In this document: positions 1 to 64,000 of the stretch, piece by piece
Position numbering within the stretch: the first letter of the stretch is position 1
How the letters are laid out: each line of letters opens with the position of its first letter
Assembly: GCA_036630325.1 (NCBI GenBank)
Contig: CP142734.1
Span: 434,001-498,000 of the forward strand
Length of the DNA: 64,000 bases
Origin: Vairimorpha necatrix
Taxonomy: Eukaryota
Direction of reading: 5' to 3'
Notes under the pieces: generated by a model
Seen by the model: the letters and a program-made list of their open reading frames with translations, nothing else
What the model was told of the DNA's origin: nothing
Database searches by the model: none
Translations under genes and position numbers: made by a program

Positions 1-1191
1 CCAATTTACTTGATGTATGCTATAAGTAAAGGTTGGATTTCCAGCTCTCTGATGTACTTTATGTGATATTTGGTCACCACTATCGCATGTAATTGCATAA
101 AAAACTAGTCCTTTGCGAGATTTATGTATTATTCCAGTTAATTTGCAAAAGGTCACAATTTCTTAGTTTATTATTCTCGACTCTAGTAAGTCTGACCTGG
201 TTGGTTATATTAATTCATATTTGAGAATATAAATGTTTTAAAAAATTATTATTGTTTAACTTGTTAAAAATGTACCAACTAAACTTTGTATTAATAATTA
301 AATTTAATCATGAAGAACGTTTGTTACCTTCATACAAGCGAATAAACTATACTTACCGTATGTCTTTTAAATCTTCTTATCTGCAGTTGTGTTAATTTTC
401 GCAAATGAAATATGCCATTTCTCTTTTTTAATGTATATTTATTATCTAATATTTATCGCCTTGTCCATGCTATTTGTTATGAATAGATATACTTATCAAT
501 AATCATGGATTATCTTTAATTAGCACGTCGAAAGCGGAAACTTGACCTTGACTTTTCACAATAATATTTTTTATTTTATTGAAGCTATTATTGGGTTTAT
601 ATTCTTCTTCAATTTACCTTCACTACTGCGCAATTTATCTGGTCCCCCCCCCCTTATAGCTACCTCTACTATTTTCATAGTTCCAGATCCTCTTTCTTCG
701 AGTCCCTATCGGTGTTAAAAGTAGATGCTCTCTAGTGTATTCTTTATAATTATCATTTGGATGTAAGATTTAGTAATTTTCGATTGATGGCATATATATA
801 ATTGCTGTGGTATTTTGTCACAATTCCGTCCGTGTATGACGTATGGTATTATTTGAACTTTACATTTGTACATTAGGGTCAATGATTTGCTAAGATATCG
901 TACTTCCTGAGTTTTTTGCTGTTCTACTTTCTGTATATTATCCTGGAGGTTATTCCTATTTCGATTAGCGTAAAAATAATTTAATATATCTATAAATAAA
1001 ATAATATTTAGAAAAAAAGTAAAATTGTTAATTTCATGATATAATATACAAATGTTGTTATTAATTATGTGGTTTTATTTTTTATTTGCACATATTACAA
1101 TTTTTAAAATTCATTAAACTGTCATAATACGCTTAAAAAATACAATATAGCAATTAAATTGCTGGTTTATAATGAATTATACTTCAAAACT

Positions 1192-3447
1192 TTAATAATT
1201 TTTTATTAGAACTTTTATCAAATCTTCATTTATTATTATTCCATCTTTCCCATTATACATTTCTAATATATCTCGTTTACTCAATATTGTTTGTATAATT
1301 CTAAGGGATTTTTTAAAATTTTCTCTCTTAGATACATTATTTTCCATTGCATATATGAAATATTGTGCTATAATTTTAGGTAAATCTTTACTTGCCTTAT
1401 CCTCTAATACTTTCTTTACTTTTATTGCTACATCAAACTTAAAACTTTTTTCTAATTCGATTCTAAAATCATTTATTAGCTCTTCATTTATTATTGTCCT
1501 GAACATTGAAAATATATAATTATAAAATATAACTTCAAAGATGTTTCTTGCTTTTTTTATTACATATCTATCAATAAAAATTTCAATTTCTTTTATCCCT
1601 TCTGTTATTAATTTATTTTCAAAATTAAGTCTTTTTTCTTCATCCAATAGATTTTCTATATCTACATTTAATGCCTCTTCTAAAATTTCATTTAATCTTT
1701 CTTTCAAATTGGTGTTTTGTAATATTTTTACTAGTTTTTTTGTTTCAAATTCAGTTTCTTGCCTTTTCCCCCGAAAATACTTATCTTCCTCATTGTTTCT
1801 TAATAATTTTAATTTAATATTTCCAAATTTGTCTTTTAATTTATTTTTATCTAATCCCCTTGCTTCAATAAATTCTTCTCTATTATATTGTTTTTTAAAG
1901 TCTTTAATTATCAGATCTGAATTTTCTCGAAACAATCCTGCTATATTACAAAGTTCTCTCATTATCTGATTATTGTATTTAATAATATTATCAATATGTC
2001 TACTTATGAATTCTTGTATTATCATCGCAAAGCTAATATCTTCGGTTAAACTATTTTTTAATTTTACTAAAATTCCAATTTCTTTAATGTTTTGAAATAT
2101 GTGATCATTGCTAACATCGCTTTCTTTGATAAACCTCTCTGTTTCAATAAGTAAACAAATTTTAATTGTATAAAACTCTAAACGATCGTTTATCGATGAA
2201 CATTTAAATAGACCATTTATAGACTTATTGATTATTTCTTCAATTTCGTTTTCTACATCTTCCTCTATGTTAAATATTATATTTGCATCACTTGTTGTTA
2301 TTACTTTCGCGGATAACAATAAATGTACACATAGTAAATTTATTGGAGATCTTCCTTTTGTTAATATTCTCCTCAAAAGATAGTCAATCTTGTTATTTTT
2401 CAATAATAATCTATAAAACATTTCAACGCCTCTACAATTTTCAACATTTTTTATCGATGATATATTTTCCATAATCTTTTGAAATTCTAATAAATATTTT
2501 TCATTTAAATCATTTTGTTTATCACACAAACACTTTTTACTATCGGAATGATAAACATATTCCCCCGAACTGTGTTTAAAGATAATTTTTTTGGGTTTGA
2601 GCTCGGCTTTAAAATATGGATACATGATTTCAATAATATTAGATGTGCATTCGAGCTCAAATTGTATATAAAAGGCCTTAAACAAAACATTATAACTAAT
2701 TTTGAATAAACATAGTAGTTTTCTTAATATTTCTTCGTCAAATTTATTATTAAGTTTTATATTAGTATCGCTCAATGAATAAAATTTATCCACATCAAGT
2801 TCTCCGATATTTAACTCAAATAAATGATAAACATCGACAAAAGGAATGTTTAATCTAATACAAAATTCATCTTTTTCTGCCTTATAATGAGTATGAACGC
2901 TAAATACACCAAAATTATTATCATTATTACTAGTATTAGGTTTTAATTCGTATAAAATTCTATTTAAATAACTATCATTTTCACATATATTTTCATAATA
3001 AATATCCCAACCTTTCTTTTTTATCCTTCTCTCGTTATTTATAATTGTAATATTTTTTATAACTTCTTTCATGGTAAGGCAAACCCCGAAATTTAATGCA
3101 CTGTATGTTAAAACTATAGAATAATTATCTAAGCATTTATAAAAACTTCTTACATTTAATTCTATAGATTCAATAATATCACTTATGGATTTATTATCAT
3201 AATGGATAATAGATATGTAAGTATTGTTATTATCTATATTAATTAAGTTTTCTTCTGTATAAAACAGTATAGTTTTATTCCTAGTATTAAAAAATAAAGA
3301 TACTTTTGTAAAGTGGCTAGAATTCTGTAGTATTGTATAATCCCTGTTTATAATTTTGTTTAATATCATATTATTAATTATATCAAAAACTTCATGAGGA
3401 CTTGTCTGAACGAATAAAATGACGTTTATTAATAAAACGATATTCAT
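1192..3447 (-). CDS. Lineage-specific 751-aa hypothetical protein with possible N-terminal signal peptide
   Basis: Long intact ORF. TGCCCAT lies immediately upstream of the ATG (CCC motif). Hydrophobic N-terminus. A disrupted paralog lies at ~6290-16022. Confidence 0.85.
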   Translation of the reverse strand: MNIVLLINVILFVQTSPHEVFDIINNMILNKIINRDYTILQNSSHFTKVSLFFNTRNKTILFYTEENLINIDNNNTYISIIHYDNKSISDIIESIELNVRSFYKCLDNYSIVLTYSALNFGVCLTMKEVIKNITIINNERRIKKKGWDIYYENICENDSYLNRILYELKPNTSNNDNNFGVFSVHTHYKAEKDEFCIRLNIPFVDVYHLFELNIGELDVDKFYSLSDTNIKLNNKFDEEILRKLLCLFKISYNVLFKAFYIQFELECTSNIIEIMYPYFKAELKPKKIIFKHSSGEYVYHSDSKKCLCDKQNDLNEKYLLEFQKIMENISSIKNVENCRGVEMFYRLLLKNNKIDYLLRRILTKGRSPINLLCVHLLLSAKVITTSDANIIFNIEEDVENEIEEIINKSINGLFKCSSINDRLEFYTIKICLLIETERFIKESDVSNDHIFQNIKEIGILVKLKNSLTEDISFAMIIQEFISRHIDNIIKYNNQIMRELCNIAGLFRENSDLIIKDFKKQYNREEFIEARGLDKNKLKDKFGNIKLKLLRNNEEDKYFRGKRQETEFETKKLVKILQNTNLKERLNEILEEALNVDIENLLDEEKRLNFENKLITEGIKEIEIFIDRYVIKKARNIFEVIFYNYIFSMFRTIINEELINDFRIELEKSFKFDVAIKVKKVLEDKASKDLPKIIAQYFIYAMENNVSKRENFKKSLRIIQTILSKRDILEMYNGKDGIIINEDLIKVLIKNY

Positions 3448-4929
3448 ATGGGCATCAAATTCAAAATATATTTAATAAAAACATTTTTTATTATTTTTTC
3501 TTATAAACTTTTTTATTTTAGATTAATCAGTAAATAAAATTCTTACAACGACTGGATTGTTGAATGACAGACAAAAATGGCAGTTCATTATATATTTTCT
3601 GTTGAGGATTGATAAATTATAATATACATCATAGACTTTCTGAAATATAAGTTATCAACAGTTGAAGCTTTGTCTGTTTAAAATTAATAACAGTGATAAT
3701 TAATTATATACGTAAAAAAAGTTAATTATAATTTCTTAATTTACTTAACAGTATAAAAACAATATTATATTGATATAATATTTTAGAATATCATTATGAC
3801 TATATGTTAACTTAAAAACTCAACTATGCTTGACAAGACTCAAAACGTTATAATATATATATATATATGTATTGTATGCAAATACTCCTAAAAACTCTCT
3901 TTAAAGAGTTTTAGTTATCTATTCCAGAACTGAATATAACCGAAAATAACCTTTATGTATATTGTCAAATAGATTTGTTTTTTAAAAAAAATTTAAAGAC
4001 ATAATTTCTGGAACGAAAACATCGGTTTATATAACAAAAAATATTTAAAGAAACGACACGTCGAATATATTACATCAATGACCCAGTATATTTGACATGT
4101 TGTAGCACTTCCTACATTAATAATAATATTGATAACTGCATAAAAGTAGTGTTAATAGGCTGTTGTTGGTGTTTCTTGTTATTTATTTTTATATAAACGA
4201 CATTACTTATTGGGGACAATAATTAACTTTTAGAACTTACATCTTTGCTTTTTCCATACTTCGAATACTTTTAAAACCAGCCAATTTTATTCTTATTTTC
4301 ATTTTTATTATATCTCTTTTATTGTATATAGTTTATGGACTACTGGTATTCATGGTAACATATTGTTTTACAAGTGTTTTAAGGGTTTCACAATAGATTA
4401 GTTTATACCACTTATTATTCAAATTCATTATTTTCAATTTTTAATCAGCTAAAATCTTTAAAGCGGCTCTCGTTTCATTTATTTTTGATTCTAAAATATA
4501 GAAGACGGCCGTTTTTTATAACTCTATTATTGATGTTTTTTAGTTAATACCGATTTATGGAGTTAATAAGTGTTCAATGTATCGGCTTTAAAAAATTCGT
4601 TTGTTGTATTTATTTTTTTAAAATGGACAATCTTAGGTAAAAAATAAATGAAATGATCAGGGAATAGCTTAATTATTAAATGTTCATTAAATTTTATATT
4701 ATACTTACTAGAAGAGTTTGGTAACAAATGATTTTTTTTGATTGTAAATTAGACGAAAACATTGATTACATACATTAGGAATCAGTAAAATATTTGTTAA
4801 TTATTGAGATTATTAAGAAATTTTTGGCAAAATTGTGATTATTTTTAGATAAAAGTTCCAAAGGTCTTATAAATACTTATTTCTTCACATTATAGGAAAT
4901 AAAAAAAATGAATTTAATTAGGGTATGCG

Positions 4930-5390
4930 TATGCAGTTTATACTTCTAATTTAACAAGGATAGGTTTTGCGTTGACGTCTCCTGCTTGTAGGTAGCTTCC
5001 GACTCCATAGTTCTTTTCACGTCGGCTTCGTCTCTTTCTTTGGGTAGTCAAGAGAAATGCTTTCTAGCGTATTCTTTAGCGTGATCATTCGAATGCACGC
5101 TTTTACTTTCATAGGGATTTCGAGTCTTGTGATATAAGATTTATGAAACCTATTCACTCTACCGTCCCAAGTGACTACGTAGAAATTATTAATGCTTTAA
5201 AACCATATATTAAGCCAAAATCATTCGCAAGGACATCATACTTTCTTAACTTATCACATCATCGGGAAGTACTATATATATTTAAGTGTTTATACGTTTT
5301 GCTTCTTCTAAACCTCTAAAAATTCGGAAAGAGAGTAGAGCACATAACGTATTCACTGCTTGAAAGTTCTTTTTAAGTCCATGTCTTCTT
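4930..5390 (-). mobile_element. Degenerate 3' fragment of an RLE-type non-LTR retrotransposon
   Basis: Minus-strand peptides KYDVLAN, WDGRVNRFH and CIRMITLKNTLESISLDY parallel KYDLLAN, WDGIVTNFH and AYIQS.VLKMTLESLT of the element at 61765-62508. Boundaries are approximate. Confidence 0.6.
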
Positions 5391-7276
5391 TTTAACTATG
5401 TAATTTTTTTTTATATTATATATTTGATTAATTTTGAATTAAGCTAGTTTTCTCTATTTTTTTACTATAAATTTGCGCTTGACAAAAAAATTTTTATTGT
5501 AAAAAATAACAAAGTATATCTACTAAAGTTTTTATACATAAGAAATACTTCTTAATATTGTATATCAATCATTATCTACATAAAACAAATGGGTTGAAAA
5601 AAAAAATCAAAACTAATATTTAACGTGCGATAATGTGTTATGATGTGTAAGTGTGGTACCCTCTAGTGAGGGAGCCAAAACGAAAATATTGCTCCAACAG
5701 GGAGCGGATGTAAGTTTGTTTTTTAAATGATTTATTAGGGGGTGGAACTCATCTTTGTGGTTCCTATGTTGGCTTTGTTGTAATTAATATAATCTTGTTT
5801 ATTATCATTTTGTCGTACCCTTCTTTGAATATTTTTTTAATTATAAAAAATAATTTCTAGAAAATTCATTTTTGTTAAATATTAAGATAAATAAAAAATA
5901 GAATAAATGTAAAAATTATGTGGTAGGATACCACAGTAAGATAGATATATGGGAATATAGATATTATTTTTGAACAAAATAAATGAATATTTTTTATGTA
6001 TATTTCATAGTGATGAAAAGTAGTCTTTAAGTAAAACAATATAACTCATTGACTCCGACTTTTTAAAATTATAGAAATAATAAAGGGCGAACTAAGATTA
6101 TAAGATCATCAATTATCATCCCCATATATATATATATGGTTAATAATATATTTTTTTTAGCATATATTTAGAAATTTGATTTCAAAACAAAGTCTTACTT
6201 TCTGCATGGACAATTTAGTAAAAGATAAAAAAATAATAAATATTATCACACGCTGTTTATTTGTTTTTAAATTTAATTTAAGAATAAGATTTTATTTGTA
6301 ATAATAATCTTCTAACATTTTTATTGCGGACTCGTGGAACTTTATTTCTTCTCAAATATTGAAAAAATCTATTAAATCTTTTTCATTTTATAATATTTGA
6401 ATAACTTTTAGGTTTTTTTTCATATTCTTCAATTTTATCTAGATCATTTTTAACTTTATGTTCAAGTAGTTGTGTAAAAGTTTTATATAATTCATTCTTT
6501 TGACATTTTCTACGTTTTTTCATAAAAATACGACAGTCTTGTATTTTAAATCTTCCATTAAATCGTTTTTATAGTCTTTTATGAGATGTTCATTGATGTA
6601 CATATTGAGCATAATATTCTTTTTATTTATAAATATTTGCTCTATACCGTTTATTCCTTTTCTTATTAATTTTTTTTGAAATTAATTATTTCATTTTTAT
6701 CAAATACATTCTTAAATTCTGCATTTTTAGCTTCTCCAGTTGTAGTATGAAATAATACCGACAAAACCGAATATTGTAGAATTAATTCTATTTGCCTCGT
6801 ATATATTTCTATTTGTTTTCTTATTATTTCATGTTTTCTATCTATCTCAACAGCTTCTAACAAATTTTGATTTATTATTTGTAAATTTTTTTTACCTCAT
6901 CTTTATCCGATTCATGAATTTCAATAAACTCATCTCTATAACATTGTTTTTGTTTCATCACACAATTAAAAATGTTATTATATCCTGCAAATAAAAGGCA
7001 GAAATTACACAAATCTTTCATAACTTTCATTTTGTATTCTAAAATTGTTATAATGTGTCTACATAGCATTTATTGTATTATTATAGCAATACTGATGCCT
7101 AGTCTTTGATCATATAAATTAGAAATAGAAATATTTCTTTCTTTGATTAAATTTGCAATGTCTTTAAATTTTTAAATACTGAATTATAACTTACACCATT
7201 GCCATTAATAAATTCTTCTGCTTCTATGAGCAAGCAAACCTTATTAAATGTAGGGTTTAGAACCCTTTATAAATAA

Positions 7277-10200
7277 ATGGTTAACATGGCGAACACAAGG
7301 ATGAACAGGGAAACAAGAGAGTCCCGTAGTCAAGAGGCTAGAACATTAGAGAAAGAGGCAATTAGGATAGATAAGAGACTAAAGTTAATATTGAAAGTTG
7401 AGAAAGTTGAGTGGAAAGATGTTATGGATTTGGCATCTGCGAACTTGCAGGATTATATTTTTGAAAATTTTTGTGACGGAAGGAGCAGTTGGGAGGAAAT
7501 TTATAAAGGCTTACAAAAAGGAGCAGAATTTGAGAGAGAGTCAGAAGAAAGACAAGAAATGATTAAAGAGATTATGGATAAAGTGTTGAAAGAGTTTAGG
7601 GAAGAAAGAAAAGAAAATCTTAGGATGTATAGGAAAAGAAGAGAAATCAGAGAAACTACAAAATGTTTTATATGTAAGAAAGAAGGGCATTACGCTAGAG
7701 AATGTCATGAAAGTGTAGCTGGTAGGGAAAAATATAAAATTAAAAAGGAACAAGTTTTACAGAAAGAACCAATTATCAACAATGAAGGGAAAAGATGTAA
7801 AACAGTAAATAAGTTAGAAAATTTAATTGAAAAGTATCCGGAAGTTTTTAAAGAATCAGAAGAAAAGATAAAATATCTCACAGGAGAGAAGTGTCCAATA
7901 AATACTAAGCAAGGTGAAAAGGTTGTGAAAAGAGGGCAGAATGTGCCATACTACCTTAGGGTGAAATTTGAGGAGTACTTGAATAAGTTGGAAAATAGAG
8001 GGGTTATAAGACGTTCCAAAAGTGAGTGGAGGAGTCCAATAAGAGCACTTGAAAAACCAAATGGGGACGTAAGATTGGTAAGCAATTTGATGGCGTTAAA
8101 CGATTTGGTTGACAAGGACCCGTACTCACTACCGTTAATTAAGGATATTATGAGAGCCACACAGGGGTCAAAAGTATTTACGGTTATCGACTTAAAAGAA
8201 GGGTTTTATCATATTGAGATTGAGGAGCACCATAAGCACAAAACAGCATTTGAAGTGAATGGTCGAGTATACGAATGGAATAGTATGGTTATGGGGTTTA
8301 AGAATTCGCCTCATATAATGCAGAGAGTAATGAACAGAGTTTTAGATGAATTCAGAGGTAAAGGCGTAAAAGTATATATGGATGATATAGTTATTCATGG
8401 TAAAGACGTAAGAGTGCATGACGAGTTACTAGAGAGGGTAATTAAAAAGTTTAAAGAGTGTGGGTTGAGAATAAACCAAACAAAGATACAATACAAAAAA
8501 GATGAGGTGATGTTGCTGGGAGTAACAATTAATGGGGAGGTCATGGGACCGAATGAGATTAAAAAGCAGGAGACATTGGAATATAGAAAACCTGAGAATG
8601 TTAGAGAGTTAAGAAGATTTTTAGGACTAACTGGTTGGTTTAGAGACTTTATTCCCAACTATGCGTATAGAACAGTAAGGCTTACTGAGGCTTTAAAGAA
8701 AGATGTTAAGTGGAATTGGACGGAGGATATGGAAAGAGCTTTTGAGGATATGAAGCAAGGCTTGAGAGATATGAAAAAGTTGAAGATTCCGGACGGAAAA
8801 AAGCTATTTAGAGTAAGAACTGATGCGTGTGATACGGGGATCGGAGCAATTCTATTACAAGAAAATAAAGAGGGTGAGTGGATTCCGATACAATGGGCAT
8901 CGAAAATGTTGACTCCTACCGAGCGAAGATATACGATAAGTGAGAAAAAGATGTTGGCAATGTTTTTTGGAATAAAGAAGTTTGAAAGTGATTTGAGAGG
9001 AAGGAAATTTCATTTGATGACGGATCATAAAGCATTAGCAGAGATCAGAAATAAGCCATACTTCAATAATAACAGAATAAACAGATGGGTAGAACAGATA
9101 CAAGAGTTTGACTTTACAATAGAGTATGTGAAAGGGGAGTTGATGACAGATGCAGATGCGTTAAGTAGGCAGTATGATCAGGTAGAAGTTTCGGATGAAC
9201 AAAAAGAAAAGGACAACAAGAGAAAAGAAGTGATCGAAAAACAAATTTTGGGGAAAAAGCAGAAACATATTAAAGAAAAGGACGGTAAACAGTATTGGGA
9301 ATTTTCCACAGGTGAGGTGAAAGAGATATTGAGCCTAGATAGTAGAGAACATGAAATAACAAGAGTACATGAGGAGTTAAACCATAGAGGTGTCAAAGGC
9401 ACTTATTATAACATTAAACAAAGATGGTATTGGCCTGGTATGAAAGATCATATTAATAAGGTAATTAAGAATTGTGAAATATGTGGGATTAACAATAGGA
9501 AAAACACAGGAGGATGTGATTTCGTAGTAACTAGAAAGAAATTGGAGAAAGTGGCGTTGGATTTAATGGACATAGGTGGAGAGAATAGGTATGTGTTACT
9601 GGGTATTGATTACTTTACTAGAAGGTTGTGGGGTTCGAATTTGAGATGTAAAGAGAGTAGTGAAGTTATAGAAGTATTACAAAAGTGGATAAGGGAAGAT
9701 GGATTTCCAGAGGAATATGTGACAGACAACGGAAAAGAGTTTGTAAGTAATAGATTTAAAGAATGGTGTAGTATTAATGATATTAAACATAGGAAAGTGG
9801 GCTTAGAAGCTCATAGGAGTAATGGTAGAATCGAGAGATGCATCAGAACTATAAGAGAGACATTGATAAAGCAAAATGATGGGAATATTTCTGAAAAGAT
9901 AGAAAGAGCAATCAAAGGATATAATAATACACTACATACAGCAATAAAATGTACGCCGATGGAAGCGTGGAGAGATCAAACTGCTGAAGTTATAATTGAA
10001 AATGATGAAAATGGAAAATATGCTGGTCGGTTTAAGAGAAGACACAGAGAGACATTTACAGTAGGCCAAGAGGTAAGAATCGCTAGGAGAGAAAATTTAG
10101 GTACACGTGCGAAAACAGACAAGGGAAGATTTACGGGTCGCGGAAGGATCGTAGCTATAAGTGAAAATGATTCATATATTGTGAGACTACTGGATGGTAA

Positions 10201-10297
10201 AATTGTTAAAAAGAGGCATTATGATTTGAAAGAGATAAGGAAGAGTTGTTTAGAAGATGGAGAGACTACCCGTCTGGAGGGGGGATGTAGGGTTTAG
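7277..10297 (+). CDS. Gag-Pol polyprotein (short Gag, CCHC knuckle, RT, RNase H, integrase; no recognisable protease)
   Basis: CFICKKEGHYAREC; IDLKEGFYHI; YMDD; TDACDTGIGA and TDHKAL; integrase H..H..CEIC, LDLMD, TDNGKEF, NGRIER. RT-RH-IN order is that of Ty3/Gypsy. Confidence 0.95.
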   Translation: MVNMANTRMNRETRESRSQEARTLEKEAIRIDKRLKLILKVEKVEWKDVMDLASANLQDYIFENFCDGRSSWEEIYKGLQKGAEFERESEERQEMIKEIMDKVLKEFREERKENLRMYRKRREIRETTKCFICKKEGHYARECHESVAGREKYKIKKEQVLQKEPIINNEGKRCKTVNKLENLIEKYPEVFKESEEKIKYLTGEKCPINTKQGEKVVKRGQNVPYYLRVKFEEYLNKLENRGVIRRSKSEWRSPIRALEKPNGDVRLVSNLMALNDLVDKDPYSLPLIKDIMRATQGSKVFTVIDLKEGFYHIEIEEHHKHKTAFEVNGRVYEWNSMVMGFKNSPHIMQRVMNRVLDEFRGKGVKVYMDDIVIHGKDVRVHDELLERVIKKFKECGLRINQTKIQYKKDEVMLLGVTINGEVMGPNEIKKQETLEYRKPENVRELRRFLGLTGWFRDFIPNYAYRTVRLTEALKKDVKWNWTEDMERAFEDMKQGLRDMKKLKIPDGKKLFRVRTDACDTGIGAILLQENKEGEWIPIQWASKMLTPTERRYTISEKKMLAMFFGIKKFESDLRGRKFHLMTDHKALAEIRNKPYFNNNRINRWVEQIQEFDFTIEYVKGELMTDADALSRQYDQVEVSDEQKEKDNKRKEVIEKQILGKKQKHIKEKDGKQYWEFSTGEVKEILSLDSREHEITRVHEELNHRGVKGTYYNIKQRWYWPGMKDHINKVIKNCEICGINNRKNTGGCDFVVTRKKLEKVALDLMDIGGENRYVLLGIDYFTRRLWGSNLRCKESSEVIEVLQKWIREDGFPEEYVTDNGKEFVSNRFKEWCSINDIKHRKVGLEAHRSNGRIERCIRTIRETLIKQNDGNISEKIERAIKGYNNTLHTAIKCTPMEAWRDQTAEVIIENDENGKYAGRFKRRHRETFTVGQEVRIARRENLGTRAKTDKGRFTGRGRIVAISENDSYIVRLLDGKIVKKRHYDLKEIRKSCLEDGETTRLEGGCRV

Positions 10298-11295
10298 AAC
10301 CCTTAATAAATAAATGGTTAACATGAAATAACAAGAGTACATGAGGAGTTAAACCATAGAGGTGTCAAAGGCACTTATTATAACATTAAACAAAGATGGT
10401 ATTGGCCTGGTATGAAAGATCATATTAATAAGGTAATTAAGAATTGTGAAATATGTGGGATTAACAATAGGAAAAACACAGGAGGATGTGATTTCGTAGT
10501 AACTAGAAAGAAATTGGAGAAAGTGGCGTTGGATTTAATGGACATAGGTGGAGAGAATAGGTATGTGTTACTGGGTATTGATTACTTTACTAGAAGGTTG
10601 TGGGGTTCGAATTTGAGATGTAAAGAGAGTAGTGAAGTTATAGAGGTATTACAAAAGTGGATAAGGGAAGATGGATTTCCAGAGGAATATGTGACAGACA
10701 ACGGAAAAGAGTTTGTAAGTAATAGATTTAAAGAATGGTGTAGTATTAATGATATTAAACATAGGAAAGTGGGCTTAGAAGCTCATAGGAGTAATGGTAG
10801 AATCGAGAGATGCATCAGAACTATAAGAGAGACATTGATAAAGCAAAATGATGGGAATATTTCTGAAAAGATAGAAAGAGCAATCAAAGGATATAATAAT
10901 ACACTACATACAGCAATAAAATGTACGCCGATGGAAGCGTGGAGAGATCAAACTGCTGAAGTTATAATTGAAAATGATGAAAATGGAAAATATGCTGGTC
11001 GGTTTAAGAGAAGACACAGAGAGACATTTACAGTAGGCCAAGAGGTAAGAATCGCTAGGAGAGAAAATTTAGGTACACGTGCGAAAACAGACAAGGGAAG
11101 ATTTACGGGTCGCGGAAGGATCGTAGCTATAAGTGAAAATGATTCATATATTGTGAGACTACTGGATGGTAAAATTGTTAAAAAGAGGCATTATGATTTG
11201 AAAGAGATAAGGAAGAGTTGTTTAGAAGATGGAGAGACTACCCGTCTGGAGGGGGGATGTAGGGTTTAGAACCCTTAATAAATAAATGGTTAACA
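9352..11295 (+). repeat. 972-bp tandem duplication (integrase + PPT + LTR): 9352-10323 repeated at 10324-11295
   Basis: Near-identical sequence. One visible difference, A9673 vs G10645. ORF 10412-11269 equals the C-terminal 285 aa of the polyprotein. Confidence 0.95.
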
Positions 11296-12021
11296 TTAAA
11301 TAAAATTCGAATTTCATGTAAATATTGGTTTTAGTTATTAGTATATTTATAATGCGTTTAAAAATTACTTCTATTTTATTTAACCTATCCATTTCTTTTC
11401 CAGTTATTATAAGTAAATCATTTATGTCTATTATTTTCTCGTATAATTATAAATGTGCAAATAAGATATTTATGGGCAATCCAGGTTTATTAAGAATTCT
11501 AATTATGAGAGTTTTTAGACAGTCTTTTCTCAATATGAATTTGAAAAACATTTCAATTCCTTTACACTCTATATGTTCACTTATTGTATGTATTGCTCTT
11601 AAAAGTTCTTTAAATTTGCCAATACAATTATCATCACCATATATTTCATTTTAAATTTTTCTGGATTATTTCCGAAAACTTGTTCAAGTGTTACTTTATT
11701 TGATTAAATCTCAAGTTAAAAATATGGTTTCACAATTTCTATAATTTTATGTGTACATTTTAACTTAAATGGACATTAAATGTCTTGATTAAAACATTAT
11801 CGCTTATTTGAAACAAATAAGTAATTTACTAAGAATTTTTTCTTCACATTCATTATTCAGTTTAATATTTGTATTTTTTAATGAATAAAATTTGTCTACA
11901 TTAAATTCTTCGATATTTAATTCAAATAAATAGAAATTACTTTTCAGATTAAAATGATATCTAATGCAAAATTCAGAAATTACATTTTTATAATGAGGTT
12001 GAACTACAAATATATTCAGAT

Positions 12022-15000
12022 TGTTGATAATTTTAAATATTTTATATGTAACCCCTAATTTTTATGGAGAATAACAATAAACATATTAACATGGTGGAGA
12101 ATGAGATAGAACCCATGAATACAGAGATTAGTAGAGATAACATTATAAATGAGATACGAAGGTTTGAGTTAATGTCCTTTTTTAAGAATATGGAGGACGA
12201 GAGAAAGATTGAGTGGATTATGAGTAGAGCCAGTTACGATTTAATCGACTGGCACTACGAGATTATTGTGGGTCATAAAAAAATGACCTTTGTGAAATGG
12301 AGACAGTTGGCTTTAGAAGCATTCGGAAATAAAACATTGTCTTTAGCAAAACTGTACCGAATGAAGCAGGACAAAGATGAAAGCATTAAACGATATATCA
12401 TGAATGTAAAGTCTTCTTCACGGATATTTAAACTTAAAGAAGAAGAAGTAATTGAAATTATTACAGGTGGGATAAGAGATGAACTTGGAAGAGTAAAAAA
12501 TTTTTTGGAAATTAGTGGATCTTTGGATGAAAAAATTATTGATAAGTTGACAATCATAGAAGAAGAATGTTTAGAAGAAAATAAGAGAAAACAAGAAATG
12601 CAAGATTTACTGAAGAAACTTGAAAGTTTAAAAATCGAAACTACTAAACAAACCATTAAATGTTACAACTGTCAAAAATTAGGACATATTGCAAGAAACT
12701 GTCGTATGGGAACCAATTATAATCAACAGGGAAGTAAGAAAGTGAATGAAATAAGCACCGAATTATCAGACATTATTAAAAATAAAGAAAATTCAGTTTA
12801 TTTTTATGGACAACAGGTTCCTGTTACTTTTAACAATGGATCAACTTATAACTTTATCAGTAACGCGGTAGCTGCAAAGTTTAATCTACCATTTCAATGG
12901 AATTCTAAAGAAATGGTATTTAAGACCTGCCTTGAAGAGCTTTTTATAGTAAACAAACATACATTTATTGAATTGACGTATAAAGACCAAGTTTATCGTT
13001 TAAAATTTTTTATTTTACCCAAAGTGAGACTTGAAAAAATATTGATCGGGAAAAATGGGATGAGGGAGATGATGGAAACAGAAGATGAAGGATATGTGTG
13101 TGAAATCAAAACGGAACCAGGCAAAAAGTAGTAGAACCGTATATACATTGTCAAAGAACATGGAAGAAGGCGTTACAATGGCAATTCAGAAGCCTTTAAG
13201 CAAGGGATTAATTTAGGAGCCTAAGTCTACATGGCTTAATAATCTTCGGCCGGTAATAAAACCAGATGGTTTTATTCAAGTGACTACAAATTTAGTTGCG
13301 TTAAATAAAATAGTTGAACTTGGCAGGTATTCCATCCCCAGAATAGATGAGATTTTATGTAATTTGAGTGGAAGAAATTTTTCTCAAAGTTGGATCTAGA
13401 AGATGGGTTTTTTCAAATTAAGTTGGTTGAAAGAGATAGATTCAAGACAGCTTTTAGATTCTAACATAGACTGTATGAATGGAAGGTGATGTCACAAGGA
13501 TTCAAAAATCCACCTGCAATATAGAGGTTCATGGATTTTGCACTTAAAGAAGAAATAGGAAGGAGCTGTTTCTGTTATATAGATGATATTTTAATTTTTG
13601 GCAGAGATGAAAAAGATTATGATGAGGCATACAAAAGAATTAAAGAAGCTTTGGATAGAAACAAGCTTAAAATAAATGAAGACAAATCTAGTTTTAGACA
13701 GCGTGAAATCGACTTTTTAGGACATCATATAGAAGAAAATAGGATACTCCCATTAGTTGATAAGTTACAAGGAATAGAAGATTTAAAATCACCAAAGGAT
13801 AAGCAACAGCTACAGGAATTTTTAGGAACAATTAACTACTATAGAAGATTTATTAAAGACTGCTCCGGTATATGTAGTCCACTGTATGAATTATTAAAAG
13901 ACAAGAAACAGTTCATTTGGACAGAGGAAGAAGAGAAACTTTTTAGGAAGATCAAAGAGATTCTCAAAATGAACACAGGATTATTCCAGCCAGATTATAC
14001 TAAAGATTTTATTTTGACAACGGACGCTTCTAAGTATGGAATCGCGGCAGTACTTAGTCAAATTATTGATAAAAAGGAGATACCCATTGCGTTTGCTTCT
14101 AGGAAACAAAAAGACCATGAAATTAATTATGGTATTAGTGAAAAAGAGTGTTTGGCTATGTTATGGGGCATGGAAAATTTTAATTACTTTTTATATGGAG
14201 CGAACTTTGAGGTAATAACAGATCATAAAGCATTAGAAGTGCTTAATAAAGGTGAAATTAACTCCCCGAGAATTCAAAGATGGTTAGATAGAATGTCTAG
14301 ATATTGCTTTAAAGTTACGTACAGGCAGGGCAAAGACATACCTCACGTAGATTGTTTAAGCAGAAATTTTGATTTCGTTGAAAATGAGGAAATAAAGGAT
14401 GATAATAAACAAATAGAGGAAGACAAAGAAGACAGGAAGAATATTGAAAATAAAAATAACGAAGAAGAAGAAATTGAATTCAAGAAGATTAGGGTCGAAG
14501 AAAAAGAAATTGTGCGAGCTATTCATTTAGAACTATTACATAGAGTAAAACAATCATTAGAGTATGAAATTAGAAAAAGAGGACTCAAAATTAAAAATGT
14601 AGAAAAGCTAGTTAAAGAAGTAGTAAATGAATGTGAAATATGTTGTCAATACAATCCAAAAAAGAAAAAAAAGTTTATTTTTGTTACGGCATTCGAAAGA
14701 GGAGAAAAGGTTGCGGTGGATATAATAGGCCCAATAGGAAAGCAATATATTATATCAGCAATTGATTATTTTACTAGAGAAGGTTTTGCAAAAGTTCTTA
14801 GTTCAAGAAACGATGAAAAGGTAGTAAGTTTTATAGAAGATGTCAACGAAAAGGTCAAGATAAAAACACTTATATTAGATCAGTCAAAAGAAAATTTAAG
14901 TTCAAAGGTCGTCAACTTTTGTAAGCATCATAATATTGAGTTACATTATACATCTCCCTACCATCACCAATCCAATGGTAGAGTAGAGAGATTTAATAGG

Positions 15001-15485
15001 ACACTACAAGATCTAATATTTAAGAATAAGGAAGACAGTTTTTTAAAAACGAAGTTAAAAAGAGCTATAGAGATTTACAACAACACGTTTCATACTGGAA
15101 TCTTAATGACACCCCAAGAAGCAACCTTGTTAAATGTACAAGACAAACTAAGACAGATTCAAATGGAAAATATAATAAAATACAATAAAAAGAATGGAAA
15201 AGGTGAGCAAGAACATTTTTTTAGACCAGGGGAGGTTGTGCTAATCAGACAAGAAGGAAATAGAGGAAAAGGTAGCCCTAAGTTTAAGGTTCGAGGATGT
15301 GTTTATAAAGCTTTAAAAAATAATGCGTTTATAATCAAGATAGGAAAAAAGAAAATAAAAAGACACGCTTCTCAGTTAAAGCTTTTAGTTGATGAGCCAA
15401 TTTTGTAGAGGGGGATGTTGATAATTTTAAATATTTTATATGTAACCCCTAATTTTTATGGAGAATAACAATAAACATATTAACA
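12022..15485 (+). mobile_element. Ty3/Gypsy LTR retrotransposon B with identical 70-bp LTRs and disrupted gag-pol
   Basis: LTRs 12022-12091 and 15416-15485. TSD CAGAT at 12017-12021 and 15486-15490. PBS TGGTGGAGAATG (tRNA-Ala-type 3' end CATTCTCCACCA). PPT AGAGGGGGA. Confidence 0.95.
12064..15408 (+). pseudogene. gag-pol of element B, broken in the RT N-terminal region (13131-13530)
   Basis: CYNCQKLGHIARNC; protease site mutated (TFNNGSTYNFI); YIDD; TDASKYGIAA; VDIIGP; NGRVERFNRTL. Stops and frameshifts lie between the two ORFs. Confidence 0.9.
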
Positions 15486-16363
15486 CAGATGATTTTCAGT
15501 ATTAGTTTTCTTCTGTTCGAATTCATCCAATTTTTCATTGAGATAACATTTATTTTCACATATGTTTTCAAAATACACTTCATTACCTTTCTTATTTGTT
15601 TTTCTCTCACAATTAATGTTTTTAAAGCTTTCTATAACTTCTTTATAGATAAAAAATCTTTCTAATTGTAATTGGTAGTATACTAATATTATATACTCAT
15701 GCTGTATTGACAACAAATATTCATTAAAATTATTTTCAATTTCTTTAATTATTTCATTTAAAAGTCTATTTTTTAATTGGATATAAAAACGTTCTATGTT
15801 TTTGCTATTTACGGATGGTATTTTATTTGTAATACTGCAACAAATGATTTCATATCTTTCATTAAAGGAAAAGAATATTCTAGTATATTGTTTCTCAGCG
15901 TTGTATATGTTCTAATCCCTATTTTTGATTTTTTCTAATAATGTATATTTTATTTTATCATAAACTAATTGTCCATTAGCCTGCACAAATAATGTATAAC
16001 CTATCAATTTTAAAATATTCATATGGGATAGTTTACGTCGAAATATTTATAAAGAAAAAGATAAAAAGCTTTTTATATTTTTATATATATAAGTGTTTAT
16101 CACAAGAATATATTATTTTTTTATATCATGAAAAATATTAAAATTGTACGTTTGACATGTGTTCTGATAGGCAACCCAATAAAAGTGTTTGACTGGTTTT
16201 AAGCTGATAATACTTTTGGCGGAAAATATTAAAAATTGCAAAAAGAACAATTCAGTATTATATAAAAATCAATACAAAAATACATATTGAGCATTGTTTT
16301 ATTAATATTTTAGTAAATTAAGAGTTTAAAATATGCAAAAAATCATCCATAACATCTTTTATA

Positions 16364-17504
16364 GGTACATGACCGTTTGGAACCCGCTTTGGGAAAATGA
16401 ACCCGCATTGAAAAATTCAAAAAAAGGGAAAAATAAAAAAAATTATAAAAAAAGAGACTTAACAATTTATTTTGAATAATGAAAGAAGTCGATCAATTCT
16501 TTGGTTTTTTGGTATTTGATAAGACCATAGAAACTGTAAAAGATACTCATAGTGCTCGTCCTAATTTATTCCATGTCTAGACCGAATCTCTCTTCGAAAA
16601 GATCAAAATCCTTCAATTTGTTGAGTATGTGTCTCGGGATCGTTAGGATTTACGAAATTGATAGAGTGATTGACAGTCCTATGCTCCATCCCTGTGATTT
16701 GTCTAAATGCAGCACCATATGCTTTCCATTGATCAGTGATCACAATAGAACCAGGCAATACATTATCTTGTATTACCTCAAGAAGCGTAGCAGTATTTCT
16801 ACTAGCTACAGGGACGAGAAAGGCCTTTCTAGAACCTCTTTCAACTCCTCCTACATACCACTGACCTGTGGTATGATTGCCACGATTATATTTGGCACGA
16901 AAGAATAGACTCTCATCGATCTCCACTACTTTAGGAATGCCGAACTCATCACGACCTCCTAACCTCTGACTATTATTGGTCACTTCCTCGATTATGCGAT
17001 CTCTGCAGAGCATACCATATGTACTTACGGTTTTTCTGTCTAGCTCAAGATCATTTGCTATATCGAGAAAGGAAACTCTTTTGATATACTTATATATCAT
17101 TTTTATAATTTTATAAAAACTTAATTTGGTATTTTCAAAAATAGAGTCCTTTTTGACAGATTTAGAAGTCGTACAAGGTTTTGTGCAATTCCAAACATAT
17201 TTATCTAATAATCTTATTCTTCTAATCAATTTCATTGGTCTTTCAGAGCTGCATACAGTACAAAAAAAGTTGTTTTTTATTAATGAACTCCGTGCCAGAA
17301 AGATACACGCTGTCTCAGCATCATAAAATGTTTCCAAAATAAAATTTATATTTATTTCCATGTTTAAAAACATTTCATCACTAAAAGGCTCATCTTCTTC
17401 AACAAAATTTGTTTTTGTCAATCTTGCCATTTTTGAAAGGGGGGTCCTTTAATTTTTTAATGCGGGTTCATTTTCCCAAAGCGGGTTCCAAACGGCCATG
17501 TACC
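16364..17504 (-). mobile_element. Merlin (IS1016/IS1595-related) DNA transposon 1
   Basis: ~54-bp TIRs starting GGTACATG (16364-16417 and 17451-17504, 2 mismatches). 8-bp TSD CTTTTATA/CTTTTAAA. Confidence 0.93.
16460..17430 (-). pseudogene. Merlin DDE transposase with premature stops near the C-terminus
   Basis: VVEIDESLF, GGVERGS, ITDQWKAY, TVNHSINFVNP, HTQQIEGF*S (TGA at a conserved Trp). The frame continues with one more stop to ~16460. Confidence 0.9.
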
Positions 17505-17704
17505 CTTTTAAAAACATTACTTTATATCTTGAACTGTTATAAATATATTCCTGCTTGTAAAATCAATAATTTAAAATGAGCATAATAAAAATTACATTAT
17601 AATAATCGTCCTAAATAAAAACAAAGATAATTAATTCTCGACGTTTATGGGAACTAAATACAATATAAATAATTTATTTGGGTATGATAAACAATATTCT
17701 TTAC

Positions 17705-18210
17705 TCTTTATTTTTTACAAGCTATATTCACAATTTCTTCTGACAGTTCCCGGAGTTCCTCCGGAAATCCGCATATTAAGTCATCGAATACCCCTTTCTG
17801 TTCAATATCAAGCTCATGTCTGATTGACGTAGTTAGGCTTTCTAAAGTCATTCAGAGGACTCATATCTGTATATATGCTTCCGTTCCGGTTCTGAGCGTA
17901 GCTCTTTGATATGCGAGCGTAAAAATTTGTTACTAGTCCATCCCAAGTCATCACATAAGATATAATTTGCTGCTTTATTTATAGAAAAAAGCCAAATGTT
18001 TTGCAAGGAAGTCGTATTTATGTTTCTTTCTGTTTCTGTCGCATTCAGATTGTTAAAGCTTTGTGATTCCAACTTCAATAACGATAAATTCTTTCCTCAA
18101 CTTGTCCACAATTAGTATATCAGGTAGTTATACTTTATTTTGATATTTGAATGTATCCTAGTGTCAACTCTTAATCTAAACATACTCGTTAGCTACACAT
18201 TCCTGAGCGG
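17705..18210 (-). mobile_element. Degenerate RLE-type non-LTR fragment, same family as 61765-62508
   Basis: The reverse complement aligns by eye with ~61965-62470. Shared blocks include CAGGAATGTGTAGCTAA, GAACGGAAGCATATATACAG and TGACTTTAGAAAGCCTAACTA. Confidence 0.85.
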
Positions 18211-21200
18211 ACATGACAAATCAATTTTTTTTATTTAGTACTCGCTATTAATTTGGAAGAAAAATCAAATAAAAATTATAAAGTATTTGTAAAAGTTAAT
18301 TCAATATTTTATTTATATCAAATATTACGTAGACTTTTATTTTTAAAATTACGGCAAAATATATAATATAAAATCTACTATAATTATATTGTTATTCTAT
18401 CTGATCCATGTTTTGAAAATATAAATTATGAATTTTAGGATAAATATAAATATGCTTATATAAATTTACGATTTTATTACAAAAAGATTTTTTGCCTTAT
18501 AATTTTACGAATTGAATTATCTTTTATGTTTACTTTTGATTTTAATAAACGTTTGATAAGAAATCAAAGCATATTCAGAAAAAATGTACTTTGTTTTATA
18601 AGTCGTTCGTCTAGCTTTTTTGTTTCACGCGCAACATCTTCGGCTCGTTTTTTAAAAAATATTAAAAAGTGATAGAGTGATAATAAAACGTGGGTATTTT
18701 TGTAATTAGCATTAAAAATTGGCTTAATTGGTTTAAATCTTTTTTGTACATTGATAAATTTTTAAAAATACGCAAACTATCTAGGGGAAAAGTTTACTTC
18801 CAAAAAAAATGCGGATAACAAAATTGCATTATGAAAGCAAAGAACAAACGCTTAAAACAAGACATTGATTTAAATTATCTCTGAGAGTGCCATTTCATTA
18901 AAAAATCCCTCAAGAAAAATTACAAGGGAAAGGGTTGATCTAAAGCATCACGTGTACGATATTGTCGTGATAATTTATATAATAGTAAAAATTATAGTAT
19001 TTTGTTATCTTTTTCAACAAACTATATTACCTAAAAAAACTTTAATTATCAGTATGTCAAAATAAAAGAATAGAATAATTTAAGTACACGTTTTACATGC
19101 GAAATCGTCATTTTAATATGCAATATTATACAAAACAAGTAATTTTAATATAAAAACCACTTATCTAAAAATTTCTGAAAAGTTATTTGTATGTCTATAA
19201 ACTAAACTACGAATTCCTGCTTCATCATAATTTTTTGTTCTGTTTTAAATTAGTTTTTTTTGTTATTTATAAAATTACTTTTTTGACACTGTTTTTTTAA
19301 ATGTAATGCGATAATCGACTAAAATCAATTTTATCCTACTAAGTTTTTAAAAAATAAACCACAGAAGAACAAAGCGTTTGGCGAAGCAAAAATAGCATTT
19401 AAATATAACCCACAATATTAAGACGATTTTATAAAAAATAAAATACTGCACAAGAAACCCATTTGAAAACGTCAAAACATATTTCACCATTTATAAAAAA
19501 TACACATTAAGTTTTTATTTTTTTTAAGCAAGATAAATTAAACTAGTCAAAAAAAAATAAAAAATTAAAAATATCAATAAAAGTATTTGATTCAACAGGG
19601 TAAACTAAAATTAACGAAACAAATATGTTAAAATAAAGAAGAAAGCGAAATTTTCTTGTGTTTTATTATTTGTAATTGTCAAAAAAAACGAAAAAACAGA
19701 GATTATTATAATAAGCTACAAATAAGAAAAACATATATGCCCGAATGAATAGTAAAAACATAAAATTGTCTATTGCATATACAACCATAGCATACATGTA
19801 GAGTATAACTAATTAAATATATTAGGAAATATAGATATAAATATGTTTTTTATGTGCTTCTAAATAACTTTTCTTGCACAACACATCAACCTTTAATTAT
19901 GATAAAAATGTTATAATAGTTATTTTATAAAAAAATATGAATAGAAAAAGCACTATTTACAATTTTTTTTTTGCAACAAAACAAATTTATTTTTATAAAT
20001 ACTTATGCAAAGTGGTAGAAATTATGTGTCTTAGAGGGTTAAGTAAAAAATTATACTAATTATATTATTTTGATCATGAGGAAAATTTAATGTTTATATT
20101 ACTAAAATGGCTTCTTATTTTGTTTTTATACTGTATAAAACAGTTTATTGTAAGTCAAATGTTTTTACTTATGCTTTCATCCTTCAATACTTTTGACACG
20201 TCGTATTTAATATGAAGATCAATCTTTTGAAATAGTACAAAATTTTATAAAAATTATCGTTTTCATTTGAAGAAACCTTATAGGCACGAATGAATAAAAA
20301 ATTTTAATAAAAAAATTTTTTTATGATGTAAAAATGTATATAAATATTGATGAATAAATCATAGCGGATATACTGTTGCATAATTTTTTAAAAAGATTGT
20401 AAATAAGCGTAAGATTATGAAATTTCGCCTGGTTTTACATTTGAGTATCCTCGTAGCATTCAAGACAAGACTCATTCCGATATAATTTGTATGAAAATAT
20501 ATTAAGTGGTTCATATATCGAAAAATATTTTTTGTTTATAATCACATAAGAGGATGGAAGAGATCAGTGGTCTTATTGGATGTGTCTAGGGCATAGATAA
20601 GTTATGAAAAAAAAATTCGTTTACACAGATTATGCATTCTTGATAATACAATAAAATACGAAATGCATCTATTTGAAATAACACAGTAAATATTTGTAAA
20701 TAGTATTTAATCATTTTATTTTTTGTTTAGGTATAGTCTTTCCTATTTATTAAAGAGGAATTTTATGTTATTTATTTTCTTAGATTTTAATTTGACTTAA
20801 ATTACCTTTTACAATAAATCTATAAATTTTTCGATTAAACATCGTAAGGGTTGGAAATTTATTTTTCTTTAATGCGAGAACAGCAGAAACAGGAAAGAAC
20901 CGAGAGTACATCTCAAGAAATCAAACGACAAAAAAGTATAAATATAAGTATTTTATATGTGCTTATTTGGGACGGTAATTACTAATTAACAAAGCAATCA
21001 TAAAAACCGGCTAATGCTGGAAAGCGTAAATTAAAACAATAAATTAATTCAAAAAGTTTAAAATCTCATGTATCGTGTAACAGACCATTTTTATTTTTAA
21101 TTTTTTTATTAAATGTTAGTTGCTTTCTCTTGCATTACATGCCCTTAAAAAACACTTTTTTTTATATTTCTGTTTTATTTTATTAATTTTTTAAACGCTA

Positions 21201-22733
21201 ACTAAAGACATTAGCGCACTTACAAATAAGTAATAATCATGAAACTTCCGTTTGTATTGTTTGAATCGTCCAGACAGACCACTTTGAAATGCTTAACACG
21301 TCTTTGGATATGTTAAATATACTTTAAGTTAAAAATTGTTATATTAAAAGCATTTTTTCATTATCCCGCGCTAAGTACAATCTGAGCGATCAATTATATT
21401 TTTACTTTTTACTCCTACAACTTGGCTTTCAAATTAAAGTGCATTTTGAAATTAATGACCATGGGCTGCACTTTACACTTTAGCGTCTTAATATCCAATC
21501 TTGTACTGGTCTTTACGGTACTTTCATTTCCTGTTTGATACATAAAGTCTATAAAATGGGATTTTTCTTTACACATGTCTTTCAAAAAAATCAAACCAAA
21601 TTTTATCCGTCTATCTCTTCCTTCAACTACAACACAATTTCTTTTATTTTTCTTCTCTTTTTAATCTATCTATATTTTTTATCACTAGTTTCAGCTAATT
21701 ATCATGATAGCTTTCAATGTTAATAATATGATGTACCACTATATGCAATCTGTAAATCATTTATGCCGGATTTTATGATAGTTAATACTGTTTCTTTACT
21801 GCTCTGCATAGCTTCCCCTCGTCTTCATTTATTTAGTCCCTCGACTGATGCAAGTCATCTCCTTCTTTTTTGAAATACAACAAGCAATATCATCTTAACT
21901 TTTACTGCATTATTTTTTTTACGTCTCATGCCTCACGAAACTTACAACCAATTCTTTTTTTTTGAATTTGATAATTTTTTATTCTCTACCATTTTGAAGA
22001 CTATTATAAGTTAGTGTTGTCCATGCAAATATATTATTACAGGACATATGTGACAGACAATGTTTATGGCATCTGCCCATATTATGTAGTAATGTACATA
22101 CAAAAGTGATTCGTTGAAATCAAGAGATTATAGATGTACCATAAATACAAAAAGTTAGATATTTCTAGCATAGGTTTCTATAGAAATATTGTTACTCGGT
22201 TAATCAATAATTTTTATAAATATCTGGTAAAATTATTTTACCCAAATTATTTTTTTCTATTTATACAATATTAACAAATCATCGACTAAGTAACACTAAA
22301 AAAAAAAAATTTCCAACTTAAACATTGAAAGTTTTTTCTAATCTTAATCCTAAAAATGTTTGAAATCAGAAGCGAGAAGTATTTTTTTTGTTTTTAAGAA
22401 TTTAAATAATATTTTAAGTAATGTTTTTTGACATATTTAATATAAACTTCAATAAATTATTAAAAAAAAAATGTTGTATATTTATGAAAATTGCAACTTA
22501 ACTTGATGTTGTTATTTGTATTTGACTTGTTGTTCTGTAAATTTGTTAAAAAACAGTTTATAATTTACGAAATAAACAAAAATAGTTCCGAATTCAACCT
22601 TTAAAAAATAAATGCAAACAATTTTGTAAATAATTCATCATGTCTAAGATTATACTAATTAATGAACAAAATAATCTAAAAACATATGGTAAAAATTGTT
22701 TTTTCAAGAAGTTCTAATTAATGTTTTATTAAT

Positions 22734-23132
22734 TTAAATACTCCTTTTATATATCAAGTATATAATCAGAGCTAGTAAAGATAGTATTGTTGTAATTCTT
22801 ATTGTTTTCCAAATAATAAATCTCTTTGTTTTATTTGTCTGTTCTGAAGAATCGCCAACTTCAAAAACACATTTGTCTTTATTATCTTCTTTTAATATCT
22901 TATAGGGTTGACTAGAATTTAAAATTTCATTTTATATAAAATTTCTGATAACATCCTTAAGTATAACTGTTTTCTTTTTTTCTATTATCGTCTCATCTTC
23001 CTTTGATTTTTGTAGATAAAATTCTGGAACGTCTAATGTAATGTCTTTAATAATTGTAAGTTGATTTAATTCTTCTTTGGTATTACATTCTTCAATAGAA
23101 CAAAATAGATATTTTATATAGAATAAAAGCAT
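22734..23132 (-). pseudogene. Small signal-peptide/C-terminal-TM gene with one in-frame TAA (22932-22934); paralog of 24528-24920
   Basis: First ~80 codons and the upstream region are near-identical to the paralog. The frame continues past the stop to a TM segment (ITTILSLLALIIYLIYKRSI*). Confidence 0.8.
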
Positions 23133-24527
23133 GGGGTATTGTTAGAAAGAATAATTTATAGTTTGATATTACAGCATCATGGTGCAAGTATAACAATTCC
23201 TACAAAATCTATGATACATAATTTGACAGTTTACTTTATGAATGTATTTTTGAAAAAACCATAAATTGAAAAACAGGTATTTAAAAAAATATCAACTTTT
23301 ATATTATTTGACAGCCTCTAAATGTTCTGTCAAAAAAAATATTATTCGAGTCATAAAAAATAAAAAAAAATATTGTAAAATTTTATCATTGTACTTCCTT
23401 CCAGGTATAATATTTAATTTTCACGCTTTAGTATGGATTTATTAAAAACAAAAATGCCAGAACGAGAATAAAGAAAAAATAATATGGTACAAACAATATT
23501 ATCATTAAAATCTAACTTGATTTTATACTATAGAAAAATTAAAAAAACAACCTCTAAAATTGATACAGTTTTCCCAAATTAGTATTAAAGGACTTTAAAA
23601 TTGTAAAGATGATCATTAATTTTTGTATTCCTAAGTCATTATAATTTCCTTTTGTTATTTTTTAACATTTCACAGTCATATAAATTTGTTTCTTTTAGCC
23701 TTTGAATTTAGTAATATTATTTGTAGTCATACATCATATTTGACCTATTCTGTGATATATTGATTTTTTTATGGTCTAAAAATAAAAAACCGATAAGATT
23801 AAAAATAACATCAATTTTATAAACAATGGCATACTTTTTTCTGTTAAAGAAAAATTTAATCTATGTATATAATAATTTATTTATTTCATAATCCAAACAC
23901 AGAATTATAAATTATATATATAAATATTTTTTAGCATTTTTTTTATTCTACAATAAAAGCGTAAACAAGATAAGTCTTGATCAATTAATAGAAAAAAAAT
24001 TAAGACATATAAAATTTTTAAAAATAAATTATTTAAGGTAATTATTGTGCTATATATTAACTTTATTTTTAAGTTTAACTCGCCATCCTTTGCCGCATAT
24101 ACTGTCAAAATCAAGCCAAAAAAGAAAATTTAGAATTTATATTTGATTGGGGACAAACCAAAAATGTTCCTATGACAGTTTTATTTCATTTTATTTGTTT
24201 TTAGAGTTAATATAGCAGTATATAAATGATCATTGAAATTATTTTTTAATTCAATGCTCGAAAATTCATAAATTAGGATTATTATTGATACTGCCGTACA
24301 CATTGAATTTTGTTCTATAAATTTGTCTAGTTTTTCTGTGAATAAAAATTCTACAAAAATATGCTTCTTATAAAAACTGAATTAGCAAATTAGTCCTTTT
24401 AAAATATAAATGTGAAATTTTGACGGATTAAAGGATTACATTTAAGATTAAACTCATAAATAAACAAAATCTAATAATCCGTAATAAATTTGGCTCTTCA
24501 AGTAGCTTAAATTAATATTTTATTGAT

Positions 24528-24920
24528 TTAATGCATCAATTTATATTTATATAACGAATACATATATAAAGCCATTGCAGTTGCTACGATTAAGACCCAC
24601 AAAAATTTAAAATAAAAAAACCAATCTTTTATAATTATTGGTTTTGAAATCTTCTGCACGGCATAGACAGCATCATCTTTTAATATTTTATAGGGTTGAC
24701 TAGAATTTATAATTTCATTTTGAATAAAATTTCTGATAACATCCTTAAGTATAACTGTTTTCTTTTTTTCTATTATCGTCTCATCTTCCTTTGATTTTTG
24801 TAGATAAAATTCTGGAACGTCTAATTTAATGTATTTACTAATTGTAAGTTGATTTAATTCTTCTTTGGTATTACATTCTTCAATAGAACAAAATAGATAT
24901 TTTATATAGAATATAAGCAT
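24528..24920 (-). CDS. 130-aa putative secreted, membrane-anchored protein
   Basis: CCCC-ATG start, hydrophobic N-terminus, C-terminal TM (FLWVLIVATAMALYMYSL), tandem paralog nearby. Confidence 0.8.
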   Translation of the reverse strand: MLIFYIKYLFCSIEECNTKEELNQLTISKYIKLDVPEFYLQKSKEDETIIEKKKTVILKDVIRNFIQNEIINSSQPYKILKDDAVYAVQKISKPIIIKDWFFYFKFLWVLIVATAMALYMYSLYKYKLMH

Positions 24921-27900
24921 GGGGCATTGTTAGAAAGAATAATTTATAGTTTGATATTACAGCATCATGGTGCAAGTATAACATCTTCTACAAAATCTTC
25001 GATACATAATTTGACTGTTAACGTTCTGAATGTATAATTGAATAACACTTCTAGTCGTATATTAAGTGTATTTAAAAAATTTGAACAATTTTATTTTTTA
25101 CATGACAGCACTTGAAATGTGCTGTCAAAAAAATCAAAACATTAATAATTTGAGTCATAAAGTCAGATATGATCTAATTTTTTTAAAAAAAATATAAGTT
25201 TTAGATTCATTTAAAAGGCTATGGTCAAAGTAAAACAATCTATGTATGTAACCCTATGTATTATTCAAACTTTTGAATATCAATCTGTTTCTGTAAAATT
25301 CCATTAAGACGTAATAATATTTATAGATATTTCAAAATATATAAACGTTCTCTTATTTATAATAAAATCCTTTGCTTATTAGGAGGTCATACATTATGAA
25401 AAATCGAATATGATTAGTTACGTCCTTAAAAATCATCTTAGGACTAAAGCAAAGAAATAATACTTACAAAAAATAAAAGTTTATTTTTACTAATTTGCAA
25501 ATTGATTTATAACTACATACCAATATAACATATCGTATCTAAAATTTAAATATATTCAAGGTTATTTAGTCAAAATTACAGATAAAATACGGCAGAAAAA
25601 AAAATTATGAAAACAATAAAAGATAAATTCGTTATATAAAAAATATAATAAGAAAGATACAAAACAAAATTTAGTTCAAAGTGATAGAAGCCTTTCATTG
25701 AACTTCATAAATTGTAAATTATAAATAACAAGATCCTTTAGAATATGCTCCAAATTAATAAACAAGAGAAGCGGCCAAACAAATCAGAATGTATATAATT
25801 GTCTTTAAGAGTATTTAACCTGTATCGAAGGTTGTTTGCAAAAAGCACTCTATGGTTCTGCCCCAGCAAATATAATTTTTAATGTGTAAATTGTAATATT
25901 GTTTATTTAATTGGGATTTATTTCACTTCTATCTCGTCCTTAATGTGTTGGCTTGCTTAGGCAAAATAAAAAGAAAATATTTATATTAAAATATTTAGAA
26001 AAAGTATTTGGAGAATAGTAAAATAATGCCACAATCTAAAAATATCGGCCTAAAGTATAAATTTGGTAAAAAAAATTATTTAGTTTAGATATAATATATT
26101 AAAAAAATAAGTGAAGAACAGGTTAAATATCAAATCTTGCTAAGTAAAGATTATAAAATTTTTAACTTTATTTTTTGAACGTAAGGCCTTTTCTTTATCC
26201 CAGCATATGTTAGTATTAACGAAAAATTAAAATACATGAAATAATTATAGGATTAAAAAGAAATTTTGAAATATGATGATTAGTATGATACAATTGAAAA
26301 AAATACAAAGTAATTTAATAGGTCGATGTAAGTCTTAAAAAGACCAATATTAAAGAACTTTAATTTAGATGATTTGAATTTATTGGTATTAAAAGACTTG
26401 AGAGTTAATATAAACACATTGCAGATAAAAATGCAAGAATTGAAATCAATTTGATAGGATCTATAATTATACCTAATATTTCTTTATAAATAAAGGAAAC
26501 ACGAGTAAAACTTAAAAAAAAATATGGAGCAAATAAAATAGGGAAAACTTGAAAAGTAAAAAAATTGTATTAAAATAATATTAAACTAATCATAAGTAAT
26601 AAAAAAAACTTTTCTGAGGTTTTTAAGAAAATGAAGACATATAATCAATGTCGATGGTATAGTAACTTAAGAGATATAGATGTTGAAATTATAAAACGAA
26701 CGTAATAAATGGCGAGAAAAGAATAAGATTTCCGAAAACATTAGCTTTATTAATTTTAAATTATTTTATTTATGTTTTTTTAGGATCAAGATAAGAAAAT
26801 TACAAAAGTTTTTTTTAACAAATGCTAATATATAAATTGCTCCAGAAAATCATTTATTTGATAAATTCAATTAATAAATATACTTAAAATTTTTTATCTT
26901 ACACACTAACAGTTTATTATATGTTTATGTGGTATCACCATTGAGGAAAGTATTTAAAATATTTTTATTGTTAAAATTGTTTCTTCTTTCCATTACTCCG
27001 TACCCCTCCCCCGGATAAAATGATTGAATAAATGTTGGAGGGAAAACTGGACGAATTTGGCGGAAAAAAATTTAAAAACTATTTTTATGATATTTGGGAT
27101 ATCATAGTTTATACTAAGACTTGACAACAAATACAAAAATGAATGGATATTTTTTTTATAAATATAAAATTGCGCGAATTAAAAGTATTTTCATTTTCAT
27201 TGATTACATATAAAAAAATCTGTAACAGTACATATTATACAATCCCTTTAAAGAAGTAAACAATATAAATTATATCTTTTGCTTTCAAGATTTCTGTCTA
27301 TAAAAATTGAAAGGATAGAAAAAAAAAATTTTAAATAATGATAACACTATTTATAAACAAATATTGTAATTTTTAACATTAAAGAATAAAAACAAGAAAA
27401 TTACTTGAAGCTAAAAATGCTAAAAGAAAATTTTTCATATCGAAATCCGCATACAATAATAAAAAAGATAGTTTGATCGACTGAGCTGTACACTCTATGG
27501 GAATATTAGGTATGACAGACAAATAAATTTTCGTAAATTTTGTAATCAAAAGAGCATATATATATATATATACTTAATGATCTGTATAACGTTGTAATTT
27601 TTAGTCGGTGAGATCATTTTGTCGAAGTAACACCAAAAAAAATACGTAGTCTATAAATTACTATATACAATAGCGATTAATAATAAAACAACTTTTTTCC
27701 CAAGTTTTGTAATTTCTTAACTATAAAAAATAACAAAAAATTATTTGTTTAATATCAAAACTATAAAGCACCAAGTGTTTAATTAAATCATCAACAATAT
27801 TTTTTTCATATTTTAGAATAATATCAAACATAATATAATGACCAATCAGATAAATAAACTCAACTTAATTTGTTTTAATTAATATTATAATTGTTTCAGA

Positions 27901-27931
27901 ATATTGTTAAAAAAAAATAAATACACTTCTT

Positions 27932-28375
27932 ATGATTTTTATATTTTTTTGTGTAACCTTACAGGACTACATAAAACACTTCAACGAAGACAAATTTATA
28001 CAAGGATCATTATCAGATGGTATTGCTAAATCTGTTGAAAAATCTAAAGTAAACGAGAGAGATGATTTTCGAATATCATCTATATGGAAAGAGCAAAAAT
28101 GTTACATTTATTCAACAGAACTTAAAAAAGTATTTAGCATAGGAGACGATGAGAAACTAAAGTATGAAGATAAAGCAGAGGGTAAAGAATCAGAAAGATT
28201 TGGAGTGGTAGCAATTGGTCCAAAGACATATGTTTTTAAAAATAATAATAAATGCATTGAATATGATAAGAGCAGCGATACATACTTAGCTAAAGAATGT
28301 AGTTTATCAGATAATCAAAAATTTATTATTCTTTACAAAATTGGTGATAATAATATTGTAACTGAGTTCGAATAA
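27932..28375 (+). CDS. Ricin B-type lectin-like protein
   Basis: Short hydrophobic leader. Beta-trefoil-like motif NNKCIEYD....LAKECS..DNQKF. Confidence 0.75.
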   Translation: MIFIFFCVTLQDYIKHFNEDKFIQGSLSDGIAKSVEKSKVNERDDFRISSIWKEQKCYIYSTELKKVFSIGDDEKLKYEDKAEGKESERFGVVAIGPKTYVFKNNNKCIEYDKSSDTYLAKECSLSDNQKFIILYKIGDNNIVTEFE

Positions 28376-29165
28376 AATGATAGATACAAAATAAATTTAC
28401 ATTTAAATTTGTATACATGTGTTACATTTCGATTATCAAAAAAACATTTAAACAAAAATTACGAAATATAATTTAACAGTTTTAAAAAAATTTAACATAT
28501 TTTTTTTTATAATTATGCGTTTAAAAATATGCGATGACTCTTAAATTATAAAAAGGTCCCTTCAAAAATATTGTTAGTACAAACAAACAACAACTTATTA
28601 TCGAACTAGAGATTTTATAGGATAAAAAAATTTTATGCACATAATAGAGCTACAACCGAAAAACAACAACTAAATATAAGAATAAATGTGCCAATAGGTA
28701 CTAAACAGTAATTACAAACGAATTAATTTCGAATGTATCATAGTATGGACGTCTTAAAAATTAGCTTTAAAGAGCTAAATTTTTAACAATGAATTATTAG
28801 TAATCATATACCTGTAAATATAGCCTATATTACATTCGACTTGCTAAATAAGTACAATCAAAAACGACTCGGTTATTTGTATTATAACTTTGATTTATAA
28901 CAAGATTACATGTCTTGGAGCAAAGATGGACCGCAAAACAACATCTACTTTTATGTTTAAATAAAATTCACTTTTAATTAGACAGTTGAGTGAAATGATT
29001 TTTCTCATGATCGGAATATATTCTCAGTGATATAAATAGTAAGTGTAAAGCAAACACAAACATTATTGAAAATTTTATATATAGTAATACGAAAAAATGA
29101 TGTATATTCATTTTATATTGCACTTAACATTATAAAACAATGTTGAGAACCGAACAACTAATTTA

Positions 29166-29930
29166 TTATTTATTAGGTAATTCTAACAATACTAAATGAC
29201 TCGGGCCTTCTTTGAATGTGCAAAGTTGCCTTATATGTTTACATTTACCACTAGATATTTTACCTTTACCTTTTGCACCATTATAAAATATTTTACCTCT
29301 ACGTTTTCCGCCACTAAAAGGTATTTTGTCTTTACGTTTTTGACAAATAATAGATATTTCACCTGTACCTTGTTCACCATCATTAGATATTTCACTTTTA
29401 CCATTTCCACCACCATCAGATTTCTCATCTTTACGCTTTTCACCACTAATAGATGTTTCATCTTTAACTTTTATATCTGTAATCGAGACCTTGTCTTTAT
29501 TGGGAGAACCATTTTCTTTTTTTAGTACAAATTTAAGTTTAAACTCAGAATTAAAAGTCTTACAGCCACCAGCAATAAATATATTTTTTTCTTCGTCGTA
29601 TACTATGCATTTATCTTTATTTACTATCGTGTGTAATTCATACAAATAATAATTAACATCAAATATCTGATTTGATCCTCCATGCTTCTTAGATAAAACT
29701 AAAATATCATCTTCAATAGTAAAAACTTTATCATATTTTAACACATTAAGAAAGTAAACACCTTTATCTTCTTGAATTATTTCTGTTCTTAAGATTTCAT
29801 CTTTATTAGTACATCCAAAGACATTTTTGCCGTCTTTACTACATATACTTATATTTTGATCCCGAGTTGTGAATGTTACTTCTGTAGAATAGCATAACTT
29901 GAAAATAAACAGAAGAATTACAGGATACAT
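29166..29930 (-). CDS. Ricin B-type lectin-like protein with a C-terminal Gly/Lys-rich repeat tail
   Basis: Signal peptide; HGGSNQIF and KDKCIVYD...FIAGGC motifs; 11-aa repeats in the tail. Confidence 0.75.
   Translation of the reverse strand: MYPVILLFIFKLCYSTEVTFTTRDQNISICSKDGKNVFGCTNKDEILRTEIIQEDKGVYFLNVLKYDKVFTIEDDILVLSKKHGGSNQIFDVNYYLYELHTIVNKDKCIVYDEEKNIFIAGGCKTFNSEFKLKFVLKKENGSPNKDKVSITDIKVKDETSISGEKRKDEKSDGGGNGKSEISNDGEQGTGEISIICQKRKDKIPFSGGKRRGKIFYNGAKGKGKISSGKCKHIRQLCTFKEGPSHLVLLELPNK
29230..29460 (-). repeat. Degenerate ~33-bp coding tandem repeat, ~7 copies
   Basis: Peptide units ISGEKRKDEKS / DGGGNGKSEIS / NDGEQGTGEIS / IICQKRKDKIP / FSGGKRRGKIF / YNGAKGKGKIS. Confidence 0.7.
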
Positions 29931-32229
29931 ATAATATTTGTAAATATTAAAAAAAAATATTATTATAGTTTAGTTGACAAATAAAAAGTGAAACGTTTAT
30001 ATTATGAGCATAATTTGTTAGTACATCACAAATATAAAACAAATAAGCTTTGAAATTATGATATTCGTTTTAAAAGTATAATTGCATAGTCTGAAAAGTT
30101 ACAAAAGCAGTAATTTGGTGCAAAAAAAACTTTATATATAAAAACGTGTAGGTACATATTTAACCAATAAGAATAAAAAATTCAATACATGTTTAAAACT
30201 GTTTTGCAAAACCTAAGTTATTTTTACAGGCTGTTATATTAGTATGTTTAAATTTTTATGATTTTAAAGTACTGCATTGATCAAGTACATCTTAAATTTG
30301 TATTATAATTTCTACTGCAATAATGTTTAGCAACCATTTTTTTATAAATGCCTGTGAAACTATAAAATACCTATAGCAAAAAAATAATCATTATTAATAC
30401 ATAAACTTAAAAAACCTTTTCTTTTGATGTATTAATAAAATTTGTGTTCAACGAAATCTACATATTTATCTTTTTTCAAAAAAGACTAAATGCGCATATT
30501 TCCAACATCTATGTAGAAATGTTTTTTTTATAAAATTTTGCAATTTCGATGTAAATTTTATAAATACAAAAAGGCCTGTGTTAAGTCTATATCAATTATT
30601 TTTTATTCATAAGAAGCCTTGTTTTTGTTTCGATTTAAGAATTTTAATTTTTTGTTTAGGTATACTTTTTATATCATTATTACAAGGAGATTACAACTGC
30701 ACCAAAACAAAAAAATATAGCTGTAATGAATTTTTATCTTGTCCAAATATTAAGAAAATGATTATAAAAAAATAAACAAAATACGTTATGATAATAAAAA
30801 TTTTTTTTAAAAGAAATTTATAAAAAAACCATAAATTAAAATTTTAAAAATTAATTTCTTGTTCATTATGACTCCATTCGTCATTTTTATTATTCATAAT
30901 CAGCAGTTTACTCACGCCCCATTTCCCTACAATTGAACATTTACGCAGAAAACTTTTTAAATTACTTAATAGTTAAAACCCCAAATTTAAAATCTAATTT
31001 TAATTTACTAATTTTAAGCGGTACAATTTGTCATATCATCTTAAGTAACACATAAGACACCAATGTAGAAATAATTCTTCGAACAAACACAGTAAATAAT
31101 GTAGAATATACCTTTTATTTGTCTTTTATGGTTTGAGGTTTTAAGTGTTAAAAGTTTTAAAATTTATGTATTTAGTTTTCAAGGGTTTTTTATCCTTAAT
31201 TGATAAATTTTTTTGTTAAGTTGGGTTTATGATTTCTACTTCATTTCTAAAATAACATAAAAGCATGCATGATTAAATTGTGTAGTAACGCATGGTTATC
31301 ATGTTTTATTGCTTTGTAATTAATAGTTAAGAAGTATAGCGTATTTTTTATTCGTTTTTGAAAATGCATAATGACACACTTAGACACATAAATCATCAAC
31401 CCGAATGAGCAGAGATATATAATTTTATATTTGATGTTTTTTGGATAAAGCTTATAATGAATCACGCAAAAAAATAAATAATACATTTAAACTTTTAATT
31501 TTAGTTGTGCAATTTAATTTAAGTATGCGAGATACCTATCAAAAGTATAGAAATTAATGGATTAGATCTTATATCTAGAATAAACGGTAAACGAAACATA
31601 TATAATTATTTTGCAAGTAGGAGTTAGATAGCCCCCTACATTGGAACTAGGAAAACTTGCGTGGGATCCATATCAAACCATGGTGTATATAATTTTATTA
31701 ATTCCTCCAATAAAACAAGCCTTTATTAGCGAGCTAAGCTATTTCATAGGCGATGGATCATGGAGTGTATTTTTCAATCTATACCCCAAATCATGCCCTG
31801 TAGGTTTCACTTTAAATATACAAGACGTGCATGCTTTTAATATCCAACAAAAAATTGTAATATCTCAAAAAAAAAATATACAATTACCAGTATTGTCTAC
31901 GCGGCTAGCTACATCGTTACATACACATAGCGTTTTAATATCTATGTAGACCACTAATCTTCCACAAGTTTATGTCCATTTAACATAATCTTATAGGATA
32001 GTGTTTACGAGTAGTTCTATTGCTCTACTTGGTCTGGGATTAAGTTAGATCTGGATCTTGTATAGCCTCTAACTTAACTGTACCAAAGAGAAATGTATTC
32101 GATCGATAAGCCATTAACTTAGGGTATTATTTATGTCTTTAATATGTGTTTCATTACTATAAGTTAATTCCATTATAAATTACGTGCACAGGGTGAATTA
32201 ACTGCATAATTATTGTATATATTTATAAA

Positions 32230-33300
32230 ATTTGAGGTGTCTAACTTTAGTGTATAAAATTGGTTCTTCAGATACCTCAGAAATTGATCCCGCCAGGCTC
32301 AATATAAGCTACGCATAATTCAGTGGGCTTTTGGCATTTTTTAACAGAAATATTTAGTCGAAAAGAGTTCGAGAAGATCATAAAAAGAATTTGATCTGTT
32401 AGAAAAACAATGCAGGAACTCAAGAGGCGCATACTCAATCAGATGTCTATTATAGCATACTTTGAATAGCTATTATTAATATACTGATGCTTGTTTGTAA
32501 TGATACGGTATCTCTTTAACAGCTAAAACAGTATAAATAAAATAATTGGACTTTTTTTGTGCTAATAGTAATAGTGCTCGGATTAAAAAAACACTATTGA
32601 ACAAAAATTTAGAATATGAATAGAAAAATCAACATTAGAAACATTTTTAGATCTATAAAACCAGGAAAAAAATCAGATTTTAGGTTTTTGGTACATATAT
32701 TTAAAACAAGATCCATGAAAGCCTGGTGGAATATAAGGTCATTGTTGTTACAAAAATAAAATTTTACTTTATATTAATAAAGCCGAAGTCAAAGCTAATT
32801 GAACGGAAGCAACAACGGATATTGGAAAGTAAAGATGTTTAAAAAGTAAGCAGATTTTTGTTCTTTATCATGACCTCTCTGGCAATGGATGAAAATAATT
32901 ATATGTAAAATCAGTGAAAAATATTGATGGGATAAAGGACTTGAATTTTTTAAGGCAATATAGTGAATTGCTCGATTTGCCAATAAAATCTCTAATTAAT
33001 GAGGAAGAAAAAATTACAAATAAGTCTTACCAATAAATTGCTTTTAAGAGGTATATTCACTGCGATAATTAGTAAAAGTTATATTCTTTTCAAGAATTTT
33101 TATGTGACAATTTATATACAAAGAGCGAACGTTGGCCGAGTAAAATAAGGACATGGATTTGTTTTATTTTTACACCCGAAAATAAGAATGCTTATATTTT
33201 AATGCCTAAAAAATATTTATGAGACAATAAATAAAAGTTTTAAACAAAACAATAAGGATTTGACAAAGGTAGAGTTAAATGGAACTACGAGTCATATTAT
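32230..33300 (+). mobile_element. Highly degenerate Gypsy pol remnant (RNase H-integrase)
   Basis: Scattered motifs in the expected order: YTDA (~32480), YKPGK (~32655), DKGLEF (~32931). No open frame and no LTRs found. Confidence 0.45.
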
Positions 33301-35889
33301 AACCGAATTATTACTGGATTAGCTATTTCATGCACGGTGGTTAATAGGTATAACCCAGGATGGCAATGAAACATTTGTGGTAGGGCTTTGTTTGTTTTTT
33401 GGCTTTTGCTTTCATATCCTAGATCATCAATGGTTTCTCAAAAATATATTTTATCAGGTAGTAACAAGGAAATATAAGATAATATTATAAATGCTTACTA
33501 TCGCTAAACTATTTATAGTAAAGCCTTGAGACCACATAGAGATGTATAGATTCTCATATGATAGATCTTCAACTGTGGAAATGGGAAAAGATTGAGTAAG
33601 AGATAGTGTTCAGAATGCTTAAATTATATTTCTAATAAATCATAGACAACATGTAAACAGAGAAAATCTTTGGAGGTTTGTAAGGTTCAAAATATTTAAC
33701 AAAAGCTTTTTGGACCATTTAGCTAATATAAAACATCTTTAAAATTTTACTAGATTGAAAGTGTGATGTCTATCTTTGCTGAGCTTATCAGCTGTGGTGA
33801 TTTATGCAATCTGTTTTGATTTATAAATGTCAATAAAATTTAACTAATGTTTTTGTCCGAAAACTCATAGATTTATTTTTAAAGAAAATATCATACACAT
33901 AATAAAAGTAATAAGACATTAGTAATAAACAAATCCAAGGGATTTGTTTTATAAAATTTGTTTTAAAAAATTACTATTTAATTTGTATAATCCTATTTAA
34001 ATGCTTAAAATTTAGATATAAAAATTAAATTAGAGACAATTTATAGAAGATAACCTAATTTACCATATCCAATGTATCAAGTATATTCACGTGAAAAGAT
34101 TACTTAAATAGTTCGATGTATTATGCAAAAAATTAATTATACACAGTCGAAATTTGTTTTGCAGAACTGTACCTTAATTCTGAGTAACTTTAGAAATAAT
34201 TTAAATACGGAAATCAGAAATATATTAACAAATACTAATTTGGTTACTGAATAATATGTGATAGATTCCAAAAAGCATTTTGAATTTATTCAGATTGTCT
34301 AAATTTCCTCAATACTTAGACTAAAATTTTATAAACTATATAAATTACATTTACTCGTATTTTAATAGACAATTGCGAGGCACCGTGTATTGTTTGCATT
34401 ATTATATAAGTTATTAATATAACTACGAATATAAAATTCTATTTGGCTGATGTGTTGTACTTAAATTCTACTCAAGTGAAAAAACATTCATTTTATTTCA
34501 GTATTCAGAACTCTGCCTTTTTACTTACATTTACAACTATGAGCCTAACTATATTCCAACTTTCCAGCAATATCTATAGTAATATGAAATAATATGAGAT
34601 TAATTTTACTTATAACCAAGAAACATTTTTAGGAATTAAAAAAAGAGTAAAGGGCTGGAGTCCAAACATATAAAAAGCCAATAATTAAAATTTTGCGACA
34701 AAACTATATTCTTTTAAAAATATAAAATTAGCAACATAATTTAACTAAAAGACCATGTATACATAAGTTATGGTGCTCTACACGCTGCTATTAGAAAAAA
34801 AAAGCAAATTTTATAAATTTTATGGTTTTACAATAGTGTTGTTTTTTTTTTTCATAGGATACAGTTATTTCGTCTCAGTTCGCTATTATATATTTCTTGA
34901 ATAACTTCTTAAAAGACGTAAAGCATTGCTATTAAAACACGCAGACTGAAATTTCGCTAAATTATCTTTATAAATTATCACAAGTTGCCATTTTTAAAAA
35001 ATATAAAATCCACTAATTTATCATTATCGTACGAGTCTGCCAAAGTTGTAAATATTTGTATTTCAAAAAAACCAGTTAAAAACAAATCTACATATCAAAA
35101 ATATTTAAAACTTAAAATTCAGTAGTGTTTTATCAGATATTAATCATAAATTACTATGGCTAAAATGTAAAGATATGAACTGAAAATAAAAAAACAACCC
35201 TTGAAGATTTTTATGTGCTTCATAGCTGATACTTTTAACTTTTTATATGATTTTTCTGTTGATTTTATATAATTACAAGCAAATTTTAACTTTTTTGTTC
35301 ATTAACTTATAATTGTCATAGAATGAATAAGTAATTCTAAAAATCTAACCCCTGATTGTTTTTTATGTTGATATATATATATATATTAGGCAAGAATGTC
35401 AAATTAAATTATGTTATTTCAATCTACTTAAAACACCATCGTAAAATTTTTTCTCTTTAGAAACATATTAAAATTATAAATTTCGTAGTAGCTCTTGGGC
35501 TCCTACATGTTTGACATTTCTTAATATTTATCACCTTTATTATTTATCATAAGCAACATGGAAGGAAAAGAGATGAAAACAAATAAACAATTAAATACTT
35601 CCAACAATCATTAAAAAAGATTGGTAATTATGATTGTAACTGCGTATGTGTTCTGTTATTATTTATATATAAAAAAAATCCTTATTATGAAAATTTTTTC
35701 ATAATTACACACGCGATCTAACAAAAAAATTATAAAATTCGTTTTATAATTTTAGATTACTACTGAACAATATATCAAATAAAATTAATTATTTATAATT
35801 GGTTTTCTATATTTTTACTAATTTAATTCCATATGGTAGTAATATATAATATAAACTACAATAAAACAACCATAAAAAAATATTAATAA

Positions 35890-36409
35890 CTAGCGTATGC
35901 TTTCCCGTTTTGAAAACGGGATTTACATGTTTAGTTTTTTAATATGTATTTCCCCTTTTAATTTTGTTAAGTTTCCATTTTGGGATGAATGAATTTAAAA
36001 AGGAGAAAACATGATTTTTAAAAATACTTTTTAGCAACATATAAGGAGTAAAGTTGAGCTAAAATATTTAATAATTATAATGAGATAATTTTGGGATTTT
36101 CTAAGCTCAAGTTTTGACATTTATATTCAAAATCTTTATTAATAAATTAATTTGCAATTTTTCGTGGAAGGGTTAAATAAATTCTAAAAAACGATTCTGA
36201 CGATATTTTGGAACTGAGTTTTACAAAAAACTTTATTAAAAACGAAAAGTATTAACATATAGTATACGCATCTATAATTATCAAATTGAAACATTAAATC
36301 TATATATGATATTATATTAACGTAAAAGGCTCAAAATGTATCGTTAGAAATTTCAAATTCACAAAAAAAGAGGGGTAAAAAATTAAATAAAATTCTTTTA
36401 TATATATGA
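35890..36409 (-). mobile_element. Non-autonomous Helitron, ~520 bp
   Basis: Minus strand: A|TCATATATAT 5' end, subterminal hairpin CCCGTTTT-C-AAAACGGG (35904-35920), CTAG|T 3' end. No TSD. A second copy starts at 61310. Confidence 0.8.
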
Positions 36410-37855
36410 TGTATTTTACAAGTTAATCTTCATATTAAAAAGATAATATGTTTAATTTTTGGTTTAATAGCAAAAAATTCTTATCATATCATAATATTTT
36501 TAACTCAAAATCATAGAATAATGAAAAATTGACTAGATATAATCTGCAGTACTTCCTATCTATAGAGTAAAAAATGTGTGTGTAATTGTTATATTGTACC
36601 TTACTTTTATTATTATTATTTTCAAATATATCATTTCTAAGCAAAAACTTAAAGTTGTATAATCGTATTTCCTGCATCTTAGATTTAACTTAAGCGAACA
36701 AAAAAACCGCCCTAACTAAGTATTAAAACAAAAATTCAAATATTATATAAATAAAAGTAATATGTTATACGAGCAAATTTTCATTGTATAGTATTTTAAT
36801 GAGTTTTTAGAAATTTGATATTCATAAAAATCTCATCAAATAAACTAATCAAACGAAGCTTAAGACAATATATACAACTATGCAATAATTATAGGGACCA
36901 GACGGAAATCATTAGAAAAGGCAATTGGTAATGTAAATAATATTAGAGATGAGACTTCCAACAGATTAATTTTTAAAGGTATTTACATTCTGATAAGGAT
37001 CAAATAAACTTATTTTATTCTCAAAAAGATACTAAATATAATTAAGAACTAGGAACAAAATATCAAATATGGTCGGCATATATAAATTGGTCTGATTTGC
37101 TGTGGTAATTTTATGTAAATATTTTATAGATTCTAATCTGAATTATAATATCTTTGGACATTGTGATAAAAATTATGAACAAAAACTAAATAATAAAAAT
37201 AAATCCGTGCAATTATAACGACAAGAAAGATAAGAAACATATGACGGGGAAGGTTGGTTCAAAAAAATGGCGCTTTACTAGTAGATCAAATAGACAGTAT
37301 TAGGGTGTGCAACTTTATTTCTGTAAAGTAGAAGTTTTACTCATGTGCAAGTAGCATGAGAAATAAGAGGTAACTGAACTATCTATGTATAGTTTTAAAA
37401 ATTAGTTTTGTATTTCGTATTTTTTCTCCAATTCTTATAAGTGCATGTCTCAAGGAATTACAAGAGCTTTAGTGTGTATTAGGGATCGAGATATAAGCCG
37501 ATGAGAATAAACTTAAAAATGTTGTTCACGAAATCATAAGACTTGAGATATAATCGAATCAAATGCAAGATGCGTTTTTATATAATGAAGCCAATAAGAA
37601 TAGGCTATAGTAAGATAAGATAATTCTAATGTTTAAAGAAACTTTATTCTTTCAAATTAGGAAATCATTGATTTCGAGAATATTTAAACAAAATTTTTAA
37701 TAAACTTAGTGTTTTTTTACATTACTATATATAATTCCTCCATAGACTTTGATTTTTTGCGACTGCACAAACGACAACAATGACATTTGAAGTATACATT
37801 TTAAATGACATTTGTATAAATATAAATTAGATTTTAGTATTGGATAATATACAAA

Positions 37856-38182
37856 TTACCCACGTTTGATAGATCTCATAATGGATCCAATTATTATAAA
37901 TGGAAAGGCAATAATCAGAAAGAACATAAAAAACGCACAAAAAAAATCATCCGAGAATGCATCATCTTTGTATTTTGTTGTAGTAGGTTGATCTCGTGTT
38001 TTGTTTACTTGAACAAGTTGTTTGTTTTTTTTCGGAGGCCTTTCTTCACTTGAACTTGAACTTGTACTTGTACTTGAGCTAGAACTTGAACTGGTTCTAG
38101 AACTAGATTCGCTATTTTTTTCTTTGATACGAATTGAAAATATTACGTTTAAGAATATACAGAATAAATTTCTAATAAACAT
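37856..38182 (-). CDS. 108-aa signal-peptide, Ser-rich, C-terminal TM protein
   Basis: CCCCC-ATG, hydrophobic leader, poly-Ser/Thr tract, TM FFCAFFMFFLIIAFPFIIIG. Confidence 0.75.
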   Translation of the reverse strand: MFIRNLFCIFLNVIFSIRIKEKNSESSSRTSSSSSSSTSTSSSSSEERPPKKNKQLVQVNKTRDQPTTTKYKDDAFSDDFFCAFFMFFLIIAFPFIIIGSIMRSIKRG

Positions 38183-41100
38183 GGGGGAATGAAGAGAATT
38201 AGTTTATATACAATAAGTTATGAGAACAATTGTCATTTATGTACTGCAATAAAGTGTTGTTATGATAAAAAAAGGTAGATTTTTCTCAAGTTATAAATCA
38301 TGTAATTATATTAACAATAAATTAATAAACAAACAATTAAAAATATAGACATAATTTTCACGGGTATTCGTCATAAATTTAATATCACAAAACCATAATA
38401 ACAACGGATACAGATAAACTAGGTATATATTATATATGTAAAAATATAATACTATATCTTTATTTTGTTTTCATGTGAATCTGATGTCTACAAACGTTCT
38501 ACAGTTGTTTTTTTGTAACTTCTATTATACTTACAATATCTTACTGATCATTTAACCCGATCTCATACAAGAAAGCTGATACTATCATACATTAATTGTA
38601 ATTTGTGTTTATGTTAAATCTAAAATAAGAGAAAACCAAGGATATTTAATCAATTGAATTGTAGTCACTTTTTACAATTACACTAAAAAACATGCTGAGG
38701 TTTTAAACACTATCCACGCTTTGACAAACAGTCATTGCAAAATTATAAGAATACATATGTGTTTTTATATACAGTCTTGAGAGAGGTATGTTTATAATAT
38801 AACGTATATAATGATTTAAATGAATCATACTGTCCCCATTTTTTTGCGACGTTTACAATATTACTCCACGTTGATCTAAGACAAATACATAATTACAAAA
38901 TTATACCCTTCCCCTTCGTCAATAAATCAAATGTTTAAATTTATATATTGTCAAATCTGCCAATTTGTTTGCTTCTGATCATGGAGGCCATCTGATCGTT
39001 GCAATCATTTTTTATTTCAATATATAAAAATATAAAAACATTTTAATTGCATATTGTCGTGATTTTTCTATAGATTAGAAACTTATTTATAACAGATGAC
39101 GTTGTTTAATTTTTTGCTACAATCATACTCAATCTTCTCTCTTTCATTCCAAAAGCCAATCAAGATGATCTGGTAAGTCTTTTTTAGAGTCGAGATTAGA
39201 TGTAATTAATTATTCGTACAGTAATATAAGTTTTTCTTTAAATCTATAATAAAACGAGATATTTACAGCATATAATTAAATGTAATAAATACCAAATACA
39301 TAGCTTAAGAAATTTGCAAAATCCAAAAATATACAATATATTGCAATCCATTTAATATAATGCAATCTGTAATATAACATGTCAGTTATTAAGAAAAAAA
39401 TACAGTTTATTGGTCTTATTTTATAGTGCTGTGGAGAGTTTTATTAATCTTAATACTATGTTTATTTGTCTTTTTAAGTTTTATATCAAGATATATTATA
39501 TTAAAAGATTGAATTACATTTCAAATTTAATTGAGTATACATATCAGTTTACATAATTACATCTTTTTTATTCATATTTAACGCAGAAGTTTGGATTAAT
39601 GTAATTTTATAAGCATAATTAGAAATAGACAAATAAAGCAATACAAAAAAAATATAAAATCAGTTGACATATGTAATTTTGATTTGCTTGGGTTTTTTTT
39701 AGCCCCATAAACATTTTATATTTTTTATTATCAAAACTAAATACAATAGAAACAAATATTATACATCTTCGCAATTTCAAAGATCATGATAGAAAAATGA
39801 TGTATTCGAAGAGGACAATAATGCTCAAGAGGTAAATATATTTTCGTAGCTCAAAGAATACAAATAAATAGAAAGCGAGAAAGGCAATTTAAATATACAA
39901 TTTAGGAAAAAAAAGTAATTATGAATTTTTTCAAAAATTACAAACGGCATCTAAAATGATTTATTATGTCGCATTTCTTTTCAATTTGTATTTAATATAA
40001 AATCATCTAGGGCGATAAATTTAAGACTATTGATAGGAGATTAAATAAATATTTGCATATAACTAATACTGAAGTATTTTGCCATGAAAATAAAAATCAA
40101 AGTAAAATTTTAAATGACGTTATATATATAACTACTATATAGCATTTCTAGAGATCTGTTGCACAAATGTAAACGATTAAAAAGAAGACTTGCTTTAAAT
40201 AATTCCTATTTGTACATCATAAAACATATGAAAGCTTTAATGGAAGTGCTATTTTGTCATCCCAGGTTTTAGATTGTTTTAGAATGTCTTGTTTTTCCTT
40301 ATATTCCAATACGTGGCAATTAACGATTTTGAATGTAAAAAACTGTATACAAACATACATAAGACGTTTTTATGTTTTATTTTGCCTAAAATTTTAATAT
40401 TTAAACGTGCCAATTTGACATTGTCTTTTGATTTGTTGTGTTTATTTTAATAATAATTCATTGAAATTTACGTCCATTATCGTTAAAATTATTTTGCTTT
40501 CTTGTATTTTATTTTTTATTTGAATATTTTTAAAATTTCGTGATGAAATAATGCGTATCTATCATTACCGTAAAAATTTTTTTAAAGAATATAACGTCGC
40601 ATCATGAATTTTTATTTATATATATATATATTTGTTCTTCTATAAGCACATTTTCAAGGTTTTCAACTAAAAATTTTGTTTTTTTTTTAGTAGATAAAAA
40701 TAATCTAGATTTGTTTTCTTCATAAAAAAACTACTTTGTGCATACTTTAATCTGGTGATTTTTAAAGTGTATTTTATTTCGTATGTTACTATTATAAAAA
40801 CATATTCATGTTTGGGCGAACACTATGATTTTTTACCAGTTTATACAAAACTTTGGGTTTTTTTTCTTATCTTGATTTATTAAGTGAAAATTCATGAAAA
40901 TTAACTAAATCATAATGCTCATTGTAAATTAAATTTGTTTTTATTTTCTAATTTCAAAGCTTCCTTATAAACTATAATTTCGTAGTAAGAGTCGAGCGAG
41001 ATATAATAAATTATCTACGGTATAATAAGTTTGTTTATGGAACCTTTTTGCGTCTAACTAAAGTGTTAAGCATCTAATTTAGAATTTCTCCATAAGGATG

Positions 41101-44100
41101 CTACAATATTGTTGTGGTAAATAACGATACGTGAAGTAATCGTTTCAGACAATTTGGTTCAAGTCCATGAAGGGTACAATTTAATAAGACGCTATAAGCT
41201 AATAAATGAACAAGCCCTTGTATACCAAAAGACTATCTTGTGAGAACCATTTTAAGGATTCTGTAATAATATGGTCATAACTATAGACAGGCTAGTAATC
41301 AATGCGGTCCAAAAATACTGAAATTATGTAGTGGTATAAGGAAACGTTTAAAAACTCCAGATAATAGCAACGACATTTGTTTTAGTACGATGATTTCTTT
41401 TGTAAGTGATTCAAAAATGTCAATTTGATATACGCCTTTGCAGTAAGGTGGATGCTATTTGAGGCATTGATGATACAGTTTTTTTTAAAAAACTAAATTC
41501 TATTTAGTATCCGAAGTTGCTGCAATGGTAATTTGAGGGGGAAAATTAGTGAGAAATGACAGTCATAGTTCTACAAAGATCAAACACGAATCATCATGGT
41601 GTATATATAGAATTTTATTTTTATCTACAAAAAAAATAATTAAACATTCAGATTTAAGTTTGTACAATTATTAATTTGATGTTCATGTCTTGTTTTTTTA
41701 TTATCTAATGACAAAAAATACTATAAATCTAATTATAGAAAAAAGTAATTACGAATATAAAAATAAACTACAGGTCGCAATATTTTATTTCGAAGTTTTC
41801 CCAGCTAAAATTAGATTATTGCTTTATTAAATCTAACGAGGATAGGCATTTATCATATAGGCTTAGACGTTTTTATTTAATCAATAACAAATGCATTTTC
41901 CTTGCATTTAAAAATGTGATTTGTGAACTCTTCATAGAAAAGACTTAAAAATATTTTCTATTTGAGATAATATTTATTTATTAATACATTTTAATGCTTT
42001 TATTATGTTTCTTTGTACGATAAGAACTTGTGGATTGTTTCATTGAAATTTTTGATTGTAAGACAATATAAGTGTTCCTTGATCCAAATTATTTTCTTAT
42101 TTCTATCTATATTCCTTGTATAAAAATAAATTTATCCTGCTTTTTATTCTTTTTTTTATATTTTTGCATTCTTAAAACTGTTTGTTATATCATAATTTCA
42201 ATTAAAGTATAGATTAGAATGGTTAAAACGAATTTTCATTGTATTTGCACATAACGTGCTACAACAATATTATATACATATTTAATTTTTATAATCATTC
42301 TTCAAAATATAGTTAGATGCTTTTTAGGATTTTTTCTTTTTAAAAAATTTGCAAAACGTTTTATCATTTAAATGAAGATACAGTCGAATGCAATAATTTA
42401 AACTGTACTTTTTAAAACGAAAATAATTCTTTGAATATTGCCATTTTGAATCATTTTTATTTGACATGTTTGTTGAAAAATGTATTAGGCTTAAACATTT
42501 TTTGAATTAGTAATTTTAAGCATACGGGAGAACCGTTTTTTAGACATGATTTATAAATTTTGCTTTTATATAGATGGCGGTATGTTACCTAATAAAAAAA
42601 AGTTTATTTATTTTTGTCAACCTCCAATCGTATTTTGTTTTCTAAAACCAATTTTTAAAGTGGGTCTTCACTGTAAACAATAAATATAGACATATTGAAC
42701 AAAAAAAATCTAATTGCCTATACTACCTTTCTCTTTTTTGCATTTATACTTTGAGAAATTAAATAATCAAATATTTAAGGATTAATTTAGTATTTTTAAT
42801 CCCAAAAGATTACAAAAACCAAAATTATAGAATTTGCTATTTTAAATATTTAAGTTATATCTTTACATATTTATGTACCTTTTAAAAACAATTTAATTGT
42901 TTTTATTTTATTTTAAAAGCTATTTTAAAAAAAAATTTTTTCTTTTAAAATATTTTTTCCCATGATAAAAAATAAAAAAATTAGCGATGACTTATAAATC
43001 TATAATATGTGTTTTTAAACATGAAATTTATTGATTATTAATTTTTTAAAGTTTCTTCTCTTACTGAAAAAAAATTACTCATCTATATCCGTTATTTACA
43101 AATATGATATCTAAATACGATTTTTCACACACTAAGAAATATGCAAATCTAAAAAATTAAATAGCTCAAATTTAATTTTCAGTCTTAAATTAAGCAATGT
43201 AAAAATCTTTTACATGATTTTTCAATTTTAAAAAAAATACAAATTAGTTTAAAATGTGTGTTAATAGAATAAATCTGTTTAAACCCCATTTTTTATCTTA
43301 ATATTTATTAGTATTGATAGATAGAAGCGTATTAACAACAACTTAAGATGAATAATAAATTCAAACGATAAAAAAATAAGCTCATGATACTTAATGCCAA
43401 TATATAACAGTGGATAAACAAAGAACAACGTTGAAATTATAAAAAAACCATAACATTTTTAAATTCCGTGATCAAGTGGCTACATAACATCTTTATGAGG
43501 AATTTCTTGTGAGGAGAAAAATTTAAGTGATATAGACCATATAAAACTTTAAGTGATAGTATAGAAGTTAAATAAGGGAAACCACTGTTCAATATGACAC
43601 TACACGAAAGCATCCACATATTAAATTACTTATAAAACTTCTAGAAAATTCTCCATATAGTTTTTATGTAATTTTTGAAGTTTTCTTATTATTGCCAGAT
43701 CTGTTTGGGTTGTTATAGTCAATAAATGGGTTTACGAATTGTTTTTAGTAATCTCAATTCGAAACACACTTTATTAGAGTTTTTTGATAAGCAATTCTAT
43801 TTTATACAATAGAGTATTATATCTTGGTTTTTTTTGTTTTAATCATACGAGAATAGTATTTTATAGCTCAAAATATTCTATAATCTTCTTAATATAGTCA
43901 TACTATATTTTTTATCATTATTTTTACATTATAGAAGCTAATATTATTGAGGAATAAAAAAAATTAGTTAAATAATAAAAAGCATCCTAAATGAAAAACA
44001 TGAAAATAAACAAGTATTTTTCTAAAATTATAAATAATAATTAATGCCCGAGAGACTTAATTTTCTGTTAGGCAAAGGCAAATATCATACCGGACTCGAG

Positions 44101-44269
44101 GTAGTTTTTTTTTAACATTTACAATATATGTCATTATCATAATAGCTCTAGTTTGATAATGAAAATGTATTTTAAGTGTCGTAAGTATTCTGCAAGGTAG
44201 ATAGAACGCCCATTTCTTAATTTTAAGAAAACGCGATACGAAGAATTAGTAGTATATATATTTTTCTTT

Positions 44270-45039
44270 TTTTTTTTCTTGCAAGTAAGGGGTAGAAATA
44301 AACCTTACATAGGGACCAGGGGGATTTGGGTGTGATCCTCATCCAACTGGTACTGTGAGATTCTTACTCACTAAAACTCCCTCCATACAACTTGCCGGTG
44401 GAGCAAGCTCCGCCGTATCCATTGGACTTTGGCTCCAGGAGAACATTTTCCATTTATACCTCAAATCGCGTCCAGAGTGAACTCAAAGCGTATATATTTA
44501 ACGGGCATGGCTATCTATACCCCGAGGAAAAATATCATCGTACTGACTCAAAGGTCCCTACAATCATCTGCATTGCACACACGGCTCCTTACACGACCAC
44601 ATCCCCAGCCCGGCTTTTTTTATTGGGCTGCGTTGACCACCAGTCTCCCACTAGTTTCGGCCACCGTGTTACAGAATCTTGTAGGATAGGGCCCTACTTC
44701 GTCTAGTCTCTTAGTTAGCTCTAGGATCCCACTCTAGAGTGCACCAGCCATGGGCTCCAACTAGGCCGTACCCATTAGATACTTTTATGTATCATTAAGT
44801 CACCAAAGAGTGATACTGTTTTTTGGCCTTGAGGTGCGTTTCTACACTAGATGCTAATTCCCCTGTGGCTGGACACACACAAGTTTCATTGAATCAACTT
44901 AATGATTATCGTGGACATTTTCATCATCTGAGTTGTTCCAACTGCATCATAGAAAGTAGAAACAATTTTGGTGCCCCTGGGAATCGAACCCAGCCATTGC
45001 TCAATGGAAGCATAGCATTCGCTTGTGCTAAGGGCACCT
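44270..45039 (-). mobile_element. tRNA-derived SINE-like retroposon, ~770 bp
   Basis: tRNA-like head at 45038-44969 with A-box-like TAGCACAAGCG and B box GGTTCGATTCC. GC-richer non-coding body and A-rich tail. 15-bp TSD TATATATTTTTCTTT at 44255-44269 and 45040-45054. Confidence 0.85.
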
Positions 45040-45633
45040 TATATATTTTTCTTTGTATATAGGATTTTTTTGTAAAAAATTTATGAACATTACAAGGTAT
45101 GATCTGTGTATTAAAACTTTAAAAATTTTGCTATAAATTATAAAAAATGAAAAATGGAATAGATGATGCAGTAATTGTCGAATATAAAAACAATGCAAAA
45201 AACTGTCAATTGATATAATAATTATGTATCGTACAATGCACACCAATAAAACAAAATATTTAGCTTTCATTGATTAAATTAAGAGCAATACATAATTTTT
45301 TGGCTAGAAAAGGAGGTTCTGAAAATAATAAGTAATGATTTTAAACTTTAAATGCGAGAGAATGCATAAATAAATTTTCCGCTTAGCGCATTACAGAAAT
45401 CAATAGTATTAATGTTATCTTAGAGCGCGCCTGCAAAAAAAATAAGAATTCTGTTAGATGCCTTTGAAACAGTAAAAATCTATCAGAACCATCAGCTATT
45501 CAGCTAGAGCTATCAAAAAAATGTCCTGCGAAGTTTTATATAATTCAATATTATTTAAATGCAATTGGAATATTTGCTAAATTACAATGTGTCTATACTT
45601 CTTACCTATAAATAGGAACAATATCACTAGTGT

Positions 45634-46776
45634 GGTCCTATCAGGAAAATCGACCCACAAAAAAAACATAAATTGAGTATCCAAACATTTTTCTAGAAGT
45701 AAAGCAAAATCATGGGGAATTGAATATTTTTTTTTATATTGGCAATGTCTTTTACGCCAAAAAATTCTTTCAAAAATTTAGAGATAGATTATAGTTTAAC
45801 TCACTTCTTTTTCTATAATCGTGGTCTAAGTTGGACCAGAAATTTTCAATCTGGTTTGTATGACCACCCTCTCCATTAACAAATCCCTTACTATGATTTA
45901 CTAATTCATGTACTGATCCAAAATTAGCCACAGCTTTAGGATATGATGAATATCCATCAGAAACAATAATAGTTCCTGGGAGTATATATTTTTTAAACTT
46001 TTCTAATAGAGTTTCATGTTTTCTATTAGGAACTAATGAAACAAAAAAATTCGTTCCATCACCTTCTATAGCTCCTCCAAGTATCCATTGTATACTTTAA
46101 GTATCGTCTTGTATAGACGATGGATTATCAATCACCAGACCATTGCATATGGCCGTTATATCAATTTGAATACGTGTATTTCCTCCACCTATCTTTTCAA
46201 TTCTAGAAGGAGTCTCACTTATAAAATCTATTAATACATTTTTAAATTCATTGTATGTGGACTCGGCCATCTGACCAAAATTAATAGCTTGATAATTGGT
46301 GTATGAAAAGACCCAACAATACAAGTACCTTAGAATCTTTTTAATTATATAACCAATTAAAAAAATTTGGTGCTTTTTTTTAAGGAGCACTTTCTTTTAC
46401 ATTTTTTACTTGGGCATTTGTACCCTTTCTTATCAATGAAAAAAGCTGTTTTAATTATTTTCATGTTTCTTACACAAGAATTAGATACACATGGCATAAC
46501 AGGTTTTGTTACACCCATTTCTAATCAAAGTGTAATTGCCATGTCATTATCTTGGAATATAAGATTCCAAGGATCAAGTTCTCCTACCTTTATTAAAATT
46601 CCTTCTACTAGCATAATGGGTAAGACAATGGAAAAAAATACTATAGCTTAGAAAATCGACCCCCAGAAAAAAAAATAGACAAAAGAGTAAAAAATCGAGA
46701 GATTTTTTGATTTTAAAGAAGTGATTATTTTTATATACTGTTTTAAGTAGAGGGGGTCAATTTTCCTAATAGCGCC
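45634..46776 (-). mobile_element. Merlin DNA transposon 2 (degenerate)
   Basis: ~23-bp imperfect TIRs (GGTCCTATCAGGAAAATCGACCC / GGCGCTATTAGGAAAATTGACCC). 8-bp TSD-like ACTAGTGT/ACTAATGC. Transposase fragments KIGGGNTRIQID, WILGGAIE, SDGYSSY, HTNQIENFWS. Confidence 0.85.
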
Positions 46777-48442
46777 ACTAATGCTAAATGCCGCATTTAA
46801 ATTTTATCCCGCAAAAAATTAATATATAAATGATTTTTGTCTAAAATATACAAAAATAACATTAAAAATAAATTTGATATTGTTTTATGTAAAAAATTGA
46901 TTTTATATTACAAATATTAATAATACATTAGTATCTTATAAAAAATACCAAATTATTTTGGGGGTTTTCTGCGACGTATTGTATTGGTGTACAAATCTAT
47001 GATATGCAAATTATACAGAGGCAAGCAGAAAATAAAAATCTTTTTTTATTTTTAATTTTTGTATGTGTAAACCTTTTAAATATAACAACAAAAAAACTAT
47101 GCTTTATTTTTACGTTTTTTGATGTTTTCTATTTTCTGGTTTTCTGATAAATTTTTATCTCTTTTATGTCAAGTCTTTGATCTGATTAACTATTTCTATA
47201 ATATTCATTTTTTACGTTTAATCGTGTCATCTTAAATTTTTTTTAAATTTATGTGACTAATCATTTAGTCGAACATTTTATTTGTTCAATTGTCTTTCTT
47301 TTACAAACTAAAACAAAAATTCAAAAAATGGCTGTATATTATAAAAAAATAAATTACTTACATCTACACTTTTTTAAAATATATCGTATGTTTATATGTA
47401 AAGAATAATTCCATTATGCGCATTATGAAATTCTTTCATGTTTTTTGTTGAGATTTACATTTTAAAAAAAAATAAACGATAAATTTCAGATTAATTTTTT
47501 TTACATTTAATTGAAGTTGTATTATTGGTATTAAAAATATCTTTCTAAAAGTCAAATATGTATGTGCATTAAATCTTTTTGCAAATACTTAATTTAGTAT
47601 TACATATAAAATTATTTTAACAAAAGCAAATAATCGCACAGTGAATACATGACTAAAAAAGCATGTAGACAGCAGAATATAATAAAAATAAGTCTAAGAT
47701 GATAACTCTTTGATCTAGAATTACTTAGAGTAATAAAAATTTAAAAGTAAAATTTTAATACTATATTTTAATAAGAATTACATATTGAATAAACTAAAAT
47801 ATCACAAACACATTAAAAAATCATGATTTACTAAGTATAAATAAAATTAATAATTGCAAGTTTATACTGTGCTGAAAGCATGAAAGCAAAAAACTGTTTT
47901 GTTTAAAAATACGATAACAACAATGAACACTACAAAGATCAAGATACAATTGAATATAATTGTTATTTAAACACATAATGACAACAAAAATAAAATACTA
48001 TTAAGAAGTCTTATATAAATTACAAAGAGAAAGTAGAATCATGTTAAATGCCAATAAAAAAAATTTGCAATAATATCTAAGCATAGATAATAATTAAAAG
48101 ATGCTACTTATGTACATTATAAATCTTAGACAATATATAAAAAACAGAATACAATATAAAAATACAAAAAATAAAAATTATATTTTAATGTAAAAGATAA
48201 ATAATTTTCATGTTTTGCATTATCACTTTAAAATATATAAGAGCATGAACAATAATACCGCAGAAATGTAATACTAGATTCACGGGGTAAATTCAAATCT
48301 GAATTTAAGACATTAAAGTAGTCGTGTGTTATATATATTTTGAAATTGAGAAAACAAACTGAGACAAAATATTAGAGAAAAAAAATATTTTTTTATTTTT
48401 TCTGCTTAAAAACTTAAAGATTACGTTTACAGATATACACGG

Positions 48443-51400
48443 TGTTAAATAAAGTTTCTCCTTCCTTTTCATAATATTTTTAGATGGGTAAAATATTTAT
48501 TTATTATTTATAGTAAATATTTTACAGTAGATACTTTGGGTAAGTATCTACTGTAAAATATTTACAGGATAATCTCTGTAACTAGATTATCATCCTGTAA
48601 CATACTCCCTTTCTTTAAACTCTCCCAATCCGTGGGATCCGAGTTCTCAATTAGTTGTAAGTCTTTTTCATTATACCGAAATAGTTTTCCATACATGTCC
48701 TCAATCTCAAAACCACCAGAGTCAAACTTTCTTCTTACCAGATAAGGTCCTGTCCATTTATCATCAAGCTTATTCAGTTTTTCAAATGGTTCCTTTTTCT
48801 TCATAACCGCATCTCCTACTTTAATATTTTTGCCTTTAACTCTATCATTCGTGCGTTGTATGTCTCTATTTCTATCTTCTATCACCTTTTCGTGTAACTT
48901 TTTCCGTAACAACTCAATCTTCTTAAGTGTATCATTTTCTTCTATAAATACTGCTCCACCATCTTCTTTCTCCGTAGTTATATCCTTAGGCTCTCTCCCA
49001 TATAACAATCTAAAAGGACTACTCTTGAATTTTATTAGTGGTGTTATCCTATATGCGTATAGCGCGATTGGTAGGAACATATCCCACTCTGACCATCTTC
49101 CATTGCATATCTTAGCCAACCTTGCAATAAGTGTACGGTTTAGTCTCTCCGTTTGTCCATTACATCTTGGATGGTAGGCGCTTGTAAACGACTTCCTAGT
49201 ATTTATCATTAAACACAATTTTTTTTATGATTTTATTGTTAAACTCAAGTCCTTGATCAGTCAAAATTACTTCCGGAGGTCCATGTCTCAATAAAAATTC
49301 TTCATAAATAAATTTCGCTACAGATTCCGCATCTTTTCTTTTTAAAGCTCTCACTTCTGCCCATTTAGTTAGGTAGTCTGTTCCTACCAGAATAAATTTA
49401 TTTCCACCGTCTGTTGTGGGTAACGACCAACTATATCCAACCCAATCATATTGAACGGACTTTTTATTTCCACACGTCTAATTTTATTTTGCAACGTCTT
49501 GTCTCTAAATCTTCTACAAGTTTCACAGTTACGAATGTATTCAACTACTCTGTTTCTTATATTTGGTACACTCGCAATATTTCTGATGTACATTATAGTA
49601 GAATCTATACCTCCATGGCCAAGCTCTAAGTGCTCTCTGTATCAGTTTTAATATTGTTTCATTGTCTTCTTCAACATTTATTCTTTCTTCATTTTTAACC
49701 ACTGTTTGACACTTTCTTAATTGGCAATTTTCTAATACACCACGTGAAAGTACATCAGCCAAAACGTTATTTGAACCTTTTATATGTTCGATTTCATATT
49801 TATAGTTTTGCAGTTTCATTATCTATCTTGCCAATCTCCCTATAGGTGTTTTCTGTTTCATTAACCATATTAATGAACTATGATCTGTCCTGATGATAAA
49901 ATTGTTAGACAAATATACTTTAAGTTTTTCAATAGACCATACAATAGCTAAACACTCTTTCTCAGTTGTAGTGTAATTAATTTCGGCGCTATTTAGCGTT
50001 CTACTTATCCACGTTATAGGCATTTCTTTTCCCGTATCTGTAAATTGTGTAAGTACTCCCGCAATTCCAATGTCCGAGGCATCAGTATACAAATAAAATG
50101 TCTTATTCATATCTGGTAAAAGTAAAGGTTTGGCATTTAATATTTCTTGTTTCAGGAGCTCTAAAGCATTTTCTTCTTCGTCTCCAAATATAAAGTTACC
50201 TTTCTTTAACCTTTTTAATAACGGCATAGCCTTCATGGTATATGATGGTATAAATCGTTTAAAATATACTATAAATCCTAAAAGTTTTCTTAAGTCGCTG
50301 ACGTTCTTTGGATTTTCTAGGGTGTTAACCTTATCCAATTGGTCCGATTTAATTTTAAGTTCTCCATTCTCTACAGTGTGTCCTAAAAAATCAATTTTAC
50401 TCACTGCGAATGCACATTTTTTCATGTTAAGTCTGAGTCCAAATTTTGACAAAATTTCCAGGACTTCTCTCACATCGTCGACATGTTTGTCTTTCCCTCT
50501 TGAGAATATTAAAATATCATCAAGGTAAACAACTACTTTCCTCCAAAGTATATCTTTAAATATCCAATTCATAATCTTCTGAAACGTAAAAGGGGCATTG
50601 ACTAAGCCAAATGGCATCTTAGTCCATTCATATACACCTTGCTTTACAATAAATGCAGTTTTATGAATATCTCTTGGGTTCACTTCGATCTGATGGTAAC
50701 CCATCTCCAAATCTAAAGTGGAGTACATATTTTTCCCTTGAATAGCATCTATTGCTTTATCCATGTGGGGGATCGGGTATGGCGTACTGATTGTGTTTTC
50801 ATTCAACTTTCTATAGTCAATACACATTCTCATACCTCCGTCTTTTTTAGGTGCAAGCACTACGGGGGAAACATAATTACTCGTGCTCTCTCGTATTAAT
50901 CCATTCTGTAACATCTCATCTATTTTATTTTTAATTATGAGATTCTGTTGCGGATTTCTTCTATATGGTTTACAACATATAGTTTTACTTTGATCTTTAA
51001 GTTTAATATCATGTCTAAAAGGTAGAATTTTCTCCTTATTTCCGGATTCTTTCATATATTTATACAGTAAGCACCTAATATTTTTATTGACTTCTTCATG
51101 TTCACCAAACTTGCATTCTAATGCCTCTATTTCCATGGGTATTTCCTCGCTTATTACTGATTTTAAACTGTACTCTTCTGTTTCCAATTTAAGCCTTGTT
51201 CCATCATTAAAGATTTCAATTTCATTTTCTTCCCAATGAACTTTAATACCTAAATGTCTACTTGTTATACTACCGATGAGTATATTTTCATTAAGATCTT
51301 CCATTACCGCAAATTCTGTTTCGTAAGCGTGCATGTTATTTTTATCACGCAATACCGCTTTTAACATGCCTACCGAGCTATCCTTTCTAGTTGCTAAATT

Positions 51401-52511
51401 GACCGAAATTCTATTTTCTATATCTATTGGGATATTTAACATCTTCACCAGGTCGTAACTAATGTAATTAATGTCGGCTCCATAGTCTAGTAGTGCTAGT
51501 ACTTTTCCTCCGCCAATTTTCACCAAAAATCTAGGGACATTGGCTGCCTTGCTACTACATGTTAATGTCATCAGTTTCTTATCTGAACACTTCTTATAAT
51601 CATTTCTGCCACCAGTATTGGTTTGTATTATGCTCTTCGATTTATTCTTTGATAGTTCTGGACAATTACTTCTATAATGTTGACCTTTGCAATTGTAACA
51701 GCTAATAAATTTCTTTTGAAAACCACTTCTCACATCTTCCGATTTATTCTTGCTAATTTGCATCTTAGATTGTTCTTTACTCTCATTCTCAGAATCTATC
51801 TTAACTGCCAATTTCAAAACTGCCATCCAACTCTTACAATCCCTGTATCGATTTGCATTCCCAACTGGTATATTCATAACTACCGTATTAATAACATCTT
51901 TTAGTGGTATAGTAATGTTTTTGTGTATTGAGTAAATTTCTAACCATAATATCTCGTTGTTACATTCTCTCAACTTCTTATGTAGTAGTATATTCAACAA
52001 TTTACTGTTGCCAGAAACTTCTTCGGGGCTGAAGTATTCTAAGAACTGTTGTTCAAATTCAACTACACTTTCAAACACATTATATCTTGAGCCTTCAAAC
52101 CAGAGTCGAGCTTTTCCAGTGAGATTAGTTTCTACAAAACCAAAATATTCTTCTTCAGTCCAAGATTCTCTAAATGGTTTAAATTGTAGTAAGAACTCTT
52201 CTGCTTCCGTCCTTTTACCATCAAATTTTCTGAAGTTGTATGTACCCCTGATGTTGATTTTCATTGCAGCTAATTGTTTTTCTAGCATCTCTACTGTATT
52301 CCTAGTCGTTTGCTTCTCGACTGGTTCCATATCATCTTCGTTGTCGCCATTTGTTAAATAAAGTTTCTCCTTCCTTTTCATAATATTTTTAGATGGGTAA
52401 AATATTTATTTATTATTTATAGTAAATATTTTACAGTAGATACTTTGGGTAAGTATCTACAATAAAGTAATTACAGGATAATCTCAGTAACTAGATTATC
52501 ATCCTGTAACA
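48443..52511 (-). mobile_element. Ty3/Gypsy LTR retrotransposon C with 160-bp LTRs
   Basis: LTRs 48443-48602 and 52352-52511. TSD CACGG at 48438-48442 and 52512-52516. PBS TGGCGACAAC (tRNA-Ser-like end). Purine tract AAAGAAAGGGAG precedes the 3' LTR. Confidence 0.95.
48562..52381 (-). pseudogene. gag-pol of element C, with a stop after RNase H and frameshifts in integrase
   Basis: CYNCKGQHYRSNC; LLDYGA (altered protease site); YLDD; TDASDIGIAG; RLAR* (TAG at a conserved Trp); NGQTERLNRTL; WTGPY. Confidence 0.92.
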
Positions 52512-53382
52512 CACGGAAATAAATTAAAGACTTATAAATACAGTTTGACTTTTGTTTTAGTGTAAACAGCATAAAAATTGGGTTTTATTCTCTTTAAAAT
52601 TAAGATCGCTATACTCATGAAAGGACTATGATTAACATAACAATCTTTAGCATTAAAAAATTGTAGATTATTAGATTCCATATATGTCAAAAACTGTAAC
52701 AGGTAAAATTAGCTTGGTATATTAATGAAACAAATGAAAAACTTAAACTTCTAAAAAAAAATTAATTTTATACTATATTTAAATATTTGTATATAATGTA
52801 TATGAGCTACTGAATTAAAGCCGAAATATTTCGTTTGCAATATAATAAATTTAGGTTAAATAAACAAAACAGACTGTCTATAATTTATCACTATAAAATA
52901 TCTATATACTTTCGTATTGCAATAAATATTAAATGTGTATTTTATATGTATTATATAAAGTTCGCTGTTTGATACTGACGTAGCCATGCTGGTAAAAATG
53001 CTCCAGCATGTTGTCGTGGTCGTTTATATTAAATTTTTTATTTACAATGTTTTGTCCTTTGGTTTGTTTCTCATTCCTCTGCTTTCTCATGTTCATCATT
53101 AGTTTCTATTTTTTGGTGTGGGCAAGGGCCAAATTTATATTTATAGTTTTCTTTGTTTGTTTGTAAACAATTCGTTCAGATCAAACAAACAAAAAACAAA
53201 AAAAAAATGAATTACTTGTGGGATACCACAGATACAAATTATATCCCATTTTATTCTGTAATTTATTATAGAATTTAATTTTGTTACACAAACTCAGTAA
53301 AACACTAATAATTCTATTTTTTAGTATATAAAAACTATAACTAATTATTTTTAAAAGATTATCGACATAATTTTTTGCCCTT

Positions 53383-53742
53383 ATGAATTTTTTAATGTTG
53401 TTATATGCTAAAATATTAGCTATAAATGCTAGTATTGTATCGGATCTTTACAATGAACAACAAACACATGAATATCAAGATGCAGATCTTGCAAAAATAT
53501 ATCTTAATAAACATAATGGACTTTCAAAAAATAAAGATTCTCAGATCCTCAATGCAGAAGAAACAAAAGAACACGCTCAACCAATTTTAAATGATGGAAA
53601 TGTCTGCGAATCAAATAAAAATATATGTTTTTTGCAGATAGAAAAGAATGATCAGCACAAAAATAGTCCTGCACATACTACAGATCTAAGTAATAATATA
53701 AATTCTAAGTTTTTAAACCCACATGTATCTAATTGGTTTTAG
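53383..53742 (+). CDS. Small signal-peptide protein; an in-frame TM-coding segment follows the TAG (to 53868)
   Basis: GCCCTT-ATG and hydrophobic leader. The frame after the stop reads RMHFMLKNFCKNNYWILKNLMCLTFFCMIILFVYLFFLLKH*. Confidence 0.65.
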   Translation: MNFLMLLYAKILAINASIVSDLYNEQQTHEYQDADLAKIYLNKHNGLSKNKDSQILNAEETKEHAQPILNDGNVCESNKNICFLQIEKNDQHKNSPAHTTDLSNNINSKFLNPHVSNWF

Positions 53743-55620
53743 AGAATGCACTTTATGTTAAAAAATTTTTGTAAAAACAACTATTGGATTTTAAAAAATT
53801 TAATGTGTCTAACTTTTTTTTGCATGATAATTCTTTTTGTTTACCTGTTTTTCTTATTAAAACATTAAAAATCTTACGAAATATTAGTTTGTATGATTAG
53901 CTTTTAGAGTAGTTTGTCTGTTGAAAATATTTTTATATGAAATTTATTTAGTCTTTCATTGTAACTTTCCATTTTATGTCTTTTCGTAGTTTAATACTTT
54001 TTGTTGAGGGTTCTGATCAAATATTTAGAAATAATTTAAAATGTTTCATAACATATAAATAAAAGGCCTAAATATATTGAGGAATTGTGCCAAGATTTAA
54101 TTTACATTAGACTGTTGCAGCCATAGAATATGCCTTTGACTAGACTTGGTAAGGGTATACAATCATCATCTAACGTATATTTTATACACTGGCACATATG
54201 TTTTCATTGCAAATGAATTTTTAAATAGCAAAACATTAGAGGTATTTTCTAAATTTTCTATAAAAAAAGGTATTTGAGGTTTACATATTTGTGCTATGTT
54301 TGTTTATGAATCACAAAACTCAATATCTTTTTTATATTCTAGTAGAATGGCAAAAAAAACAAATTTGCTTGGCTTTATTTTTCATACACGATAATGTTTT
54401 TCTCGAATGTTGTATCAAAAGCTTTGATATTTGTGCATTTATTTGGACTATCAGATCAATTTTTTTTTTATTTGAAGTTAAATTCAATATAGTATGCGCC
54501 TCAGTAAAATCAGCAAATGAAGAAGAAAACAAGTATTATATTAGTTTTGAATTAACCGATAAGTTTTTATGAACAAAAAATACAATGTAAATACCTTCTA
54601 TATGCCAGAAAACCTATACTAGACAATTATAAATTCAAATAATCCGAGTAAATAAATAAAATTTTAACCTTACGAGCATTTTTCTTGGAATTATAAGGTA
54701 TACTTACTAACCTACAATATTTAACGACGTAGTATTTATAATTACTGAATATTTTAGTAGAAACATAAATGAAACACAAAATCTTCATTTAATGAGACTG
54801 AAAACATAAAGACTAAAGACATTACTTAGCAATAAAAAAATAAATGAAAATTATAAAAATATGTAAGGAATATATACAATTATTTACTTTTAAAAGCTCT
54901 CTAGTTGCGTTCCAAATGATTAATGGAAGGGTAGATGATATTGGAAATCAAAAATTTAAACATCGAAGTCAATATCTCTTGATACCGCAAAAAAGAGATA
55001 AATAGTGTTACAAAAAACAAGAAACTTAAAACTATATATTAAAAACATAGAGATATGTTTCATTTTTCATAAATCAGTTCTAAAAAAAAAAAAATCAATT
55101 TTTACAAGTTCTATTGCACTAAATATAACAATAAAAAAATACAGAAAAACCCCTCGTTTTAATGTAAAGCGTTCATAAAAAAGCGTCTTATTTGCAATGT
55201 AAAAAATAAGACGATGCTAAGAAACTTTAACGACGATAGTACAAGTACAAAGAAAAAAAAAAAGTATTCTTTTCTTTCGTGCTTCTATAGAACACTTAAT
55301 AGAACAAATATAGACGTTTAAATCTTCTCTTCGGGGCGAGACTCAGAAAAGCTACTACTATTGAATTTAACTCTAGTTTTCTGGTTGTTACAATATTATT
55401 TTATTGGCTTTCTTTGGCCGCCTAAGTGGTCTGTATTGACACAGGCATAAAAACTTTTGCCTTTATCTTAATTTTCATTGTCAAGGAAGACTCTATATTG
55501 CTTTATATGTTGCGGTTACTTTTAAGATTATCATTGTATGAGACGCGAGAAAACTGAATTCATAATATTTGTATTGTCCGTCCAATGGTTTATTTAAAAA
55601 AAAAAATTAAACAAAACTTG

Positions 55621-56874
55621 GGCTAAAGATAGCTATCGGCCCACGCATTTGAGGCGCTACGAAATTTTTTGAACAAAAAAAAAGAAGTGCAAAAAAAAAA
55701 GGAGAAAGTAGGGGACAAAAAATAATGACCACTTTCGATAGTATAAATTCTTAATAATAACATAAAACATCTTTAAATAATTTTTCAAACCAAGTTTAGA
55801 TTTTTTTGTGGATAAATATATGATTTACATTTTAACAATTTTTTCAAATTTCTTCAATTTAAATAAATATTCCCCTTTAAAATGATCGAGAAGTATATAG
55901 ACAACTAAGGAATCATTGATGCATTAATAGAAAAAAAATTAACCACTATTTTCCTTCCTTTTTGCATTAATAATTTAAAAAGATGCAAAAAAAACTTCAA
56001 ATAAACTCATTTGTTTGACGAAAACATATAGAAAAAATATTATTATTGCAAACAAAAAGCCTTTTTTCAATGCACGATTACCATGGTTCAAAAATATGTC
56101 AGTTATTTTTTTGTTTAGTGAAGATATACTTTTAAAAATATAAAAAATATATTATCTATAAATAGAAAAACAATTAATGCAATTATTAGTGATGTTAGAA
56201 AAATGTTGTCGGTTATAAGAAGATTGGAGGACCTGGTATCATTGTAGAGATTAACGAATCTAAATTTGGGAAAGGGAAATACAATAAAGGACACAAGGTT
56301 GAATGAGTCTGGGTACTTGGAATGGTCGAAAATATAAAAGAAAGGGGTATAGTCTTACTAAGATAAAACTAGGAAAGCTAGAACTTTGGAAGGTTTTATC
56401 AAAGAGTACGTATTACCTGGTTCCAGAATCTATACAGATTGTTGGATATGAAACTCAAATCTATCAAAAATAGGAATATACGACCAAGATACGGTAAATA
56501 ATTCTATCGGTTTTGCAAATCCAATTAATGGATCCGTACAAATACGATCGAAAGAACTTGTTCTGCAGTAAAAAGAGTAATACCGATAAAAAATCGAACA
56601 GAAAATGATATAAATTGCTATTTAAACATTTTTTCATTCAGAAGAAACAATTCGTACAACCCCGTACTATCCTTATTGAACAAAAGTTTAAACTAAAAAA
56701 CTTGGTTTAAAAATTTAATTAAAGTCGTTTTATTTTATTATTAGGAATTTTAATAATCGAAGTGGTCAGTATTTTATTGTCCCCTACTTTCTCCTCCTTT
56801 TTTTGCAATTCATTTTTGGGGTTCAAAAAAAATCGTAGCGCCTCAAATGCGTGGGCTGATAGTTGTCTTAAGCC
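55621..56874 (+). mobile_element. Merlin DNA transposon 3 (degenerate) with long TIRs
   Basis: ~180-bp imperfect TIRs starting GGCT. 9-bp TSD-like CAAAACTTG/AAAAACTTG. Transposase fragments KIGGPGIIVEINESKFGKGKYNKGH, WVLGMVE, IYTDCW. Confidence 0.88.
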
Positions 56875-58701
56875 AAAAACTTGTGTCTTTACAACGCTAA
56901 AATTTTTGAGTGAAGCAAAAAATTTTATGATAGCAAGTGTTAGTGGTGCTGATATCAATGATACCTTAATGATTGGGCCCAAGGTTTGGGTCTGTACAAA
57001 GCTATCTTTTAGATAGGCAATTTTTACAGTTGACACAGCATTATTAAAGCGAAATATTGCTGGCAATTATAAAATAAAAGTTTTTGTCGTTTAATAACAG
57101 CAACAAATTACCATATATTGATAAATAGGTGTAGAAAACCTAGTTCAACATGTTTTTATTAATTGAAAAGAATTCAAAGTTAAAAAAATAAACCGTTTAA
57201 CATATCATTGGGCCAAAATTCATCCAGAACATTAAGCAAGCCGACGAACCCATAACATTCCGCGTGAGTTGCCGAAAGTAATCACGACAAAAATAACCAT
57301 GTTCCTTTATTATACAAGTACAGTAGACAACCTGTTTATGTAGCATAACTGCACATGGCATAACGTATATTGAACTTTACACGGTAAATTAAAACTTTTA
57401 TTCAGCCGAAGGCTATATAGTTTTTTTGATTGTGATCATGCGCATATCTTGAGATTAGGTAAAGAATTTTTGCAATGTATAGGCTTTTTGAGTATAACAT
57501 TGACATACAGCGGGTTCGAATCTACAATGACGTAGACTCAAATTTTTAAAAGATAGGCTGCGTACATTAAATATAAATATTTCCACAAAAAAAATCATTC
57601 TTTTAATTGGCGAACAAATTAATTGCTGTAGTTGTATTGATTGATTTATTCTCATATTACTGAAAAAATAATAAAGTAATAGATAATAATATTGTTACGA
57701 GCATACTTGACATTGTAGTTGTAACTTTAAGCAATTATAGTTATTGGTACTAAAAAATAGCGTCCGGGCTTACGGTCGAAAAAGTATTTTGAATCTAGAA
57801 ATGTTTTATGATTATTTTTTAAAAACATCACATATTAAAATAATTATCTTAATATGAGGAATTAAGAGAAGTGTTATGAAAGTAAAGCAATTTGATTTTT
57901 TTCATGAATTAGAACCACAGAAATAATTTTAAATTTATATAGCATATAAATATTAAACTAAAAATTGTCATGCAAATATTATCTTGTGCTATTCATTTTG
58001 TTTTTTCATATATAAAGCTGCATCAAACATATCTGCTCTCGATCTTTTAGTTACTATAATATTTTAATAAATACTAAAACTAAATAGCTTATCTACAGTA
58101 AATTTAAATAGTTTTTTTATTGTCTAATATTTTGATCGACCATTTAAAACGCTAGAATTTACAATCTTTGGCTTAATAATTAGTAAAATATATTTTGCAC
58201 CTTGTTATTAAATTAAAATTTTTAGCTTACACTCAATAATCAGTTACTAGTTAACTAGACATATTGCAATGCACTTACATCACGATTAATTGTCTTTATT
58301 ATATTTTTAATATTTTTCAAGAACTTGTTTATTACACAGAAAATGAATAAACCAGGGCAATCATATTCTGTTCGCCTGTTTTTTATAACTAGTCTTTTTA
58401 TGATCAAATTAAAATTCTTTTTTATATAATTTTGCTCTTACTTGTTTTTTTCATTAGTTTTGTTGTTCATTTTATAGTAAATAATATATGTTTGCATACA
58501 TTATGCGATCTGACTTTGTGATTGAATCATTGACATCTTAGACAGATTAAAGTGCTGATGATAAAAATATAAAATTTTAATTTTATTATGGTAAAAAAAA
58601 TCAAATGTGTTGCAAAGTAGATGCATATTATAGAAAATTTTGATCTAAAAAATTAATCATTTTTAGCACATCATTAAATTTTTTTGAAAAATTATTTCCC
58701 C

Positions 58702-59191
58702 ATGAGCTTTTTGTTAAAATTACTTGTCGATCTATTTATGATAAGAGGAGGTGATATGTTTGATTCTCAAAATAAGCAACAAGAAAAAGAACATGAAAGT
58801 AAAGAGAATAAAATATCAGGAGGCAAAATAAAAAACGGAGTTGGACTAAATAGCGAAAGTCATATAGATTTACAAAATATAAAAAAACAAAATGTTGATA
58901 AAAAAAAACAATCAAAGGATCAGCGAACGATATAACCCCGAAGGTTCATATGTCTTAGATATTCCATACGAACATAAAAATAATACAACTTTAATGGGGG
59001 ATCAAAATATAGATGCGGATCGAATTTCTGAACATCCATACATAAAAAATATGCCTTCTCGTTTTCCCGAACGATTATCAAAACGAAAAAAACCAATTAC
59101 TGCTTCCAAAAAAATTTATGTTATTTGTTTTTTTCTTTTGTATGTATTGCGGCAGTTATTTTCGCAATTACCAAAAAATAAAATATTTTGA
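58702..59191 (+). pseudogene. Small signal-peptide/C-terminal hydrophobic gene with a frameshift, probably at an A9 tract
   Basis: CCCC-ATG at 58702. Two overlapping ORFs join if one A is removed from 58900-58908. This could be an assembly homopolymer error. Confidence 0.6.
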
Positions 59192-60005
59192 AATCAGTTA
59201 TTAATGGTGCAAATATTGTTTTATAGACATAATCTAATGTTATACTATTGGGTCTCTTAGGTATTAGACAAGGAAATTTTAATTTGCAATTTTTTGTACG
59301 ATTCGTGCTTTTGTGCTCCATTTGATAGATTAGTGATACAATATTATTAAACATAATGATATTAATCAATATTGAATAAAACAAACTAATGCTAAATTTA
59401 TTTTAATTTTAAAGTTTTAAGTACTCATACATAAAACAAATTAATTTAAGTTGTATAAATACTTGATTCTTCGATTTACTTAGGATAACATTTCAAGATA
59501 CTCTTGACAAATTTCACATTCTTTGGTAGAAAGCCACATTCATTTATTTCCACAAATCTTTATAGCTTATAAAAAGTTGTATAAAAAATTATTTAAGCTA
59601 GTTCATGGTTGATTATGATCTGACAATACTAGTTAATTACATATATTAGTTTAAATATTAGCCAAAATATATCGTAAATAATATAAGATTAAAATTCCTT
59701 GTAAGTCTGCATAAAGTGTATTCTGAAAAAAAACATGTTATTTTGTACTTCGTTAGGTTTATATATTTTTTGTTCTGTCAAAATTTTGTAACGTTAAAGG
59801 TAAATTATGTTTGAAAAAGCGAATAAAAATGTCTTTTATCGATACATATTATATATAAACATAGACCGAAGAGTTAATATAGAATAGACATTCTTAGAAT
59901 ATACATTGACTGTTCTCTGATGTTTTGTAATTAGAAATTACATATTGTAAACACGATTTAATGAAAATTAAAAAAATGAAATTATATTGTTGTAGTAAAT
60001 TTTAT

Positions 60006-60554
60006 TTACCCAAGTTGTTTTTCTTTAATGAATTCTTGAATCTTTCTCATTGCTATTCCCCTATGACTTATTTTAGATTTAACTTCAGGCTTCAAATCGC
60101 CATATGCAATATCAGACCCATTAGGGAGGAAAATGCGATCAAACCCAACTTTGCCATTGTTTTCTCCTTCTATTAACTTCCCCTTTATACTTCCACTAAA
60201 AATTTCGAATATTCCTTGATTATAGTTTCCAAGTCCCAGAATACAACTTAAAACAGATTCTCTCCCAACTTTAGACACTAAATTTTCAATACAATCTAGT
60301 CCCATATTTAAAAAATCTTTCGCATATGGCCCGGGAAATCCGTTTAGAGCGTCAATATCAATACTTGTGTCATCGATCATTATCCATTTTTCGGGATGCA
60401 ACTGGCATACATTTTTGAGCTTATGGATGGCTATTTCTTCCTTAGTACCTTGTATTTCTGTTATTTCCATATTTAGTTGTTCAAAATGTAGATCAAATTG
60501 ATCTGAAACTTCAACAAATTTTCTGTTACTCGATGTTACAAAATAAATTATCAT
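60006..60554 (-). CDS. HAM1: Inosine triphosphate pyrophosphatase (HAM1/ITPase family)
   Basis: YFVTSSNRKF, EIQG, DDTS, LNGFPGPY, GFDRIF and KISHRG motifs. The likely start is ACCC-ATG at 60554, not 60572. Confidence 0.95.
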   Translation of the reverse strand: MIIYFVTSSNRKFVEVSDQFDLHFEQLNMEITEIQGTKEEIAIHKLKNVCQLHPEKWIMIDDTSIDIDALNGFPGPYAKDFLNMGLDCIENLVSKVGRESVLSCILGLGNYNQGIFEIFSGSIKGKLIEGENNGKVGFDRIFLPNGSDIAYGDLKPEVKSKISHRGIAMRKIQEFIKEKQLG

Positions 60555-61309
60555 GGGTTTAGAAATCAACATTTTAAATATTAAAAAAAAACAAAGAAAG
60601 AAAACTTATTGTCCATTAATACAAGTTTTTCTCTGATAAAACTTTGTCAATATTAATTAATTTTTTTTAATTAAATAAATTATAAAAATTCATATTTTTA
60701 GAAAAAAGAACTAATTACGATTTACATTAGTAAAAAACAATGCATTTTGAATATAATCCTTCGTCGATCATAAATTCAAATATCTTTTTGATTTTATGAA
60801 AGAAAATATTTTTAAAATAACATACAGCAATAAAGAGGTGAGTTACCATACTATTCCCTCTCAGGGGTGTGCCCTTTATTATTTAGACCCCAAAAAAGAA
60901 ATGCAAGTAAAAGAAGGAACAAAAAAGAAACAAATTTTACAAGAACTTATGATATTTAAAATAACAAAATACTCTATATTATTATACAAAAATTGATTTT
61001 AAATCAGTTTTTACTATAATATTAATTATTATGTATTTTTCTGACCATTTTCCTTATTAAGTTCTCTAACAGTTGGTGTACTATAAAAGGAGTTCTATTT
61101 AATAAATCTTCATCTATTAAAAACCAACTGAAAAAAAGGAATATAGTCAGACACAGAATATTTGTGGACATACCCTCTAATTTTCACAATTTTTGTAATA
61201 TAAAATATGTCGAATTAATTTAAAATATAGTTTATAATAGATCTTAATTTGATAAAAATTATATTTGATATACAAATATCTTTTTATTTGGTATTTTTAA
61301 TATTAAAGA

Positions 61310-62577
61310 CTAGCGTATGCTTTCTTGTTTTGAAAACGGGATCTTAATGTTTAGTTTTTTAATATGTCACTTTTCGGTAAATTTTGTAAAGTTTCCATTT
61401 TAAGATGAATGAGTTAAAAAAGGAAAAAACATGATTTTTAAAAATACTTTTAAGTAACATATAAGAAATAGTGTTGTTTTAAAACATTTAATAATCTCAA
61501 AGAGATATTTTGGGAACTTCTAAGCTCAATTTTGACACTTACATTTAAAATCTTTATTTGTCAGATGTTTTTACAATTTTTCGTGGAAGGGTTAAATAAA
61601 TTCTAAAAAACGATTCTGACGATATTTTGGAACTGTTTTTTACAAAAATAATAATTAGAATAAAAATGCATTGAGATATACTATACTCACTTACAATTAT
61701 CATATTAAAACATTGAATCTAAAAACGATATTTTAATAAAATGTTAAGTATTGTATATGTAGTTCCGAAATATTTTCTTAGAGAAACAGATAAAATGCCC
61801 ACACTGCCATGAATATGCAAAGACAGTAGATCATATGGCCACCCAATGTGATCGTATGCTTTCACATGATTACATGAGACGGCACAATGAGGCACTGCGA
61901 TGCATCCACCTGCAGTTGTGTAAGACGTATGGTCTATCCCATGCCAAAAGAATTAGAAATCATTCAGTCCAGGAATGTGTAGCTAATGAGTATGTTGAGA
62001 TACGAGTCGACAGTAGGATACATTCAAGTATTATAATAAAGTATAACAAGCCTGATATACTAATTGTAGACAAGTTGAGGAAGAAGTGATCGTTGTAGAA
62101 GTTGGAATCACAAGTTTTAACAACCTCCATGCAGTAGAAACAGAAAAGAAACATAAATACGACTTGCTCGCAAATCATGTGGCTTCCTCTACAAATACAA
62201 GCCGAAAATTATTCCTTATGTGATGAAGTGGGATGGAATAGTAACTAATTTTCACCGTACGCATATCAAAGTGCTCAGATTAGAACCCAGAACGGAAGCA
62301 TATATACAGTCATGAGTCCTTAAAATGACTTTAGAAAGCCTAACTATGTCAGCCAGACATGGGCTTGATACATATCAGGAAGGGGTCTTCGAGAGCCCAA
62401 TGAGTGAATCTCAGAAGGAAGTCCTGGAACTGCCAGACGAGACTGTAAGCGTATCTTGTGAAAAGTAATTAATAAGCCGAATATTATACCCAAATAAATT
62501 ATATATGTTTGTATATGTAGTTTAGAAATTTTAAACCCACAAAACATAGAGGTAAAAAATTAAATAAAATTCTTTTA
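61310..62577 (-). mobile_element. Second copy of the non-autonomous Helitron, interrupted by a LINE fragment and a Tc1-like element
   Basis: 61310-~61760 and 62520-62577 match 35890-36400, including the ACTAGCGTATGCTTTC end. Confidence 0.8.
61765..62508 (+). mobile_element. 5'-truncated RLE-type (R2/R4/NeSL-like) non-LTR retrotransposon
   Basis: CPHC..TVDHMATQC knuckle, RHN, KPDILIVD..VEV..K..KY endonuclease motifs. 14-bp TSD TTGTATATGTAGTT at 61751-61764 and 62509-62522. Confidence 0.88.
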
Positions 62578-63830
62578 CAGTTCATTTCAGTTTTATAGAC
62601 ACTTTGTTTTATTTTTATAGACACTTTGTTTCATTTTTATAGACACCTTGTTCCATTATTATAGACACCTTGTTTCATTTTTATAGAACCCTTGTTCTAA
62701 AATTTATTTTACTTGCCTTCAAAATTTTTAACCCTTAAAATATGAGAAGCCGAAATGTCAGAGAAGAACTTGAAGAGTACGTAAAGAAGAATCATTTGTC
62801 GAGATAGAAGATGAAACGCAGTTACCCCAAGAAAAACCAGGAAGATGATTACCAGGTCGAGTAACGAAAGTTTTCTTTCGTTACTCGACACTGGTATGAA
62901 ACTTATTGATATGGAAGTTGCTTTAAATCTCAATAAGTCTAGCGTAAAACGCCTATATAAAAGATATCTTACAGGAGAATTTACCAACCTTAAAACTTTT
63001 AAAACGGCAGGACAAAAAAAAGAGTGAATTTTTAAAAGATATTTCTATGGTTTCAAATATTATTGCAACAAAAATAGCCCTGAATCCTTGTCTAGGTCTT
63101 TAAAATTTATCCGATAAATTGCAAAATGCAAATTCCACGGGACATTACTCTGAGTCAACTGTTTGCAGACTTGTTAAAAAATTAGGGTATAGTTCTAAAA
63201 CCCCGACCTTGATTCCACTAAGTAGAAACAGTCCTCAGAACAAGCTGTTGAGGTCTCAATATGCGAGAGTAATATAAAACATATCGAATGATAATTTAAT
63301 ATTTCTCGATGAAACTGGTTTAAATCTGCACCTTAACAATACTTTTGGTTATTCTTTAAGAAATACTAAGTGTTGTGTAACGGTCCCGAATTCGAAAGGG
63401 ACTAATGTTTCTTTAATGTGTGCTATAAGCGTTAATGGATTATATGCGCATAAAACTAAAGTCAGAAGTTTTAAATCTGCAGATTTTGTCGAATTCATTA
63501 ACAATAATTTACCTATTTGTGAGCAAGAGGAAAACAGAATTTTAATATTGGATAACGCATCATACACAGAACATCCGAAGTAGCTGCTGCTCTTAGAAAC
63601 AAAAGATACAGTCTAAAACTTCTACCTCCATATTCTTTACAACTAAACCCCATCGAGAAGTTTTTTAACAGTTTCAAGTCCCGAGTAAAACAGAGACCTA
63701 GACCAACAACCACTCCTTTGTTAATTGATTGTATTGAAGACGTGTTGAACACAGAAGTATTCGTCATGATTGGTTTTTTTCTCATATGAGAGAATTTATC
63801 GAGAAAGCTCTAAGTCAATGGTGATTTTTT
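62578..63830 (+). mobile_element. Tc1/mariner (IS630-like) transposon with pseudogenised transposase; right end not seen
   Basis: TA|CAGT left end; motifs IFLDETGFNL, ILILDNA, LPPYSLQLNPIE; stops and frameshifts. Confidence 0.85.
62585..62694 (+). repeat. Five 22-bp subterminal tandem repeats of the Tc1-like element
   Basis: Units approximate TTTCATTTTTATAGACACCTTG, directly adjacent with no spacers. Confidence 0.9.
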
Positions 63831-64000
63831 TTCTGAATTTATATTAAAAATTTTAATTAAAAACTTCTAAGATGTTTTCATTGTTTGTGCCGTCCCCCAA
63901 GCGGAGGTACGTCTAAATGAGATTATTAGATTGGTGTATGTAAATATGATTTTTACTATATTGAGTTTTATTGCTTTTATTGCTCATCATCCTCTTTCTT

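Follow-up and report, generated by a model that had tools for sequence, protein, structure and literature searches.

Can an LTR retrotransposon make do with terminal repeats of 38 bp, a remnant of Gag and no protease of its own? Textbooks describe LTR retrotransposons and retroviruses as regularly equipped with a protease, a complete capsid and LTRs measuring hundreds of base pairs. The question is raised by a Ty3/gypsy-like element in the 64,000-nucleotide stretch of Vairimorpha necatrix DNA analyzed here (the window; all coordinates are positions in it and all features lie on its forward strand). An earlier note on this DNA had read the element either as a reduced lineage without a protease or as the derivative of an in-frame deletion, and our analysis favors the former: it very likely represents a microsporidia-specific branch of the Ty3/gypsy elements, reduced to a length of about 3.07 kb. 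Such a branch would have kept the reverse transcriptase (RT), RNase H and DDE integrase in the Gypsy order, one zinc knuckle and a helical Gag remnant of ~125 aa; the aspartic protease would have been lost and the LTRs brought down to 38 bp. A diverse and selectively maintained clade without these parts would set a much lower bound on what an LTR element needs, and a widespread reduced family raises the question of how little suffices for self-copying. It would also offer a natural setting in which to ask whether RT and integrase work while fused to Gag, and would suggest that genome compaction in microsporidia affects not only their genes but also their parasites.

The Ty3/gypsy features of the element are direct LTRs with TG..CA ends, a 5-bp target-site duplication, a polypurine tract, the order RT-RNase H-integrase and a Ty3-related RT. 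The 38-nt repeat is found, as previously described, at 7249-7286 (the 5′ LTR) and 10286-10323, with a single mismatch at LTR position 20. It occurs three times in all (three matches against zero expected from 100 shuffles), the third copy at 11258-11295 having the same sequence as the middle one. This third LTR is directly followed by TTAAA (11296-11300), a perfect match to the TTAAA at 7244-7248 on the left, both being delimited by the flanks and by an empty-site contig discussed below. The bases 3′ of 10323 read TGAAA, agree with the left TTAAA at four of five positions and are internal element sequence. Hence, the 5-bp duplication formerly assigned to 7249-10323 has to be given up, and the inserted unit in the assembly is instead 7249-11295, a 4047-bp composite of LTR-body-LTR-934 bp of 3′ body-LTR, which is seen in one assembly. 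Positions 9348-10319 are duplicated as 10320-11291 with one mismatch in 972 nt, and AACAT(G) is common to the junction of the duplicated body. The duplicated 3′ part of the body, 934 bp long (10324-11257, equivalent to 9352-10285), comprises part of the integrase and the polypurine tract and has a 285-aa ORF.

The full-length unit, from the 5′ LTR to the middle LTR that constitutes its 3′ LTR, measures 3075 nt, and 3021 of these are covered by a single ORF. In keeping with the earlier description, this ORF (7277-10297, 1006 aa) begins inside the 5′ LTR, at LTR position 29, and ends inside the 3′ LTR with a TAG stop at LTR positions 10-12; read from the ATG at the LTR junction (7286-10297) it specifies 1003 aa. 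A start with MA or MG is seen in 24 of the 27 homologs that cover the N-terminal column, and MANTR is kept in five of 30 aligned homologs besides the query and in five further short matches. The polypurine tract GGAGGGGGGA (10276-10285), noted earlier, lies directly 5′ of the middle LTR, and equivalent tracts precede the LTRs of the relatives L001, L007 and L008. Directly 3′ of the 5′ LTR the sequence reads TGGCGAACA. The putative primer-binding site TGGCGAACACAAGG (7287-7300) adjoins this LTR and would also encode the N-terminus M-A-N-T-R. Such a site had been noted earlier. It begins with TGG; the only tRNA in the window is a tRNA-Met, whose 3′ end matches just this TGG.

The polyprotein opens with a reduced Gag-like helical region predicted by a structure model (7286-7663, aa 1-126 from the junction ATG). 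It is followed by a single CCHC zinc knuckle of the nucleocapsid type (7664-7705), which matches HIV-1 NC (E=5.7e-4) and aligns to the Ty3 knuckle, and by a short linker at the usual place of the protease (7706-7753) that varies among relatives. Next come the RT with its YMDD motif (7754-8530; RVT_1 5e-31, Ty3 RT 4ol8 E=7.7e-56), the RNase H (8717-9109), delineated by Pfam and the homolog alignment, and the integrase with its H2C2 zinc-binding domain and DDE core (9344-9928; Integrase_H2C2 2.6e-14, rve 2.7e-10). With RT, RNase H and integrase all in one open frame, a non-autonomous LTR element of the TRIM, LARD or TR-GAG kind is ruled out; likewise, the presence of Integrase_H2C2 and rve and the direct LTRs rule out a protease-less retroelement of the DIRS/Ngaro type.

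Judged by sequence and structure model, the aspartic protease is absent and there is no room for it between the knuckle and the RT, which bears out the tiny Gag, lacking D[ST]G motif and missing protease space noted earlier. The ORF has no D[ST]G motif upstream of the RT and no match to a Pfam protease family at E<=1, and no aspartic-protease family is among the 25 most frequent families of 31 aligned members. Peptidase_A17 is matched weakly three times among the aligned members (best E=0.047), and the one match located falls in the RT/RNase H region. The knuckle spans aa 130-143 and the RT starts about 15-35 aa later. Alignment to the Ty3 and foamy-virus enzymes puts this start at about 15 aa past the knuckle, with residue 66 of the Ty3 RT chain aligning with query 219 and residue 112 of PFV PR-RT with query 157. 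From knuckle to RT anchor there are 93 aa here versus about 335 aa, including the protease, in Ty3. The structure model has one helix (141-158) between knuckle and RT, then coil and no folded domain; its pLDDT falls below 50 at residues 165-173 (7778-7804), just past the linker. As positive controls, the same approach gave weak protease-domain matches in two other elements of the window, B and C, and found a protease in relatives outside the clade described next.

Relatives of the polyprotein (n=45, 42-75% identity) come from Nosema, Vairimorpha, Enteropsectra and other contigs. As to the host, the ITPase gene of the window shares 60% identity with its Vairimorpha necatrix counterpart and 44-54% with those of other Nosema/Vairimorpha. 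In the tree, the 45 rows that bear the label protease-less fall into a single clade (SH-aLRT 99); eight of them are N-terminally truncated or devoid of the knuckle and take the label from their position in the hit list rather than from measurement. In all 37 measurable members the gap between knuckle and RT is free of a protease-sized folded segment. The spacing is 96-145 aa in 34 of them and 174-235 aa in the other three, P0035, P0020 and P0011, the extra length in the first two being charged or repetitive low-complexity sequence. Protease-bearing Ty3/gypsy proteins have a spacing of 166-372 aa, and the next relatives outside the clade carry a protease (P0043/P0044, P0046/P0048 and P0052). 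Among the first 47 matches, 21 lie on contigs of 3,024-3,283 bp with ORFs of about 1000 aa. L007 (3,163 bp) combines TG..CA LTRs of 39 bp with a TTATA duplication, a primer-binding site and a polypurine tract, and L001 has a 38-bp 3′ LTR; LTRs of 38/39 bp are thus also present in relatives whose protein identity is about 50% and 66-69%. A 5′ LTR was looked for in L008 and not found, and L005/L006 were left out as a rearranged chimera. Against L001, identity at codon positions 1/2/3 is 77/81/47% and dN is 0.245; with dS saturated, the NG86 method yielded no dN/dS value for this pair. A search of viral contigs returned no match.

These observations bear on two alternatives. One holds that a protease is present but unrecognized, the ORF concealing a fold that is divergent or non-aspartic. 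Even true carriers give weak Pfam protease matches (E about 1e-3), so sequence detection is of limited sensitivity; yet the N-terminal ~125 aa are modelled as helices rather than as the retropepsin beta fold, and all that remains is the linker of 15-35 aa, some short spacers and the C-terminal tail past the integrase core, with the RT beginning almost at the knuckle. A divergent protease fold, sought by family search and with the N-terminal structure model, was not detected, and we regard this alternative as highly improbable. Even less can be said for the idea that a normal element suffered an in-frame deletion, in which case the lack of a protease would be specific to this copy or family. 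Nothing but the short length speaks for it, and a one-off deletion is contradicted by the 37 of 37 measurable members that share the architecture at 42-75% identity and by the single clade of 45 rows. Moreover, the N-terminal domain shows conservation and yields a high-confidence model, and the near-identical copies, the 99.7%-identical contigs of sequencing run X1, show no insertion relative to the window copy. We hence reject the deletion reading; the spacing, the monophyly, the proteases outside the clade and the recurring short LTRs support the reduced lineage.

What this lineage has retained of Gag is less clear. The N-terminal model (pLDDT 81.9) has predicted helices at 11-35, 43-49 and 52-62 and a long helix at 69-124 (numbered from the junction ATG), and its kinship with capsids is only a lead. 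ESM-feature matches to Ty3_capsid and Retrotrans_gag score 0.86-0.89. The best structural rows for capsid reach a Z of 6.1 or less, the Arc C-lobe (Z 5.2, rmsd 3.0, 63 aligned) being within noise. Foldseek searches of the pdb and viral sets with 207-aa and 95-aa N-terminal models found nothing, and a wide VIA-align search with the N-terminal models gave no match above noise. Aligned by hhalign with the basal, long-Gag member P0041, the clade profile matched from the RT start only. A library search with the N-terminal 160 aa recovered 72 matches, those covering the helical part being 45-240 aa long, and possibly either fragments at contig ends or gag ORFs of their own, and the others knuckle-only. 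No longer, protease-bearing carrier of the Gag-like region was found in this search, which is weak evidence since the known 1000-aa relatives were missed as well.

Among known systems, Ty3 of Saccharomyces cerevisiae (Metaviridae) resembles the element in its RT-RNase H (aligning at E=7.7e-56 with the Ty3 RT structure and at 6.6e-64 with Ty3 Gag-Pol), its alignable knuckle, the RT-RH-IN order, the TG..CA LTRs and the 5-bp duplication. Ty3 is 5.4 kb long, with LTRs of some 340 bp, a two-lobed capsid and GAG3 and POL3 in separate frames, whereas the element here has one ORF, 38-bp LTRs and 3.07 kb. Tf1 of Schizosaccharomyces pombe, also of the Ty3/gypsy type, likewise has a single Gag-to-IN ORF, but encodes and needs a protease and has LTRs of several hundred base pairs. 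LINE ORF2p and DIRS-type elements work without a protease and have neither a DDE integrase nor direct TG..CA LTRs; any likeness to them would be a functional analogy, that of an unprocessed multidomain RT protein on its own RNA, rather than phylogenetic kinship. The Nbr elements of Nosema bombycis (Xu et al. 2006) are Ty3/gypsy elements from the same host genus group, nearly all of which, according to a citing passage (PMC2474625), encode Gag, protease, RT, RNase H and integrase, a description that puts them with B and L012 among the protease-bearing elements. Parisot et al. 2014 (PMC4202319) describe three Ty3/gypsy groups found only in microsporidia, Nosema species included, with one polyprotein and no separate gag and pol. 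By this description, the single polyprotein and the hosts fit the element here; the main text of that paper never uses the word "protease", and its relevant passages give no LTR length. Our literature search met with no description of a Ty3/gypsy lineage that is protease-less or has LTRs below 50 bp; Xu et al. 2006 itself and the supplements of Parisot et al. 2014, which lay outside this search, may bear on novelty.

Programs that search for LTRs usually set a minimum length of about 100 bp and would miss repeats this short, so the repeat content of microsporidia may be under-annotated. As read from its sequence, the LTR doubles as coding sequence: it supplies the stop codon at positions 10-12, and the start codon is split, LTR position 38 being the A of the junction ATG and the primer-binding site providing the TG. 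The 5′ LTR further contains ACCCTT (positions 14-19), TATAAA/AATAAA (20-29) and an in-frame ATG (29-31). A CCC-core motif (ACCC; GCCCC in L001) and AATAAA are present in all six LTRs examined (A, B, L001, L007, L008 and L012). A CCC/ACCCTT motif upstream of Nosema genes is associated with expression (PMC11592040), and E. cuniculi has 5′UTRs of <7 nt and AAUAAA near stop codons (PMC2803860). By analogy with the Nosema host genes, ACCCTT in the 5′ LTR may drive transcription from a few bases 5′ of the ATG, and AATAAA in the 3′ LTR may cause polyadenylation at or just past the LTR end. The R region would then be ~10-16 nt and U5 nearly nil. The RNA fold of LTR plus leader is no better than that of shuffles (z=0.28).

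How might such a polyprotein work? A single Gag(NC)-RT-RH-IN polypeptide would presumably act without element-encoded proteolytic maturation. We tentatively propose, at somewhat less than even confidence, an autonomous LTR lineage, possibly the smallest known (3.0-3.2 kb), whose cycle involves neither proteolytic maturation nor a closed capsid. The polypeptide, from Gag remnant and NC to integrase, would bind its own RNA and would reverse transcribe and integrate it in a manner analogous to LINE ORF2, with strand transfer on the short R of a 38-bp LTR serving as promoter, terminator, att site and coding sequence. Among the ways in which the polypeptide of the stripped-down branch might act, an unprocessed RNA-bound complex would account for about half of the expectation and cutting by the protease of co-resident elements for a distinctly smaller part, the rest falling to host proteases or an unknown route. 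As a rival reading, the clade may encode RT and integrase but rely on the aspartic protease of co-resident Ty3/gypsy elements to cut its polyprotein. Protease-bearing relatives do occur in the same window (B and C), the protease-bearing L012/P0048 (LDTGA) is in the same contaminated assembly, G001, as L001, and the linker between knuckle and RT, flexible in the model, could be a cleavage site. However, the nearest protease-bearing relatives are at most 38% identical in Pol, their Gag gives no alignment and the linker is not conserved, so common cleavage sites would be surprising; the clade is also diverse, with intact ORFs from many sources. The protease domain ascribed earlier to B and C shows up in weak domain matches (RVP_2 E=1.1e-3, Asp_protease_2 E=1.4e-3); the active-site positions of these copies read NNGS and DYGA instead of D[ST]G. 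On balance, we consider such dependence unlikely.

The LTRs of element B are 70 bp long, and its target duplication is CAGAT. In L012, of the sister type, the LTRs measure 58 bp and the ORF, with a junction ATG, likewise extends from LTR to LTR; no matching pair was found for its target duplication. The protease-bearing sister type is itself already down to 3.4 kb, with LTRs of 58-70 bp.

The caution raised earlier over the RNase H, which reads EKKMLA, applies to the window copy and not to the family. The lysine is real: K558 (codon 8948-8950) stands where 27 of 27 aligned homologs have the catalytic-position glutamate. E558K is private to the window copy, the contigs of four out of four runs having G at 8948 (Glu). 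The window copy, with lysine at this position, probably lacks competence of its own, unless the three GG-to-AA differences stem from errors in the assembly. The insertion is young and polymorphic: a contig from another sequencing run, X1, joins 7242 to 11295, skipping 4052 nt with seven letters common to both sides, and represents the empty site. Integration would make 5-bp duplications in AT-rich DNA. The word depth in X1 is 60-65 for element contigs versus 3.4-3.8 for the flanks, and differing upstream flanks appear as loose ends in both X1 and X2.

The element at 7249-10323 (element A) has most of the anatomy ascribed to it in an earlier note made from the sequence alone. In a window with a G+C content of 26.9%, a 38-bp TG..CA repeat occurs at 7249-7286 and 10286-10323, the two copies differing at one base (LTR position 20), and the purine run GGAGGGGGGA lies immediately 5' of the second copy as the claimed PPT. 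The sequence immediately 3' of the first repeat, TGGCGAACA, stands as a putative PBS. A single ORF (7277..10297; 1006 aa) takes up 3021 of the 3075 nt, starting at position 29 of the first LTR and ending with a TAG at positions 10-12 of the downstream repeat. Pfam models place RVT_1 at aa 259-418 (5e-31), RNase H at aa 481-611 (two RT-linked models), Integrase_H2C2 at aa 690-741 and rve at aa 766-839, along with a below-threshold zinc knuckle at aa 129-143, which matches retroviral nucleocapsids (HIV-1 NC, E=5.7e-4). Element A shares its RT and IN, LTR ends, PPT and target duplication with Ty3/gypsy elements, and by these features we classify it as one of them; unlike the usual members, it is without one canonical component, the protease, and its Gag and LTRs are far smaller.

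The boundaries of the insertion differ from those first drawn. A third copy of the 38-nt repeat is found at 11258-11295 (three matches at <=3 mismatches versus 0 in 100 shuffles), and 10320-11291 repeats 9348-10319 except for one mismatch (9673). Because of this duplication, the TGAAA... after the second repeat is internal element sequence (equivalent to 9352 onward) rather than flank. The 5-bp TSD claimed around 7249-10323, where the left flank TTAAA agrees with TGAAA at four of five positions, is hence abandoned; a TTAAA directly after the third repeat matches the left flank perfectly. As assembled here, the insertion spans 7249-11295 (4047 bp). Its composite order, known from this assembly alone, is an LTR, the complete body, a second LTR, the 3'-terminal 934 bp of the body and a third LTR. 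The letters AACAT(G) are common to the LTR end plus first PBS bases and to 9348-9353. This composite would fit a template switch during reverse transcription that moved the growing minus strand to the U5/PBS junction; a later microhomology-mediated duplication would fit equally well.

Contigs of four public sequencing runs (X1, X2 and X4 among them) were compared with window 6800-11800. In X1, a 440-nt contig represents the empty site, joining 7242 to 11295 with 7 letters common to both sides and skipping 4052 nt, which equals the 4047 bp plus the 5-bp duplication. The same run has element contigs covering 7269-8679 (word depth 60.6) and 8650-10314 (65.3) and flank contigs at 3.4-3.8, word depth not being equivalent to copy number. 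In both X1 and X2, loose ends at 7241 carry different upstream flanks, which point to other insertion sites. Element A is an insertion and its family is multicopy.

No Pfam match to a protease family was obtained in element A even at E<=1, and no D[ST]G motif occurs upstream of its RT, as had been claimed. In an alignment with Ty3 Gag-Pol, the knuckle corresponds to Ty3 residues ~265-278 and the RT anchor (the alignment reference point in RT, query 220) to Ty3 residue 600; the two are separated by 335 aa in Ty3 as opposed to 93 aa in element A. In the solved Ty3 RT, residue 66 is the partner of query 219; in the foamy-virus PR-RT, residue 112, located just beyond the protease, is that of query 157. 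Numbered from the ATG at the LTR-PBS junction, the knuckle has its last residue at 140. Based on these Ty3 RT and foamy-virus alignments, RT starts ~15-35 aa past the knuckle, which bears out the claim that there is no room for a protease. An AlphaFold model of residues 1-207, built on a 27-row alignment (mean pLDDT 81.9), has no folded domain past the knuckle—only one helix at 141-158 and then coil, with pLDDT <50 at 165-173. Elements B and C, two other Ty3/gypsy elements in the window, were said to carry the domain; they do have matches to it between knuckle and RT (RVP_2, E=1.1e-3; Asp_protease_2, E=1.4e-3), with NNGS and DYGA, respectively, at the active-site position. Four of the proteins matching the query (P0043, P0044, P0048 and P0052) have similar protease matches and, together with B and C, indicate that the method is able to see proteases in such proteins.

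The missing protease could mark either a reduced lineage or a deletion derivative, and it is the relatives of element A that bear on this choice. The protein search gave 170 matches among 8000 scored candidates; the best ~47 of the 170 (42-73% identity) include records that bear the names Nosema granulosis, Vairimorpha necatrix and Enteropsectra breve, alongside two bacterial MAGs in which microsporidian contigs are evidently present, and contigs of 3,024-3,283 bp carry 21 of the first 47. In the 37 proteins (query plus 36 matches) where a CCHC knuckle could be located as well as the RT anchor, the two lie 96-145 aa apart in 34, 174-175 aa in two and 235 aa in one; the extra length in P0035 and P0020, which have long distances, is Lys/Glu-rich or repetitive sequence. 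More distant Ty3/gypsy proteins with both landmarks located (beyond P0047) span 166-372 aa, and in the few distant proteins checked D[ST]G, where found, lies ~117-152 aa before the anchor. In 31 aligned members of the putatively protease-less clade, no aspartic-protease family is among the 25 most frequent of 43 families; there are three weak Peptidase_A17 matches (best E=0.047), of which that of P0011 falls in RT/RNase H. In a maximum-likelihood tree of the RT-RNase H region (73 rows, 455 columns; quick search, SH-aLRT only), from which element B was omitted because its RT is broken, the 45 rows labelled protease-less come together on one side of a branch with an SH-aLRT of 99, eight of them being without the N-terminal part or knuckle and labelled by rank rather than measurement. 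P0043/P0044, P0049, P0046/P0048 and P0052 fall just outside this group.

A deletion derivative is countered both by the 96-145 aa spacing in 34/37 proteins and by the clade of 45 rows: the short knuckle-to-RT architecture is common to the clade members measured and is not peculiar to element A. The reading as a reduced protease-less lineage is supported, and the observation behind it was largely right. A dN/dS comparison with L001, a nucleotide contig of a relative, yielded a dN of 0.245 but a saturated dS. The two share 68% amino acid identity over 888 codons, with codon positions 1/2/3 77/81/47% identical, a pattern that reads as that of coding sequence under constraint. The earliest branch of the clade, P0041, has a long canonical-looking Gag, no knuckle and no protease match, suggesting that protease loss may have preceded Gag shrinkage.

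Upstream of the knuckle the protein is conserved, with the motifs Q-E, AS..L..F and W, and in the AlphaFold model this part forms four helices (11-35, 43-49, 52-62 and a long one at 69-124). Structure searches reached a best Z of 6.1, with none above noise for helical models; the C-lobe of Arc, a domesticated Ty3 capsid lobe, was recovered by the longer model only and within noise (Z 5.2, rmsd 3.0, 63 aligned). By language-model similarity (scores of 0.86-0.89), the region resembles Arc-like, Ty3_capsid and Retrotrans_gag clusters, whether the knuckle is included or not; such scores serve as leads only. It is plausible that this putative Gag remnant is a single reduced capsid lobe. Several of the proteins that match the remnant only (P0121-P0129, P0133, P0150 and P0160; 82-210 aa) stop just past the knuckle; these may be contig-end fragments or a separate gag ORF in some relatives.

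Tiny LTRs are a family trait. The decayed metagenome copy L007 (~50% protein identity, 3,163 bp long) has 39-bp TG..CA LTRs with one mismatch, the flanking duplication TTATA, the PBS TGGCACCCAGTC and the PPT AAGGCGGGGA, and at the end of L001 lie a PPT and 38 bp similar to the window LTR. The protease-bearing sister type is compact too: L012 measures 3,364 bp from one outer end to the other, with LTRs of 58 bp and an uninterrupted reading frame of 1095 aa spanning LTR to LTR. Element B (12022-15485), also protease-bearing and 43% identical to P0048, carries two identical LTRs of 70 bp, the target duplication CAGAT and the PPT AGAGGGGGA; it has decayed, stops interrupting the N-terminal half of its RT. 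For A, B and L012 alike, the Met of the conserved N-terminus is made of the A of the terminal CA and the TG of the PBS, and 24 of the 27 homologs covering this column start with MA or MG.

In seven Nosema species, an expression-associated CCC/CCCC core motif has been reported upstream of genes, with the form ACCCTT in N. apis (PMC11592040). The 38-bp LTR is ordered as TG end, stop (10-12), ACCCTT (14-19), TATAAA/AATAAA (20-29), ATG (29-31) and CA end (37-38), and each of the six LTRs that were examined, those of A, B, L001, L007, L008 and L012, has a CCC-core motif (ACCC; GCCCC in L001) plus AATAAA. Taken together, these suggest that transcription would start a few bases before the ATG (~LTR position 20-35) and that polyadenylation would fall at or just beyond the LTR end, leaving an R of only ~10-16 nt and almost no U5. 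An unprocessed polyprotein with a minimal R is offered as a reasoned proposal.

The window copy departs from its relatives at 4/194 near-invariant alignment columns (V513, M544, K558 and L685). In the alignment with Ty3, K558 falls on the second Glu of 'ELELL', the catalytic E401 of Ty3 RNase H. At 8368, 8369, 8947, 8948, 8959 and 8960 the window has A and the contigs of all four runs have G, such that other copies encode E365, E558 and V562, the family consensus. Hence, the suspicion of inactivity raised by the EKKMLA reading holds insofar as the Lys at the catalytic position is real, but the defect is private to this copy or its assembly. Against X1 contigs, 10 of ~3,046 positions differ, all of them transitions and nine toward A/T, with six forming three adjacent GG-to-AA pairs; in X4 all six differences are of this doublet kind. 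The doublets could be editing-like damage, AT-biased mutation or assembly error.

Microsporidia-specific Ty3/gypsy groups with a single polyprotein are described by Parisot et al. 2014 (PMC4202319), whose main text leaves the protease unmentioned, and a citing passage (PMC2474625) credits almost every N. bombycis element with Gag, protease, RT, RNase H and integrase. The full-text literature searched contains no description of a protease-less or sub-50-bp-LTR Ty3/gypsy lineage; supplements or a Repbase consensus may include such.

Other mobile sequences were seen alongside. Element C (48443-52511, minus strand) has LTRs of ~160 bp with 96.9% identity and, in its protease-like region, the letters DYGA; in the tree it is distant from the microsporidian clade and its RT groups with animal-type Ty3/gypsy elements, which hints at a different origin. 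Merlin-type DNA transposons have been reported in microsporidia, and a 275-aa ORF at 16603-17430 (minus strand) with an ISXO2-like/IS1595 DDE transposase domain (E=5e-9) is probably one. Outside the window, the metagenome copy L005/L006 is another rearranged composite, in which an RNase H fragment from another family has been joined in frame to a 5'-truncated clade element. Two assemblies labelled as Clostridium and Turicibacter MAGs (L001-L004, G001 and G002) contain numerous eukaryotic retroelement contigs (49 and 14 matches), which are probably misbinned microsporidian or host DNA.

The window further contains a 751-aa ORF without a Pfam match at 1192-3447 (minus strand), and 2701-2825 is 78% alike to 11807-11931, which adjoins the insertion site. 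Direct repeats occur at 22884-23183 and 24672-24971 (97% alike, spacing 1788 bp) and at 35879-36320 and 61299-61739 (82-84% alike, spacing 25.4 kb), and at least four head-to-tail copies of a 22-bp unit (ACAC.TTGTTT.ATTTTTATAG), 80-100% alike, lie at 62577-62686. The window belongs to a microsporidian of the Nosema/Vairimorpha group: its ITPase gene at 60006-60572 shares 60% identity with that of Vairimorpha necatrix, 52-54% with those of V. ceranae and V. bombi and 44% with that of Nosema granulosis.

Follow-up and report, generated by a model that had tools for sequence, protein, structure and literature searches.

A long tRNA-derived SINE, probably of a resident family, in a microsporidian of the Nosema/Vairimorpha clade, and the four-way-junction RNA of its 3' tail

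The obtained results point to a long (~760-base) tRNA-derived SINE family that is probably resident in a microsporidian of the Nosema/Vairimorpha clade, where insertions would have recurred over a long period. The analysis was performed on a stretch of 64,000 nucleotides (the window), which holds one young and two old copies of the family. The Ham1 protein of the window was 60% identical to that of V. necatrix, 54% to that of V. ceranae and 52% to that of V. bombi, and on these relatives the window is assigned to a Nosema/Vairimorpha-clade microsporidian. The initial annotation had proposed a tRNA-headed SINE inserted in a microsporidian genome, and this was supported by the head, the poly(A) tail, the target-site duplication and the Ham1 relatives. 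The whole young element occupies positions 44270-45038 on the minus strand (756-769 bases), and a single extra A (45039) separates its head from the upstream duplication copy. Its parts, within 44255-45054, are as follows.

45040..45054, no strand: upstream copy of the target-site duplication, 15 bases, sense AAAGAAAAATATATA
44969..45038, minus strand: tRNA-derived head, from the ARAGORN call and the fold
44397..44968, minus strand: GC-rich body, from base composition
44281..44395, minus strand: 3' tail, a four-way-junction RNA, from folds, partner-helix tests and pair counts
44270..44280, minus strand: poly(A) tail, 8 A at 44270-44277 and up to 11 with the As that overlap the duplication
44255..44269, no strand: downstream copy of the 15-base duplication, AAAGAAAAATATATA

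The cloverleaf-like head with its D, T, anticodon and acceptor arms, the A tail, the 15-bp duplication and the tail hairpin were all found where the initial annotation had placed them. The duplication is perfect over its 15 bases; none of 20,000 random window pairs at the same spacing had a word of at least 15 bases in common, and among AT-rich control pairs 2 of 8239 did. No convincing terminal inverted repeats were found around the insertion site, and the element flanks have no other copy within the window. An IS1595/Merlin-like transposon lies near the element, and nesting of the element inside it could not be demonstrated.

The GC content of the element is 46%, compared to ~22-27% around it and 27% for the genome; in 200-base bins from 44200 to 44999 it ranged from 0.375 to 0.505, against 0.18-0.27 in the flanks. 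The body had been described as both GC-richer and structured. The first part of this description held, and the fold of the whole element (z = -1.92, with one of 20 shuffles folding equally well) gives a weak indication of the second. The body, which contains an internal A7 run at 44615-44621, matched no Rfam family in scans at gathering scores or by E-value. The sense strand of the element has no ORF longer than 64 aa, and no homologue was found for a 115-aa ORF on the antisense strand. A 22-mer of the body (44927-44948) had no matches in metagenome, viral or prokaryote-genome contigs.

The search for related copies in the window depended on the method. The old copies escaped a plain blastn search with the element, which returned one 75-base match of 69% identity in the window, and nhmmer detected both of them.

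31597..32338, minus strand: copy 2, old, AT-decayed and nearly full-length (nhmmer E = 5e-23, element positions 22-763)
41008..41643, plus strand: copy 3, old, AT-decayed and 5'-truncated (nhmmer E = 1.4e-15; profile search)

Copy 2 is 66.8% identical to the young copy over 683 columns and scored 113 in local alignment, where controls reached at most 18.5; it has a decayed head with a canonical-type A box and its 3' end reads CCTACTTGCAAAA. Copy 3 is 65.7% identical over 586 columns, begins at about family position 113-139 (~115-140 bases are missing from its 5' end) and has the decayed tail TTAGTGAGAAATGAC. A profile built from the three copies identified no further copy within the 64-kb window. 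The GC content of the young copy is 0.462, compared to 0.334 in copy 2 and 0.310 in copy 3. A G or C of the young copy faced an A or T of the old one at 127 sites in copy 2 and 116 in copy 3, and the reverse was seen at 42 and 32 sites. By these comparisons the young copy is the youngest of the three and fairly young relative to its sisters, in agreement with the recent insertion described earlier; it is no lone arrival, as the window also holds two old ones. The presence of these AT-decayed copies at a distance of no more than 13 kb suggests that the family had been resident long before the young insertion.

The family was further observed in two other sequencing runs, X1 and X3. A total of 255 X1 contigs and 368 X3 contigs were confined to positions 44300-45030, and cover fell at both element ends. 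In X1, summed depth was 260-880 on the element and ~2-8 on the flanks, a sum that is not a copy number; the X1 element contigs listed (7 of 255) had depths of 3.0-6.5 each, similar to that of the flank contig (5.18). This flank contig (290 bases, the first X1 record, with 15 mismatches in 243 and from a ~94% identical relative) joins 44238 to 45043 with 18 letters in between. Taken together, the joined ends and these letters contain the target a single time, with one substitution, as in an unoccupied locus, and an exact empty site is thereby indicated in a close relative. Among the runs examined, no contig extended across the filled junctions; the filled site therefore rests on the assembly of the window. 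At one loose end in X1, four contigs have 9 identical GC-rich bases upstream of the head, which was counted against a resident family. Many internal deletion variants were present among the X1 and X3 contigs. At least 14 positions, among the 40 of 64 rows listed, had at least 79% of the depth in both X1 and X3 differing from the window; the window had A/T and the family G/C at nine of these, the reverse was found at four, and G and C were swapped at one.

Transcription by RNA polymerase III is the expected route of expression for tRNA-derived SINEs, whose hallmarks are a tRNA-type head with A and B boxes, an A-rich 3' end with target-site duplications, and dispersed multiple copies. All of these were identified here, the last as three copies in the window and as element-only contigs in X1 and X3. 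ARAGORN called the head as tRNA-Met(CAT), its sole call in the window, and the fold of the whole element includes a cloverleaf at the head. Compared with the Pol III consensus, box B (GGTTCGATTCC, 44980-44990) is a full match and the box-A region (45020-45031) is degenerate in the young copy. Extra letters at 45021-45023 were carried by most of the X3 depth and part of the X1 depth; a canonical A box was seen in an X1 loose end, and that of copy 2 is a decayed form of it.

A functional tRNA gene was considered for the head and rejected. No match of the head to the Rfam tRNA model was obtained, either in 1.1 kb searched at E<=5 or in the 64 kb searched at E<=10, the anticodon stem contains an A/A mismatch, the variable loop has 3 bases, and the head continues directly into 690 bases of repeat sequence. 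The initial annotation had named a single copy scoring as a functional tRNA or a known ncRNA as the case that would speak against its reading; three copies were found instead, with no match of the head to the Rfam tRNA model and none of the body to an Rfam family. The sense strand also has a T4 run inside the conserved tail and a T5 run in the body at 44528-44532, and the T4 run or the copy-specific T5 run could stop polymerase III. The T5 run had been pointed out before as a possible barrier to read-through. It is present but private to the young copy, the family majority having G at 44529 and 44531. Because its A box is damaged and its T5 run is new, the young copy itself is probably no source copy.

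The hallmarks of the event (a poly(A) tail, a 15-base duplication at an A/T-rich site, the empty site of the relative and a 5'-truncated sister) were observed, and the following course would account for them. A partner LINE would supply the reverse transcriptase or RNP that binds the four-way-junction tail and poly(A), and its endonuclease would nick the T-rich bottom strand (...TTTTTCTTT/G). The T-rich end would then pair with the poly(A) and prime reverse transcription, a second nick 15 bases off would give rise to the duplication, and the inserted copies would decay until they approach the AT-rich genome in composition. According to Table 1 of PMC4202319, between 4 and 15 LINE families are reported for Nosema species. 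The 34 window ORFs that were scanned include no LINE reverse transcriptase or endonuclease ORF, and the LINE sharing the 3' tail that the initial annotation had suggested looking for was likewise not among them. Given the old decayed copies and the microsporidian nature of the window, a resident family mobilised by a resident LINE fits better than a fresh transfer from the host.

Transfer from the host is nevertheless the rival that survives best. It holds that the young copy, or all three, originated in a SINE family belonging to the arthropod host and entered horizontally, either as RNP or cDNA by means of host LINEs or through repeated transfer of DNA, and we regard it as unlikely. An element of 46% GC in a genome of 27% GC is unexpected for a long-term resident, unless its source copies are constrained or its origin lies outside, and the contrast counts in favour of a host source. 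The sequencing runs add to this side. Summed depths in X3 ran from 8000 to ~183000 on the element with no flank cover, and 85 of the 368 contigs were at least 99% identical. Parts of the element were present in bat-gut and root metagenome runs, with small shares in soil, bovine and freshwater runs. The X3 depth and these metagenome occurrences would be compatible with a family of very high abundance in some large genome of an animal or plant, and the X1 contigs sum to 269 million letters, far above a microsporidian genome. Transposon transfer between microsporidia and animals is also on record, in the available text of PMC4202319, as is a baculovirus-borne SINE (PMC8010984, section 11).

Against a host source stand the two ~66% identical copies, which are strongly decayed from G/C to A/T and lie at most 13 kb from the young copy. 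They weaken the earlier suggestion of acquisition from an arthropod, and the alternative offered with it, mobilisation by a resident LINE, fits better. A precise insertion with poly(A) and duplication would moreover require reverse transcription in the nucleus of the parasite, and X1 element depths of 3.0-6.5 next to a flank contig of 5.18 (8 of the 255 contigs listed) are expected of one genome. The lepidopteran SINEs described in PMC8010984 differ in length and tail type. The PxSE and HaSE families (Table 1 of that paper) measure 252-389 bases and end in simple repeats, compared to ~760 bases and a true poly(A) here, in a microsporidian host; a tRNA-like head, Pol III boxes, a non-coding body and a structured 3' tail are common to both. 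As the ultimate origin of the family, a host source is possible.

It is quite improbable that the copies are no SINE at all and instead processed pseudogenes, retrocopied from a cellular non-coding RNA gene whose 5' end resembles a tRNA. The ~760-base length, unusual for a SINE, would agree with such an origin, as would the conserved folded RNA of the tail and a whole-element fold slightly better than shuffles (z = -1.92). The body, however, matches no Rfam family, the head has the Pol III box B and the family a canonical A box, and no copy resembles a conserved source gene. Three copies in 64 kb and hundreds of distinct X1 and X3 contigs, with their many internal deletion variants, also argue against it. 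An assembly artefact or host reads fused into a parasite contig can hardly be credited: filled junctions with no independent spanning contig would allow it, but a chimera would not yield a complete element with poly(A) at its end and an exact duplication of 15 bases around it, the duplicated target is single in the empty-site contig of the relative, and two decayed copies lie in nearby AT-rich parasite sequence.

The 3' tail of the element was analysed as a folded RNA. The GTGAG/CTCAC motif noted earlier is located at 44354-44376 and belongs to a predicted four-way junction, all of whose helices lie on the minus strand and were taken from the fold.

44390-44395 with 44281-44286, minus strand: outer stem GCAAGU/ACUUGC
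44376-44383 with 44287-44293, minus strand: P1 helix, followed by a UUUUAG linker and P2
44355-44371, minus strand: P2 hairpin, GUGAG-UAAGAAU-CUCAC
44315-44351, minus strand: P3 hairpin
44303-44313, minus strand: P4 mini-hairpin, CCU-AUGUA-AGG

An exact 20-mer of the tail is common to 54 metagenome loci, and the second box of the junction lies at +61 from it. The 20-mer had no matches in viral contigs and two among prokaryote genomes, both in Saprospiraceae MAGs, at about the chance rate. The junction is defined by the P2 and P4 boxes in order, with P1 and P3 variable yet always complementary, and the tail shows this arrangement. In the tail itself, the cognate P1 duplex has an energy of -8.2 kcal/mol and the P3 fold a z of -3.1. 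RNAalifold on a MAFFT alignment recovered P2 alone because the variable helices were misaligned, and the junction helices were tested by partner swapping in its place. Cognate P1 partners averaged -8.8 against -5.5 for non-cognate ones in 13 type-D sequences, and -12.3 against -4.8 in 13 type-U sequences; in neither set did any of 2000 permutations reach the cognate mean. Compensatory changes were seen at 3 of the 12 pairs counted, and the invariance of P2 is a consequence of selecting the loci by their P2 sequence.

Known RNA families were then compared with the tail. At gathering scores, Rfam returned nothing in the window or in 20 loci. Seven unrelated Rfam matches in the E-value scans, together with Plastid-ycf2 (antisense of the head) and Ms_IGR-7, were taken as chance. 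A known ribozyme was rejected, as no Rfam ribozyme family matches. Likeness to SRP Alu or U5/U6, mimicry of a tRNA, and a triple helix of the ENE type that clamps poly(A) were provisionally set aside; the U-rich strands vary among members.

The tail had been likened to those of insect R1-type elements. As stated, this found no support in the Rfam scans, where the one curated family with a resemblance, the Drosophila R2 3'UTR element, scores below threshold; nor is the motif specific to insects, as it also occurs in LTR retrotransposons of aquatic metagenomes. R2_retro_el (RF00524) matched 44288-44393 weakly (14.9 bits, E = 2.2; the gathering score is 38) and gave no match in whole-window scans. 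The best tail relatives reached 33.5 and 29.1 bits, and 2 of 28 loci matched in E-value mode. Membership in the R2 RNA element was rejected on the score, on finding no rRNA match or R2-type ORF in the window, and on the A/T-rich target.

The two RNAs nevertheless have the same order of parts. A closing helix is followed by UUUUAG, a UAAG...AAUC hairpin, an A and a second hairpin, and then by an (A)UCUU-loop-AAGAU mini-hairpin, UU(U) and the closing strand of the helix, and both RNAs lie at the extreme 3' end of a retroelement RNA. Unlike the R2 element, the SINE tail lacks the 32-base insert in the first hairpin, and unlike the site-specific R2, the SINE has neither an R2 ORF nor a 28S rDNA target and is inserted at an A/T-rich site, with poly(A) and a duplication of 15 bases. 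The R2-derived SIDEs (short internally deleted elements) of Drosophila insert in 28S rDNA and are not known to have a tRNA head. They resemble the SINE in being non-autonomous and in keeping an R2-type 3'UTR by which a reverse transcriptase is borrowed, and differ from it in that the SINE has a Pol III-type head and inserts outside 28S rDNA. The small core of the R2 3'UTR, as given in the available text of PMC13188248 and PMC10499050, could not be mapped onto the junction.

The same junction was identified, in two circular permutations, downstream of pol in Ty3/gypsy and Ty1/copia elements of aquatic metagenomes. The most similar tail was that of a metagenome locus, L017, in which it is followed by A24 and then by an ORF with two CCHC knuckles. 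A broader proposal, which we consider possible rather than probable, is that the SINE tail is an undescribed, circularly permutable RNA module common to unrelated retroelement classes, and that the element represents the first characterised microsporidian SINE family. The boxes of the module are UUAG-GUGAG-UAAGAAU-CUCAC-A and (A)UCU-loop-AGA(U)UU. Its carriers, near the 3' end of their RNA, would be the microsporidian SINE, the poly(A) retroposon L017, Drosophila R2 in a looser form, and the Ty3/gypsy and Ty1/copia elements of aquatic eukaryotes. Sharing across classes, in genomes of 27-60% GC and in two permutations, would, if true, suggest a common partner; candidates would be a conserved host factor, a zinc-knuckle protein of the Gag/ORF1 type or a reverse transcriptase, or else the module may be an unrecognised self-cleaving RNA. 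The junction motif strings were not found in the literature searched, nor was anything relevant on a motif spanning element classes. The motif was absent from one of the two supplement files of PMC4202319, in which line breaks could hide it. Should the proposal hold, one folded RNA module would connect a SINE with the R2 3'UTR and with both LTR superfamilies, and the question of what these elements recruit becomes testable.

Close systems include tails of the 'stringent' type, as in the UnaSINE1/UnaL2 pair of eel, and fungal SINEs. A terminal repeat or A run, target-site duplications, and multiple and 5'-truncated copies are features that the element has in common with tRNA-derived SINEs, and its length of 756-769 bases lies at or above their usual upper size. 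No microsporidian SINE family was described in the portions of the literature searched, in which the surveys of microsporidian transposons list LINEs, LTR elements and DNA transposons, with SINEs not among them. Microsporidian genomes are models of genome reduction, and a long-active SINE that is polymorphic between close relatives would imply a working retroposition pathway of Pol III and LINE. SINE insertions can, in addition, offer a marker for the history of strains and haplotypes. The difference between 46% GC in the young copy and 31-33% in the old copies allows the mutational bias of this genome to be read directly.

Of seven listed features of a SINE, the element shows five, its size being borderline. 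The parts of this young copy, and two older relatives in the window, were located as follows.

Features of the young copy and its relatives
45040-45054, read on the minus strand: upstream 15-base duplication word, AAAGAAAAATATATA
45039, read on the minus strand: extra A between the upstream duplication word and the head
44969-45038, minus strand: tRNA-like head of 70 bases (ARAGORN)
44980-44990, minus strand: intact box B, GGTTCGATTCC
Between head and tail, minus strand: GC-rich body of about 570 bases
44281-44395, minus strand: folded tail of about 115 bases
44270-44280, minus strand: poly(A) of 8-11 A
44255-44269, read on the minus strand: downstream 15-base duplication word, identical to the upstream one
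31597-32338, minus strand: copy 2 (nhmmer E = 5e-23, element positions 22-763)
41008-41643, plus strand: copy 3 (nhmmer E = 1.4e-15, element positions 139-734)

The initial annotation had described a tRNA-like head, a perfect 15-bp duplication and a GC-richer, structured body, and most of this was borne out. The head was called as tRNA-Met(CAT), the sole ARAGORN call in the window, and it retains box B while its box-A region is damaged. The Rfam tRNA model showed no match to the head, either in a 1.1-kb search (E<=5) or over the whole window (E<=10). A mismatch in the anticodon stem and a variable loop of just three bases identify the head as a tRNA derivative and rule out a tRNA gene, the alternative against which the SINE reading was to be checked. 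GC content was 0.375-0.505 over 44200-44999 vs 0.18-0.27 in the adjoining sequence. The duplication is exact, and its AT-richness does not account for it: shared words of at least 15 bases occurred in 0 of 20000 equally spaced random window pairs and in 2 of 8239 AT-rich pairs. The structured body held less well, as the fold of the whole element barely surpassed shuffled sequences (z = -1.92; 1 of 20 shuffles equally good). An internal sense A7 run (44615-44621) is an A-rich linker, variable in length within the family, and alignments break there in all four public sequencing runs compared (X1-X4); the long SINE might be a composite of two parts, joined at this run.

The insertion site suggests how the element may have been integrated. 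The pre-insertion top strand would have read ...TATAC[AAAGAAAAATATATA]TACTAC..., and a bottom-strand nick after ...TTTTTCTTT would leave a T-rich 3' end that could anneal to the poly(A) and serve as primer for reverse transcription; cutting of the top strand 15 bases off would then give the target duplication. This putative pattern agrees with that of poly(A)-primed LINEs with an apurinic-type endonuclease and differs from that of the rDNA-specific R2. Neither a non-LTR reverse transcriptase nor an endonuclease was found among the 34 window ORFs scanned.

A search for further copies, proposed at the outset, yielded copies 2 and 3 with nhmmer, whereas plain blastn of the element against the window gave only one weak 75-base match; a profile of all three copies detected no fourth in the window. 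Their identity to the young copy was 66.8% (683 columns) and 65.7% (586 columns), respectively, with local alignment scores of 113 and 93.5 vs a control maximum of 18.5 over 174 segments. Copy 2 has a decayed head, and keeps a canonical-type A box and the 3' end of the family; copy 3 is missing its 5' end and retains a decayed tail. LINE machinery often yields copies without a 5' end. Decay of the old copies is directional: differing sites with G/C in the young copy and A/T in the old one numbered 127 (copy 2) and 116 (copy 3), vs only 42 and 32 in the opposite direction, and GC fell from 0.462 in the young copy to 0.334 and 0.310. The family was therefore in the lineage long before the young copy inserted. 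The claim of a recent insertion stands relative to these copies, but the element is not a lone insert.

The four runs were aligned to the element region at 80% likeness or more; the maximum share of the element's sampled words in any run was 0.42. Contigs confined to about 44300-45030 numbered 255 in X1 (organism A) and 368 in X3 (organism B), and cover fell at both ends of the element. Divergent contigs, below 90% identity, numbered 102 and 91 in the two runs. Internal-deletion variants were numerous in X3, while pieces at 95-99% identity were present in X2 (bat gut) and X4 (root metagenome). In X1 the flanks also carried low-depth contigs. Among these, a contig of 290 bases, with 15 mismatches in 243 bases and a depth of 5.18, reaches 44238, continues with 18 letters like 44239-44256 with small changes, and resumes at 45043, carrying the 15-base target once with one substitution; judged from its sequence, it shows the exact empty site of a relative with about 94% identity.

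Summed X1 depth, which is not equivalent to copy number, was 260-880 on the element vs about 2-8 on the flanks. The seven element contigs among the best 8 of 255 had depths of 3.0-6.5 each, like the flank contig; about a hundred distinct copies in that one low-coverage genome would account for this. In X3, summed depth was 8000-183000 with a peak over the tail, and flank cover was nil. Among the best 40 of 64 rows, at least 14 positions had 79% or more of both X1 and X3 depth against the window letter, which was A/T at 9 of them and G/C at 4, the remaining one being a G/C swap. The T5 run reported initially arises from two of these changes and so, although present, is private to the young copy. 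Extra letters at 45021-45023, carried by most of the depth in X3 and by some of that in X1, together with a canonical A box in the X1 loose end, indicate that the young-copy head is a damaged family head. This loose end, at 45020, consists of four contigs with an identical, fairly GC-rich 9 bases upstream of the head; some copies may belong to a longer unit or array, or lie in DNA GC-richer than the window's genome.

Three observations favour a family that resides in the parasite and was mobilised there: the old copies, the equal depth of individual contigs in X1 (best 8 of 255 contigs) and the 4-15 LINE families that the consulted part of one survey reports for Nosema species (PMC4202319, Table 1). 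We consider a resident, repeatedly active family probable, and a host source for the young copy, or for every copy, unlikely. Several features nevertheless argue the other way and would suit an abundant family of a large animal or plant genome. These are the GC-rich composition, the enormous X3 depth without flanks, the X1 contig total of 269 million letters, far above a parasite genome, and the occurrence of element pieces in metagenomes from gut, root, soil and water (soil and water being small shares).

The tail had been likened to insect R1-type tails; its sole Rfam resemblance was to the Drosophila R2 3'UTR (RF00524; 14.9 bits, E = 2.2, gathering score 38). The exact hairpin 20-mer occurred at 54 loci in a metagenome collection, had 0 matches in viral contigs, and had 2 in 596 billion prokaryote-genome bases, about the chance rate. 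Ten of the 54 loci form one marine sequence family with the 20-mer upstream of a CorA-like gene (L016, L018, L026, L028, L031, L035, L037, L041, L043, L044); since the rest of the motif is missing there and in the two Saprospiraceae MAGs (L055, L056), these are taken as unrelated or chance matches. The remaining 44 loci reduced to about 33 distinct sequences, with A directly after the hairpin in 33 of 33 and a second box, YCU-loop-AGRUU, in 29.

Folding gave a single four-way junction, running from closing helix P1 through a UU(UU)AG linker to the P2 hairpin (GUGAG-UAAGAAU-CUCAC), then A plus two bases, the variable hairpin P3, the mini-hairpin P4 and UU back to P1. It exists in two circular permutations. 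In the first (the SINE and 12 other distinct sequences), P1 is open and box 2, the P4 motif, lies 40-72 bases downstream; in the second, found in 16 of the 29 box-2 sequences (13 analysed), P3 is open, P1 is closed and box 2 lies 33-76 bases upstream. Cognate pairing averaged -8.8 kcal/mol vs -5.5 when swapped for P1 (permutation 1), and -12.3 vs -4.8 for P3 (permutation 2), with 0 of 2000 partner shuffles equalling the observed mean in either case. The closed parts had mean fold z of -2.9 and -2.3, and 92.3% of cells were paired in the MAFFT alignment vs 17-55% with slid partners. By these measures, the variable helices P1 and P3 are real. Both-side changes occurred in 3 of 12 pairs, one being the SINE's CCU/AGG for UCU/AGA in P4; P2 is invariant because the loci were retrieved by its sequence. 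The common family variants inside the tail, 44340 and 44388, are both at unpaired positions.

The hairpin is real but not bound to insects, as the junction lies 26-513 bases past the stop of long pol ORFs of metagenome LTR elements. Ty3/gypsy chromovirus loci (RT_RNaseH, rve, Chromo) were L001, L003, L005, L007, L012/L023, L040, L045, L047/L052, L050 and L054, with which L015, having integrase domains only, was grouped; Ty1/copia loci (RVT_2) were L006/L013, L046, L024/L029/L030, L034, L036 and, as a weak match, L051. Both permutations were present in each superfamily. L001 and L002 are two occurrences of the motif on a single contig, separated by 6.3 kb and located within terminal repeats of 95% identity; the motif therefore belongs to the LTR, and the element RNA carries it in its 3' untranslated region. 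The tail closest to that of the SINE (nhmmer E = 2.6e-4) was that of L017, the end of a poly(A) retroposon, where, in the sense direction, the motif at 106 is directly followed by A24 and then by an ORF (187-933) with two CCHC knuckles; the locus may hold a gag gene or a head-to-tail pair of non-LTR elements, and could serve as a model for the type of the partner element.

The R2 model in E-value mode matched L054 (33.5 bits, E = 0.0012) and L017 (29.1 bits, E = 0.013) and none of the other 26 of 28 loci scanned, and no locus matched Rfam at gathering scores. With sub-threshold matches at only two of 28 loci, the likeness of the SINE tail to the R2 3'UTR, itself below the gathering score, is one of architecture, not membership. 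The junction could not be mapped onto the R2Bm small core as described in the portion of PMC10499050 consulted. Most economically, the SINE tail would recruit a partner element's reverse transcriptase or RNP. Its occurrence in both LTR superfamilies, in two permutations and across 27-60% GC suggests a more general junction role, for which a host factor, a zinc-knuckle Gag/ORF1-type protein or a catalytic RNA are offered as ideas, not results.

In the literature searched, which lay outside subscription journals and repeat databases, the junction motif strings did not occur and a topic search found no description of the junction. Nor was a microsporidian SINE described in the text available, where surveys list LINEs, LTR elements and DNA transposons: in the parts consulted, 'SINE' occurs 0 times in the PMC4202319 transposon survey and is absent from bioRxiv 10.1101/2025.05.12.652816, and PMC11585130 and PMC13702014 give generic RepeatMasker categories or zero counts. 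What is new is therefore an unusually long SINE with poly(A), in a phylum without a described SINE in that literature, and a SINE tail module common to other retroelement classes.

The window is dense with Ty3/gypsy pol genes and with IS1595/Merlin-like and DDE_3 transposase fragments.

Other features of the window
7277-15408: transposon region
16603-17448: transposon region
45770-46396: transposon region
48562-52405: transposon region (gypsy element)
63278-63583: transposon region
60006-60572, minus strand: Ham1/ITPase gene, the sole cellular gene recognised

The transposons of the window include at least two Ty3/gypsy pol regions, one in broken pieces, two IS1595/Merlin-like fragments, one just 730 bases from the SINE, and one DDE_3 fragment. 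This load and the window GC of 26.9% fit the V. necatrix genome, described in the consulted part of PMC10759460 as repeat-rich, 28.3% GC and tetraploid, from a parasite of Lepidoptera. The Ham1 protein was 60% identical to its nearest named Vairimorpha necatrix protein, 54% to that of V. ceranae and 52% to that of V. bombi; the low first value may stem from a pair of diverged paralogues sharing one chromosome. The window is accordingly assigned to a microsporidian of the Nosema/Vairimorpha clade. A 58-base exact direct repeat (48443-48500 and 52352-52409) flanks the gypsy element at 48562-52405 and probably belongs to its terminal repeats.
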